Below, in pieces: positions 1 to 64,000 of a stretch of DNA of 64,000 bases. The stretch comes from a virus. The stretch lies in the IMG/VR virus record IMGVR_UViG_3300031746_002125, positions 8,450-72,449 of that record. One strand, written 5' to 3'. The notes under the pieces were generated by a model. It was not told the origin of the DNA and did no database searches. It was given only the letters and a program-made list of their open reading frames with translations. The position numbers and the translations under genes were made by a program. Within the stretch, counting starts at the first letter, position 1. Every line of letters starts with the position of its first letter.

Positions 1-117
1 ATCGCTTATTTGTATCGAGGCATTGGGATCAAGAGCGGGACAAGAAATTTCTGGGGCTGGTTGTGATCCACGTATGTTTAAATTTAAATTATTTGTTAGT
101 ATTGCCATTAAACACGT

Positions 118-654
118 TTAATATCTTCTATTTACTCTCTCAATTGGTAATGCAAGTTGATCGTAGAACCACGCGACAGTAGAAATAGCACTATCACTAG
201 GACCACGATATGCGCCCAAAACAGCTTTGCCAACTAATGCACTTGAGGCGGCGGTTAATTTATTAATTAATAATTCGTAGGATTTACATGGGCCTAATTT
301 GAGGATGTCGGCGTAGCCTGCGAAACTCACAGACGTTGTAATTTGGGTATCTCCGTCGCGTATACTTACTCCTTGAGACAAAGCTATTCTAAAATCAGAT
401 TGATTTAAAAGACAACTTGCTTTTAGTGGCAACAATGCCTGAACTTGAATATCCCCCAATATTATCGGATCTGGGACAATGGTAACGCCAGTAATATCAA
501 ACACATAATTATTACTTAAATCTATTTCATTAGAAACAAGAACTCCTGCCGTAATTAAAATTTTCTTGAGATAGATGTCAGTGTTCTTTTGTGGCAAATT
601 TAAATCGCCGATCAATACTCTCAATATAGTTACCAAGTCTACGTCCCAACTCAT
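118..654 (-). CDS. Putative virion neck/head-tail adaptor-like protein
   Basis: ORF 118..669, likely start MSWDVDLVTILRVLIGDL at 654; lies in the structural block downstream of the capsid genes; function inferred from context. Confidence 0.4.
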   Translation of the reverse strand: MSWDVDLVTILRVLIGDLNLPQKNTDIYLKKILITAGVLVSNEIDLSNNYVFDITGVTIVPDPIILGDIQVQALLPLKASCLLNQSDFRIALSQGVSIRDGDTQITTSVSFAGYADILKLGPCKSYELLINKLTAASSALVGKAVLGAYRGPSDSAISTVAWFYDQLALPIERVNRRY

Positions 655-1157
655 TTTATATGTCTCCATATTTTATCATTTTTGATATCCCTAATATTAC
701 GAGCACTAACGCCAAATATTATTGCTATTTCTTTATGTGTCAAATAGTTATCTTTTAATAATTTTTTAATTATACTTACTTGTAAGTCGTTCAATTTAGA
801 GGTTCCACATTTAGATCCTCTGTTGTCTGGAATATGAAAAGTTCCATGTTTAATAGAATCTTGTGCATTTTCAGATCTTGTTCCCCATCGCAAATTATTG
901 ATATTATTATTTAATTTATTGCCATCCAAATGTCTACAAACACAATTAATTGGTCTCGGACCAATAAATGCTTCTAGCATCAAAACATGAATATTTTTAA
1001 TCGTTCCCAATCCATTCTTAGACAACCTAACATACAGATATCCATTATGGGTAAGTCTTTGCTTCAAAATTTTACCAGTTTTTATATTTTTGACAAAAGT
1101 TTTATTCGATATTTGGTAGATATTTTCATATCCACGTACATTTCTCCAAGTTTCCAT
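651..1157 (-). CDS. NUMOD4-HNH homing endonuclease with C-terminal HTH
   Basis: WRNVRGYENIYQISN (NUMOD4), CRHLDGNKLNNNINNLRWGT (HNH), LTHKEIAIIFGVS (HTH). Confidence 0.9.
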   Translation of the reverse strand: METWRNVRGYENIYQISNKTFVKNIKTGKILKQRLTHNGYLYVRLSKNGLGTIKNIHVLMLEAFIGPRPINCVCRHLDGNKLNNNINNLRWGTRSENAQDSIKHGTFHIPDNRGSKCGTSKLNDLQVSIIKKLLKDNYLTHKEIAIIFGVSARNIRDIKNDKIWRHIK

Positions 1158-1161
1158 CGTT

Positions 1162-1491
1162 TTAAATCCTTAAAATATAACTATCCTTATCTCTTGGGAA
1201 TCCACCATCTTCTCCTTCTACCGATTGTAAAACAAAGTCTCCCTCAACAGAATTACTAGAACCATCTTGCATTTTCCAGTGATATTGAACCTTACTCGCG
1301 GTCAATACGGCGATATTTCCAGTTGACCAGCCAAATTTTCCCGTCTCATCAATCTCGGTACATCCACTGGAGGTGATAGTTTGTAAGATTCCGTCTTGCC
1401 ACAACTCAATATTCACCGTCTCGCCAGTTGTAAAATCTCCAATAATTGAAATCGGTTCTAATAATGAATATTCATATTCCACAAGAGCCAT
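1162..1491 (-). CDS. Hypothetical virion protein
   Basis: Acidic beta-rich 109 aa ORF resembling the C-terminal part of 1493..2056 (CTEIDETGKFGWST vs CYEIGNTDRWAFST). Confidence 0.45.
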   Translation of the reverse strand: MALVEYEYSLLEPISIIGDFTTGETVNIELWQDGILQTITSSGCTEIDETGKFGWSTGNIAVLTASKVQYHWKMQDGSSNSVEGDFVLQSVEGEDGGFPRDKDSYILRI

Positions 1492-1492
1492 A

Positions 1493-2056
1493 TTACCTTC
1501 TCCTTTTTCTTTCTTTACCCACTTTTTTAGTTTTTAATATAAACTCTCCTTCGAACACTTCCGCTGTATTCGCCGTCATTTTAAACACATATTGATTCAC
1601 TCTTCTTGTCAATGGGGGTAAATTAATAGTAGAGAAAGCCCACCGATCTGTGTTTCCTATTTCATAACAGTCAACATCTGATAAAGAAACTATAGAATTA
1701 TTATCTATTACATCCCATACTTCTATTGTCACGCTCGAAGGATTAGTTGTGAATCTACCAATAATTTGTGGATTAAAATCACCATTTTTGAACAATTGAT
1801 CTAACGTTATTCCAAAATTATCATCTCCAACCGATGGGGTTCCACGAATAAATAGGTTGATATTATCCGTTAATTGTCCCGATCCTGGACAAACAAAAGT
1901 TCCTAAAAATTCGGTCCCACTTGTACCAAACCCAATTCCATCAACTACTTGTTCGATTAAGGGAAGAGTAAAATTACCAGAACCTTCGTCCACTAGTGTC
2001 CCATCTCTAACATCATAAGAAGAAGGGATAACCATATTTCCTGTGAATTCAGACAT
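1493..2056 (-). CDS. Repeat-containing putative virion protein
   Basis: N-terminal MSEFTG..PSSYDVRDG..GTEFLG repeat shared with four neighbouring genes. Confidence 0.6.
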   Translation of the reverse strand: MSEFTGNMVIPSSYDVRDGTLVDEGSGNFTLPLIEQVVDGIGFGTSGTEFLGTFVCPGSGQLTDNINLFIRGTPSVGDDNFGITLDQLFKNGDFNPQIIGRFTTNPSSVTIEVWDVIDNNSIVSLSDVDCYEIGNTDRWAFSTINLPPLTRRVNQYVFKMTANTAEVFEGEFILKTKKVGKERKRRR

Positions 2057-2067
2057 ATTTTATCTTT

Positions 2068-2250
2068 TTAACAAGTAAAAGTTCCAGTAAATTCTGTTCC
2101 ACTACCACCAAATTCAATTCCATCTATTACTTGAGATGAACTTGGGGGAATCATATTTCCGGTAAATTCAATGCCACTAGTTCCATACATAGTGCCCGCC
2201 TCAACATCATTTTCTGGGGGTAATATAATTGTGCCATTAAATTCTGACAT
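2068..2250 (-). CDS. Small repeat peptide (PxxxDVxxGxxFGxxGxEFTG family)
   Basis: 60 aa with two repeats; AGGAG RBS upstream. Confidence 0.6.
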   Translation of the reverse strand: MSEFNGTIILPPENDVEAGTMYGTSGIEFTGNMIPPSSSQVIDGIEFGGSGTEFTGTFTC

Positions 2251-2259
2251 TATAAACTC

Positions 2260-2475
2260 CTACTGAGCACCAAACCCAACACCATCTCTAACATCATCTG
2301 GAGACGGAACGATAAACACCCCCGTGAATTCATTTCCACTTCCGCCAAATTGAACACCACTTTCCACATCCCCAGTTGATGGTGGTATAAAATTCCCGGT
2401 AAATTCTATACCAGTGACAGGACCAAATTGTACTCCAGATCGTACATCATATTCACTAGGAAATATTGCTGGCAT
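2260..2475 (-). CDS. Small repeat peptide (same family)
   Basis: 71 aa with about three repeats, e.g. PSEYDVRSGVQFGPVTGIEFTG. Confidence 0.6.
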   Translation of the reverse strand: MPAIFPSEYDVRSGVQFGPVTGIEFTGNFIPPSTGDVESGVQFGGSGNEFTGVFIVPSPDDVRDGVGFGAQ

Positions 2476-2564
2476 TATAATTACCTAATCAAGAGGGGAT
2501 ATTAAAATCTTTTACTATAATTAGATTCCCCCTTTATATTTCTTTTATATAAAACAACTTCCTA

Positions 2565-2942
2565 TTACGGCGCACCAAACGCTACACCAGATCGAACATC
2601 ACCCTCCGTAGGTACAACGAACGTTCCTGTATACTGTGTGCCACTACCTCCGAAATCAACAGCCGCCTCAACATCTCCAACAGATGGAAGTGTTAAATTA
2701 CCTGTTTCCGATGCGCCTTGATAGGTAACACCATCTCTAACATCATAATTCGATGGAAAATCAGTTGGTTCTGTTCCGGTAAATTCAGTTCCATCGGCAC
2801 CATACTGAACACCGACAGCAACATTACCCGATGCAGGAAGAGTTACGGTTCCCGTAAACTCCGTCCCACTCTCTCCATAACCAACACCAAATTCCACATC
2901 ATCATCTGATGGAACCACAAATGTACCTGTAAATTCTGACAT
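2565..2942 (-). CDS. Repeat peptide (same family)
   Basis: 125 aa with about five repeats, e.g. PSDDDVEFGVGYGESGTEFTG. Confidence 0.6.
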   Translation of the reverse strand: MSEFTGTFVVPSDDDVEFGVGYGESGTEFTGTVTLPASGNVAVGVQYGADGTEFTGTEPTDFPSNYDVRDGVTYQGASETGNLTLPSVGDVEAAVDFGGSGTQYTGTFVVPTEGDVRSGVAFGAP

Positions 2943-2966
2943 AACTTTTCTTCTTCTTAAAAAATA

Positions 2967-3542
2967 CTATAACACACCATAACCAACATTAAAACGCACA
3001 TCGCCCTCTTCCGGAAGCACAAGAACTCCTGTTTGCGAACCATAATTATATGTTACACCATATCGAACATCACCTTCTTCCGGGAAAATATCCCCATCTA
3101 TAAATAAATTAATGTCATCAGTTATTAAACCCACACCAAAGACGAAAAGATTTAAATTGTTATTTAACAGTTCGTTTCCTACTACGTTTAAATTAATACT
3201 GTCTGTAATAGAATTTCTACCATGTATGAAGAGATTTAAATTATCTGTTTCTGTAATGTGTCCGCTGATAAATAAATCTAAATTATTGTCTTGTGATTCT
3301 TTACCGTTTATAAATAATTCTACAGTATCATCACTGGCGCTAAAACCCCCAATAAATAAATCAATACCCTGAACTTTTGTGTCATGCCCAAAAATAAATA
3401 GATCAATGATATCGGTTTGTGAGGTAAACCCATGAATAAATAATGTAATATCACCACTTATTTGTGTTTCGACAGCAACACTAGATTGAACCCCTCCTAT
3501 ATCCATCCCTGGAACTTGTACTGCACCAATTTCCATTCCCAT
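2967..3542 (-). CDS. Putative fibre protein with 14-aa LxLFIxG repeats
   Basis: About nine periodic (D/N)LFIxG repeats followed by two PEEGDVRxxVxY repeats. Confidence 0.55.
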   Translation of the reverse strand: MGMEIGAVQVPGMDIGGVQSSVAVETQISGDITLFIHGFTSQTDIIDLFIFGHDTKVQGIDLFIGGFSASDDTVELFINGKESQDNNLDLFISGHITETDNLNLFIHGRNSITDSINLNVVGNELLNNNLNLFVFGVGLITDDINLFIDGDIFPEEGDVRYGVTYNYGSQTGVLVLPEEGDVRFNVGYGVL

Positions 3543-3546
3543 ATAT

Positions 3547-4491
3547 TTATCCGTTTAAACCAGCATTAATTAAAGGACTTCCGGCAGCAGGGGTATAATC
3601 TGCTCCGCCGACTTCGTTTGTAAATTGCGGGGCAGAAGTAACTTCCCCCGTAAATGTTTCCGCGTTCGAATAGGCGGTTGTGTTACCATTGACACAATTA
3701 TTCCTAGATACTACCCTGTCGCCACGACCAGCAGCGCCATTAAATCCGGTAGCACAATCATAAAATACATTATTAACAACAGCAAGCAGAGAAGTAGGTT
3801 CGTACGCCGAAAGGCCAATAGTAGTGTCTTTGGCGTCTCCGTCAACAGTACAATTTATAATTACACCATGGGTTCCTACAAATATACCACTATCCGCATT
3901 ACTAAAAAAAGTACATCCAACACAAACAAGGACGTTATTACTGAAAGCCCCGTCTGTCCCGTTATTGTAAAATTTACACGCAATAAAGATACTCAAAGCT
4001 GCCGCAATCTGTGCCCCTCTCTCCGTATTTGATGAAAATTCACAAGCTTCATACAGAGATAAACGCGCAGTAATCCCGTTCACACCATTTGTATCAAACT
4101 TACAGTTCTTAAATGTCAAATGATTACAGTCCGTATTAACTCCATCGGCTATAGCTCCCGTAAAGCGAAAATTCTTAAAAACATAATATATGGCTGTGTT
4201 AACAGCTATGGAATCCGCAACACAATTTGCACGGGCACTACTTCCCGTTATGGTAGCCCTCCCGCCGTCCCCCTTGGTTGTGGTATACCCTTCAAACACA
4301 ATCGGGGCTGTTTCAGTTCCTACAGTGTCAATCGTGGCAAGTTCTGCGTAATTCCCGTCGGCTTTAACCCAAACCTTGTCGCCCGCCGCTACCGTATTCA
4401 TCCCCTTGTCCACGGTAGCCCAAGCAAGAGCTTCTGATAAACCACTATTTACGTCACTTCCAGAAGCCGCACTAACGTAATATGTTGACAT
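3547..4491 (-). CDS. Right-handed parallel beta-helix protein (pectate-lyase-like fold)
   Basis: TYYVSAASGSDVNSGLS N-terminus followed by repeated CxFxxN beta-helix turns. Confidence 0.75.
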   Translation of the reverse strand: MSTYYVSAASGSDVNSGLSEALAWATVDKGMNTVAAGDKVWVKADGNYAELATIDTVGTETAPIVFEGYTTTKGDGGRATITGSSARANCVADSIAVNTAIYYVFKNFRFTGAIADGVNTDCNHLTFKNCKFDTNGVNGITARLSLYEACEFSSNTERGAQIAAALSIFIACKFYNNGTDGAFSNNVLVCVGCTFFSNADSGIFVGTHGVIINCTVDGDAKDTTIGLSAYEPTSLLAVVNNVFYDCATGFNGAAGRGDRVVSRNNCVNGNTTAYSNAETFTGEVTSAPQFTNEVGGADYTPAAGSPLINAGLNG

Positions 4492-4494
4492 ATT

Positions 4495-4887
4495 TTAATC
4501 TCTTTCTTTTATCAGTTCTTTAAATCTATCATTCATATAAAACTTTTTAAATTCTTCTTTTGAATATCTTATACCCCTAGCTTGACAAGGAATTCTCGTG
4601 GGGAAGTCAATTAGTGTGAATCTTTTCGAGATGGTGGTTGCATCTATTCCTAGTATTTCGGCCATTTGGGATAAAGATAAACCGAGATTATACATAAATT
4701 TAAGTATTGCGTCGTCGAATATTTGGTTGGCTTCGGACTTATTTCTAAGTTTTACTTTATTTTTTAATAGAATTTTATAAATTGTACTTTCACTTCTTCC
4801 ATCCTGTAAAGCTATATTGGCGCAACTTAATTTTTTGTTTATGTATGAATCAATGATATCTGTATTATTCATAAAAAGATCTTTCAA
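4495..4887 (-). CDS. HTH-repeat DNA-binding protein
   Basis: Two HTH-like units, e.g. LSLSQMAEILGIDATTISKR. Confidence 0.55.
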   Translation of the reverse strand: MKDLFMNNTDIIDSYINKKLSCANIALQDGRSESTIYKILLKNKVKLRNKSEANQIFDDAILKFMYNLGLSLSQMAEILGIDATTISKRFTLIDFPTRIPCQARGIRYSKEEFKKFYMNDRFKELIKERD

Positions 4888-4972
4888 TCCTTATATTATT
4901 ACACAATTAAATAAAAGAACCGAAACTAGGGTCGGGGCGGGACAAATAAGTGGGTGGGATTAGTGATTTGTT

Positions 4973-6751
4973 TTAATACAAAGGATAGATATAACGGAAT
5001 TTGGGAGAAATCGCAATTTTAATTAGATCTCTTTCTTCAGCAAGTTGTTTTTCTGATTTATCAACATTTTTTATTCTTCGGCAACATGATTTGTGTTTTA
5101 ATTGATTATCAGACGGATCAAAATAAGAATAACTATTAGAAGTTTTACCGGCCTTTTGCCATCCAGACATTCTATAGATTCCACCATTATGACCAACGGA
5201 TGTATCGGCATAAGAAACCAATGTTTTAATATCTTTCATATTATTTCTTATATAATTTATACAAAGATTTATAAATGTAGATCCATACGGTCTTATTACA
5301 TAAAATGGGACGCACAATCTTGTTAATTCCAATATATTTTTATCAAGATTTTTATTTGCTCCTCTCCCAAATGTTGCAATTCCGGTGATAATATTGCCAA
5401 TTCTTGCAACCAATATCGTTGAGGCATTTGGTATTGTTCCAAGATAGTGTTCATATCTGATTGTATTTTTAATTTCGTCTCTTTGGCCTTTAAATAAAAT
5501 AGATTTCGACGCATCAATTTTGCCACCAGAATTAAATAATAACGTATCATTTTCTGTCAAGCTAGAATTATTTAAAGCGTATTCGGGGAAAGCTTTCCAT
5601 ATTCTCCACCATGGATGTCCATTTAAATCAAATTTTTCTATTTCTTTATGTTCAGATTCGAGAATTACTAAGCCATTATTTTCATCATAAAATCGTTCGT
5701 CATGGTATACGGCTAACTTTTGAATATGTCCCTCTAAAGGTTTGTGTTTTGTTTCAACAGTTTTTAATATTATAGAAAATGGAATAATGTGATGACAGTG
5801 TAAATGTCCACCCATTTTAGATATTTGGCTTTTATAGTCATATTTATTAAATAAATTTGTTCTCCAGTTAATATAATTAGAACCATGTCTAACCATATCT
5901 GCTATTTCAGTAATTCCACCTTTCCAATTCCAGTTATTTTCTCCTATGTTTTTTCTTGTTTCCTTATTTATAGATTCAAATCTTTTCTGTGTAAACCCCC
6001 TATTTTTATTAAAATGTTTATCTATTAACTCCAGTGTCATACCAAGATCATCATACATTTTAATTAATTCTTGATCTGTTATATGGCTTGTCCCCTTGTT
6101 TTTTCTACTAGTTTCTGATAAAGATCTTGTTCCTTTGCCAGATTCTATAAGCCTACTTTTAACAAATGTTACACTTTTATTAATAATTTTTGAAATTGCA
6201 AGAGCATCTAGTCCATTGTTCCAATATAGGTCTACGACTTGTTCTATTGATATATCCTTACATCTATTTTGTTCCCACGGTTTCCTTATTTTAATATTTA
6301 ATTTTTTTAATTTTCTTTTTATGGTATTGCCTGATGTGTTAAATTTTTTGCCTATCTCTATTAAAGATTTTTGTTGATCAACATATAAATTTATTAATAT
6401 ATCGTTATTAATTAGATCTGTCTTATGGGACTTTTCTTGTGCCATGGAACAACCTCTTGTATTCTTGTGGGAGTCTTTTAAAATTCTATTTATTAAACCA
6501 ACACTCCTGCCTAATTTTTCTGCTGTTTGTTTTAAAGTTAAACCTTGTTTCCAATATAGTTCGATAACCTTTTCTTCTTCTGGAATATTTTTACGCTCAA
6601 TAACAGGTTTAACATTTATGCCAAGTTTTTTTAATCTTCTGCTAACACAAGATTCGCTAACTTTTAAAAATTTTGCACAATCTCTTCCAGATAGAGAATC
6701 TTCTACATACAATTTTAATAAAAGTTTTTCATCTACGTCAATGATTTTCAT
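4973..6751 (-). CDS. Multi-HTH + HNH + Mom-like (GNAT) fusion protein
   Basis: About five HTH repeats; GENNWNWKGG; LHCHHIIP..NGLVILESEH (HNH); C-terminal HYLG..ELTRLC..SYADTSVGHNGGIY Mom-like motifs. Confidence 0.7.
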   Translation of the reverse strand: MKIIDVDEKLLLKLYVEDSLSGRDCAKFLKVSESCVSRRLKKLGINVKPVIERKNIPEEEKVIELYWKQGLTLKQTAEKLGRSVGLINRILKDSHKNTRGCSMAQEKSHKTDLINNDILINLYVDQQKSLIEIGKKFNTSGNTIKRKLKKLNIKIRKPWEQNRCKDISIEQVVDLYWNNGLDALAISKIINKSVTFVKSRLIESGKGTRSLSETSRKNKGTSHITDQELIKMYDDLGMTLELIDKHFNKNRGFTQKRFESINKETRKNIGENNWNWKGGITEIADMVRHGSNYINWRTNLFNKYDYKSQISKMGGHLHCHHIIPFSIILKTVETKHKPLEGHIQKLAVYHDERFYDENNGLVILESEHKEIEKFDLNGHPWWRIWKAFPEYALNNSSLTENDTLLFNSGGKIDASKSILFKGQRDEIKNTIRYEHYLGTIPNASTILVARIGNIITGIATFGRGANKNLDKNILELTRLCVPFYVIRPYGSTFINLCINYIRNNMKDIKTLVSYADTSVGHNGGIYRMSGWQKAGKTSNSYSYFDPSDNQLKHKSCCRRIKNVDKSEKQLAEERDLIKIAISPKFRYIYPLY

Positions 6752-6806
6752 ATTATATTATACACACATTGACAAAAAAATTTTGGTTATAATGAAAAAA
6801 TTTTAC

Positions 6807-6840
6807 AAAAAAAAGAAATGGGGACCGAAATCCCCATTCC
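6807..6840 (-). terminator. Rho-independent terminator after major capsid gene
   Basis: Minus strand GGAATGGGGA-TTTCGG-TCCCCATTTC followed by a T-tract. Confidence 0.8.
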
Positions 6841-6880
6841 TGATCTTTAAAAGGATTATAACCCTTTATTTAATAATAGG

Positions 6881-7915
6881 TTACAGCGATCCTAAAATAA
6901 CTCGTCTTGGATCTAAGACTGCGAATCCGATATTTTGCCATGCGTAAACGCCCGCCTTCCCCCGCCTGTGGAGGAACGGATCATCAAATACAGTAATTGG
7001 TTCTTTGACTGGCATAACGAAAGAATCTGATTTGCTGAGGTCGAGACCTACTACGATTTCTTCGTCGCTTGTACCCATTGTAACACCAATGCTATCGGCG
7101 AAAATTTGGAATTCCTGTCCAACACCCAACTCAAAGAGAGGATGAAGATTAACGCCGTAGATTTTTGCCAGTGGACCGCTATCGTCGTTGGCCAAGAAAA
7201 TTTCTCGACGAGTTACGTCGTCGATGTCGTCAAGATCCCATTCCCTAATATCCTCGAGGGCTTCCTCGCTAACATATAGATCGGTTAGTCGTCCACGATT
7301 TGGTGATGTACTATTTCCACCAGCAAGACGAGCCATTGTGGTTTTCATCAAACTAACTAGACGCTTTGTGAATTGACCAGCCGTGGCACCACTATCGAAC
7401 ACTATAGGTGCTCCACCCTGATAATCAGTTCGTCCAGCGGCGGCAGAAATAAGTGCTCGCCAACCATCCGTATTCATTTTACGAATAAATCCATTTTGTA
7501 GAACTTCCATCGCTCGTGAAACTACATTCCATCGTGCAGCCCTAGCATAATCCAGCAACCAATCTATAGAATTACCCATCTTATAGGTTTGTACTGTTAT
7601 ACTATCGCTAACAACGGTTCTTGTAGGAATAGCGCCTTCGCTCGAAATAGTATATGCAACATATTGACCATCGTTGTGTTGCTGATACAAATCTAGAGGA
7701 TATTCCGCTGTGGCACCCGGATCTAACGGTTCGGGAGTAAAAATATTGTCTAGAATATCACCATTTAATAGACCTTCACGAAGAGGAACCTGCAAAGCAG
7801 CAGCCAATGCCTGCATAGCAACAGTTCGTTCTTTTTCATCGTTAGATGCAGTTCTCTTTAATAGTTCGACCATTGCTTCAGTCGGTTTTTGAATTTTTCT
7901 ATCTTTTGCTTTCAT
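6881..7915 (-). CDS. Major capsid protein (probably HK97 fold)
   Basis: 344 aa; position after protease/scaffold and decoration genes; C-terminal GVYAWQNIGFAVLDPRRV; strong terminator. Confidence 0.85.
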   Translation of the reverse strand: MKAKDRKIQKPTEAMVELLKRTASNDEKERTVAMQALAAALQVPLREGLLNGDILDNIFTPEPLDPGATAEYPLDLYQQHNDGQYVAYTISSEGAIPTRTVVSDSITVQTYKMGNSIDWLLDYARAARWNVVSRAMEVLQNGFIRKMNTDGWRALISAAAGRTDYQGGAPIVFDSGATAGQFTKRLVSLMKTTMARLAGGNSTSPNRGRLTDLYVSEEALEDIREWDLDDIDDVTRREIFLANDDSGPLAKIYGVNLHPLFELGVGQEFQIFADSIGVTMGTSDEEIVVGLDLSKSDSFVMPVKEPITVFDDPFLHRRGKAGVYAWQNIGFAVLDPRRVILGSL

Positions 7916-7934
7916 CTGTATTCACCCCCTTTTC

Positions 7935-8405
7935 TTAAATATCAATGTAAATTTTAGCGAATCCATCCGCATCAACTGTCGTTTCAAACCTACCGATTAC
8001 AGCAGCGCCAGAGTCTTGTGTAGTCTTAATAAGTCCGCTAGGACCAACATAAGCCACTCCACCCGTAGCTGGTGTGCCACTAAGCATATCGGTAACAAGC
8101 CAACCTTTTCTTAACAGTGCAACCTTTTCTCCTGGACGAACTTCCATATTAGCATAATTCTTGAAATCTCTTGTAGCACTCATCGCAGGATTAACTGGAT
8201 GTAATAGGATACCTTTTGGTACAGCGCCCGAAGCGCTTGCCGCATATCGAACAACGTTTGTAATATCGTCTAATGCAACACCCGAACCCTGGGTTTCAAC
8301 GCACGCAATTCCACCTTCTTCTTGCGTGGCCTGTGCAGCAGCAGTTGACCAATATTGAGAAATATCAGTTACTTCAGCATAATCACGATCTGGTCTAAGA
8401 GCCAT
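7935..8405 (-). CDS. Capsid decoration/cement protein
   Basis: 156 aa Ala/Gly-rich gene between scaffold and capsid, ending GRFETTVDADGFAKIYID. Confidence 0.65.
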   Translation of the reverse strand: MALRPDRDYAEVTDISQYWSTAAAQATQEEGGIACVETQGSGVALDDITNVVRYAASASGAVPKGILLHPVNPAMSATRDFKNYANMEVRPGEKVALLRKGWLVTDMLSGTPATGGVAYVGPSGLIKTTQDSGAAVIGRFETTVDADGFAKIYIDI

Positions 8406-8407
8406 TC

Positions 8408-9850
8408 TTATTCACCCCCTTCTTTAACTTCTTCTTTAACTCGAAGCAAACATCTGGCAGTTGCGAGAGCAACCGCAGCGTTATCATCTTCTATATTTTC
8501 TGTTCCACCCTGAGCATCAACATCTTTAACAACTTCAACATCTTTTAACGAAGCAACAACCTCTTCTACAACTTTTTTTGTCTCTGTTTTTGTCTCACCG
8601 GCATATTTACAAATAGTAGCAAAGGTTTCATCTGATAATTCAGCAAGTTCTTTTAACGTAGCTTCCTTATCCTTTTCCTCAATAGCCTTTAGTTGAGATA
8701 GTTTTAAAAACCTCTCATTCGCCTTTTCGCGTTTCTTGATCTCTAATAGTTCTTTGCCAAATTCAACAGCTTTTGCTTTTACGGTTTCTAGTTCTTTTGT
8801 TATAGTGGCTTTATCTGTTTCTAAAGTTTTAATAGTTTCTAGAGCAACAGTAAGTTTAGCAGTTAGATCAGTATTTATTTGATTTTGTTCTTTTGCTTTT
8901 GTCTCGAAAGCAACAATTGCTTTTTCTGCTTCTTGCTTGTTTAGTTCTTTAAAAGACTCCATTTCTTTTAAAAGATGTGCAATCTGCGCATCTCTAGCAG
9001 TAACAGTAGATAAAGCCTCGTCTAGCTTTTTCTTCATCTCTTCGATCTCCATAGTTTCAGCACCCCCTTTCAATTCAATTTTATCTGACACAGTTTTACT
9101 TGCAGCAATTCTTATAACTGAATCTGGATTAGCGGGATTTTCTACTAAACCCTGTCCACCAAATACAATATTTTTTAGAACTCTGCCCACCTTGTATCCT
9201 TTATATTCTCCAGAACCACCATATACTCGCAAATATTTAGTCAAAAACGACGTACTTTCATCTCTTGCAACAATTCTCGATTCACCCTTAGCATCTTTAA
9301 AACTATAAGAAAAATCATTAAAGAAACATTCCATGGAAACAAACATTTGACCAGAATTTGCTTTTTCAATTATGTCTTTAATTAAAATATCTATTACCGG
9401 CATTGATTTATAAAGAACGCCAGCAACTTCTATATCAAAATCTTTTGCTTCAACAGGAACATTAATTTCTTTTCCTGTTTTATCAACAAGACGACTTTTT
9501 ATAATATGTCCCAATATAATTTTTGAATCATGTTGATAATCAATTGGCTTATGAATCGGTGTATCTTTTGCGGTTATTAATTCTTCTGATAGAAAAACAT
9601 CGTCATTTAAATTCCATCCAGTGCTTACCAAAACTGAAACTAACAAAGCTAAATCTGGCTGGTCCATGCCGGTCAAGTCTTTAAGTGAATCAAAATTAGC
9701 GTTACTTTTTAATGTTGCAATAAACTCATCAAATTCAATTTTGGTTAATTTTTTATCTGAGATAGAGCATGACGCAGACAGATTAATAACTGACTGATTT
9801 ATTTTATCAGTTAGACCATCGGTTTTTTCGGTTTCATAGATTTTCATAGA
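8408..9850 (-). CDS. Prohead protease-scaffold fusion
   Basis: STGWNLNDDVF, PIDYQHD..LGH, VSMECFF, GQGLVENPANPDS, then a long coiled coil; likely start MKIYE near 9850. Confidence 0.75.
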   Translation of the reverse strand, partial: SMKIYETEKTDGLTDKINQSVINLSASCSISDKKLTKIEFDEFIATLKSNANFDSLKDLTGMDQPDLALLVSVLVSTGWNLNDDVFLSEELITAKDTPIHKPIDYQHDSKIILGHIIKSRLVDKTGKEINVPVEAKDFDIEVAGVLYKSMPVIDILIKDIIEKANSGQMFVSMECFFNDFSYSFKDAKGESRIVARDESTSFLTKYLRVYGGSGEYKGYKVGRVLKNIVFGGQGLVENPANPDSVIRIAASKTVSDKIELKGGAETMEIEEMKKKLDEALSTVTARDAQIAHLLKEMESFKELNKQEAEKAIVAFETKAKEQNQINTDLTAKLTVALETIKTLETDKATITKELETVKAKAVEFGKELLEIKKREKANERFLKLSQLKAIEEKDKEATLKELAELSDETFATICKYAGETKTETKKVVEEVVASLKDVEVVKDVDAQGGTENIEDDNAAVALATARCLLRVKEEVKEGGE

Positions 9851-9959
9851 ATATCCATTAATTGATACACAATAAATAAATAATAACTTTAAGAATAAAG
9901 ACATTTCAACGATTTAATTAAAATTTATCTTTATTTTTTAATCATTTATTTAATTAAAA

Positions 9960-10493
9960 TTACCAATTATCCGGGAAACCCATTGACCCCGCAAAAATGG
10001 TGTGTAAATCGTTACGACTACTTTCTTTAGGAGTCCCTGTTTCGATGGTCCAATATGGTTTACGATCTGGTTCACAAGAATATAATCCACTTTGCCACGG
10101 AAAACCAATAATTCGCGTATGTCCTGCGATGCAACAACCTAATTGTTGTGATATGTTTTTAGCAAATTTGTGCCCCTTTGTTCCAAAAAACGTTGCACAT
10201 GATCTAAACCAAATAAGACTATTTTTATTAACAAGTGGTTTAAGCGTCTCTATAAATGAATCCTGGATTGTCTGTTCCCCAATATAAACGTTGCCGGGAA
10301 CCCCATGGCTCCATATTTGAATAACATCAATTAGATCTAAACCAAGTTTTTTCAATTCTATTTCGGCCTCAGTCCACGATTTCACACCAATAGATTTCCA
10401 TCCAAATTGTATTTTCGAATAAATATTCCAAGATAGACCCTGGATTCCAGTATCGCCCTTGTCGTATAAAATGATTTTTTGTTTACTTTTCAT
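9960..10493 (-). CDS. DUF4347-like protein with His-Gly...Cys (caspase-like) signature
   Basis: IQIWSHGVPG and IWFRSCATF motifs. Confidence 0.45.
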   Translation of the reverse strand: MKSKQKIILYDKGDTGIQGLSWNIYSKIQFGWKSIGVKSWTEAEIELKKLGLDLIDVIQIWSHGVPGNVYIGEQTIQDSFIETLKPLVNKNSLIWFRSCATFFGTKGHKFAKNISQQLGCCIAGHTRIIGFPWQSGLYSCEPDRKPYWTIETGTPKESSRNDLHTIFAGSMGFPDNW

Positions 10494-10713
10494 TTATAAA
10501 AACCTCCACCTCTTTATAAAACTTATCTTTAGTTTTTACTTCCTTACTTACTAATCCACCATGAGAATCCGGATAATCCTTCGGGACCATCATATATTGA
10601 ATCATTTGTTTCATACTATCTGGACCCACTGTTTCCACAGTATAACTAAATCTTTTATATGGATTTCCATCATAATCGGTTCCTTTTAGAAAAACTCACC
10701 TCGTCTGCTTGTA

Positions 10714-11190
10714 CTATGGTTTTTCTGTTGGCCCATTTTTTACAACTTTTGTGTTAGCGCCAGCGGCATCGGCTTCGTCCAATGTAATATTAAATTCTTT
10801 ACAAATAGTTTCGATCTCTTTAAACTCTGCCGAGGATTTTTGGTAGGTTTTTAACAAATTTTTTGCATGTTTCTCCAGGTGCGATTTTGCCCTTGCGTGA
10901 AAACCGACACTATCCTCAACGAGAACTTTTACAAGAGGCTCACGAGCCAGCGCATTGCGTAGGTGCGGAATATCAACTGTGCTGTCGGAAAGACCATCCG
11001 TAGCCGTCTTTACGTGGTGGGGTAAATGACGGAAGCGGGTTTCTACCATGTGTTCTGTTTTGGGATTTGGTGATTTGGTTGCGCCCCGTTCGATCAAGAA
11101 ACACGAATCGTTGAAGGAACTATCTCCCCACCCTGCTTCGGTATATCTTTCTGCGGCTTCCTTTATAGATTCATAGAATTTTTCTGACAT
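10714..11190 (-). CDS. Conserved head-region phage protein
   Basis: RHLPHH..VDIPHLRNALAR motif, which I recognise from phage head modules. Confidence 0.5.
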   Translation of the reverse strand: MSEKFYESIKEAAERYTEAGWGDSSFNDSCFLIERGATKSPNPKTEHMVETRFRHLPHHVKTATDGLSDSTVDIPHLRNALAREPLVKVLVEDSVGFHARAKSHLEKHAKNLLKTYQKSSAEFKEIETICKEFNITLDEADAAGANTKVVKNGPTEKP

Positions 11191-12317
11191 AGATATTTTC
11201 CTTTCTTTTCAAACCATTCATTAAAATTACTAGTATGCTTAGACGAGTTACAATTTCTACACATTAGATTTAAATTTTTTAAATCAAACAAAGATATAAT
11301 TTCTTCCTTTGTTTTTGCTCTCTTTAATGGAATAACATGATCTATAGACAATACACGTTCGTTATAGGAAATATGACAAATCGGGCATCTATTGTCCTGT
11401 AATTTTTTAATATTGTCCAAGTATTTATATAATTGTCTTCTGTTGTAAGGCAACAACTTCCACAAATTAGAATAACGATATTCTCTTTTAAAACACTTGC
11501 TAATAATTCCCCTTAATCTATTTTCAAGTTTATGCGAGAAAGAACAACAACAAACCGAACAGACCAGGACATTATATTTGGTCTTATAATGTTTTGTATT
11601 GCCATGTTTTTTGCAAACAGCAATTATTTTACCATTTTGATCTATTCCTACTATTTCTTTTGGACCATATTGATTTTTATATTTTGTCTTAAGCCCCAAA
11701 ATATTGGCTTTTGATATAACAGATCTTATTCCCCTATTTAATTCATTACAGCAAAACTTAGATCCTTTTAAATAATAATTATTTTTTAAAAATTCTAATT
11801 CTTCATTGGTCCATGGATCTACAATATTTCTTATTGGTTCTATTTCTCTGCACCAAGTAGACACAGATGCCCTACTAGCACCCAATTTTTTAGCTATATT
11901 CGCAAATGTTAATCCATGTTCTTTTCTTAATTTAATTGCTTCTATTTTTAGGTTATCATCAAAAGATTTTGCAGGATTGTTTTTATTTAGTTTAAATTTT
12001 TGCTCTTCGGTTAATACAACATCTCTGGTGTGTTTGCTAATTGATCCAACATTTATTCCTGTGATATTTCTTATTTGATAATAAGATAATCCTTGCTGTC
12101 TCAATTCTCTAATTTGATTCCGCAAAGGTTCATTAATAATAATATTTTTTTTATTTTTAATATACATTTTATATCTTTGTTCATCTGTCATTTTTACATT
12201 TTTAGTATATCTAACAACAGTGGATCTATCTACTTTAACGATACTAGAAATCTCTTGCTGAGATAATCCATCTTTCCTTAATTCAACAATTCTATCCCTA
12301 GCTTCCTGACTGATCAT
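11163..12317 (-). CDS. HTH-repeat HNH endonuclease
   Basis: Three HTH units; CPIC..IDHVIPL..NLNLMCRNCNSSK. Confidence 0.85.
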   Translation of the reverse strand: MISQEARDRIVELRKDGLSQQEISSIVKVDRSTVVRYTKNVKMTDEQRYKMYIKNKKNIIINEPLRNQIRELRQQGLSYYQIRNITGINVGSISKHTRDVVLTEEQKFKLNKNNPAKSFDDNLKIEAIKLRKEHGLTFANIAKKLGASRASVSTWCREIEPIRNIVDPWTNEELEFLKNNYYLKGSKFCCNELNRGIRSVISKANILGLKTKYKNQYGPKEIVGIDQNGKIIAVCKKHGNTKHYKTKYNVLVCSVCCCSFSHKLENRLRGIISKCFKREYRYSNLWKLLPYNRRQLYKYLDNIKKLQDNRCPICHISYNERVLSIDHVIPLKRAKTKEEIISLFDLKNLNLMCRNCNSSKHTSNFNEWFEKKGKYLCQKNSMNL

Positions 12318-12410
12318 CCCTTAAACCGCCTCCAAAAATTAAAAAAATGTCCATACGACGTATTTGCCATCGCACACCCCAACATAACCCCAAATATATA
12401 ATAATATATT

Positions 12411-14489
12411 TTATTCCTCAGAATTCATCAACGCCCAAGCGCTCGCAGCCAATGATCTAATTTCTTTAAATACCGGAACCCTATTTTTAATTGTAGTATA
12501 ATCGTTTTTTAATTCTTTGAAAATATTATAAAAATCATTTACCTTGCTATTATCTGTCTCGCCGATTATTTTATCAATCTCGTCCTTATTTAATATACTA
12601 TTATGATTTAAATTAGATAAAACAATAAATTTGATATTATTAAGTTCTTCTTTTTGGTCTTTTCCGAGACTTCTTATATTTTTTATTTTATTTTTATTTA
12701 AGAATATAGGATCAACCAACTCGTCTAATTGGTCCATAAAATCTTCTGCGACCGTCCTTAAAATCGAAAGAACTTTTGGCGTGCGGACCTTTCTTGTTTT
12801 CAAATCTTTTGTGTTCCGGGGTCTTCCGGGACTTGTTATTCCTTCTTTCCTTGGCTGGTCTCCTCCGAGATTCTCCCCTCCTCCTTTTAAGCCTTCTAAT
12901 TCAATCTGAGTTTGTCGTTGATGTTCCATAAGGCTCACAGGGCGATAATATGGATTTGCCTTCTCAAGCAGTCCAGGATCTTTCTCCCTAATTCCGTTTT
13001 CAAATCTCATATTTTCTAATTCTATTTCAAAATCTTTTCCAAACACTTTTTGAACCGTTTCAACAGATACTATATTTCTGTCAAGCAATTGAATAACAAG
13101 AGATTTTTCCGCTACTTCGTCACGAAGAGACATGGTTTGAAATATCACGCGAGGAATCTTTTTAAATTGCATCGCATCAGCAACTAACTGTAATTCATTT
13201 TCAATCCAGGTGATGCATTTTAATCTAACATATTCCAGTCTTTCTACTAGTGTTTTTAACTGTACAAAAATGGTTTGTGAACTTCCGCTATTTGAATCAC
13301 CTCCACCTATTAGAGAATCCGGTATCCCCAGCCCTCTTATTATATCTTTGTTAACGGATTCGTATTTTGCTGATCCGAGAATTTTATCTATGGGAGGATA
13401 ATCTATTTTAAAATCAATCATATCATCCCAAACAAGATCCAGCACGCCTCCTCCAACATTGTGTTGAAGAATATTTATTAATTTGTTTACGGCGGCGGGC
13501 GTAGGAAATATTTGTTTATCTGAGTTGCCAAGTTTCCATAATCTAACGGCATTAACAACACCGTCTAAAGCCGCCATATCCGCTTGCTTCATTTTATCTT
13601 TTAATAGAACTTCTTCTATAATCCCCATTAAAAATGGAGTTCCCCAGTCTTCCCAATCATCTTTTTTATAATAATCAACATAAATTTTATCTGGATCAAG
13701 AGCTATTAATTTGGTTCCTTTTTTAACGGCTTGTATAATTTCTATTGGAAGCATTTTAATAAATTCTTTTTCGGATTTTGTTTTAGGATTATTAATTGAT
13801 TGAGCCAGTTCTGTAGAAATTCTCATTGCTAAAGATTGATTTCCAAAATATCTACCTACAGCACCACCAATTTTTTCAATCATGGTTGGAGATAAAAATA
13901 CATAACTCCATGGGATTTCTCTTTTATTTATTTTTGTATTATCTGGACCTATTACCTCTGGTTGTTCACTAAATTTTCTTTCATCAACGGGTTCAGTATT
14001 ATAATAATCTGCTTTGCTCATATCTTTGACGAGTGATCTTTTAATAATTGCTGTTTTTCTTCGAATGATCACGTTTGCGTCTCGCATTAAATATTTCATA
14101 AAATCATTGGCGCGAGATTCGAGATTAACTTTTTTTGCCCATTCTTTGTAAAATCTCTCTTGGCTTTTTATTGGATGTCGAAGGTCTAAACCTTCCGAAG
14201 CAAAGTCGCTCATTAAATCAATAATGTTTCTTATTAACCCATTTTTCTTATAGATAGCCTGAGTAAGTTGAATTATTTCAGAGTGCGTTGTCGGCACCCT
14301 GTCTTCAGGACGGAAACGGTCTGTGTCCCAACGATTAAAGCCTGCCTTTAAATTGATCTCGCGGGTACTATTGCCTATACTTCTTCCGCCCCCGCGACTT
14401 AAAAAACACGCCTCCGGAAGACTATAGTTTTCTAATTTGCCATCTGTTTGATAGAGATTTTCTGGCTTTTTTATTTCTTCTTTGTCCAT
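12411..14489 (-). CDS. Portal protein
   Basis: 692 aa between TerL and protease; LIRNIIDLMSDF, YYKKDDWEDWGTP, GLGIPDSLIGG. Confidence 0.8.
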   Translation of the reverse strand: MDKEEIKKPENLYQTDGKLENYSLPEACFLSRGGGRSIGNSTREINLKAGFNRWDTDRFRPEDRVPTTHSEIIQLTQAIYKKNGLIRNIIDLMSDFASEGLDLRHPIKSQERFYKEWAKKVNLESRANDFMKYLMRDANVIIRRKTAIIKRSLVKDMSKADYYNTEPVDERKFSEQPEVIGPDNTKINKREIPWSYVFLSPTMIEKIGGAVGRYFGNQSLAMRISTELAQSINNPKTKSEKEFIKMLPIEIIQAVKKGTKLIALDPDKIYVDYYKKDDWEDWGTPFLMGIIEEVLLKDKMKQADMAALDGVVNAVRLWKLGNSDKQIFPTPAAVNKLINILQHNVGGGVLDLVWDDMIDFKIDYPPIDKILGSAKYESVNKDIIRGLGIPDSLIGGGDSNSGSSQTIFVQLKTLVERLEYVRLKCITWIENELQLVADAMQFKKIPRVIFQTMSLRDEVAEKSLVIQLLDRNIVSVETVQKVFGKDFEIELENMRFENGIREKDPGLLEKANPYYRPVSLMEHQRQTQIELEGLKGGGENLGGDQPRKEGITSPGRPRNTKDLKTRKVRTPKVLSILRTVAEDFMDQLDELVDPIFLNKNKIKNIRSLGKDQKEELNNIKFIVLSNLNHNSILNKDEIDKIIGETDNSKVNDFYNIFKELKNDYTTIKNRVPVFKEIRSLAASAWALMNSEE

Positions 14490-14521
14490 AAATAATTCCT
14501 AATTCAATTGCAATGCAATCA

Positions 14522-15547
14522 CTATCCTATTGATACACAATTATTAAAATATTCTTTCTTTTTATTCCATTCGTGTAAATTATTATCATTTTTACTAGAA
14601 TTACAATTTTTACATAATAATGAAAGATTTTTTAAATCAAATAAATCTATAATTTCTTTTTCGGTTTTGGCCGTTGCAAGAGGAATGATATGATCTATAC
14701 TTATTTTACATTTATCGTAACAAACTTTGCACGATGGACATTTATTATTTTGTAATTTTTTAATATTTTCAAGATGATTAAATAAATCCTTAATGCCATA
14801 GCTCAGGTGACGAAAACACCCCTTGGTTTTTAAAGCATTGTTTTTTGATATTCTTTTAAGGCCGTCTCCCATGCGATGCCTTAAATTGTGTGCAAATTTA
14901 TTAATTGGATTTTCTAACCATTTTTTACGCCACTTTCTTTCCCTTTCTTTTCTTTTAATTCTTATTTCCTCTATTTCATCTCTTTTTTTAGCACAAAATT
15001 TTGCACACAATTGACATCTCAAACCATTATTCTTCTTATTTATTTGATGTTTACATATTCCGTGCTTAGGACAAGAGGCTAATGCGACCGTTTTACTGAG
15101 TAGATTGATTATTTCTCTGGGGCGTTTCCCATCTCTATATTTTGTATGCAAACCAAGACGATTAATTTTATGCCTAGTTCTATATATAGATTTTTTTAAT
15201 TTATTGGCACACCAAGTTGCGCCCTTTTCCGGATAAAATTCTGTTAGAATATTCACCTCGGCTTTTGTCCAACTGGTTTTTTGTTCTATGTTAAAACATC
15301 CACAACTTTTTGTATTTCCATTTTGTAAACAATATCCTAAAATTACTTTTTCGTTTCCGCAATCGCACCTACATAACCATAGATATTGTCCATGACTATT
15401 TTTCCCACAACATTTAATCGGAGTCAATCTTCCAAATTTTTTCCCTGTTAAATCAATTAATTTACCCACTTTAAATTTTTTCTCCTTGTTTAATCCCCCC
15501 CAGCGCGTCGGAATATTTCTTTTTGTTCGTATTCTCCATTGCTCCAC
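14522..15547 (-). CDS. HNH homing endonuclease
   Basis: DLTGKKFGRL..WLCRCDCG..TKSCGC domain; C-terminal IDHIIPL..LCKNCNSSK, paralogous to 11163..12317. Confidence 0.85.
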   Translation of the reverse strand: MEQWRIRTKRNIPTRWGGLNKEKKFKVGKLIDLTGKKFGRLTPIKCCGKNSHGQYLWLCRCDCGNEKVILGYCLQNGNTKSCGCFNIEQKTSWTKAEVNILTEFYPEKGATWCANKLKKSIYRTRHKINRLGLHTKYRDGKRPREIINLLSKTVALASCPKHGICKHQINKKNNGLRCQLCAKFCAKKRDEIEEIRIKRKERERKWRKKWLENPINKFAHNLRHRMGDGLKRISKNNALKTKGCFRHLSYGIKDLFNHLENIKKLQNNKCPSCKVCYDKCKISIDHIIPLATAKTEKEIIDLFDLKNLSLLCKNCNSSKNDNNLHEWNKKKEYFNNCVSIG

Positions 15548-17582
15548 AACCTGCTCCTCGATAAAGTCCGTGGTTTGGGTTTGTCTTTATGAGTTGGAAG
15601 TTGCCCGGAACATCATCATAGCTTATCGGCATTGTTGGTGCAGCATCTATGGTGTAAACGTACTTGTGGGCGATCAATAGTGACGTGTACCTATCTTTCC
15701 TCAATCTACCCTTCTTCTGCCTGCCCTCCATAATCGCTCCTGTTATGACGCTAGGGGTCGAGAAATGTTCTTTCCCACTTGGGGTCTCGCTACGTTGGAT
15801 GGTGCAAATTTCATTCTTTAATTCCTCAATATTATAAATATTTTCTTCGTATGTGTCATTAGTAATATTAAGAGCCTTTTCAGCAATTAAAGAAGATTGC
15901 ATGATAGTGACATCAAAGGCCGGAAACAATAATCTTTTTGTCTCAAATGATTTGTGAAGAGCAGCGTTTGCATAAGCATTGAATTCCGAAGTAGGTTGAA
16001 CGAGATGTAAAATATGCGGCCCATCCGTTTCACCATCGGTAGGTTTCAAATGATCCACATCAATAATCTCGTAAACGGGAACCTCCCCCTTTTCTTTGTC
16101 GAGTCCCTTTTTTGATCGTAGCATTTCAGAAATTGGATATCCGCATCCCTGACTATCCATTTCAATTCTAATTGGTTCAAATAATCTAATCAATTCTCTA
16201 ATTTTTGAACAACAATAATCATAATAATCTATTTTTTCATCTATTAAACCACCCTTTTTCTTTTTATTAAATTCTGGTTTATTTATAGCCCAACAATAAA
16301 CAACCCTGTAATGATTAGGCCATGCTTCTAAAATGGTGATACCAAATCTGTCGCTTTCTGCTCCGGGGTCTATTCCAAAAATATATTTTCTTCCTCTAAT
16401 TCCTCGCATCATTGGCGTAAAGATAACTTCGCCATCCGGTGTCATTATAGATTTATTCGGAGTTGTGGTGCATGATTCAATTAAACTTCTACAAAAATAA
16501 CCGTCCGAATCTTTAACAAATAATCCTTCGTACTCCATTAAATAGATATTCTTTGGAAGTGTAGCCTTCGCATTAGCCAACATTCTTTTGTCAAGCAAAC
16601 CTTCTGGCAAAAAAGAACTGGGTATTCTAATTATTGCATAATCTTTATAATTAAAATTCTTGGGAATATTATTAAATCCACCAAATATTTCTGATATTTT
16701 GTTAATGTCTCCTTTGCTTTCTATTATTTTTTTCCACATATCAAATTTTTGTGCGAAATGATTAAATTGATAATATGCGGTTCCAGCACATATTATTTGA
16801 TTTCCATCTTTTTGTGGTTCAATAATTTGTTGTTTTATATCATCGTTTATATTCAATGCTTTTAATCTTTTTTCTATAGCTAAATGTTTTGCGGTATCAA
16901 CAGGAGTTTTAGTTGTCGAAGCAAACCCCTGAACCACAGTGTTAAAAATCTCCTCTGGAATTGATGAATATTCATCGGCTATAATTGTTGAAGCTCTAAA
17001 TCCCCTAATTTTTTCTCCCGTTCCTAGTGGCAATGCAGTTATTATAGATTGCCCAATACGAAAATAACAGAGATCAACATTTTGGCGCGGACCAGCAGTT
17101 TTTCCTCCACCGATAATACTACGTAAAACGGGAGCGTTGCTCCATATTGTTTCTATATAACTAAATACAATCCTTGCTTGGCGCAAGCCTGCTCCAATAA
17201 TTACAACTTTACTTCCTTGGTCAAGAAGTGCTCTTAAAATTGCATATGTAGCAAGACAAAAGCTTTTTGCGCCACCTCTCGCCGCAACAAGCAAAGGAAG
17301 TGGTGTTTTCCAAAGTATTTGAAGAATTGCAATCTGATAAGGAAAAAGCTCGATGTTAAGAATATATTTTGCAGTCCACGCTATATTGTCTATATTAAGC
17401 ATTTCTTTAACGATATATTTATCTAAACGTTCACCAGAAGTTTTTAGGTCAGAAAAAATATGCTCGTCGATTATCGGGGTAGTTTCTCTGTATGGAAAAA
17501 GATAAGAAAATTCACCCTGATACCCAGTAAGAATATCTTGTATTTCAGCAGAAATTTCTTGTTTTATTCCGATATTATCCAT
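15471..17582 (-). CDS. terL: Terminase large subunit
   Basis: Q-motif LFPYQ, Walker A AARGGAKS, GEKIRG, Walker B IIADE, nuclease motifs GIDP and KDRYTSL. Confidence 0.92.
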   Translation of the reverse strand: MDNIGIKQEISAEIQDILTGYQGEFSYLFPYRETTPIIDEHIFSDLKTSGERLDKYIVKEMLNIDNIAWTAKYILNIELFPYQIAILQILWKTPLPLLVAARGGAKSFCLATYAILRALLDQGSKVVIIGAGLRQARIVFSYIETIWSNAPVLRSIIGGGKTAGPRQNVDLCYFRIGQSIITALPLGTGEKIRGFRASTIIADEYSSIPEEIFNTVVQGFASTTKTPVDTAKHLAIEKRLKALNINDDIKQQIIEPQKDGNQIICAGTAYYQFNHFAQKFDMWKKIIESKGDINKISEIFGGFNNIPKNFNYKDYAIIRIPSSFLPEGLLDKRMLANAKATLPKNIYLMEYEGLFVKDSDGYFCRSLIESCTTTPNKSIMTPDGEVIFTPMMRGIRGRKYIFGIDPGAESDRFGITILEAWPNHYRVVYCWAINKPEFNKKKKGGLIDEKIDYYDYCCSKIRELIRLFEPIRIEMDSQGCGYPISEMLRSKKGLDKEKGEVPVYEIIDVDHLKPTDGETDGPHILHLVQPTSEFNAYANAALHKSFETKRLLFPAFDVTIMQSSLIAEKALNITNDTYEENIYNIEELKNEICTIQRSETPSGKEHFSTPSVITGAIMEGRQKKGRLRKDRYTSLLIAHKYVYTIDAAPTMPISYDDVPGNFQLIKTNPNHGLYRGAGCGAMENTNKKKYSDALGGIKQGEKI

Positions 17583-18067
17583 CTATCCTTTTCTTTTCTT
17601 ACAACAGACTCAAAAATACTTTGTGCATATTGTCTTCCTGTATTCCCAACAGGAACAATATGAACATCATATTCAACACCAAGAGATGTAAGCCACTGAA
17701 CGATTGCTTTTCCCGGTACTCCACGGGTAAATTGAGGTGGACTAAGATTGAAAATATCGGTTGTTAATTGTCCCTCTATTAGAATATATTTATATTTTAT
17801 TCCTCTCATTCGTTCCATTTCTTCTTCAAACAAATCTCTTTTCCCATAATTTACCCAGATCTCGCTAAAATCTGCTTTTCTTTCAATAGCTAAAATATCG
17901 GTGTAACCTTTCAGAGAATAGTCTCCCGTCTTTAATGTTGCAATTTCCATTCCGAGACAACGAGGTGGACGCCTTTCTGGTTTGTGGGCCTTAAATTCCC
18001 AACCAAAGCCCTCTTTATCACGCGAATCCCTCATAACCATATATTCTGGCAACACCAATCTACCCAT
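17564..18067 (-). CDS. ERCC4-domain nuclease
   Basis: DSRD..TLKTGDYSLKG..IERKAD motif. Confidence 0.8.
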   Translation of the reverse strand: MGRLVLPEYMVMRDSRDKEGFGWEFKAHKPERRPPRCLGMEIATLKTGDYSLKGYTDILAIERKADFSEIWVNYGKRDLFEEEMERMRGIKYKYILIEGQLTTDIFNLSPPQFTRGVPGKAIVQWLTSLGVEYDVHIVPVGNTGRQYAQSIFESVVRKEKDRWIISE

Positions 18068-18968
18068 TATCCGACTCCTCTTCTATAATATCTTCTCCGT
18101 CTAATATAAGTGGTTCGAACGATCCGTCAGACAATTCTTGCGGTTTGCGCCAATTTTCTTTTATATCATCCGACGCTATCTTTGTCAAACTTGCGTAACG
18201 GCCCTGCTTTGTTCTCTCGGCCTCGGAAGATTGGAGAATCGCAACAAGATTAAAAAACGATTCTTTTCCACCTCTTAATTCATCAATCCTGTCTTTTCTG
18301 GTTGCCGCCAAATTTGAATATATTTTATCGCGCCCCGTAACAAGTTTATCATATCTTTCACTTACTTTTGCAAAATCGGATCTTTTCTGGTCAAGTAATC
18401 TATATTGTTGAATCCTTAATTGTTTTACATCCTTGTCTTCATCCTCTTTAATTGGATTATTAGCAGACCATCCGGTCAATTCTGTTATTTCTTCTTGAAA
18501 AGATTTCATTAAAATAAGTTGTCTGTTTATAAGAATTCTATGTTTCAAAAATTCATCGAGTTGAAAATATTCGCTCATTACTAAATCAGAAAATTGAACG
18601 CACAAATTACCATATTCTTCTATATACACGTCTATCTCATCATCAGTAAATTGGCTTTTTAAAATAATATAGAGATGACTTTCTTTGAAGCGTTTTCTAA
18701 ACCATTCCGCCTGTTCTGAATCTCCCAGACCTGGGGGAGGAATGGAGAATGCTTTTGTTATTTCTTTTGTAGGGGAAACGGATTCTATTTTTTTATTAAT
18801 TCCAAGTTTTCTTCTAGTTCTTCTTATTGTCTCCAAATTCCACTTATAATTATAGTGATGTAAAAGTTCTTCTTGTATTTTTTTGTCTGGAACACCATCT
18901 TTACATAACTTAATACATAATTCAAGTGCTTTCGGGTTATTACTTAGTTTTTGAAAAATTTCAGGCAT
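18060..18968 (-). CDS. Hypothetical coiled-coil protein (terminase small subunit candidate)
   Basis: N-terminal HTH-like segment, helical, upstream of terL; function inferred. Confidence 0.4.
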   Translation of the reverse strand: MPEIFQKLSNNPKALELCIKLCKDGVPDKKIQEELLHHYNYKWNLETIRRTRRKLGINKKIESVSPTKEITKAFSIPPPGLGDSEQAEWFRKRFKESHLYIILKSQFTDDEIDVYIEEYGNLCVQFSDLVMSEYFQLDEFLKHRILINRQLILMKSFQEEITELTGWSANNPIKEDEDKDVKQLRIQQYRLLDQKRSDFAKVSERYDKLVTGRDKIYSNLAATRKDRIDELRGGKESFFNLVAILQSSEAERTKQGRYASLTKIASDDIKENWRKPQELSDGSFEPLILDGEDIIEEESDNG

Positions 18969-19503
18969 TGAGATATTCCCATAATGAACTAGTATTTTTT
19001 ATTGGAAATGATAGCCGACTATTTCTTTTGTTGTTGTTCTGCTCTTTTTTAGTTCTCCATTGACAATTTTTTGGAGAATATCCTTCTTTTAATTTATAAT
19101 TATCTATTCTATCTAAAGATTTTCCAATTGGTCTTTCTCCCATGTCGGAAAGAAAATTTATAAACCCATTGTTTTTTGGCAACCATCTATTGCAAACAGT
19201 AATTCCACGTCCACCATAATCTTTATAATTTGGGCATTTTGAATCTGTACACCTTTGAACCATTTGACTCCACGAAATATGCGTAGGAGATTTAAGCCCG
19301 GTTCTTGCATGACCATGTTTTATTTTTTCTTTATATAGACACCCACAACTTCTTGTGCCTCCGTCCTTTAAATGATTGCTACTAACTATCTTTTCATTAC
19401 CACAATCACACTTGCACAACCAAGTTGCGTTTCTACTAGAATCTGTTCCCACTCTTTTTCTAGCTACTAATTTTCCGAATCTTTTCCCAGTCAAATCATT
19501 CAT
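18961..19503 (-). CDS. HNH homing endonuclease
   Basis: DLTGKRFGKL..CKCDCG, YGGRGITVC, SLDRIDN..YSPKNC. Confidence 0.85.
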   Translation of the reverse strand: MNDLTGKRFGKLVARKRVGTDSSRNATWLCKCDCGNEKIVSSNHLKDGGTRSCGCLYKEKIKHGHARTGLKSPTHISWSQMVQRCTDSKCPNYKDYGGRGITVCNRWLPKNNGFINFLSDMGERPIGKSLDRIDNYKLKEGYSPKNCQWRTKKEQNNNKRNSRLSFPIKNTSSLWEYLNA

Positions 19504-20038
19504 TATTGATCTCTTTTAAAATCAACGATATATAATCTCGAACCTCTTGTAATAGACTTTTTTTAATTTTTTTGCCATCTAAAAGATCCTTAAATGGTTC
19601 GACAAGATGCGAAGGTAAATTATTAAGAATAAGTTCTTTAGTATCTTCTGCTTCAAGACTAAGAAATGGATCTGCCTCTGGAGATGACGAAGCTAAAAAT
19701 TTAGTTTTATCTGAAACACGAACATTATCTATAGAGACTGCGTTCACAAGATTAATTCGGTTTTGCGTAAGATGCTGGTTATTTATATCTGGTCTAAAAT
19801 ATTTATCTCTTTTAAGATTTTTAAGTCTATTTGTAACATGAGAATTGAGATAGTGTTCCAGTTCTCCGCATTCGGGTCTGTATCTAGAAAGTGCGTCTAA
19901 ACATAAAACCCATATTTCTTGATATATGTCTGAAGGATCAAAATATGCAAATTTATGTTTTTGTTTTCTGGATTTCGCTATTTTATTTATTATCGGTTGG
20001 GCTTTTGTTAACAATTCTTGTGATATTTTCGTCTTCAT
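19496..20038 (-). CDS. Phage sigma70/ECF-like factor
   Basis: Region-2-like DIYQEIWVLCLDALSRY..YLNSHVTNRLKNLKRD. Confidence 0.65.
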   Translation of the reverse strand: MKTKISQELLTKAQPIINKIAKSRKQKHKFAYFDPSDIYQEIWVLCLDALSRYRPECGELEHYLNSHVTNRLKNLKRDKYFRPDINNQHLTQNRINLVNAVSIDNVRVSDKTKFLASSSPEADPFLSLEAEDTKELILNNLPSHLVEPFKDLLDGKKIKKSLLQEVRDYISLILKEINNE

Positions 20039-20332
20039 CTTTTTTTAGCGCCTTGTCCTCAAACACCTCTTCAATATTAAAATTTTTGTCATCCTCTTGT
20101 TTTAAATCATCCAATACCTTGGCGCTTGCTGATTGCGTTTCTTTTACAGTTAGATTGCATTTCAATTTGGTCATATAAAGTTATACACCAAGATAGTCCT
20201 ATAATATAGTAGTTCATTTCTATAATTTTGTTTCATAAAAATTCGAGAATTGCGTATAATGCAAAGGAATAATGTATGTAAACAGGAAAGTTAAAGATAT
20301 GCTTTATTATTTGTTCTTATTAAGAAATACTT

Positions 20333-20731
20333 ATGAATCCTATTTTTGAACTTATTTTAGTCAAGAATACTTTACCGTACCTTTTTCCATACTCTATAAT
20401 AGCAAAGACTATAACAGGGAATAATGGTCTTTATGTAGAACGATCACGAATTATTGGAAATTATAAAAATCAAGTAATAGCTGAAAAGGCCAAGAAAAAT
20501 TTCGAACACCTTTTAATAAACGAAATTTTGCCTCCAGAATTCGAAGATTATAAACAGTGGCAAAATTGTAAAAGAACTCCTTATGATAGTTTTTCGGACA
20601 ATTTATCGCACATTAAACATCCAGAATGGTATAATCCAATAAAAGCCCTAGAAAAAAGAATGAAAAGTGGTAAAGAGGGGGATTTGCCACCAAAATTACC
20701 GCCATCAAAAAAAAGAAAGATTATATTATAA
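20333..20731 (+). CDS. Hypothetical protein
   Basis: 132 aa ORF starting the plus-strand block. Confidence 0.5.
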   Translation: MNPIFELILVKNTLPYLFPYSIIAKTITGNNGLYVERSRIIGNYKNQVIAEKAKKNFEHLLINEILPPEFEDYKQWQNCKRTPYDSFSDNLSHIKHPEWYNPIKALEKRMKSGKEGDLPPKLPPSKKRKIIL

Positions 20732-20732
20732 A

Positions 20733-21431
20733 ATGATAAATTTAATTTGTGGAAAATTTGAAGAAATAGAAATTAAAGATAAAATCAATTTGTCTTTCCA
20801 TGATTTTCCCGATAATGAAAAAGTTAAATATGAAAATTATGACGACAATTTAAAAATTGATGATTATATTAATTTATTAAATACATGGATAAAAAAAGCT
20901 TGTTTAATTACTTCTGGACCCGTATTCATAAGTTTTTCACAAAAATATACATATTTTATAGAACAAATAATTGTTAATAATAATATTTCATTAATACAAA
21001 GAATTTACTGGCACTTCACCTTCGGCCAAGCTAATAAAAGACGCTATACACCAAGTTTACGTCCGATATACTGGCTTAACTCCAATATAATTTATGAAGA
21101 TAAAATAAAAATTGCCTCTATGCGTATAATCAAATATAAAGATAAGAGGGCTAATCCTTTAGGAAAGCTTCCAGATAATATGTGGGAATTCCCAAGAGTG
21201 TGCGGGACTTTTAAACAGAAAAGAAAGTGGCATAAAAATCAATTCCCAGAAGAATTAATGGAAAGAATAATATTGGGGCATAGTAAAGAAAATGAAGTCG
21301 TATGTGACGGCTTTGTTGGGAGCGGAACCACGGCAATAGTTTGTAAAAGATTAAATAGGAACTGTATAGGAATAGACTGTAGCCAATTCTACTTAGATAA
21401 AGTAAAAGAAGAATTACAAAAAATAAAATAA
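20733..21431 (+). CDS. N4/N6 DNA methyltransferase (beta class)
   Basis: HKNQFPEEL and VCDGFVGSGTTA (SAM motif); catalytic DPPY position reads DFPD; likely start MINLICG. Confidence 0.8.
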   Translation: MINLICGKFEEIEIKDKINLSFHDFPDNEKVKYENYDDNLKIDDYINLLNTWIKKACLITSGPVFISFSQKYTYFIEQIIVNNNISLIQRIYWHFTFGQANKRRYTPSLRPIYWLNSNIIYEDKIKIASMRIIKYKDKRANPLGKLPDNMWEFPRVCGTFKQKRKWHKNQFPEELMERIILGHSKENEVVCDGFVGSGTTAIVCKRLNRNCIGIDCSQFYLDKVKEELQKIK

Positions 21432-21446
21432 AAGAAATATTAATTT

Positions 21447-21965
21447 ATGGGTACATATAAAAATACTCAAATTGAATCTCGGCATTTAATAGAATATAAA
21501 AATAAGTTCTGGTCAAAGGTTAATAAAAAAACAGAAAAAGATTGTTGGGAATGGATAAGCTGGAAGACTAGGGGAAAATGGAGATATGGAATATTTCAAA
21601 TACATACAAAAAATCAAAAAATGCAAATTAGGGCACATCGTGCTTCTTGGTATTATTTTTATGGAGTTCTTCCTTCTTCGGATATATTTGTGTGTCATAG
21701 TTGCGATAACCCATCTTGTGTGAATCCATCACATTTATTTTTAGGAACGCCCAAAGATAATACACAGGATATGGTAAATAAAAAACGAAGTCCTCTTGGC
21801 ATTAAAAACGGTAAAACTAAACTAAACGAATTACAAATTAAAATAATAAAATATTTATTAAAAGATGGATATTTGACACAAAGAGAAATTGGAGAAATAT
21901 TTGATGTATCTCAAAGTACAATCTGGCAAATAGCTAATCGTGTAACATGGAAGGATGTAGAATAA
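21447..21965 (+). CDS. HNH endonuclease with C-terminal HTH
   Basis: CWEW, AHRASW, VCHSCDNPSCVNPSHLFLGT. Confidence 0.9.
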   Translation: MGTYKNTQIESRHLIEYKNKFWSKVNKKTEKDCWEWISWKTRGKWRYGIFQIHTKNQKMQIRAHRASWYYFYGVLPSSDIFVCHSCDNPSCVNPSHLFLGTPKDNTQDMVNKKRSPLGIKNGKTKLNELQIKIIKYLLKDGYLTQREIGEIFDVSQSTIWQIANRVTWKDVE

Positions 21966-22336
21966 TGGATAAAAAAACTTTTGAAATAATTGAAAAACTC
22001 CTTGAGCAATGGCAAAAATTATTAAAGTTAAATGCTAGGGCTTCGCTTGAGAAAGCATCCTTATTAAAAGGTGGTCTTAAAAAGAGAGTAAAATTAGAGG
22101 GTAAAGCTATTACTTTTGATTACAACACAACAAAAATACAAACCCAAATTCAAAAACAATTAATAGAACTATTACCAGAACATGAAATTTTAATTTTAAG
22201 CGAACCAACTGAAATTTTAGACTTTGACTGGAAGGTAGAAGACTATCTTGAATTATACGCGAACCATTATAATCTCGTTGTTGTAAAGTTATTAGAGACA
22301 GTAGAAAGATTAAAATGTCAATTAAACAATGTTTAA
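21965..22336 (+). CDS. Hypothetical protein, possible paralog of 25501..25818
   Basis: QWQKLL..LYANHYN resembles KWKQLV..IYARFN. Confidence 0.45.
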   Translation: MDKKTFEIIEKLLEQWQKLLKLNARASLEKASLLKGGLKKRVKLEGKAITFDYNTTKIQTQIQKQLIELLPEHEILILSEPTEILDFDWKVEDYLELYANHYNLVVVKLLETVERLKCQLNNV

Positions 22337-22563
22337 AGTTAAAATGTGCAATTTGTGGAGATCAAATAAAAAAAGAAAAGATAACTCTATTTAAAAAAAT
22401 AAATATTTGCAAAAATTGCGTTTATAGAATATTGACATTGTATGTTCATTTGAATCCAATAAATTTATTATGTCCTTTTTGTAATGGTAAAAAGAAAAAA
22501 ACAAAATGTAGTTATTGTGATATATCCAAAAAAATGGAATTGTTTAAATATGAAAATATATAG
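22315..22563 (+). CDS. Small Cys-rich (Zn-finger) protein
   Basis: Four CxxC pairs. Confidence 0.5.
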   Translation: MSIKQCLKLKCAICGDQIKKEKITLFKKINICKNCVYRILTLYVHLNPINLLCPFCNGKKKKTKCSYCDISKKMELFKYENI

Positions 22564-22571
22564 GAAATAAA

Positions 22572-23189
22572 ATGCCAAGATATTCTAAAGAAAGTATTGA
22601 TCATTTTTTCGATTATGGTTTATTTCCATCCAAGAGAATAATGTACATTGGATCGGCAAAAGAAGATTTAGATGGATCCGAATCTGGCATAGACTATTTA
22701 ATGACAGAAAAAACTATAAAAGGTGTAACATATCTTAATACAGTATCAGAAAAACCAATAATTATAATAATGGATAGTCCTGGCGGGGACTGGTATCACA
22801 GTCTTGCAATATACGATATAATAAAATCAACCAGGTGCCACATAACAATAATTGCCGTGGGATATTGTTGTAGTGCTGGATCTGTTGTTTTGCAGGCCGC
22901 TGATTTACGAGTAATATCCCCTAGCTGTATGTTCTTAATACATGACGGAACAACAGAATTATCAGACCATACCAGAAATGTAGAATCGCAAGCACAACAA
23001 TCTAAATTGGACAGAAAGAGGATGTACGAGATATATGAGGGAAAAATGAAAGAAAAAAATCCCAAGATAACAATTAAACAAATTGAAAAGTTGTGTACAA
23101 TCGACAAAATATATTCCCCCCAAGAAGCAATAGATGTTGGTTTGGCCGACGAACTTTTGGGAGATATTAATCTTTATATAAAGGAATAA
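22572..23189 (+). CDS. clpP: ClpP-like protease
   Basis: DSPGGD, GYCCSAGS (catalytic Ser), FLIHD, EAIDVGLAD. Confidence 0.88.
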   Translation: MPRYSKESIDHFFDYGLFPSKRIMYIGSAKEDLDGSESGIDYLMTEKTIKGVTYLNTVSEKPIIIIMDSPGGDWYHSLAIYDIIKSTRCHITIIAVGYCCSAGSVVLQAADLRVISPSCMFLIHDGTTELSDHTRNVESQAQQSKLDRKRMYEIYEGKMKEKNPKITIKQIEKLCTIDKIYSPQEAIDVGLADELLGDINLYIKE

Positions 23190-23218
23190 TTAAGTGGAAC
23201 ATATTAATTCAATCAGTT

Positions 23219-24175
23219 GTGATAAATAAAAATATGAACGCGACTGATACGTATGATATTTATAAAATAATATGTCTCATAAATAATAAATTTTATATAG
23301 GAAGTAGTATAAATATAAATAAAAGATTAAAAGCACATGTGAATTTATTAAAACGCAATAAACATCCAAATAAACGACTACAAAATGCTTGGGACGAATG
23401 TGGCGAGAAAAATTTTAAATTTGAGATTATTGAAACTGTCTATGACATAAATCAATTGTTGATAAGAGAAAAATGGTGGATTGACACTACCAATTGCTGT
23501 AATAGAAAGATAGGATTTAATATTTCTCATGATCCTCATAAAATCAATAATGGAAGATTTATTGATTTAACTGGACAGAAATTTGGGGAACTGACTGTTG
23601 ATAAATATATGGGACAAAGCAAATGGTTGTGTAGGTGCGATTGTGGTAAAGAAAAGATAGTTCTTTGCTGTAATTTAAGAAATGGTAATACTAAAAGTTG
23701 CGGGTGTAAAGAAGGAAATTTAAAACATGGCCATAGTCAAACAAAGATTTATAATATATGGAGAGACATGAATCAGAGATGTAATAATAAAAATAATAAA
23801 GGTTATAAAAATTATGGGAAAAGAAAGATTAAGGTATGTTATAGGTGGTCTAATAAAAATCCCAGAGGATTTGAAAATTTTTATAAAGATGTTGGCGATC
23901 CACCAAAAGGAAAATCAATAAATAGAATAAATAATAGTGTAGGGTATTTCTCAAGTAATTGGCGATGGGCAACAAGTGCTCAGATAAATAGAAACATGAG
24001 AAGCAATAGAAATTATTTTTTAAACAATAAAAAACAGTGTCTAGTAGATATAGCAAAGGAATACGATATTCATATAAATACATTAAGGCATAGATTAGAT
24101 AAACTTGGCTTATCTATAGAAGAAGCAATAACAAGACCAATAGACAAAAGATATTCTCACGGGAAAAGGGGGTGA
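23219..24175 (+). CDS. GIY-YIG + HNH-like fused homing endonuclease
   Basis: IYKI..FYIGSS..R..H followed by DLTGQKFG..CDCG and SINRINN..NWRWAT. Confidence 0.85.
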   Translation: MINKNMNATDTYDIYKIICLINNKFYIGSSININKRLKAHVNLLKRNKHPNKRLQNAWDECGEKNFKFEIIETVYDINQLLIREKWWIDTTNCCNRKIGFNISHDPHKINNGRFIDLTGQKFGELTVDKYMGQSKWLCRCDCGKEKIVLCCNLRNGNTKSCGCKEGNLKHGHSQTKIYNIWRDMNQRCNNKNNKGYKNYGKRKIKVCYRWSNKNPRGFENFYKDVGDPPKGKSINRINNSVGYFSSNWRWATSAQINRNMRSNRNYFLNNKKQCLVDIAKEYDIHINTLRHRLDKLGLSIEEAITRPIDKRYSHGKRG

Positions 24176-24178
24176 CTG

Positions 24179-24712
24179 GTGGATTTTAAGACTTTTCAGG
24201 AAGAATCTCGAAGGACGGCAACTTATCCTGGTTTAAATGAGTCTATTGAATATCCATTGATGGGGTTAATTGGGGAAATGGGTGAGCTTTCTGAGAAATT
24301 TAAAAAAGTTTTGCGTGACAACAATGGTGCGATGTCTCAAGATAGAATTGATGGAATAATTGGTGAATTGGGCGACCTTTGTTGGTATCTGTTCCAAATA
24401 TATTCTGAATTAAAGATTGATCTTCAAAATAATTATACAGAGATGTCCATTGATAAAAATAAATTAAATTCTACACTAAGTGTTCTTGTGGCCATAAATT
24501 GCTGCGTGTCAGATATAGCCATATATTGTTTGTCTAGCAATAAAACATTAATTGGTGAATTAACAAATAATGCAAATACTTTAATTTCTCTTATAAAAGA
24601 AGTATGTAGGTTATGTAATGTATCAATAGAAGAAGTTATGGATTATAATATTAAAAAATTACAGGATAGATTAAAAAGAGGAGTAATAAAAGGGGATGGG
24701 GATAAAAGGTAG
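24179..24712 (+). CDS. mazG: MazG-like NTP pyrophosphohydrolase
   Basis: GLIGEMGELSEK..GELGDLCWY..NIKKLQDR..GDGDKR. Confidence 0.85.
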   Translation: MDFKTFQEESRRTATYPGLNESIEYPLMGLIGEMGELSEKFKKVLRDNNGAMSQDRIDGIIGELGDLCWYLFQIYSELKIDLQNNYTEMSIDKNKLNSTLSVLVAINCCVSDIAIYCLSSNKTLIGELTNNANTLISLIKEVCRLCNVSIEEVMDYNIKKLQDRLKRGVIKGDGDKR

Positions 24713-25209
24713 TGTGGAGAGATATAATAAATTTTAAAAATAAGTACGAGATATCTAATGCGGGCGAAATTCGTAATAAAAATACTGGAAGAATTTTATG
24801 CCCAAGCAAAGACGGTAGTGGATATTTAAGAATTGGTTTGTGTAAAAACGGAAAGATGAAATCCTTTTCGGTTCATAGGTTGGTTTTGGAATCATTTATC
24901 GGTCCTTGTCCACCGGGAATGGAATCTTGCCATAACGATGGAAATATATACAATAATGATGTAAATAATTTAAGGTTCGATACTCATCAAAATAATAATA
25001 GAGACAAAATCAAACATAATACAATTTTTAGACCAAAGGGATCTAGACATCCTCGTTCAAAATTAAATGAGTTACAGGTTAGAATAATAAAATATTTACT
25101 TAAAGATAATAAATTAACATTAATGGAAATAAGTAGAATATTCTTTGTTTCTAAAAGAACTATTGAACATATTAAATATGGAACAGCATGGAAACATGTA
25201 GGAATATAG
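24712..25209 (+). CDS. NUMOD4-HNH endonuclease
   Basis: YEISNAG, VHRLVL, CHNDGN..NLRFDT, C-terminal HTH. Confidence 0.9.
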   Translation: MWRDIINFKNKYEISNAGEIRNKNTGRILCPSKDGSGYLRIGLCKNGKMKSFSVHRLVLESFIGPCPPGMESCHNDGNIYNNDVNNLRFDTHQNNNRDKIKHNTIFRPKGSRHPRSKLNELQVRIIKYLLKDNKLTLMEISRIFFVSKRTIEHIKYGTAWKHVGI

Positions 25210-25499
25210 TGTATAAACAAAATATGGGAACAGAAATAGAAAATGAAAAATCTTATCCGGAATTGATTCGTACATTCTTAAATTATTTCTGGGTATCTCT
25301 TCCAAAAGAGTGGGTCGTCGAAACTAAATTTGAAGGATACTTTTTAAATGTCAAAATTGTCTCCGACAAAGTTGTTGCCGGAAAACAATTTTATTTAAGA
25401 CGACGATACTCACACGATATAATGAAAAAGTTTCAAGATACCGTAGACGATCTGGCTTGCGACTGTGCGCAAGAAGTGATTTCCGCAATGAAAAAATAG
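25188..25499 (+). CDS. Hypothetical protein
   Basis: ORF fitting the operon; true start probably the internal MGTE. Confidence 0.5.
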   Translation: METCRNIVYKQNMGTEIENEKSYPELIRTFLNYFWVSLPKEWVVETKFEGYFLNVKIVSDKVVAGKQFYLRRRYSHDIMKKFQDTVDDLACDCAQEVISAMKK

Positions 25500-25500
25500 T

Positions 25501-25818
25501 ATGAACAAGCAACTAGTGAAACTTTTATTGTTTAAATGGAAGCAACTTGTTCCATATGCCTCAATACAAAGAACATTTATAGAGAATATTAAAATAAATT
25601 CGGAAACATCGTCGCCATTTGATATGCGTTGTTTTGATCCCTTGTTAGAAATTAGTGTTTTACAAGATAAAATTATAGAACAATGTCCAAAATTTTTATG
25701 GATTAAAACCGAATGTGATCTACCACAAAACCTATGCGACGACGATTGGACAGAAATATATGCAAGATTCAATTATATGCTAATAGAAAAGGTTAAAAAA
25801 ATTGTGTATAAACATTGA
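25501..25818 (+). CDS. Hypothetical protein
   Basis: 105 aa ORF abutting the previous gene. Confidence 0.5.
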   Translation: MNKQLVKLLLFKWKQLVPYASIQRTFIENIKINSETSSPFDMRCFDPLLEISVLQDKIIEQCPKFLWIKTECDLPQNLCDDDWTEIYARFNYMLIEKVKKIVYKH

Positions 25819-25837
25819 TAGGGATTAGTGATGATAT

Positions 25838-26425
25838 TTGAGAACATTTCTATACCACCTGTGGTCTAAATTTATAACCTTTATAGGCGATATAAAATTC
25901 TTTGGATGGAAACAACCATTCTGGTTCGTTTTTAACGCTTCGGGGTATAAATTAAAAGGAGAACATTATAGAGAAGTAATCAAATTAATCAAGGACGGTG
26001 ATATTCTATTATCTAGATCGTTACAATATATAGATACATATCTTATCCCTGGTTATTGGACTCACGCCGGGCTGTTCTACGGAGGAGACAAAAAACAAGT
26101 AATTCACGCAATAAGTGATGGAGTTCTAGTAGAGGATATAATTAATTTTATGAGAACGGACGAATTATTGATATTAAGGGCTCCACAAGAGCATGTTGAA
26201 AGAGCATTGGCCTTAGCCAAATCGGTGGTTGGAAAAGAATACGATTTTATTTTTGACTTTAATAATTCTAATAGGTTTAGTTGTTCCGAACTTATTTATT
26301 TCTGCTACCCCAAATTAATAAAACCGCGAAAAAAATTCGGAAAAACAATAGTGGTTGCAGACGACATATTGTATTCAAGAAATTTTGATATTATTTGGGA
26401 TTCTAGATTTAATGGGGGTCAATAG
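25838..26425 (+). CDS. Permuted papain-like NlpC/P60 amidase (YiiX/YaeF-like)
   Basis: GDILL, WTHAGL, YDF, FSCSEL (His before Cys). Confidence 0.8.
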
Positions 26426-27037
26426 CGCCTTTTCTATTGACCACCCAAGTATATCAATCCTACTTGCCAAAGTTCCTGTGGGGAGGCCATGTTCTTCTTC
26501 AAAGGCCGACCTGCATTGTGTTTTGTCATTAAATGTTTCTAAACGATTACTTCGTTGATTTCTAGCCTGCTCTTTTCTTGTAGCCCAGCGGCAATTTTCT
26601 TTGCAATAATCTCCATTATTATCTATTCTATCAAGGGACATTCCTTCTGGTGGGTCTCCCATATCTGTGTAAAAGTTTGCAAATCCATTCTTTGTATTAG
26701 ACCATCGCTCACAAACCTTAATACCTCTTGCTCCCCAAGATTTCTTTCTAGGATTTTTACATCTGTTCTTCATTCCTGACCATACTCTATATGCTCTTGA
26801 TATTTTATAGTCTATTGTGTGTCCGTGTTTTAAGTTGTTTGTTTTATATTTCTCTATTCTTAAGCACCCACAGCTTTTGGTTGTTCCTCTTTTTAAATCG
26901 ACTCCAGTTGCAGAAGTTTCTTTACCACAATCACATTTACACAACCAAATAACATCCCTGCTTTTACTTCGTCCATTTTGCTTAAGAACAACTAGCCGAG
27001 TAAATCTCTGTCCTGTCAAATCAATTATTTTTCTCAT
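26375..27037 (-). CDS. HNH homing endonuclease
   Basis: [16 protein letters not shown]; [20 protein letters not shown]. Confidence 0.88.
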
Positions 27038-27045
27038 TATAAACC

Positions 27046-27453
27046 TTAAAACACATTGTAAGGAAGTAGATAGTGGTCTAGATTAATTTCATTATAAACT
27101 AATTCGTAACCATCTTTCATATTTTTATTTTTAAAAATCATCAATTCTCTTATGGTTTTTCCACACCCAAAAGCAGCGAATGTTTCAATATTGGCCCCTA
27201 AAGATTTCTTCCATCCATTTAACAGTAAAATTCCTTTGCAAAGATTCACGACCGAATTCAGGTCTTTCTTCATGCAAGTATTAAAAGTAAGGTGAGTATC
27301 ATTTTCTTCCGCAGGGCTCCAAATTTTATACCCCCTGTTTCTTAATAACTTAGCCGCAAGACGGAAGGCCGGATAATTAAATTCTGGGAGCCCACTCATT
27401 GGTCCGGCTAAGTACCACTCGAACTTATAATCTTTCTTTTTAAACCACTTCAT
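27046..27453 (-). CDS. DUF4406 (nucleoside deoxyribosyltransferase-like) protein
   Basis: [32 protein letters not shown]. Confidence 0.8.
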
Positions 27454-27470
27454 AAAAATATCCTAATCCA

Positions 27471-28001
27471 TTAAATATGACCTGTATATTTATTATTTTT
27501 TATATCGGAGACTATTCTTTGAGAAATACTATATAGTCTTCCAATTTCTTTTTGGGTCAATAAACGTTCTTTTAATAATTTTGTGATCTCTAAAAATTTT
27601 ATTCTATTTATTTTTGCCCATTTGCATTTTGATCCAAGACGACTTGGAGGAAGTTTAAATGTCCCATGACCCTTGCTATCTTGCGAATTTTCTTTTTGTG
27701 TTCCCCACCGCAAATTGTTCAGTTTATTATTATTTGGATTACCGTCCAAGTGTCTACAAACAGCACCAATAAATGGTTTTGGTCCAACAAAAGTTGCGAG
27801 AACCAACTTGTGAATTCTAAAAGTTTTTGATATACTATTTTTAGAAAGACTAAGATATAAATATCCGTTTTTGTCTTCTGTTGGTTTTAAAATTCTTTCA
27901 TTATCACACTTTACACTTATTAATCTTTTAATTAACCCAAGATTAGAAGCTTGGTATAATCCAATATAATCTGGAATATCTTTCCATACTTCCTTGATCA
28001 C
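27471..28001 (-). CDS. NUMOD4-HNH endonuclease
   Basis: EVWKDIPDYIGLYQASN; CRHLDGNPNNNKLNNLRWGT. Confidence 0.9.
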   Translation of the reverse strand: MIKEVWKDIPDYIGLYQASNLGLIKRLISVKCDNERILKPTEDKNGYLYLSLSKNSISKTFRIHKLVLATFVGPKPFIGAVCRHLDGNPNNNKLNNLRWGTQKENSQDSKGHGTFKLPPSRLGSKCKWAKINRIKFLEITKLLKERLLTQKEIGRLYSISQRIVSDIKNNKYTGHI

Positions 28002-28103
28002 CTTATTCTATCCACCAATCTTTTTGTGTTTATTGTCAATTACACCAAAAACAAAAATTTTATAAAATAAACACCAGCCATACCAAAATATCATAATCTT
28101 CTC

Positions 28104-28505
28104 CTAATCCTCTATTCCAAAAATTTCTTTAACATTTTTCAATGTTTCTTCATAATTTTCGGGGGTGGGATTTTCTGGAACCCTAAATCCTTTGTCGTCT
28201 ATAAAAATATCTGCATTAGGTTTTCCATTTTCAAACCACACAGTATCATAAATAAGATTATTCGTATTTAACCAATCCTTTACCATGTTTGCTAATAAAA
28301 ACGGCGCAGTATTTTTGGAAACCACACTTGGTGAACAACGACAACTATGTATAATTATATCCCCAAATTTATGTAGCTCTTCAAGAAATTCTTTGGCTCC
28401 TGGTAGTGGGTCGCCAAACTGGTAAATGTCTTTCCATTGGTCGTATGTGGCAATAGTTTTATCTAGGTCTACTGCAATTACTAACCTTCTATTATATTTA
28501 CGCAT
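28104..28505 (-). CDS. HAD-superfamily phosphatase
   Basis: IAVDLDKTIA and GKPNADIFIDDK. Confidence 0.8.
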   Translation of the reverse strand: MRKYNRRLVIAVDLDKTIATYDQWKDIYQFGDPLPGAKEFLEELHKFGDIIIHSCRCSPSVVSKNTAPFLLANMVKDWLNTNNLIYDTVWFENGKPNADIFIDDKGFRVPENPTPENYEETLKNVKEIFGIED

Positions 28506-29724
28506 TAACCGTTTCTTTTACTATTTCACCGTCGCTGATAATAACCTGACACTCTTTGCCCTTGCCGACTCGTTCTATCCAGACCTGCGCATCCATTTTC
28601 GAGGCCATCTTGGAAACCATCGCCAGATTCTTCTCGTCAAGCAAAGATCCGTCTCGGATTAGAAGGATTTTCAATTTAGGATTCATGACCAAACCCATCG
28701 CAACCGAAACTTTAATCCTTTCACCCTGAGATATTTGATCGAACGGTATCCCATTAAACGTCACGGCCTCTTCGTCAAAAGCCAATCCCTTTATTGGGAA
28801 ATTAGCCTTTTCCAACATCTGTTGTTTAGTAGCGTCTATATTTATCAGAGCAAGAGATGCCGCTTCCGATTTTCCTCTTAGTTCCTGTAGAGCTATTTCT
28901 AAAAGCTTTTTAGCATCGTTAGCCCTTATCGACTTGTTAACTTCTTCGGCTGAATTAATTTGAGACTGTATATTAGATACATCTATCTTTTGGAAATCTT
29001 TTATGGTCGTTTCATCTTTTATCATATAGGTTTCTATCTTGGTTTTTTCTCCTGTTATTTGTTTAATTTGTTCATCTAGTTTTGCGATCCTTAGTTTATT
29101 ATGTTCCAAAGATCTTTTTGCATCATCTAATTTTTGATTTTCCGCAAGAGCAGACATTAATTTATTAGAAAGCGCCACAACAGACACTTCTTTATCTGGA
29201 ACATCCTTGCAATAAGAAATACTTTCATATTGTGCCTTGAGTTCTTTGCCCCTTCTATTAATATCTGTTCTGGAATCAAACGCCTCTTTGCGGCTCTTGT
29301 TCAATTCTGTAAAATCAAGTCCAACCAACTTTTTAAGAGTTTCAATCCTTTTCTTGTCATCCATTCTAAAAAATTCAGACGGATCGAAAGATAGATTCCC
29401 CACTATCTTGTCAAGCATAGCTTGTGGAGTAGGGAACGTAGCCCCTTCCTTACTCTTGACCACGAGACTGGTTCCATTTTTTGTAAATGTTCTTATTACC
29501 TGTATATCACCAAGGTCAAGAACAATCCTGGCCTTTTCTTGTCCATTCCTTATTGGTTGACCAGGAATATGCTTTGAACCACCAAGGGCGTATTCGATAG
29601 AATCGAGAATGCTTGACTTGCCATTCCCGTTATCTCCCCCTATCACGACCATGTTACCATCGGGCTTGATTTCAATAGCCTTAAGACATTTTATATTTTC
29701 TGCTTCTAACGATACGATTTTCAT
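28498..29724 (-). CDS. Rad50/SbcC-like SMC ATPase
   Basis: GDNGNGKSSILD Walker A, coiled coil, SQGE signature, LLIRDGSLLD; likely start MKIVSL. Confidence 0.8.
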   Translation of the reverse strand: MKIVSLEAENIKCLKAIEIKPDGNMVVIGGDNGNGKSSILDSIEYALGGSKHIPGQPIRNGQEKARIVLDLGDIQVIRTFTKNGTSLVVKSKEGATFPTPQAMLDKIVGNLSFDPSEFFRMDDKKRIETLKKLVGLDFTELNKSRKEAFDSRTDINRRGKELKAQYESISYCKDVPDKEVSVVALSNKLMSALAENQKLDDAKRSLEHNKLRIAKLDEQIKQITGEKTKIETYMIKDETTIKDFQKIDVSNIQSQINSAEEVNKSIRANDAKKLLEIALQELRGKSEAASLALINIDATKQQMLEKANFPIKGLAFDEEAVTFNGIPFDQISQGERIKVSVAMGLVMNPKLKILLIRDGSLLDEKNLAMVSKMASKMDAQVWIERVGKGKECQVIISDGEIVKETVNA

Positions 29725-30992
29725 TGTTCTACACCAATTCTTTCTCAACCGTTTCCATTAAATCTTTTGTAATTTCTGCTCTTTTGTTCATATCCCAGGT
29801 TTCTTTATTAATTTGTTTATTTTCATAAAAAACTTTATCAATTTGAATATTATTGATTATCATTGTTCTACCCACGTTTATCAGGGCGTCTTCTAGCGAA
29901 TCATTTGAACCACCTATTCTATAGATTGGAGGATCGTAATTTTTACCGGCTTCAAAATCATCTGTCCACCAATAATAACTATTTTCTCTTTTGTCTTCTT
30001 TAAAAATATATACATTCATTCCTTGTATTCCTTTATACGGATTTCCCTATTTTCTTAATACAAGATTCATTAAATTCTTCTTGAGGTTCTTCGTCTAGAA
30101 ATTCAAAGACTTTGGCTTTATTTGGTCGTTTAAAACGAGATTTTAGAATTTTTAAATAATTTCTTTTTAAATAAAGATAAACATATTTTTTATAAAGATA
30201 GATTAAAATATTAGATAAAATATAAATTGTATTAAATATACAAAGTATTTCAATTAACATTACTATTACCCTTTAATTTTTCTTGAGTGGTCCAACGCCC
30301 GCATCATATGGAGACTTGCCGTGATCAATATATTCGTCGCCCTTCTTTTGTTCCTGTACCATCGCATAATCTATTGCTTCTCGAACCGTAGCAAAAGTTG
30401 GTTCCATTCTCGGTCCACCACTAGTTTCAAGCAATCTCCACCCTCTTCCGGTAACAGACCATCTAAAATTACATCTTCCGGTATAACTTTTCTTGGTATT
30501 TTGGGCTTCGAGCCATTCCAGTCTTTGGTGGTCATTTTCAAGCATAAGATCATAACTATTTCTTGGATCTAAAGTATCATCACCCATTACTTCATTCTCC
30601 TATCATCTTTATCTGCAAACAACACATGGTCACAGTTATCTAATTTTTCTTTTTTGTCATTTTTATCATTGATTATATTTTCCGGCCAACTAAAATGACA
30701 TCTCAAACATTCTCTGCGAAGATGTTCTTTCAACACAGGATCTCCATCCTCCTTATATTCTCTAAGATAATCTGATGAAAATCGCACCTTTTCCATATGA
30801 TAAACTTTAACTTCTTCGTGCCCACACTTTGGACACTTAATATTTGGATTAAAATCTTTCATGCCCAAGTATCCTTCCCGCATCGTTTACAATTTTTGCG
30901 CCAAGGCTTTTGTACTTCTCCAATACCATTAGAAGCAAGACACGTTAGATATCTAATTGTCCATTTGTGGCCTAAAACAAGGCACCAAAATT

Positions 30993-31283
30993 TCATCCAA
31001 CATCCCCATTTTCTTTAATTTTTTGATCTTCGTAAGGGGCGATTAATTTTCTGGAAATTTCTGTCTTGCAACATTCGAGTGCCCCAATAATCGAATTAAA
31101 CCGAGCATAAGATTTTTCTCCTCCGATATTTGTGTTCGTTAATCTTTTCGCTATCTTAAAAATTATATAATTTAATTTGCCACAAAGCACATCATTGCCA
31201 CGATATTCATCCAATAGTCGTAATGTCAATTCATCTATCAATGGATCTAATTCTTTTCTTGCAGACTTTAATATATAAGGCAT
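30993..31283 (-). CDS. Conserved phage protein (DUF6899-like)
   Basis: MPYI..GKLNY..GALECCKTE..PYEDQKIKENGDV. Confidence 0.65.
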   Translation of the reverse strand: MPYILKSARKELDPLIDELTLRLLDEYRGNDVLCGKLNYIIFKIAKRLTNTNIGGEKSYARFNSIIGALECCKTEISRKLIAPYEDQKIKENGDVG

Positions 31284-31794
31284 CTATTTCCCCAAGATAA
31301 ACGATTTAAATACTACAAAAAGATCTACAAACCACATCCCTAGTTTTCCAAACGGCCCCCTAGTACATTTGTCACAAAAGTAGAATTCACGAAGAGAAAG
31401 ATTGGTTGCTTGAATAGGCTCGTTACATATTCCACATTTAAATACATCTTTTGTTACTGTTCTATTTTTTCTTTTCTTCGGTTTTGGTGGTGGAAACGGT
31501 CTATCTGGATTAACCTTCAACCAACCGTCCTCTGTCGCCGATTTCTTTCGTTTTTGTGAGATTTTCTTTTTAGCCATTGCTAACTTCCACCTCCTTAGTA
31601 ACTAGAGCAAGATCGCCGACCGGAAAATATTCAGGGCGATTTCTTTGCGGCCTACCCTTTCCTAGACTAAGAGAAACAGAAGAACCATCTTCTGATAGAC
31701 TCTTAATTCTACCCGCTTTACCAACTACACCAGAACATACGTCACACCGAACAACTCGAACAACTTCACCCACTTTAAAACCCATAAATTTCTC

Positions 31795-32433
31795 CTAAAC
31801 AACACTCTTGTATATCTTCTTATTTTTGACATTAGAAATTGTAGTCTCTGAAACACCAAATTGTTTTCCTATTTCTTTTAAAGTTAATTTTCCTTCTTCT
31901 GTTAATTTTCTAATTTCTCTTATTTGGTCATCTTTTAGTTTTGATAAATAGTGTTTTGATCCCATTTGAAATGTTCCATGATTTATTGCGTCTCGACAAT
32001 TTTCTTTTCCTGTTCCTAATTTTAAATTACATAATCTATTATCTGTCCTAACTCCATTCAAATGTCTACATTCCAGTCCTGGAAAATATAAATTACCGAA
32101 AGCCTCTAAAACCAATTTATGAATTTTAAAATATTTTGCCTTTCCATTTTTACACAAACTAATTCTTAGGTATCCATGAGATTCTTTTCTTGGTTTCAAA
32201 ATTTTTTCTTGATTTAAATATTTTTGTGGATCTTTTAATACTCTTCTAATGCTTGTTCTATTAATTTTTGTTTGTCTAGATATTTCAGATTGCGACAAAT
32301 TATTATTGTTTAATAATAAGATATTATTTATTTGATCGTCTGTAAATTTTTTAACAAGTCTCTTTATTCTACCAAGATCAGAAACTTGATATAATCCTTC
32401 ATACCCAACCACATCTTTCCAAATCTCTATCAT
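31795..32433 (-). CDS. NUMOD4-HNH endonuclease with internal HTH insertion
   Basis: EIWKDVVGYEGLYQVSD; extra LSQSEISRQ HTH; ECRHLNGVRTDNRL. Confidence 0.88.
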   Translation of the reverse strand: MIEIWKDVVGYEGLYQVSDLGRIKRLVKKFTDDQINNILLLNNNNLSQSEISRQTKINRTSIRRVLKDPQKYLNQEKILKPRKESHGYLRISLCKNGKAKYFKIHKLVLEAFGNLYFPGLECRHLNGVRTDNRLCNLKLGTGKENCRDAINHGTFQMGSKHYLSKLKDDQIREIRKLTEEGKLTLKEIGKQFGVSETTISNVKNKKIYKSVV

Positions 32434-33077
32434 CTCAATATTATACGAAAAACTACCACCCTTTTATTTTTTTAATTTCTTTTATTATTGAAATCAAATG
32501 ATCGCAAACTATTGATTTTTTACTAGCTTCAACACCATACCCAACAATATTTCCAGGAATCTTGCTTATTGGCAAGTTAGCCTTACACACAAAATTGAGT
32601 TCTTCAAGTGAAAGTTGTACTTGTTCTAATAGATCATTAAGAATCTCTGGTTGATGGTTTTGTGTTTTATAAATTGGAGCTTTAGCTTTCGTCATAAATT
32701 AATCTCACTTTCTTATGTTAATAACAGACTTTTCTTGGGGGTTAAAATATGTCGTTCGCCCAAAGCCTTTTCAGAAATTTGTTTCCACGCATCGTTGTCG
32801 GTATCAACCACACCAAAAGATTTAATATGTTTTGTATTAATAAATTCTTTTTGACAAACCAAATAAAGGGGATTCATATCTTTTAATTGAGCAGCCGCCA
32901 AACCATCTTTACCACCTTCTCCTTTATGGGGGAATAAAACTAAAGATCTTTCTACGGGAATTATAGCATCGACAGTTATTAATTCTCTAAAATCATCCGG
33001 AGATTTATCAATCTCAAAAAATTTACTATCACCATCTTTGAAATCTACCCTATACCAACTCATATTTTTCCTTTCTA

Positions 33078-33464
33078 TTATTTCACTATTTCCAAACACT
33101 GAACCACATTATGACCAGACAAATCTTTTATATCACTCGTGTCGGGATCTAAAATCTTTTTTTTCTTTGCGTCATATACGATTGCATGAACATTACATTT
33201 TGGTCCTAAATTAAGATCTATTTTCGCAACAATTAAAATAGAATTATTTTTTAAATCTTTAAGCCTATTAAATTTTATAAATCTTGATTTAATATTAAAT
33301 TCGTCATCTAAAAATCTTTTTATTGAATGTGATTCGTTTCTAAAATTAGGTGAACCTATTGTAAAACGAGCCATTTCCTTTACGTGTTCATAACATGTTC
33401 CGCCGACCATAGCCACACAAGCAACACTACACCCGTCTCCGTCCAATTGTTTAACTAAATTCAT
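33078..33464 (-). CDS. Peptidase C39-like protein
   Basis: Q..GCSVACVAM..HAIVYD..DP. Confidence 0.65.
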   Translation of the reverse strand: MNLVKQLDGDGCSVACVAMVGGTCYEHVKEMARFTIGSPNFRNESHSIKRFLDDEFNIKSRFIKFNRLKDLKNNSILIVAKIDLNLGPKCNVHAIVYDAKKKKILDPDTSDIKDLSGHNVVQCLEIVK

Positions 33465-34913
33465 AGAAAAATCTCTCTATCTTAAACAAACATATCTTAT
33501 CAACAAACCGACATATTCGAACTTTTTTAATTTTATCTTGCCGAAACAATAATTTATACGCTGTCCAGAAAGCCATAAAAAGAAAATAATGTTCAGATAA
33601 AATTACGTAATCCCGTAACGGTTCTCCATAAGAACAACCTTCTATTGGATATTGTACATTATATTTTTTCATTTATGCATCCCTAATTTTTTGAGTATCC
33701 ATATCTTCCCATATATCTGGATATTGCCAATCTATTATTTGGTTCTGCCAATCACGAGCAAATTTAGCAGCCAACGCATAATGTTGTCCATCGTCTAAAT
33801 ATATGTCTCCTGATTTGGGATCTGTTTCAAAACCACACAGAGCAACAGTTTTATCATTAACTTTACGAATCCTTATACTCATTTATTTATTGTCCATTAA
33901 AAATCTATGTACACCAACGGCACGGTCTAGATTAGTATTGTGTTCATCTAAAATTCCACATATTTGTCCAGCGGTTGGAATTTGTTTTTCAATAAAATCA
34001 GCAGCTTCATTCATTAATTTTTGAGTAGCTGTTTGATAAAATTCTAAATCTCCACCCTGAAAAGTAACATTAGACCAACGACGAAGCCTTTGGGACAAAG
34101 CTAACTTTTGTCCCTTTTTATTATCAAAGTCATCCTCTTTTACGTTAGCTATAAATATTCCTTTATCCACGACCAGTACACCCTGGACAACAACAAGTAG
34201 GTTTTTCTGCTTGCATTTCTTCTATTAATTCTTTTAAAGACGATCTTACTTTTCCATTATAGGATTTGTCTGCTACTGATTCTAATACTTTAATAATACC
34301 ATATTCTCCGATTATTGTTGACAATAATCTATCACACAAATCATCCATTCATCTTCTCCATAAATTGTTGTGCAAATTCTTCCGATGCGGTGTCCGCATC
34401 AAATTTATCAAATGGTTTTTCGAAAAAATTGTTGTCTAATAAATAGCTTGTTAAATATTCTTTTAATTGTGTCTGCAATTCCTCTTGTGAAAAGAAGGTC
34501 ATAACATCTGTCTTGGCTATAGTTATACGTAAACAATCCTTATAAATATGAAATTCTGGATGACTTTCTGGTAATTCGAAGAACATTATTCCACACGGAG
34601 TAGAACAATTTTTACAGCCGGGATATTTTTGAACAATATACCATCTTTTTTCAGTTCCAATATTTGGAGCGCGTAATTTAAAAAATTCACCACTTAATAA
34701 ACAACCACATTCACACATTATAATACCTCGGACGGACGAAAAATCCCGGTGTTTCCTGGGGTTATCATCTTAAACCAACGCCCAGGGTAAATCCTATTAT
34801 CTATATCCACATCTCCAACTATACAACCACAATTTTTGCACCATCTTACTGTATAGTCTTCGTCATAGCTCTGACGAAAACGAGCTATAACTATTAAATC
34901 ATGATTTTTTGAA

Positions 34914-35312
34914 TTACACATTTTCAACTCCACTTTTCATTACCCTGTAGGTATCTTCGTCTTTGTGGGTAGTTGAAACTTCTAAAAACACAACATTTAA
35001 ACAATTTGGATTATAAAAACTATGAGCCTGACAAGGAAGTATCGTCACCGACTCTCCCTTAATTAAAATATCCGTTACTTTAGTTCCATCTTTCTCGAAC
35101 CTATCGAGATGAAGTTCGCCACTTAAAATAAAGAATGTTTCTTGTTTATCTCTGTGCCATTGAAGTGACAACCTACTTTCTGGAACAAGTGTCATTATCT
35201 TGGCACAATATTTATCATTGTTAACGATGATTTCTTCTGTTCCCCAGTTCTTTTTAACAAGAATAGTTTTTTCAATTTTGTTCATTTCTACTCGATTCAA
35301 GAACCGCGACAT
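34914..35312 (-). CDS. Cupin (mannose-6-phosphate isomerase-like)
   Basis: KNWGTE, SLQWHRDKQETF, HSF, LEVST. Confidence 0.8.
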   Translation of the reverse strand: MSRFLNRVEMNKIEKTILVKKNWGTEEIIVNNDKYCAKIMTLVPESRLSLQWHRDKQETFFILSGELHLDRFEKDGTKVTDILIKGESVTILPCQAHSFYNPNCLNVVFLEVSTTHKDEDTYRVMKSGVENV

Positions 35313-35523
35313 CGGGTTCCATTAAAACCATAGAGCCACTTATAAAATCGAACAACAATCCGTCGCGTAGTCTTACTGCATAAATTGTCGAACGAGACTT
35401 TAAAACATCATAAAACGAAGTATTTATTCTGATATACAATTCGTTATTAAGCCAAAAGCATTCTCCTCGCTTGATACTACTTAATAATAATTCATTATGA
35501 TTTTTAGGAACATAAACTTTCAT
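35272..35523 (-). CDS. Hypothetical protein, paralog of 52756..53004
   Basis: GECFWLNNELYIR..VRLRDG vs GQCFLHGDEVYMR..VRLLDG. Confidence 0.55.
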   Translation of the reverse strand: MKVYVPKNHNELLLSSIKRGECFWLNNELYIRINTSFYDVLKSRSTIYAVRLRDGLLFDFISGSMVLMEPDVAVLESSRNEQN

Positions 35524-37539
35524 TTAAAATATTCTCCAAATCTTTTAATTCTTGGCTATAGTTTGGGCCAGTATAAATAAAACCGTGAGAGGCGGCAATA
35601 CTCCATATAGTCGCGTATCGTGGATCATTTTCAACCAATTTTAATTTATCAACCAAAGCCTTCGCCGCATCTTTTAATTTCATGCTATACTCTGTTATCA
35701 TAACACCTCTTTTCATTCGTCTTACATCGTTCCAGGCCGCATCGGAAGGTACTTCTACGGGAGGAGTAACGTGTTGAAAATAAAATTTAGTTTCTTTTGG
35801 AGGAACAACGCCAACAGTATTTTTGGGACCACAATTTGGACGTGGTTTAACATTCTCTGTTTGCATTTTTTGCTCGGCTTTATCCATAGCTTTTCCAAGA
35901 GTCTCTCTAAATGAACATCGTACACAATGTTTCGAAGACCACGCTTTCCCACATTTGGAGCATGGAAGATTATCTTCGACTGGAATTCTTAAAGCCCAAT
36001 ATCCATTTGGCCGACACACCCATTCACCAAAATCAATTGATTTCCCTTTACTATCTTCTACTTCTAAAAATCGTCCACTTTGATGAGAGGGGGGACCATC
36101 GAAAACAATATCTATATAATCACTCATTTTTATCTCTCTAAAAAATCAATCCATATTGCCACCAACAAAGCCAATGGCCCCCAAAACAAAAATTCAAACC
36201 AAGAAATATATCTACCTTTTGGAAAACATTTTATTTGTATTAAACCACCACAAACCCCACATAAAATCCATGTAATAAGAAACAAACAAAAATAGATAAA
36301 CATTTATTCTCCCCTAATAACTCCTTGGTCCCATATCAACCACGCCTCGTCCAGAGTTTTCGCTTTTACAAACACACTAATAACCTCACAACAACCACCA
36401 AGGTTTTCACAAATGAGAAACCAACCATCTCTACAATTAATATTCTTATTTGAAAACTCTACTTTTTCAAGCCTAAATTGACTTCCACAAGGGCACGGTC
36501 GATGTAACATTTTAGGTTTTTTATATTCTACGGTTTTACCTATTGACCCAAATATCTTCCTGTTATTATTAAAAACAGCCAAAATTGCATCAGCGGCTTT
36601 GATAGGCCAAATAGTTCCTTCTTTTGGGGGTATGACAGAATTTATAATTTTTATCAATCTTTCTCTATTTGGCAATTTAACAGATTTTATAATATCGTCA
36701 GCAAACTCGTTTAATAAATAGTCTTCTATATCAGAAACAACACGAGGAAGTTCTTTTAATTGAACTTTTCTCCATGTTCGTTGAATACTCTTCACTATTG
36801 CGTCACGCATTTTTCTTTTCCCTTTTTATGAATTCTTTTATATCTGTTATACCAAACCATCTCCCACCCTTTTCGTCAGAAATAAATGGCATACGATATA
36901 AATCCTTCGTGAACAATGGACAAATAATAAATTTAATTTGAGTATCTGGAATATTTTTAATCATTTCTTCAGCGATTAAATTATTAGAATCGTTTGGAAT
37001 ACAATACATAGTAATTTTTTTCATTATTTCCTCTTCTTTCCACTTGTTTCCCTGACCATTAAAACGAGCCGATCTTTAATTAATTCTTTTACATCCTCTT
37101 CTGTTGCATCAATCAATAGTCTACAATGGGTAAAATTTAATTCCACTAAATCTGGGGAAATATTATATTTTACAAGAAGTTCTTGTGCATATTTTTCGAA
37201 TTTAATTTTATTTAAATACTTAAAACTTATTTCTACCATTTATTTACTCACAACTAAACTAAATTAGCCCGACACAAAAGTATTTTCATATTAAATCTTT
37301 ATAAATAAAATTTACAACGAATCTGTCGTTTTTGCTTCTACACATAGCTAATGCGGCGTCCTTTTCGTATCCAAATGTTTTCTGGCCAACATTTCCCACG
37401 GAGTAATAGACTCTGCAAGGGCGTAAATCTTTTGTAGCTCTTTTACTCTTTCCTTTATTTTTTCTTCGGCTTTCATAATCAATTATACGATTAATTGGGT
37501 GATTATTTTTATATTTATTGAAATAGTAGATATCGGACC

Positions 37540-38073
37540 TTAATTTATTGAAACGTGTTTCCATCTTTCTCTGTTTTTGATTTTTGAAATTGTTTGGGGT
37601 ACTACTTTAAAAATATTACTAATTTCTTTTTGGGTTAAATATCCGTCTTCTAACAATCTATTAATTACTCTAATTTTCCAATCATTTAATTTTGCTCCGG
37701 GATTTTCTTCTCCAATTTTATAAAGCCAAATAGGGTCTTGAATACATCTCCCGTGCTTAACCATGTCCTTTTGATTGTTCTTATGGGTATCACATCTTAG
37801 ATTTTCAATTAAATTATTTTTAGGGTTTCCATCGTTGTGACATATTTCCATTCCTTGCGGGCAAGGATCGAAAAAGGATTCAAACATCAATCTATGTAGA
37901 AGAAAATTTCTTCCCCTATCATTATTATATAATCTGACATATAAATACCCGCCGCTTCCTATATATGGTTTAATAATTCTTTTTCTTGGGCTTTTCTTCC
38001 CTGCTATTCCTTTTACAAGAGAAGTCTCTGAAATTTGATATAGTCCTTCGTAGCCTGGAATATCTTTCCACAT
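37540..38073 (-). CDS. NUMOD4-HNH endonuclease (leaderless)
   Basis: WKDIPGYEGLYQIS; ICHNDGNPKNN; TATAAT 5 nt upstream of ATG. Confidence 0.9.
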   Translation of the reverse strand: MWKDIPGYEGLYQISETSLVKGIAGKKSPRKRIIKPYIGSGGYLYVRLYNNDRGRNFLLHRLMFESFFDPCPQGMEICHNDGNPKNNLIENLRCDTHKNNQKDMVKHGRCIQDPIWLYKIGEENPGAKLNDWKIRVINRLLEDGYLTQKEISNIFKVVPQTISKIKNRERWKHVSIN

Positions 38074-38196
38074 ATCTAATTATACGAATAAACGAGTAAT
38101 TATTTTGAGAAAAGAGGGTGAATAGTGTGGTTCAAAGAATCTTGATTTATACTTTGAAGACGATTTGATATCCGGCTTAGTCTTCGCCCCCAGCAG

Positions 38197-38447
38197 TTTT
38201 CGGACCATAGGCTTCGAATTATCGGACGGCATATAACTACCACACCCTTATCGGACCTAATTGGCCAGACGCCAATTATAGGACCGCCCATTATCGGACG
38301 AGCATATAGAGAAGGTTATCGGGCTTATACTTATAGGACGTGGACGCGGGGAGGGAAAAAGATTATGGGAGCACGGGATATAGGACTATACATTATGGGA
38401 CGATGTGCCGCTCGTGCCGATGCCAAAAACATGCTCGGTTATCGGAC
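38197..38447 (+). repeat. Iteron-like cluster of 11 copies of TTATNGGAC
   Basis: Copies start at 38197, 38219, 38248, 38276, 38291, 38316, 38331, 38363, 38378, 38393 and 38439; 15-bp spacing recurs four times. Confidence 0.85.
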
Positions 38448-38469
38448 GATAAAAATTTTTTATTTTCGT

Positions 38470-38497
38470 TTGCTTACCTGCGATTCTATTCTACAAT
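38470..38497 (+). promoter_or_regulatory. Sigma70-type early promoter
   Basis: TTGCTT-N16-TACAAT preceded by an AT tract. Confidence 0.6.
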
Positions 38498-38530
38498 TAG
38501 GTTGGCAATAGGGCCGACAAGGAGAAGAAA

Positions 38531-38677
38531 ATGGTACTAGGAATAACAATCGGAACGGGCGCGGTGGTGATGATGGTGATTATGATGATTAAGACCAGCT
38601 TAGAAAATGCTGGCAACACCTACGGGCGGCGGAGCGTTTGCGGACGTTCGGCTCGGTGGAACAGGAGGGTGCGATAA
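38531..38677 (+). CDS. Small early membrane peptide (48 aa)
   Basis: GGAG RBS; MVLGITIGTGAVVMMVIMM; stop overlaps the next ATG. Confidence 0.55.
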   Translation: MVLGITIGTGAVVMMVIMMIKTSLENAGNTYGRRSVCGRSARWNRRVR

Positions 38678-38754
38678 TGTTTACAATGATCGGACTAGGA
38701 TTTCTCATGGTGGTTATCGGAGCGGTGAAGGTGTGGTGGGAATTATCGGAATAA
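38677..38754 (+). CDS. Small early membrane peptide (25 aa)
   Basis: AGGAGG RBS; MFTMIGLGFLMVVIGAVKVWWELSE. Confidence 0.55.
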   Translation: MFTMIGLGFLMVVIGAVKVWWELSE

Positions 38755-38765
38755 AGGAGAGCTTT

Positions 38766-38921
38766 ATGTGGACGCTAGTTATCTGGACATCGCCGAACGA
38801 CAGCGCATCCTACGATTATCGGACGAGAATGGAAGCGTTGGCTATCGGACGTAATTGCATCGACGCCTATGCAGTTGAATTATACGGACCTGACGGCGAG
38901 TATGAAGGATTTTCGGACTAG
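38766..38921 (+). CDS. Small early protein (51 aa)
   Basis: AAGGAG RBS; MWTLVIWTSPND... Confidence 0.6.
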   Translation: MWTLVIWTSPNDSASYDYRTRMEALAIGRNCIDAYAVELYGPDGEYEGFSD

Positions 38922-38929
38922 GAGGTGCT

Positions 38930-39172
38930 GTGATGATGAAAGCAACACTTGAAGTTTTCTGGCCAAGCGACCCAACATTTTCGGACGCTGACAAGGTTTC
39001 GCGGTACGATAATCTTTGGGACGATTGTGTGATGATAGACGCGAGAATAGCAGCCCTTTGTGGTGGACACGCCATCGCGACACTATCGGACGGCTACCGG
39101 GTCGAATACATCTCGGACGATTGCGAGCCGACTGGTTATCGGACTAAAGGCGTACCATGTGAAACGGTCTGA
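38930..39172 (+). CDS. Small early protein
   Basis: AGGAGG RBS; followed by a terminator. Confidence 0.6.
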   Translation: MMMKATLEVFWPSDPTFSDADKVSRYDNLWDDCVMIDARIAALCGGHAIATLSDGYRVEYISDDCEPTGYRTKGVPCETV

Positions 39173-39189
39173 TTATCGGACGAAGGACC

Positions 39190-39214
39190 GGGCCGAATTA
39201 TCGGCCCTTCTTTT
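39190..39214 (+). terminator. Rho-independent terminator
   Basis: GGGCCGA-ATTA-TCGGCCC-TTCTTTT. Confidence 0.75.
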
Positions 39215-39228
39215 GCGCTGATCGGTTT

Positions 39229-39395
39229 GGTCCTATAAAAATCACTGCTTGTAAAATCGTAACTTAACTGCGAATTATGGGACCAGGCATATATTACTTC
39301 GTTTATGTGCGTTTCCTGCGGGATGTTATCGAATCATGCAAATAATATCGAAGAATTCCTATAATAATTGAGACATTATCATTAAAAATCAACAT
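39229..39395 (+). repeat. Intergenic degenerate repeat R1
   Basis: Blocks GGTCCTATAA, AAATCGTAA, AACTGC, TTATRGGAC, ATATATTACTTCG, AATAATA, CCTATAATAA shared with R2 and R3. Confidence 0.8.
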
Positions 39396-39424
39396 TTTAT
39401 TGGCCTATCCTCGTATAATATATT

Positions 39425-39940
39425 ATGGGAACTATCCGGGAAATAAAGGTTACAGGACGTAATTATGAATTATCGGTCCTTGTCGATGAAGAAGATTATC
39501 AGACGTTAAGGTTATGGGAATATGGTTTGTCCAGAATTATAGGACTTGATACAACCTACATACAGACTTATAAAAAGGGCAAAAGGGGTTATCTCCATCG
39601 TCTTATTATGGGGGTTTCGGACGCGACAACGTCCATTTTCGTAGATCATATTGACCATAATGGGCTTAATAATTCTAGGACCAACCTACGTATTACCAAT
39701 AATAAGGGTAATCAGCGCAATTCGCGCAAACGATTATCGACAAAACGAACAAGCTCCTATAAAGGAGTTTATTTTTCTCACAATAATAAGATGAACCCCT
39801 GGTTAGCATCCATTCATCTATCGGACAGTAGAACACATCTGGGATATTATAGGACCGAAATAGAAGCGGCTCACGCCTATAATAAGGCCGCTATCGAGCA
39901 TTTCGGCGACATGGCCAACCCGAACATTCTCGGACCATAA
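39425..39940 (+). CDS. HNH-AP2 endonuclease (leaderless, motif-overprinted)
   Basis: YLHRLIM..VDHIDHNGLNNSRTNLR; AP2 YKGV..HLGYY..EAAHAYNKAA. Confidence 0.88.
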   Translation: MGTIREIKVTGRNYELSVLVDEEDYQTLRLWEYGLSRIIGLDTTYIQTYKKGKRGYLHRLIMGVSDATTSIFVDHIDHNGLNNSRTNLRITNNKGNQRNSRKRLSTKRTSSYKGVYFSHNNKMNPWLASIHLSDSRTHLGYYRTEIEAAHAYNKAAIEHFGDMANPNILGP

Positions 39941-39968
39941 AATTTTTCAGATTTTTATTATTTGGACC

Positions 39969-39997
39969 TTGACTTTTGTATGGTTCCCGCCTATACT
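39969..39997 (+). promoter_or_regulatory. Sigma70 promoter
   Basis: TTGACT-N17-TATACT. Confidence 0.8.
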
Positions 39998-40052
39998 CCT
40001 ACAGTAGTACGGGACAACGAAATGATGTTTTTTTCGGACGGGGGAAAGGGCG

Positions 40053-40358
40053 ATGAAAAGGCCGCTATTATCAGACGACATGGTGGATATGAAGTTAGCT
40101 AGTCTGGAAAAATTGCAGTATCGCTTGGAATTAACGGGGCCGATAATGTTCTGGAAAGCAGAAGTGATCGGACCATTCGGCTCGGAGTTTTTCGGACGGT
40201 CCAGTAACGGGCCAACGACCGATAAAGCTATCGAGCGACTTAAATTGCAGCTTGAACGAATCGGGTTTATCGGACTACTGATTGAAAGCCCGATAATCGG
40301 AAAAGATTATTCGGACGACGATCTGTTATCGGACGAAGAAGTCCCTGACGAGTTATAG
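40053..40358 (+). CDS. Early hypothetical protein
   Basis: 101 aa downstream of a promoter with a purine-rich RBS. Confidence 0.6.
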   Translation: MKRPLLSDDMVDMKLASLEKLQYRLELTGPIMFWKAEVIGPFGSEFFGRSSNGPTTDKAIERLKLQLERIGFIGLLIESPIIGKDYSDDDLLSDEEVPDEL

Positions 40359-40377
40359 GACGATAAGGGGGTGTAAA

Positions 40378-40578
40378 GTGTTGCTGAAAAAAAGAACGTA
40401 TTTCTTGACGAATGTTATCGGCGAATCTTGTTTGGTCCGAGTATTCGTTGCGACGGCAAACGCAAACATCGTCTTTATGGGACGCCAGAATTTCCTTCCG
40501 ATAAGACGTGCCTTTTCCGAGCAAGGGGAAACGACATTAGCGGACGATGACGAGGGCGAAGAGTGGAAAGACCGATAA
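40378..40578 (+). CDS. Early hypothetical protein
   Basis: 66 aa; AAGGGGGT RBS. Confidence 0.5.
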   Translation: MLLKKRTYFLTNVIGESCLVRVFVATANANIVFMGRQNFLPIRRAFSEQGETTLADDDEGEEWKDR

Positions 40579-40624
40579 ACTAGCGGGACAAAGAAGTTAT
40601 AGGACTAGGGAACCGATCGGCCTT

Positions 40625-40820
40625 GGTCCTATAATTTGCGCCTACGGCACAGTTATAGGACTCCCTTATAATGTTAAAATCGTAATTAAACTGCTTTTTA
40701 TAGGACGTGGCATATATTACTTCGCCTGCGAGCGTTTCCTTCGGGACATTCTAGGATCATGCCAATAATAACGAAACTGCCCATAATAATAAAGACATGC
40801 CGATTGAAAAACGATATATT
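40625..40820 (+). repeat. Intergenic degenerate repeat R2
   Basis: Same conserved blocks as R1 and R3, with a short insertion after GGTCCTATAA. Confidence 0.8.
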
Positions 40821-40851
40821 ATCAGACTAAAAGATTTTCTTGTCGGGCGAC

Positions 40852-40880
40852 TTGACTTCGGCGGTCGGCTTGCATATAAT
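40852..40880 (+). promoter_or_regulatory. Sigma70 promoter
   Basis: TTGACT-N17-TATAAT. Confidence 0.85.
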
Positions 40881-40953
40881 TCAATATGACCGAACGCGAT
40901 AGCCTATAGTGTTATGGGCGAGCGTAAAGTCGATCCATTATAGGAGCTCCAAT

Positions 40954-41286
40954 ATGTCGGCAACCGCAGTAGTTTCAAGCCCAGTAACCACCAGCAAAGT
41001 TCACGAAAAGGAATTTTTGACGACCGCGCAGGACTACGCGCGTGACCGCAAGGGCATAGATTGGCTATCGTCCCAACCCAACCCAGACGAGGCTATCGAC
41101 CGCGTTATGAAGGTTATTGGCCGCCTTCAGAATATGGTTGCCAACGGTTCGGACTATACTCCAGCCGCGCAGCTCGGCTTCGGGTCCGCTAACGCCTCAA
41201 CCATCGCGTCCGGTATTCTCGGCGCAGGCTTGACGGGTTCGCAGATTCGCAAGCTGTTCGCAACCGTAGGCAAGCCGAAGGCATAA
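40954..41286 (+). CDS. Monocistronic early protein (110 aa) with GC-rich codon usage
   Basis: TAGGAG RBS before MSATAVVSS; own promoter and terminator. Confidence 0.7.
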   Translation: MSATAVVSSPVTTSKVHEKEFLTTAQDYARDRKGIDWLSSQPNPDEAIDRVMKVIGRLQNMVANGSDYTPAAQLGFGSANASTIASGILGAGLTGSQIRKLFATVGKPKA

Positions 41287-41320
41287 TTTTCGGACCTCGA
41301 CGACTTATCGAGGAACGAAT

Positions 41321-41359
41321 TATCGGACGGGAGACGCGGGTTTCTCGTCCGATATTTTT
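41321..41359 (+). terminator. Rho-independent terminator
   Basis: TATCGGACGGGAGAC..GTTTCTCGTCCGATA-TTTTT. Confidence 0.8.
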
Positions 41360-41373
41360 GCGCGGATTTATAT

Positions 41374-41547
41374 GGTCCTATAATTTTCACTGCATGGTAA
41401 ATCGTAAAATAACTGCAATTATAGGACGTGGATTATATTAACTTCGTTTGTGCAAGATTTTCTAAGACATTCTCGGATAATACCAATAATATCAACTATG
41501 CCTATAATAAAGAGAACATATCGATTGAATAAATAGATATTATAGGA
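41374..41547 (+). repeat. Intergenic degenerate repeat R3
   Basis: Same conserved blocks as R1 and R2. Confidence 0.8.
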
Positions 41548-41559
41548 ATCCCATAATTT

Positions 41560-41680
41560 TTATTGGGTTCGGACGTATAATTATAGGACCGAAGAAGAAG
41601 CGGCAACAGCCTATAATAAAGCAGCTATCGAATTATTCGGACCTATTGCCTTCCTCAATATATTACCGGACCAAAAATAA
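41560..41680 (+). pseudogene. Internally deleted HNH-AP2 remnant
   Basis: ATTGG-N9-TATAAT joined directly to YRTEEEAATAYNKAAIELFG..., homologous to the C-terminus of 39425..39940. Confidence 0.75.
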
Positions 41681-41706
41681 TTTTTTTGATTTCTGGTTAT
41701 AAGACC

Positions 41707-41735
41707 TTGACATTTCGGTTCTGCAAGCATATAAT
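41707..41735 (+). promoter_or_regulatory. Sigma70 promoter (perfect consensus)
   Basis: TTGACA-N17-TATAAT. Confidence 0.88.
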
Positions 41736-41942
41736 ATAATAGTATTTTCGGACAAAAGAAGGTTGATCTGGACGAGTTTTCGGACGACGGGAAGATGGGC
41801 GATATGCGCACTTTTTCTTCTTATAGGACTAATTATTAGGACTACGATTTTATCGGAGGTTCCATATAATTTCTGTCTTGGCATCGTATTATTCAAAGAC
41901 TTATCGGGTGGTGCCAATAATCATTTTATTTTACCCAAAGGC

Positions 41943-41971
41943 TTGACTATCGTTGACTACGAGCATATAAT
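41943..41971 (+). promoter_or_regulatory. Sigma70 promoter driving the ncRNA candidate
   Basis: TTGACT-N17-TATAAT; predicted TSS near 41978. Confidence 0.85.
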
Positions 41972-41977
41972 TAGATA

Positions 41978-50957: not shown

Positions 50958-51488
50958 TTGTCGAAAGGTAAAAAAATGGAAATCGTAGTTTCTTCTCGCC
51001 AAGCCGTCTGCGGAGTAATACAAAAAATCCAAAAAGACAAGCCAGACATCAAAGTGATTTGTGTGTCGATAACCGATCCGAAGTCAGAACCAGTTAATCT
51101 TCCTTTATTGGATCTCGACATACTCCGACTTCAATTCCATGATTTGGACCAAACATACCCAATTTCTGGTCCCGCAATTGTTTTATTTAATACTGATATG
51201 GCTCACGAGATCAAGGGTTTTATGGAGGAGAGAATTGACTGGGTAGAAAATTCCAGTTTCGGGGTTGATGATTTAATTATTGTAGTACATTGTGAAGCTG
51301 GAATTTCTAGAAGCGCGGGTGTCGCGGGAGCTTTGGCAAAACATTTCTTTGGGAATGACGATATTTTCTTCAGAAGTCCATATTTACCCAATAGATTGAC
51401 GTATAGTATATTATTAAATCTTTTGAGTGGAAAGGAAAATCAAATTCCAAATGTAATTATATGCAATGAGGATTCTAATGTTTTTTAA
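50958..51488 (+). CDS. Protein tyrosine/dual-specificity phosphatase-like
   Basis: VHCEAGISRS (HCxxGxxR); LQFHD. Confidence 0.85.
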   Translation: MSKGKKMEIVVSSRQAVCGVIQKIQKDKPDIKVICVSITDPKSEPVNLPLLDLDILRLQFHDLDQTYPISGPAIVLFNTDMAHEIKGFMEERIDWVENSSFGVDDLIIVVHCEAGISRSAGVAGALAKHFFGNDDIFFRSPYLPNRLTYSILLNLLSGKENQIPNVIICNEDSNVF

Positions 51489-52128
51489 TAAAGAGATTTG
51501 GAAGTATATTCCTGGATACAGAGAATTACACCAAGCCTCTAATTTTGGTCGAATAAAATCTTTTAGAACAAAATTCAATAATAAACAAATGTTAATAACA
51601 GTATCACTAATTGATCAAAACTTTTCAACTTCAGAAATAGCCAAGGTAACTGGCATTAGTAAAACTCACATATTAAGAATACGAAATAATCCCAAAGAAC
51701 ATTTAAATAATGGAAAAATTTTAAAAGCAACTTTAGGATCGCATGGTTATTTGTATGTTACGTTGCGTAGTAATAAAAAATATTTGGTCCATAGATTAGT
51801 GTTAGAAACTTTTGTTGGTCCATGTCCTGCGGAAATGGAATGTAGGCACTTGAACGGTATCAAAACTGATAATAGGCTAGATAATTTATGTTGGGGAACA
51901 CGTTCAGAGAATATGCAAGATAAAAATAGGCACGGTACAAACATCTCTGGAGACCATAAAGGAATTAAAAATGGAATGTCTAAATTAAACGAAGAAAAAG
52001 TTAAAAAAATCAAGAAATTATTAAAAGAAGATAAATTAACACAAAAAGAAATTGCAAAATTATTTAATGTGAGTGCATGTACAATATCCGCTATTAAAAA
52101 TGGTAGAGTTTGGAAATATGTGGATTGA
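51466..52128 (+). CDS. NUMOD4-HNH endonuclease with internal HTH insertion
   Basis: EIWKYIPGY; ECRHLNGIKTDNRLDNL; paralog of 31795..32433. Confidence 0.88.
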   Translation: MRILMFFNKEIWKYIPGYRELHQASNFGRIKSFRTKFNNKQMLITVSLIDQNFSTSEIAKVTGISKTHILRIRNNPKEHLNNGKILKATLGSHGYLYVTLRSNKKYLVHRLVLETFVGPCPAEMECRHLNGIKTDNRLDNLCWGTRSENMQDKNRHGTNISGDHKGIKNGMSKLNEEKVKKIKKLLKEDKLTQKEIAKLFNVSACTISAIKNGRVWKYVD

Positions 52129-53005
52129 TAATAATTTTGTAAATGCAATAATCCATAAGGGGAAAAGGAGTTCGATGTTTATGTCCCAGAATAAACCAGT
52201 TCTTGTAGATCATAAAGAACACGGTAAGGGGCTCGTGATAACCACAAATCAAGCGGAAGACAAAAGCACAAGAATATTTATTGTGTGGCAAGATGTGGAA
52301 CAGTCATCCGCTTTGTGTGGGTGGTATATCTTTAATGAAACAGATTTCATAAAGGATTAAAAATGTATTTCTTAATTTGGATTTTTGAAACTTGTGAACC
52401 GGGTCGATGTTATGGGCCGATGGAGTTAATGGAATGCGATAATAAACTTCGTCAATATGCTCAAGAAGAAATTAAAAATGGAAATCTATTGGATGAATAC
52501 GCAGAAGAATATCGGTATATCAATTCTAACAATGGAGAAGGATGGTACATCATTAAATCAGAGGAGATATAATATGAATTCTGGTGAAATAGCAAAAAGA
52601 AACGCATACAGAGAAGGAGATACCATTGCCATTTATGGAAATGCGTATCGTATAACCAAAATTTTTGAAACAGAAGTTTTTGGAATCCAAGTAGTTGAAA
52701 ATGGTGGGTGTGTGTTAAGTAGTACGAATTATTTGTTAGATTTAAGGTTAGATGGGTGGAGGCTTGTTATATCATGAAAATAGAAATGCCCAATACTGCA
52801 AAAAAAGTTCCCGTAGATTCAATTATGATTGGACAGTGTTTTCTTCATGGCGACGAAGTTTATATGAGAACTGATGGATCGTTCTCTGGCGGTGATGGTT
52901 GTTATTCTATTAGAATAGTTAGACTTTTAGACGGAGCAGAAGATGGCCTGCAAGCAGATGCCCAAGTAGTGCCAATAAAAATGAAATGCGTAAAAGATTG
53001 TTAAT

Positions 53006-53073
53006 TAGCTTAGTCTGGTTAAAGCGCGATTCTTATAAAATCGAGACCAATGGTTCAAATCCATTACGGCCTA
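53006..53073 (+). pseudogene. tRNA-Ile(TAT) remnant lacking the 5' acceptor strand
   Basis: D arm GCTT/AAGC, CGATT-CTTATAA-AATCG, AATGG-TTCAAAT-CCATT, 3' ACGGCCT without an upstream complement. Confidence 0.65.
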
Positions 53074-53977
53074 TTTTAATAACTCATCTTCTATTTCCAT
53101 ATGACAATTAGAACAAAGTAAATCACACTAAAAAGGAGATATTTCATGTTTGAAGTCTACGACAACGGAAAATTGGCTAGTCATTTGTACCAGGACGTTG
53201 ATAACAGTTGGGAGCATCCTGAATGTGAAACCTTTGAAGAAGCCCAAAGATATTGTAAAGAATGGTTGGGAAACTATTCTTCATTGTGTCCAACCGAACC
53301 CAACAAAGTAGTTGACTATTCGGGATGTGGAGATACAATAGAAATAAGGAAAATAAAATGATAGATGAACAATTGGAAGTTGGTACATTAGTTAAAACAA
53401 TGTCAACGGATGGTAAAATATGTTTGTATGGTAGAATTAAAGAAATAAAAGAAGATTTCTATTATATCAGAGTTAATCCTGAGTACCACTATCATGCCGA
53501 AGTTATTGTAAGATATGTAAATGAAATAATCTTTTGTCGTGGACCTAATTATCTTCTTTGAACAAAAAGGATTTCCGGGAATACGAGAATATAAAATGAT
53601 CCTACCAACATATGCAAATAAAGACCACCCGGTTTTTATGACAAAGACGGCGAGGCGGCTTTTGTAGGTGTGGAAGATGAATCAGGATTTTATGTTTATT
53701 CTCTGTCTGGAAAGTTGCTGGCAAGTAATCCGTCGAGAGAAGTCTTCGAGAAAATCGTTGACATTTACATATAGGAAAATAAAATGATAGCATTTACATT
53801 AACCAAAGAAAGTCTTATTTTACACGAGGACAATCGTTACATTCCCGGTCTACGAAGATTCGTGGAAGATGTAATAGGTCTTAGGGCACCGGGTCCAGTC
53901 TTTAATCATTTTTTTATAAACACAAAAGAAGATTATCTTCGCATCAAAGCGTGGTTAGTAGCAATGGGGGAAATAAA

Positions 53978-54574
53978 ATGATCTTCGTAGGAGATGTTCA
54001 CGGGAGGTCGGATGAATATCTTAAAATAATAGCTCGACACAAAAGTTCGGTACAAGTCGGCGACATGGGGTTTTCGTATAATCATTTTAGAGACCTTGAT
54101 CCAATTGGGAAAAATCATGTATTTATAGGTGGTAATCACGACAATTATGATATGATTGATTCTTGCCCCAATTATCTTGGGAGATTTGGCCAAGGATATA
54201 ACAAGGAGATAGGCGGATTTTTCTATGTGTCTGGGGCTTATAGTATAGATCAGCATCTAAGAACAGAAGGAAGATCATGGTGGAGGAATGAAGAACTTTC
54301 ATATGATGAATCCTCTCGTTGCCTTAGCAAATACATTGCCCACCAACCAGATGTAGTTGTATCACATGATTGTCCTGGCATAGTAGCCTCATCAATGTTT
54401 GGTAAAACCGATAGAACTAGAACCAGACAATTATTAAGCGAGATGTTTGCTATATGGAAGCCAAGATACCATTTCTTCGGTCATTGGCACGAATCAAAAA
54501 GAATGGAAATCAATGGTACTAAATTTATTTGTCTGGCAGAGTTAGAAACATTTGATTCAAAGGAACTAAAATGA
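53978..54574 (+). CDS. Calcineurin-like metallophosphoesterase
   Basis: GDVHG, QVGDMG, GNHD, SHD, FGHWH. Confidence 0.88.
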   Translation: MIFVGDVHGRSDEYLKIIARHKSSVQVGDMGFSYNHFRDLDPIGKNHVFIGGNHDNYDMIDSCPNYLGRFGQGYNKEIGGFFYVSGAYSIDQHLRTEGRSWWRNEELSYDESSRCLSKYIAHQPDVVVSHDCPGIVASSMFGKTDRTRTRQLLSEMFAIWKPRYHFFGHWHESKRMEINGTKFICLAELETFDSKELK

Positions 54575-55758
54575 AATACAGAGAAGCCTTAGAAATGATG
54601 AAAACATTCACAGAAGAACAATTAGATTGTGACGTAACAATAGAACTTGAATATGCCGATGAGTGCCTATCTGCTGAACTACGTATCTGTGGCGAAAATC
54701 ACACGATGTTGGATGAAGGTCATCCCGTAATTTTTACGGTTCATGCCTAAGAAGGAGAAAGACAATGTTAATAAAACAAGATTTGTTGGAAGTAAGGGAA
54801 CAGATTCAAGAAGATTTGGATTGTATTCTCGGAAACTACGGATCAAAAAGATATAACGATCTTTTAACAGATATGGATCAAGCCGTCGTAGATAGATTTG
54901 AAGTATTGTTTTCTAAATTGATAGACGCTACGGTTGATGTTGAGGAATAAAAATGGAAATGACATATCTCCAAAAACAAATTCTATCAGCGGTTGGTTTA
55001 TTGACCGCTATTGGAATTCCTGCAACCCAAGAGATGATAGAAAGAGTAATAAAAACTGCGGGAGAGGCTTTGGAAGATGAACTATTGTGTGAATGGGTTA
55101 TTAAATATGCGCCGATCGTTTCCCCAGAGGAAAAATAAAAATGAAAAATTCAAATGTAGTCGAAATAGCCTTTGCTTTGTGCGCTTGTTTTATATTTGTT
55201 GTAATAGGATACTTTTTAAGCAATTTTGTACTCATTAAATTATGGGCTTGGTTCGTAGTTCCCGTATTCGCTGTTACACAAATATCTATGGTTCAAAGTA
55301 TGGGACTAACTTTGATAATTGGATATGTACTAAGATCAAGTTTGATGGTAGATGGAAAGAAAAAACTCAAGAAAGAATTCGAAGATAAAAGCCCGTTTGA
55401 AATATCGGGTATTCTATTTGGATATGCTATTCTTGCCCCTTTATTTGTGTGGTTTATGGGTTATGTCATAACTCTGTTTTTATAAAGGAGAATAAAATGA
55501 AGTTCGAAACTGTAAATCAAGATCAGGTAATGTTTGTGTCACGCAAAGGTAGGTCGTCCAAATACGATGAACTTTTCCTTTCTTTGAAGGCTTTAGGGAC
55601 GGGAAAATGTGTCGTGATCAAAGTTGATGAAGGGAAATCTGCTGAAAAATTGCGAGCAAATTTATATCAATCATTACGTAACCATAGATTAAGTAATTTT
55701 AATCTTAATATTTTAAGCGACCAGACAGGTATTGCTATAAATAAAAAAGAGACAAAGG

Positions 55759-56430
55759 GTGAATAAATTAATTGATTTAACGGGACAAAAATTTAATAGA
55801 TTAACCGTTATTAAATATTCCGGTAAAACAAAAAGGGGGATTTCCAAATGGTTGTGTTTGTGTGATTGTAATAATAAAGTAATTGTAAACAGCGATAGTC
55901 TTAAAAGCGGACATACCAAAAGTTGTGGGTGCTTTAACATAGAAAAAATAAAATTGAGATCTATAACACATGGCCACTGTAAAAATTATAAAGAATCAAA
56001 AACCTATAGAGCGTGGCAACATATGTTAGATAGATGCAATAACACCAAAAATCCAAATTATAAAGATTATGGGGGTCGAGGAATTACCGTCTGTAAAAGA
56101 TGGGATATAAATAAAGGTGGATCTTTCGAAAATTTCTTAAAAGACATGGGAGAACCACCGACAAAGAAACACCAATTAGATAGAATGAATAATAATAAAT
56201 TAAAAAATGGATATTCCCCCAAAAATTGTTGGTGGACAACCTATAAAAAGCAACAAAGAAACAAAAGAAGTAATAAATTATATTATCGTGATGGCAAATT
56301 ACAGTGTGTATCAGAATTGGCAGAAAAATATAAAATAAATAAAGGAACTTTGCACGGAAGATTAAAAAGAGGGTACTCTATAGAAGAGGCATTAACAATT
56401 CCGGTAAAAAAATATAAAAAGAAAGGGTGA
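55759..56430 (+). CDS. HNH homing endonuclease
   Basis: DLTGQKFNRL..CLCDC; YGGRGITVC; LDRMNN. Confidence 0.85.
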   Translation: MNKLIDLTGQKFNRLTVIKYSGKTKRGISKWLCLCDCNNKVIVNSDSLKSGHTKSCGCFNIEKIKLRSITHGHCKNYKESKTYRAWQHMLDRCNNTKNPNYKDYGGRGITVCKRWDINKGGSFENFLKDMGEPPTKKHQLDRMNNNKLKNGYSPKNCWWTTYKKQQRNKRSNKLYYRDGKLQCVSELAEKYKINKGTLHGRLKRGYSIEEALTIPVKKYKKKG

Positions 56431-56431
56431 T

Positions 56432-57019
56432 ATGAAACCTATTAAAATTTATCATTTTCTAGATAATTGTTCGTTAGAAATTTATCAAGACGAAAATCCA
56501 GAAAATCCAAGAACGGAATATGACAATCTTGGGGTAATGGTCTGTCTCCACGGAAGACATAATCTTGGAGACAACCATGAGTATAGAAGTAAAGATTTTA
56601 ATGGATGGGATGAATTAGAGGAACAAATCAAATACAATAACCCAGACTGTGTAATCATGCCACTTTATTTATACGACCATTCTGGCATTACAATTTCTAC
56701 TGGTTCATTCAATGATCGTTGGGACTCCGGCCAAATCGGTTTCATCTTTATAACAAAAGAAAGAATAGATAGAGAATTAAAGGGGAATATTGAACGAGCA
56801 AAAGAGGTTTTATTCGCCGAAGTTAAAACCTATGACCAGTATTTGCGAGGAGATATTTATAGATTTATTTTACGGGATAAGCCGTGTGAAAAATGCGGTG
56901 GTCCTGGCGAAATATTGGATAGTTGCTGCGAATTTTATGGAGACAATCCTGTGAACAACGGGGTATCGGATAATTTAAAAGAAGAATACAAAAGAGAACT
57001 ACTATTATCGGAGAAATAG
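56432..57019 (+). CDS. Conserved phage/MGE protein
   Basis: PLYLYDHSGITIS..WDSGQIG..YDQYLRG motif. Confidence 0.6.
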   Translation: MKPIKIYHFLDNCSLEIYQDENPENPRTEYDNLGVMVCLHGRHNLGDNHEYRSKDFNGWDELEEQIKYNNPDCVIMPLYLYDHSGITISTGSFNDRWDSGQIGFIFITKERIDRELKGNIERAKEVLFAEVKTYDQYLRGDIYRFILRDKPCEKCGGPGEILDSCCEFYGDNPVNNGVSDNLKEEYKRELLLSEK

Positions 57020-57021
57020 AT

Positions 57022-57513
57022 GTGGAGACGTACACGACCGATTATCTTGTTGTCGGCAAACGTGAAAGAAATCAACTTTTAAAAAAATGTGTAAGTCTTA
57101 TAAAAGAATTTGAATTTTTTGATACAATCGCATTTTCAGGAAATAGTGGGTCGCTAATGTCGTTCCCATTGGCTCATCGTCTTAATAAAGAGATTATAGT
57201 TGTAAGAAAACCAAGAGAAGTAGAATCCGCACATAGTTTTTCGAAAATAGAGGGGGTTGTTCCTTTTAAGAAAAGAATTGTTATTGTAGACGATTTTGTT
57301 TCTATGGGAAAAACAATAAGATACATTGTAAATACAATTAAAGAAGAAGATAAAAAAAATAAACTTGATGGGGAAATCTCCGAGAGTGGTATTGTAACGT
57401 GTCAATTTGTTGGAATTTTATTGTACAACCAAGAATTTTCTTGTACATCGGATTGTATTAATGACTTAGATATAGATATAGTAAACTTTAAAATTCCGGG
57501 AACACCATGTTAA
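57022..57513 (+). CDS. Type I phosphoribosyltransferase
   Basis: IVVRK and IVIVDDFVSMGKT PRPP-binding loop. Confidence 0.8.
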   Translation: METYTTDYLVVGKRERNQLLKKCVSLIKEFEFFDTIAFSGNSGSLMSFPLAHRLNKEIIVVRKPREVESAHSFSKIEGVVPFKKRIVIVDDFVSMGKTIRYIVNTIKEEDKKNKLDGEISESGIVTCQFVGILLYNQEFSCTSDCINDLDIDIVNFKIPGTPC

Positions 57514-57522
57514 GGATTAAAA

Positions 57523-57885
57523 ATGATAGTCTGTGATAGGCATATAGAACTAGCTACAAAAATTGCTAAGGGGGGGGACGTTATTAAATCTCGCATGAGT
57601 TGCCTAGCCCTTTCTAGAAGCGGCGATATTATTTGTAGCTCTAGTAACAGACTTCTTCAAGGAAATCGTGTTCGTTGGTCAGAACATGCCGAAGAAGCAA
57701 TTATTAGAAAGCTACGAAAAGTTGGTGCATTTTCTCGTTACAAAGATATCACGCTTTTTGTTTTTAGAATTTCATCCAACGGGATAAGTTTAGCCAAACC
57801 GTGTCTCAAGTGTCAAAAATTACTGGCCAGATATCCTGTCAAAGTTTTTTACACAACAAACAGGGGAAAAATAGAGAGATTATAA
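57523..57885 (+). CDS. Zn-dependent cytidine/dCMP deaminase-like protein
   Basis: HAEE and KPCLKC. Confidence 0.8.
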   Translation: MIVCDRHIELATKIAKGGDVIKSRMSCLALSRSGDIICSSSNRLLQGNRVRWSEHAEEAIIRKLRKVGAFSRYKDITLFVFRISSNGISLAKPCLKCQKLLARYPVKVFYTTNRGKIERL

Positions 57886-58452
57886 ATGGATTCTGAAATG
57901 TGGAAAGATGTTGCGGAATATGAATGGTTATATCAAATCTCTAATCTTAGTAGAGTTAGAAGAATGGCGGGTTCCGCAAAATGTTATGAAAATAGAATTT
58001 TAAAACAAAATGTAGGTAGTCATGGATATTTGGTAGTTGATTTGTATAAAAACAATAAGAGAAAAACATTTACAATTCACAAATTAATATTAGAAGCATT
58101 TGTTGGCCCCTGTCCTTCTGGAATGGAGTGTAGACATTTAGACGGGAATCCCGCAAACAATAAAATAGAAAATTTGAAATGGGGAACTCGATCCGAAAAC
58201 GTTAGAGATGCAATGAAACACAAAACAAGTAAAATCCCACACAACAAGGGGTCTGACCATGGAATGGCCAAATTAAATGAATGGAAAGTTCGTATTATAA
58301 AAAGATTATTAGAAGATGGTTGTTTAACTCAAAAAGAAGTTTCGGAAATATTTGAAGTTAATGAGCCTGCAATAAGTAAAATTCAAACACATAGAACATG
58401 GAAACATATCAAACAAGAAAATGGAAAAATAGAATGTCTGAAAAAGAGTTAG
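57886..58452 (+). CDS. NUMOD4-HNH endonuclease
   Basis: MWKDVAEYEWLYQISN; ECRHLDGNPANN. Confidence 0.9.
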   Translation: MDSEMWKDVAEYEWLYQISNLSRVRRMAGSAKCYENRILKQNVGSHGYLVVDLYKNNKRKTFTIHKLILEAFVGPCPSGMECRHLDGNPANNKIENLKWGTRSENVRDAMKHKTSKIPHNKGSDHGMAKLNEWKVRIIKRLLEDGCLTQKEVSEIFEVNEPAISKIQTHRTWKHIKQENGKIECLKKS

Positions 58453-58817
58453 AGAGATTTGACCAAGAGGAAACAAACTTCGAGAAATTTATAAAACGCA
58501 AAAAGTATATTGACAAGGAAAGAAAAAAGAGTTTAAGAGACTATAGAGGAAAAGAAAATAAAAGATTCTTCAAAAAGGAAAAAAGAAATGATATCAAAAA
58601 ATGATTACATAAAAATTTGGCCCACGGAAGAAATGATGGGCGTAACCTTTGATATGGTTAAAAAGGCTCACACAAAAGAAGAATATGACAATTTTTGTAA
58701 ATGGATGAACGGTCAAACTTGTGGGCGAATGGATGATGGAGCTTCTGCCGTTTATTCTCACGATTATTGTCGCTGGTTGAGGCAGGGCAAAATGAAGGAA
58801 CAAGGGATTGACTGGGA

Positions 58818-59051
58818 TTGAAAATAAATAAAATGAGTAAAATAATTGATCTAATAGGAAAAAGATTTGAAAGGCTTGTTATTATTAAACAAGTAGAAAA
58901 TGGTAGATATAGGGGTCGTCGATGGCTATGTCTGTGCGACTGTGGCAAAAAAATAATTGTTAGTACCAGCGCATTAAATAGCGGCAACACCAAAAGTTGT
59001 GGATGTTTGCGAATAAAACATGGCTACGGAAATACTCCGACTTATAAATGA
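58818..59051 (+). pseudogene. Truncated homing endonuclease (N-terminal domain only)
   Basis: DLIGKRFERL..WLCLCDCG..KSCGC..PTYK then stop; no HNH domain follows. Confidence 0.65.
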
Positions 59052-59101
59052 CAAATGTTGTTTAGTCGAAGTTGAAATAAAACAAACAGGAGAATCTAAA
59101 A

Positions 59102-59629
59102 ATTAAAACCGATGTTTTAAAAGAAGTTTGGAAAGATATTGTAGGTTACAAAGGATTTTATCAAGTTTCCAATTTTGGTAATATAAAAAGAATAAAAAAA
59201 TCTAATAATACTTTTATAGGCAAAGTTCTTAGGCCAATTAAACAAACAAGTGGTCATTTACGAGTTGATTTATGTAAAGATGGTAAATATAAACATTTTC
59301 TTGTCCATAGATTAGTTTTAGGAACATTTGTTAGATCTTGTCCACCTGGAATGGAATGCAGACATTTGGACGGCAACCCAGAGAATAATAGGGTAGATAA
59401 TTTATGTTGGGGAACTAGGTCTGAAAATGCACAAGATTCTATGAAACACGGAACTTTTGTAAACAATAATGGATCGAGAAGTTATGCGGCAAAAGTAAGC
59501 GATAAACAAATTGTACAAATTAGAAAGTTAACAGAAGAAAGAAAATTAACCCAAAGAGAAATTGGTGAATTATTTAATCTTAATCAATCAGAAATATCTC
59601 GTATCAAAACGAAGAAACGCTGGAAATAA
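59102..59629 (+). CDS. NUMOD4-HNH endonuclease without a canonical start
   Basis: Frame open from 59081 through KEVWKDIVGYKGFYQVSN into the listed ORF; AGGAG at 59088 followed by ATT at 59102. Confidence 0.7.
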   Translation: MKTDVLKEVWKDIVGYKGFYQVSNFGNIKRIKKSNNTFIGKVLRPIKQTSGHLRVDLCKDGKYKHFLVHRLVLGTFVRSCPPGMECRHLDGNPENNRVDNLCWGTRSENAQDSMKHGTFVNNNGSRSYAAKVSDKQIVQIRKLTEERKLTQREIGELFNLNQSEISRIKTKKRWK

Positions 59630-60499
59630 TAGTGTGTAGTTTTAAAAGGAATAATTTTATGGGATCAGAATTAGGCGAATCTAGTAATTTTCAAACAAAT
59701 CTTTTGGGGAAAAGGTGTGGTCAAGGAGAATATGAAATAGTCGGAATTTTCCATAAAAAACTTTTGGGACAATGGGATTGGAAAGTTTTACTTTTAAATT
59801 TATCTAACGGAAAAATTGCAGAAAAATTTTTAGCGAATGAATGTCCGGAAATTGATAGATAAAATATTATTCAAGATTTGGGTATAATAATGTGGATAAG
59901 GAAGGTATAGTGGAAAAGTTAAATGGATTCAATAAAAATAGAAAAAACTCGATTTTTTAAAAGTATTCGAAAGACTTTAACAGGAGGCGAAGACGGATTA
60001 GATATATATAAAATTATTTCTTTGCTTTCGTTTGAAGAATTGTGTCGTAGAATTTCTTATAGTAAAGAAAATTTTTTTATGTGCTGTCTTTGTGGCGCAA
60101 TATTTCCCACAGATATTACTTTAGACAAAAATGCTATAAAATGCTCTTGGTGCGATTTCATTGAATCGTCGCCTTTTAGAAAAGATAGTACATTTGACGA
60201 AAAATTAATGTATTGTCTTGTTCTTTGCAAAGGTTTTCGAACTTTTAAAGACGTTATAGAAAAAATTAGATTCGCTTTTGGAGAAAATAAATGTTAAATA
60301 AAGATATATTAGAAATACATAAACAACTTCAGGAAGACTGTCCAGATTTTTATGCTCTTCAGGGTTTGTCGCCCAATTTGGCTACGCAAATAGCATATTG
60401 GATAAAAGAAGATAGAATACATACAATAAGAAGGACAATAAAAAACATAAAAAGAGTTTATAAAAGACGAGAAAATTTAAATAAAATTAGAGGAAAATA

Positions 60500-61033
60500 A
60501 TGAAAGAAATTTGGAAAGATATACCTGATTATAACGGAATATATCAATGTTCTAATTTAGGAAAAATCAAAAAAATTTGTAGGGCTAAAGGAAATCAAAT
60601 TGGAAAAATTCTTGGGCCAATTAAACAAACAAGCGGTCATTTGTCTGTCGGTTTATCTAAAGACGGCGTTGATAAAAAATTTGGTATACACAGACTTGTT
60701 TTATTTACATTTATAGGTCCGTGTCCACCTGGGATGGAGTGTCGGCATCTTGACGGAAATCCCACCAACAACAATTTAAATAATCTAAAATGGGGAACTA
60801 GAAGTGAAAATATGCAAGATTCTATTAGGCACGGTACGTTCAAACACAATCCGCCAGACAATAGTGGATCTAATTGTGGGGCATCCAAACTTATAGATAA
60901 AGAAGTTGTTGAAATAAAATTTTTGATAAAGAAAGGAAAGTTAAACGATAGAAAGATAGGGGAAATATTTGGAGTTCACAGAAGAACAATTACGGATATA
61001 AGATTAGGTAAAACTTGGAAATATGTTAATTAA
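60500..61033 (+). CDS. NUMOD4-HNH endonuclease
   Basis: EIWKDIPDYNGIYQCSN; ECRHLDGNPTNNN. Confidence 0.9.
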   Translation: MKEIWKDIPDYNGIYQCSNLGKIKKICRAKGNQIGKILGPIKQTSGHLSVGLSKDGVDKKFGIHRLVLFTFIGPCPPGMECRHLDGNPTNNNLNNLKWGTRSENMQDSIRHGTFKHNPPDNSGSNCGASKLIDKEVVEIKFLIKKGKLNDRKIGEIFGVHRRTITDIRLGKTWKYVN

Positions 61034-61046
61034 AAGGAAAAATCGA

Positions 61047-64000: not shown

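What the first reader, a model, noticed from the sequence alone, without database searches (positions are those of the whole stretch)
39425..39940. Natural control: an HNH-AP2 gene inside the island carries the motif, its paralog outside does not
Seen: 39425..39940 and 44884..45408 are close paralogs (IREIKVTGRNYELSVLVDEEDYQTLRLWEY vs IREMKVYGRDYEVTTFVDEEDYWRLRLWEY). The island copy has motif-like sites at diverged positions (ELS=TTATCGGTC, YQT=TTATCAGAC, IIG=TTATAGGAC, LSD=CTATCGGAC, YRT=TTATAGGAC). Inference: selection for motif density in this location is strong enough to change amino acids in a mobile gene, so the motif is positional and functional rather than a by-product of protein sequence.
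Basis: partly seen in the sequence, partly recalled or inferred. Interest (0 to 1): 0.8.

Follow-up and report, generated by a model that had tools for sequence, protein, structure and literature searches.

The report
Phage endonuclease gene shaped by motif island
A mobile endonuclease gene lying inside a phage's dense patch of one repeated nine-letter DNA word carries that word nine times while its relatives outside the patch carry almost none, which shows that the word is a real position-bound signal of still unknown function.

Summary
Gene A (39425-39940, +) has 9 sense-strand matches of at least 8 bits to a motif matrix built from island sites outside the gene. That is 17 per kb, the same as the island (about 16 per kb). 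Paralogs B (43902-44465, +) and C (44884-45408, -) have 1 each, and the rest of the window has 0.2-0.5 per kb.

Synonymous shuffling of A gives a mean of 2.0 matches and never reached 9 in 5000 tries.

The pattern repeats in other genomes. Five homologs from metagenome contigs with motif-bearing flanks carry 7-10 sites. The other 26 of the 31 loci I examined have 0-1 sites and poor flanks.

A and C are 58% identical, not close. A's "motif" residues (LS, YxT, IG, SRT, YRT) are the consensus of a subfamily of about 70 protein clusters. C is nested among motif-rich relatives and looks like the copy that lost them.

The island itself occurs once per genome in a group of uncultured large sediment phages. 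It carries 40-110 co-oriented copies of TTATCGGAC, also where no HNH-AP2 gene is present. What reads the word remains unknown.

The parts
39425..39940 (+). Gene A: intact HNH-AP2 (homing-endonuclease type) gene, 171 aa, inside the island
   Evidence: ORF. Weak Pfam HNH_3 match, E 0.0038, below the cut-off. Holds all 13 invariant columns of the 71-row family alignment. 9 sense motif hits.
39450..39460 (+). Motif site TTACAGGACGT (V-T-G-R), 11.0 bits
   Evidence: Also present at the same column in L130.
39470..39480 (+). Motif site TTATCGGTCCT (E-L-S-V), 9.3 bits
   Evidence: A site at the same column in L130, L133 and L151.
39496..39506 (+). Motif site TTATCAGACGT (D-Y-Q-T), 9.7 bits
   Evidence: A site at the same column in L130, L131, L133 and L134.
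39537..39547 (+). Motif site TTATAGGACTT (I-I-G-L), 12.7 bits
   Evidence: A site at the same column in L131 and L133.
39614..39624 (+). Motif site GTTTCGGACGC (V-S-D-A), 10.0 bits; seen only in A among the copies compared
39673..39683 (+). Motif site TTCTAGGACCA (S-R-T-N), 11.6 bits
   Evidence: A site at the same column in L131, L133, L134 and L151.
39818..39828 (+). Motif site CTATCGGACAG (L-S-D-S), 9.8 bits
   Evidence: A site at the same column in L130, L131 and L134.
39847..39857 (+). Motif site TTATAGGACCG (Y-Y-R-T), 14.2 bits, in the AP2 domain
   Evidence: A site at this column in all six island copies, with the Arg codon AGG or CGG; C and L132 keep TTTTCGGAC here.
39927..39937 (+). 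Motif site TTCTCGGACCA (I-L-G-P), 13.8 bits, the last codons
   Evidence: A site at the same column in L130, L131, L134 and L151.
38202..41850 (+). The motif island: about 59 plus-strand copies of TTWTMGGAC(G), in coding and non-coding DNA alike
   Evidence: 21 forward against 6 reverse exact TTATMGGAC in the whole 72,449-base record; the reversed control pattern gives 0 and 1.
43902..44465 (+). Paralog B, outside the island, same orientation as A: 1 sense hit
44884..45408 (-). Paralog C, outside the island, opposite strand: 1 sense hit
   Evidence: A 99% identical copy in L132 has motif-free flanks.
41579..41680 (+). C-terminal remnant (33 aa) of a further HNH-AP2 gene inside the island; still carries motif copies
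   Evidence: 82-nt direct repeat with 39846-39927, 73% identical. 21 of 28 residues identical to A residues 142-169.
40053..40358 (+). Island protein X (101 aa), conserved in 7 islands; weakly resembles a double-stranded-RNA-binding domain; 6 motif hits
40954..41286 (+). Island-edge protein Y (110 aa), helical, motif-free; found in 5 islands
39211..39420 (+). First of three related intergenic elements of about 200 nt; the others are at about 40620-40880 and 41356-41540. Each follows a terminator-like hairpin.
41972..42700 (+). ORF-free, strongly folding stretch downstream of a promoter-like site (11 of 12 matches to consensus); hairpins built from motif and anti-motif (CCGATAA)
   Evidence: (z -4.6). 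No Rfam family.
37540..38073 (-). NUMOD4-HNH gene on the other strand at the island's upstream border: no motif hit on either strand

Best explanation
What it is. Gene A is an intact member of a large subfamily of phage HNH-AP2 genes of the homing-endonuclease type. Most members of this subfamily appear to live inside a conserved 'TTATCGGAC island'.

The island. It occurs once per genome in a group of uncultured large phages from sediment and groundwater. It spans 2-6.5 kb at the head of a set of small genes driven by sigma-70-like promoters. The word TTWTMGGAC (often followed by G or C) is written on the sense strand with a median gap of about 32-43 nt in the larger islands. It crosses genes, leaders and spacers alike.

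Effect on resident genes (shown). Whatever lies there is under nucleotide-level selection to carry the word. In the endonuclease gene this fixes codon choice: 9 of about 10 protein-permitted positions are used. It also keeps word-compatible peptides (LS, Y-x-T, IG, SRT, YRT). Relatives that sit outside an island (B, C, L132, L135) do not carry it.

History (shown). The word-bearing state is the subfamily norm and is inherited. It was not made on A's branch. C looks like a secondary loss.

The endonuclease is a passenger (shown). Islands exist without it, and in other samples this cassette is missing or replaced by another allele.

Who reads the word (inferred). My best guess, about 0.45, is that it is read on the sense strand, in the early transcripts or during their synthesis, by a phage-encoded factor that marks this class of RNA. 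About 0.35 goes to a head-to-tail protein array on the DNA.
For: Density and strand:
- Gene A has 9 sense and 0 antisense hits against 1 each in B and C. The island has 59 plus and 14 minus hits.

Codon level:
- A: 9 observed, shuffle mean 2.0, 0 of 5000 shuffles as high.
- L130: 7 against 1.7 (0 of 2000). L131: 7 against 2.5 (5 of 2000). L133: 8 against 2.9 (0). L134: 7 against 2.7 (1). L151: 10 against 2.9 (0).
- Outside copies have 1 site each, not significant: B and C, L132 and L135.

Protein level:
- A permits 10 sites, B 5, C 4. The median for 68 database homologs is 10.

Location rule:
- Of 31 metagenome loci examined (of 80 returned), 5 genes have 7-10 hits. Their flanks have 2.5-18.6 plus-strand hits per kb.
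- The other 26 genes have 0-1 hits, with flanks at 0-1.7 per kb.
- Four homologs from viral contigs have 0-1 hits.

Shared sites:
- Sites lie at homologous codon columns, with some lineage-specific extras. The Arg codon in YRT is AGG or CGG in all six island copies.

Trees:
- C groups with motif-rich P0028 and P0060 (97/98 support) inside a 20-row clade with 17 motif-rich rows.
- The motif-rich/poor label changes 6 times. None of 200 bootstrap trees needs only 1 change.

Islands elsewhere:
- L045, L067/L070, L075, L093 and L151 have 35-112 co-oriented sites, and genome G+C differs between records.
- There is one island per genome: 14 of 18 exact sites in G003 and 47 of 50 in G002 lie in one stretch.
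- Five island-bearing records, one estimated 96% complete, gave no family match. Two gave only weak matches to the HNH part (E 5e-5 and 1.6e-4).

Mobility:
- A contig of run X4 joins 38919 to 39964, so gene A is absent. X3 and X5 contigs match only from 39876 onward.
- In L130, Y is 99% identical to the window's Y, but the HNH-AP2 gene is only 65% identical.

Sense-strand reading:
- In every island checked, the motif lies on the coding strand of X, Y and HNH-AP2.
- B lies on the same strand but outside the island and lacks the motif.
- The conserved island protein X weakly resembles a double-stranded-RNA-binding domain.
Against: - No reader of the word was identified. X's model is only medium confidence (pLDDT 65). 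Its matches to double-stranded-RNA-binding domains are weak (Z about 5, Foldseek E at least 0.1) and tie with HicB-like antitoxin folds. There is no Pfam or PDB sequence match.
- Local RNA folding shows no preference for loops or stems at the motif.
- In the window and four other loci (L045, L151, L070, L093), the first 6-10 copies lie upstream of the first recognisable sigma-70-like promoter. The preferred spacing is 24-27 nt, with further peaks at 33-36 and 48. The 7-mer core is also enriched in reverse orientation inside islands. All three fit DNA binding at least as well as RNA.
- The motif-rich/poor label rests on a threshold I chose (capacity of at least 5 sites at 10 bits). The 98-row tree is a quick search. 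The careful tree uses 40 rows that I picked. The AU test did not finish.
- DNA was available for only six island-resident homologs. For the 68 database proteins, island residence is inferred from capacity alone.
- The joints come from low-depth metagenome contigs laid at 85% likeness.
Confidence: 0.78

Rival explanations
1. DNA-level array. The word is a binding site for a phage-encoded (or host) DNA-binding protein. The protein assembles head to tail along the 2-6 kb region, for example to switch off the strong early promoters, to mark an origin or the first-entering end, or to shield this DNA. The co-orientation comes from the polarity of the protein array, not from transcription.
For: - Preferred centre-to-centre spacing of 24-27 bp, with peaks at 33-36 and 48, seen in most islands.
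- Runs at 23-27 bp steps in G002.
- A first cluster of 6-10 copies upstream of the first sigma-70-like promoter in the window, L045, L151, L070 and L093.
- Reverse copies are also enriched inside islands.
- One island per genome.
- The island starts where transcription diverges and cumulative GC skew is lowest.
- No RNA structural context at the motif.
- From my own reading only: Y has a helix-turn-helix-like stretch.
Against: - A sense-to-antisense ratio of about 4-5 to 1, always matching gene direction, in every island checked. Plain DNA binding does not require this.
- No DNA-binding domain was detected in X or Y. Y's model is poor, with pLDDT 53.
Confidence: 0.35
2. By-product of protein sequence. 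The sites in gene A merely reflect peptides that the HNH-AP2 fold needs (LS, YxT, IG, SRT, YRT).
For: The sites lie at conserved columns, and these residues are the subfamily consensus. YRT lies in the AP2 domain. C keeps FRT with a motif-like site there.
Against: - Synonymous shuffles keep the protein yet give 2.0 sites instead of 9. The same holds in five other island copies.
- 20 more distant HNH-AP2 proteins, B, C, L132 and L135 all lack both the residues and the sites.
- The density in the gene equals that of the non-coding island DNA.
Confidence: 0.04
3. The word belongs to the endonuclease. TTATCGGAC is the binding or cutting site of the AP2 domain of these HNH-AP2 enzymes, so gene and sites travel together. 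The island would then be a by-product of endonuclease activity.
For: - AP2 domains bind short G/C-containing words. I read passages of bioRxiv 10.64898/2026.02.23.707548, which state this and note that AP2 domains occur alongside HNH domains in homing endonucleases.
- The anti-motif CCGAT resembles the plant DRE core CCGAC (recalled, not tested).
- The subfamily and the islands co-occur.
Against: - Five island-bearing viral records, one estimated 96% complete, have no member of the family, only two weak HNH-part matches.
- The gene is absent or swapped in other samples while the island persists.
- B and C have AP2 domains but sit in motif-free DNA.
Confidence: 0.07
4. Shared foreign origin or mutational process. 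The island, including gene A, came from a genome in which this word is common everywhere, or a local mutational or gene-conversion process writes it without selection.
For: The island is richer in G+C (0.42-0.47) than most of the window (about 0.30-0.37). The region is mosaic and recombines between its repeats.
Against: - The higher G+C extends to 49 kb and includes B and C, which lack the word.
- The word is confined to one stretch per genome in records whose G+C ranges from 33% to about 50%.
- The islands share no detectable nucleotide similarity apart from the word.
- Sites persist at the same codon columns across 35-58% protein divergence.
Confidence: 0.05

Closest known systems
Phage HNH-AP2 homing endonuclease genes
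   Same: - HNH core (DHxDxNxxNN...N) followed by a C-terminal AP2-like domain.
- Many copies per phage genome, beside other endonuclease families.
- Presence/absence and allele replacement between samples.
- The HNH+AP2 architecture is mentioned in passages I read of bioRxiv 10.64898/2026.02.23.707548. I saw only the listing and abstract of PMC10448857, on nuclease genes at boundaries of genetic exchange between phages.
   Different: This subfamily carries 7-10 copies of a foreign nucleotide word at fixed codon positions, and it appears tied to one kind of genomic neighbourhood. I know of no report of a homing endonuclease gene shaped in this way. The string search found only chance or primer hits.
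DNA uptake sequences and Chi/KOPS-type polar words that constrain coding sequence (recalled, not from a call)
   Same: A short strand-specific word, selected at the DNA level, lies inside genes and biases codons and peptides.
   Different: Those words are spread over whole chromosomes at roughly one per several kb. Here 40-110 copies are packed into one stretch of 2-6.5 kb, and the rest of the genome has almost none.
Arrays of protein-binding repeats: plasmid and phage centromeres or iterons, and the 24-bp periodic phi29 p6 complex (recalled)
   Same: Co-oriented repeats with a preferred spacing of about 24-27 bp and a single locus per genome.
   Different: Those arrays are short, regular and non-coding. 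This one is irregular, ten times longer, and runs through at least five genes.
RNA-level word systems: T4 RegB cutting GGAG in early mRNAs, and CsrB/RsmZ sponge RNAs with many GGA sites (recalled)
   Same: A short sense-strand word enriched in one temporal class of transcripts. The core here also contains GGA.
   Different: - The word here is 9-11 nt long.
- It is not presented in hairpin loops.
- No RegB- or CsrA-like protein was found.
- No Rfam family matches.

Membership tests
HNH-AP2 homing endonuclease | HNH nuclease motif | tested here: met
   - Pfam HNH_3: A has E 0.0038 (17.3 bits, below the cut-off of 24.8). B has 26.0 bits, above the cut-off.
- A holds all invariant columns (H58, D74, H75, N83, N87 and others) of the 71-row alignment.
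HNH-AP2 homing endonuclease | AP2-type DNA-binding domain at the C-terminus | tested here: inconclusive
   - Pfam AP2 matches only below its cut-off: B 23.4 bits and C 20.9 bits against 33.3. A has no match.
- A aligns through this region with B, C and homologs that carry a precomputed PF00847 label.
HNH-AP2 homing endonuclease | Mobility (presence/absence at a fixed site) | tested here: met
   - A contig of X4 joins 38919 to 39964 without the gene. X3 and X5 carry other alleles upstream of 39876 (low depth, 85% likeness).
- L130 has a 65% identical allele at the same position, beside a 99% identical Y.
HNH-AP2 homing endonuclease | Site-specific DNA cleavage and homing | not testable with these tools
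   Needs enzyme assays or crosses.
Double-stranded-RNA-binding domain (protein X) | alpha-beta-beta-beta-alpha fold with its RNA-contact motifs | tested here: inconclusive
   - The model has pLDDT 65 with helix-strand order H-E-E-E-H.
- Foldseek E is at least 0.1.
- VIA Z is 4.5-5.4 to many such domains, and equally to HicB-like folds.
- No Pfam match and no PDB sequence match.
Genome-wide polar words (Chi, KOPS, uptake sequences) | Spread over the whole genome | tested here: not met
   Most exact sites lie in one stretch per record. In the window's own record, 25 of 27 lie between record positions 46,668 and 50,714. In G003 it is 14 of 18, and in G002 47 of 50.
CRISPR array or plain tandem repeat | Regular repeat-spacer period | tested here: not met
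   The spacing is irregular (median 32-43 nt in the larger islands) and the copies run through genes.
CsrA-type sponge RNA | GGA presented in hairpin loops | tested here: not met
   The mean unpaired probability at the motif core is 0.42-0.48, against an island mean of 0.47-0.50.
Any Rfam family | Covariance-model match | tested here: not met
   Only tRNAs reach the gathering score in the window. In 41400-43100 there is one chance-level match, E = 1.

The most novel reading that the evidence does not exclude
A group of uncultured large sediment phages carries a previously undescribed kind of cis element. It is one kilobase-scale 'word-saturated' region per genome, with 40-110 sense-strand copies of TTATCGGAC laid over the first genes of an early-type module. 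The constraint is strong and lasting enough to have remodelled the codons and peptides of everything living there, including a whole subfamily of selfish endonuclease genes. The word would tag this region or its transcripts for an unknown phage factor. Candidates are the conserved island proteins X and Y.
Probability: 0.55. Interest if true: 0.85.

Novelty: new variant of a known kind. Interest (0 to 1): 0.72.

Why it matters
Mobile endonuclease genes are normally seen as recent, selfish arrivals that owe nothing to their neighbourhood. Here a whole subfamily has been reshaped at codon and amino-acid level by a nucleic-acid signal of the place it lives in. Its relatives elsewhere act as built-in controls.

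This gives unusually clean evidence that the TTATCGGAC island is functional. It also gives a measure of how strong the constraint is: 9 of about 10 possible positions are used.

The island is conserved across phages that share no other nucleotide similarity. It comes with two conserved proteins of unknown family that can be expressed and tested.

If the word marks early transcripts or a stretch of DNA for a phage factor, it would be a new way for phages to label one part of their genome.

Tried and rejected
- Nucleotide search of the island and of 20000-38000 against cultured phages: no match. Protein X against the same collection: no match. The nearest isolates to a conserved ATPase are only about 42% identical.
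- Earlier scan notes for this genome: none.
- blastn of 36000-50000 against the loci fetched up to that point: nothing at E 1e-4.
- Rfam: only tRNAs. Rfam on eight bacterial loci explained none of the arrays.
- Pfam and PHROGs on X and Y: nothing usable. PDB sequence search with a 61-row X profile: two chance-level rows. ESM Atlas for Y: no usable hit. The Y model was too poor to search with (pLDDT 53).
- Literature. The motif strings occur in 402 papers; the 25 listed are primer-like or otherwise unrelated hits. A word search for a comparable phage feature gave nothing relevant. A search on phage T5 first-step transfer failed on a term that was too short and was not repeated.
- Scan of bacterial genomes for three spaced copies: more than 120 loci across many phyla. 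Most are plain tandem repeats that could contain any 9-mer by chance, which is my own estimate. No shared neighbouring gene emerged. It therefore gives no host clue.
- Sequencing runs: 13 sediment metagenome holders, with no RNA holder listed. Only contigs could be laid, so read starts, nicks and expression could not be examined. Only 40 of 245 differing positions were printed, so I could not test whether variants avoid motif positions.
- The AU test that all motif-poor rows form one clade did not finish after 863 s and was dropped. It was replaced by a careful tree on 40 of the 98 rows.
- RNA local folding around the motif: no signal.
Full report
Setting. The window is bases 8450-72449 of a 72,449-base viral contig that CheckV estimates to be 43% complete. 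It has about 33% G+C, four or more tRNA genes, capsid, terminase and tail genes, and about twenty endonuclease-type genes of three families. No cultured phage is close.

The motif and the island. Between about 38202 and 41850 the plus strand is filled with TTATCGGAC and close variants. Exact TATNGGAC occurs 34 times on the plus strand of the window, and 28 of these lie in 38150-42700. The context of 57 plus-strand GGAC sites outside gene A gives T-T-(A/T)-T-(C/A)-G-G-A-C-(G)-(A). GGAC sites elsewhere in the window show no such context. I built an 11-column matrix from 42 of those 57 sites, so gene A played no part in defining the motif.

Checking the observation. At 8 bits or more:
- Gene A (39425-39940): 9 sense hits, no antisense hit.
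- B (43902-44465, same strand): 1 sense, 1 antisense.
- C (44884-45408, opposite strand): 1 on its sense strand, 0 on the other.
- The island as a whole: 59 plus, 14 minus.
- The 59 kb outside: 21 plus, 11 minus.

Two other HNH genes of a different family, one of them at the island's upstream border, have none. The G+C content of A, B and C is 41%, 45% and 38%, so composition is not the cause. The only correction is that the paralogs are not close: 52-58% protein identity and 56-60% nucleotide identity.

Is it more than the protein sequence gives? Permuting synonymous codons within gene A gives a mean of 2.0 hits, with a maximum of 7 in 5000 permutations. Recoding with the codon usage of genes outside the island gives 1.2. 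Protein A allows about 10 non-overlapping sites at 8 bits, and 9 of them are realised. Proteins B and C allow 5 and 4. Both codon choice and amino-acid sequence therefore contribute.

Relatives elsewhere. A word-indexed protein search found 79 proteins at E of 1e-5 or better. One is 97% identical, and about 70 clusters are 49-69% identical, so many are closer to A than B or C are. I aligned 68 of them with A, B and C. I left out the two rows with no listed source, which I took to be the window's own B and C, and the nine most distant rows. A has 10, 8 and 6. B has 5, 3 and 2. C has 4, 2 and 1. A is therefore typical of its subfamily, and B and C are the unusual ones.

DNA of relatives. A scan of metagenome contigs returned 80 loci, of which I scored the first 31. 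Five genes carry 7-10 sense hits: L130, L131, L133 and L134 at 58-65% identity to A, and L151 at 42%. All five have motif-bearing flanks. L130 has 12.3 plus-strand hits per kb, L133 has 13.2, and L151 has 18.6 (112 hits in 6 kb). L131 and L134 have 2.5 and 5.7 plus-strand hits per kb, with similar numbers on the minus strand. The other 26 genes have 0-1 hits, and their flanks have 0-1.7 per kb. These include L132, which is 99% identical to C, and L135. Four further homologs from viral contigs have 0-1 hits. Synonymous permutation repeats the result of gene A in all five island copies, with at most 5 of 2000 permutations reaching the observed count. It is not significant in B, C, L132 and L135. 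The rule 'inside an island means loaded, outside means empty' therefore holds in 6 of 6 and 34 of 34 genes for which I had DNA.

Where the sites lie. In a protein-guided alignment the sites of the six island copies fall largely at the same codon columns: ELS, DY(Q/R)T, IIG, IMGL, N(S/Y)RT, LS(D/G), YYRT and IGP. Each copy also has a few sites of its own. At YRT the Arg codon is AGG or CGG in all six, the two choices that keep the word. The sites are mostly inherited and maintained, with some turnover.

Polarity. In a quick tree of 98 proteins, 20 distant HNH-AP2 proteins form a motif-poor outgroup. The 78-row family contains 66 rows with high capacity and 12 with low capacity. In a careful tree of 40 of these rows (my selection), rooted on five outgroup rows:
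- The family has 100/99 support.
- B groups with P0059 and P0067 (95/90), separate from C.
- C lies in a 97/98-supported group of five rows with the motif-rich P0028 and P0060. This group sits inside a 20-row clade holding 17 motif-rich and 3 motif-poor rows.
- The motif-rich/poor label changes six times. None of 200 bootstrap trees needs only one change, and well-supported branches force at least three.

The simplest reading is that the word-bearing state arose early in the subfamily and that C's lineage lost it after leaving an island. An AU test of the alternative did not finish.

Five other island-bearing viral records, one estimated 96% complete, contain no member of the family. They gave only two weak matches to the HNH part. 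Contigs from other sediment samples show one form that joins 38919 to 39964 and so lacks gene A and the small gene before it. Other forms match the window only from 39876 onward and have a different HNH-AP2 3' end before that point (low depth, so taken with caution). L130 has a 65% identical allele at the same position, next to a Y gene that is 99% identical. A 33-residue remnant of yet another copy lies at 41579-41680.

The island in other phages. A pattern scan of viral contigs found the same co-oriented arrays in L045 (49 hits at 10 bits or more), L067/L070 (51 and 29), L075 (43) and L093 (35), and smaller ones in L112, L025, L066 and L057. The arrays sit in sharply bounded stretches of 0.5-5 kb, in records whose G+C differs. 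L093 is a syntenic relative of the window, with 54-72% protein identity in many genes. The viral-contig loci fetched up to one search showed no nucleotide similarity to the window. Each genome has one island.

Two small proteins are conserved with the island. X (window 40053-40358) is found in seven islands, and Y (40954-41286) in five, at the downstream edge. X belongs to a small family, with 69 representatives in 1.8 billion proteins. Its model (pLDDT 65) has the helix-strand order of a double-stranded-RNA-binding domain, but the structural matches are weak. Y is helical, motif-free and unassigned.

The islands share a layout. A dense first cluster of 6-10 copies comes first, then a sigma-70-like promoter and a small membrane-protein gene, then further short transcription units. 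Preferred spacings between copies are 24-27, 33-36 and 48 nt. The motif always lies on the coding strand of the island genes.

Mechanism. It is shown that the word is selected at the nucleotide level, that it is tied to place, and that it acts on resident genes. What reads it is only inferred. I lean slightly (about 0.45) to a sense-strand reading, in the early transcripts or during their synthesis. The reasons are that the copies follow gene direction in every island, that every short transcription unit carries them, and that B, on the same strand but outside, does not. A polar protein array on DNA is nearly as likely (about 0.35). Points in its favour are the spacing, the cluster upstream of the first recognisable promoter, the enrichment of reverse copies, and the absence of any RNA structural context. 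Neither was tested directly.

Comparison with what is known. The gene is an ordinary member of the HNH-AP2 endonuclease kind. The island resembles polar DNA words, repeat arrays bound by proteins, and word-tagged early mRNAs in single respects, but it fits none of them (see the membership rows). A string search of the paper library for the word returned 402 papers; the 25 listed were chance or primer-like hits.

Verdict. It is wrong about which copy diverged and when. Supplementary files of papers were not consulted.

Noticed in passing
window 41972-42700: An ORF-free stretch of about 700 nt after a promoter-like site (11 of 12 matches to consensus). It folds well below shuffled controls (z -4.6) and is built of hairpins that pair the motif with its complement (CCGATAA occurs 5 times). 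It matches no Rfam family. No clear counterpart was seen downstream of Y in L045, L075 or L067.
   Followed up: partly
window 39211-39420, 40620-40880, 41356-41540: Three related intergenic elements of about 200 nt (mean column identity 67%). Each follows a terminator-like hairpin. Two precede HNH-AP2 sequence (gene A and the remnant). They may be part of the mobile cassette or a small RNA or leader.
   Followed up: partly
whole window, e.g. 654-1169, 18964-19515, 23171-24172, 24706-25206, 26378-27082, 27474-28007, 31798-32463, 37540-38073, 46730-47221, 51457-52125, 55741-56427, 57886-58449, 59081-59626, 60491-61030, 62741-63397: About twenty endonuclease-type ORFs of three families lie in 64 kb, an unusually heavy load of selfish genes.
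   Followed up: no
window 4973-6751 (-): A 592-aa ORF combines a D5-like/HTH part, an HNH endonuclease part and a C-terminal Mom-like DNA-modification domain. It may be a modification gene interrupted by, or fused to, an endonuclease.
   Followed up: no
window 42911-42986, 45481-45553, 48579-48675, 53005-53066: The two tRNA finders disagree. ARAGORN calls tRNA-Met and tRNA-Ile(tat), which Rfam does not list at its gathering score. Rfam lists a 97-nt and a 62-nt tRNA match that ARAGORN does not call.
   Followed up: no
L250 6539-8000 (a Bacillaceae genome contig), also L248, L228, L285 and others: Several Bacillaceae genomes hold arrays of (A/T)TATCGGACA. In L250 the copies are about 21 bp apart with variable spacers, packed in tandem units of about 187 bp that end in a terminator-like hairpin. 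It is the same word as in the phage islands, and I could not explain it. Many other bacterial hits are plain tandem repeats.
   Followed up: partly
L045 about 2050-2110, L151 about 205-270, L070 (reverse strand), each upstream of the first motif copy: A conserved box of about 25 nt, containing AAAAGTTGTAGGTC-like sequence, lies 40-70 nt before the first motif copy in three islands. It may be a start signal of another promoter type.
   Followed up: no
L130 1-2363 compared with window 39425-41286: Same gene order (HNH-AP2, X, Y), but identity to the window is 65%, 68% and 99% respectively. This is a sharp mosaic boundary within 2 kb.
   Followed up: partly
L074 1-500 and L075 (record positions 155,040-158,000 of 160,023): Two independent contigs of about 160 kb end within a few kb of their island, with the motif's sense direction pointing towards the contig end. 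This may hint at a genome end or terminal repeat near the island.
   Followed up: no
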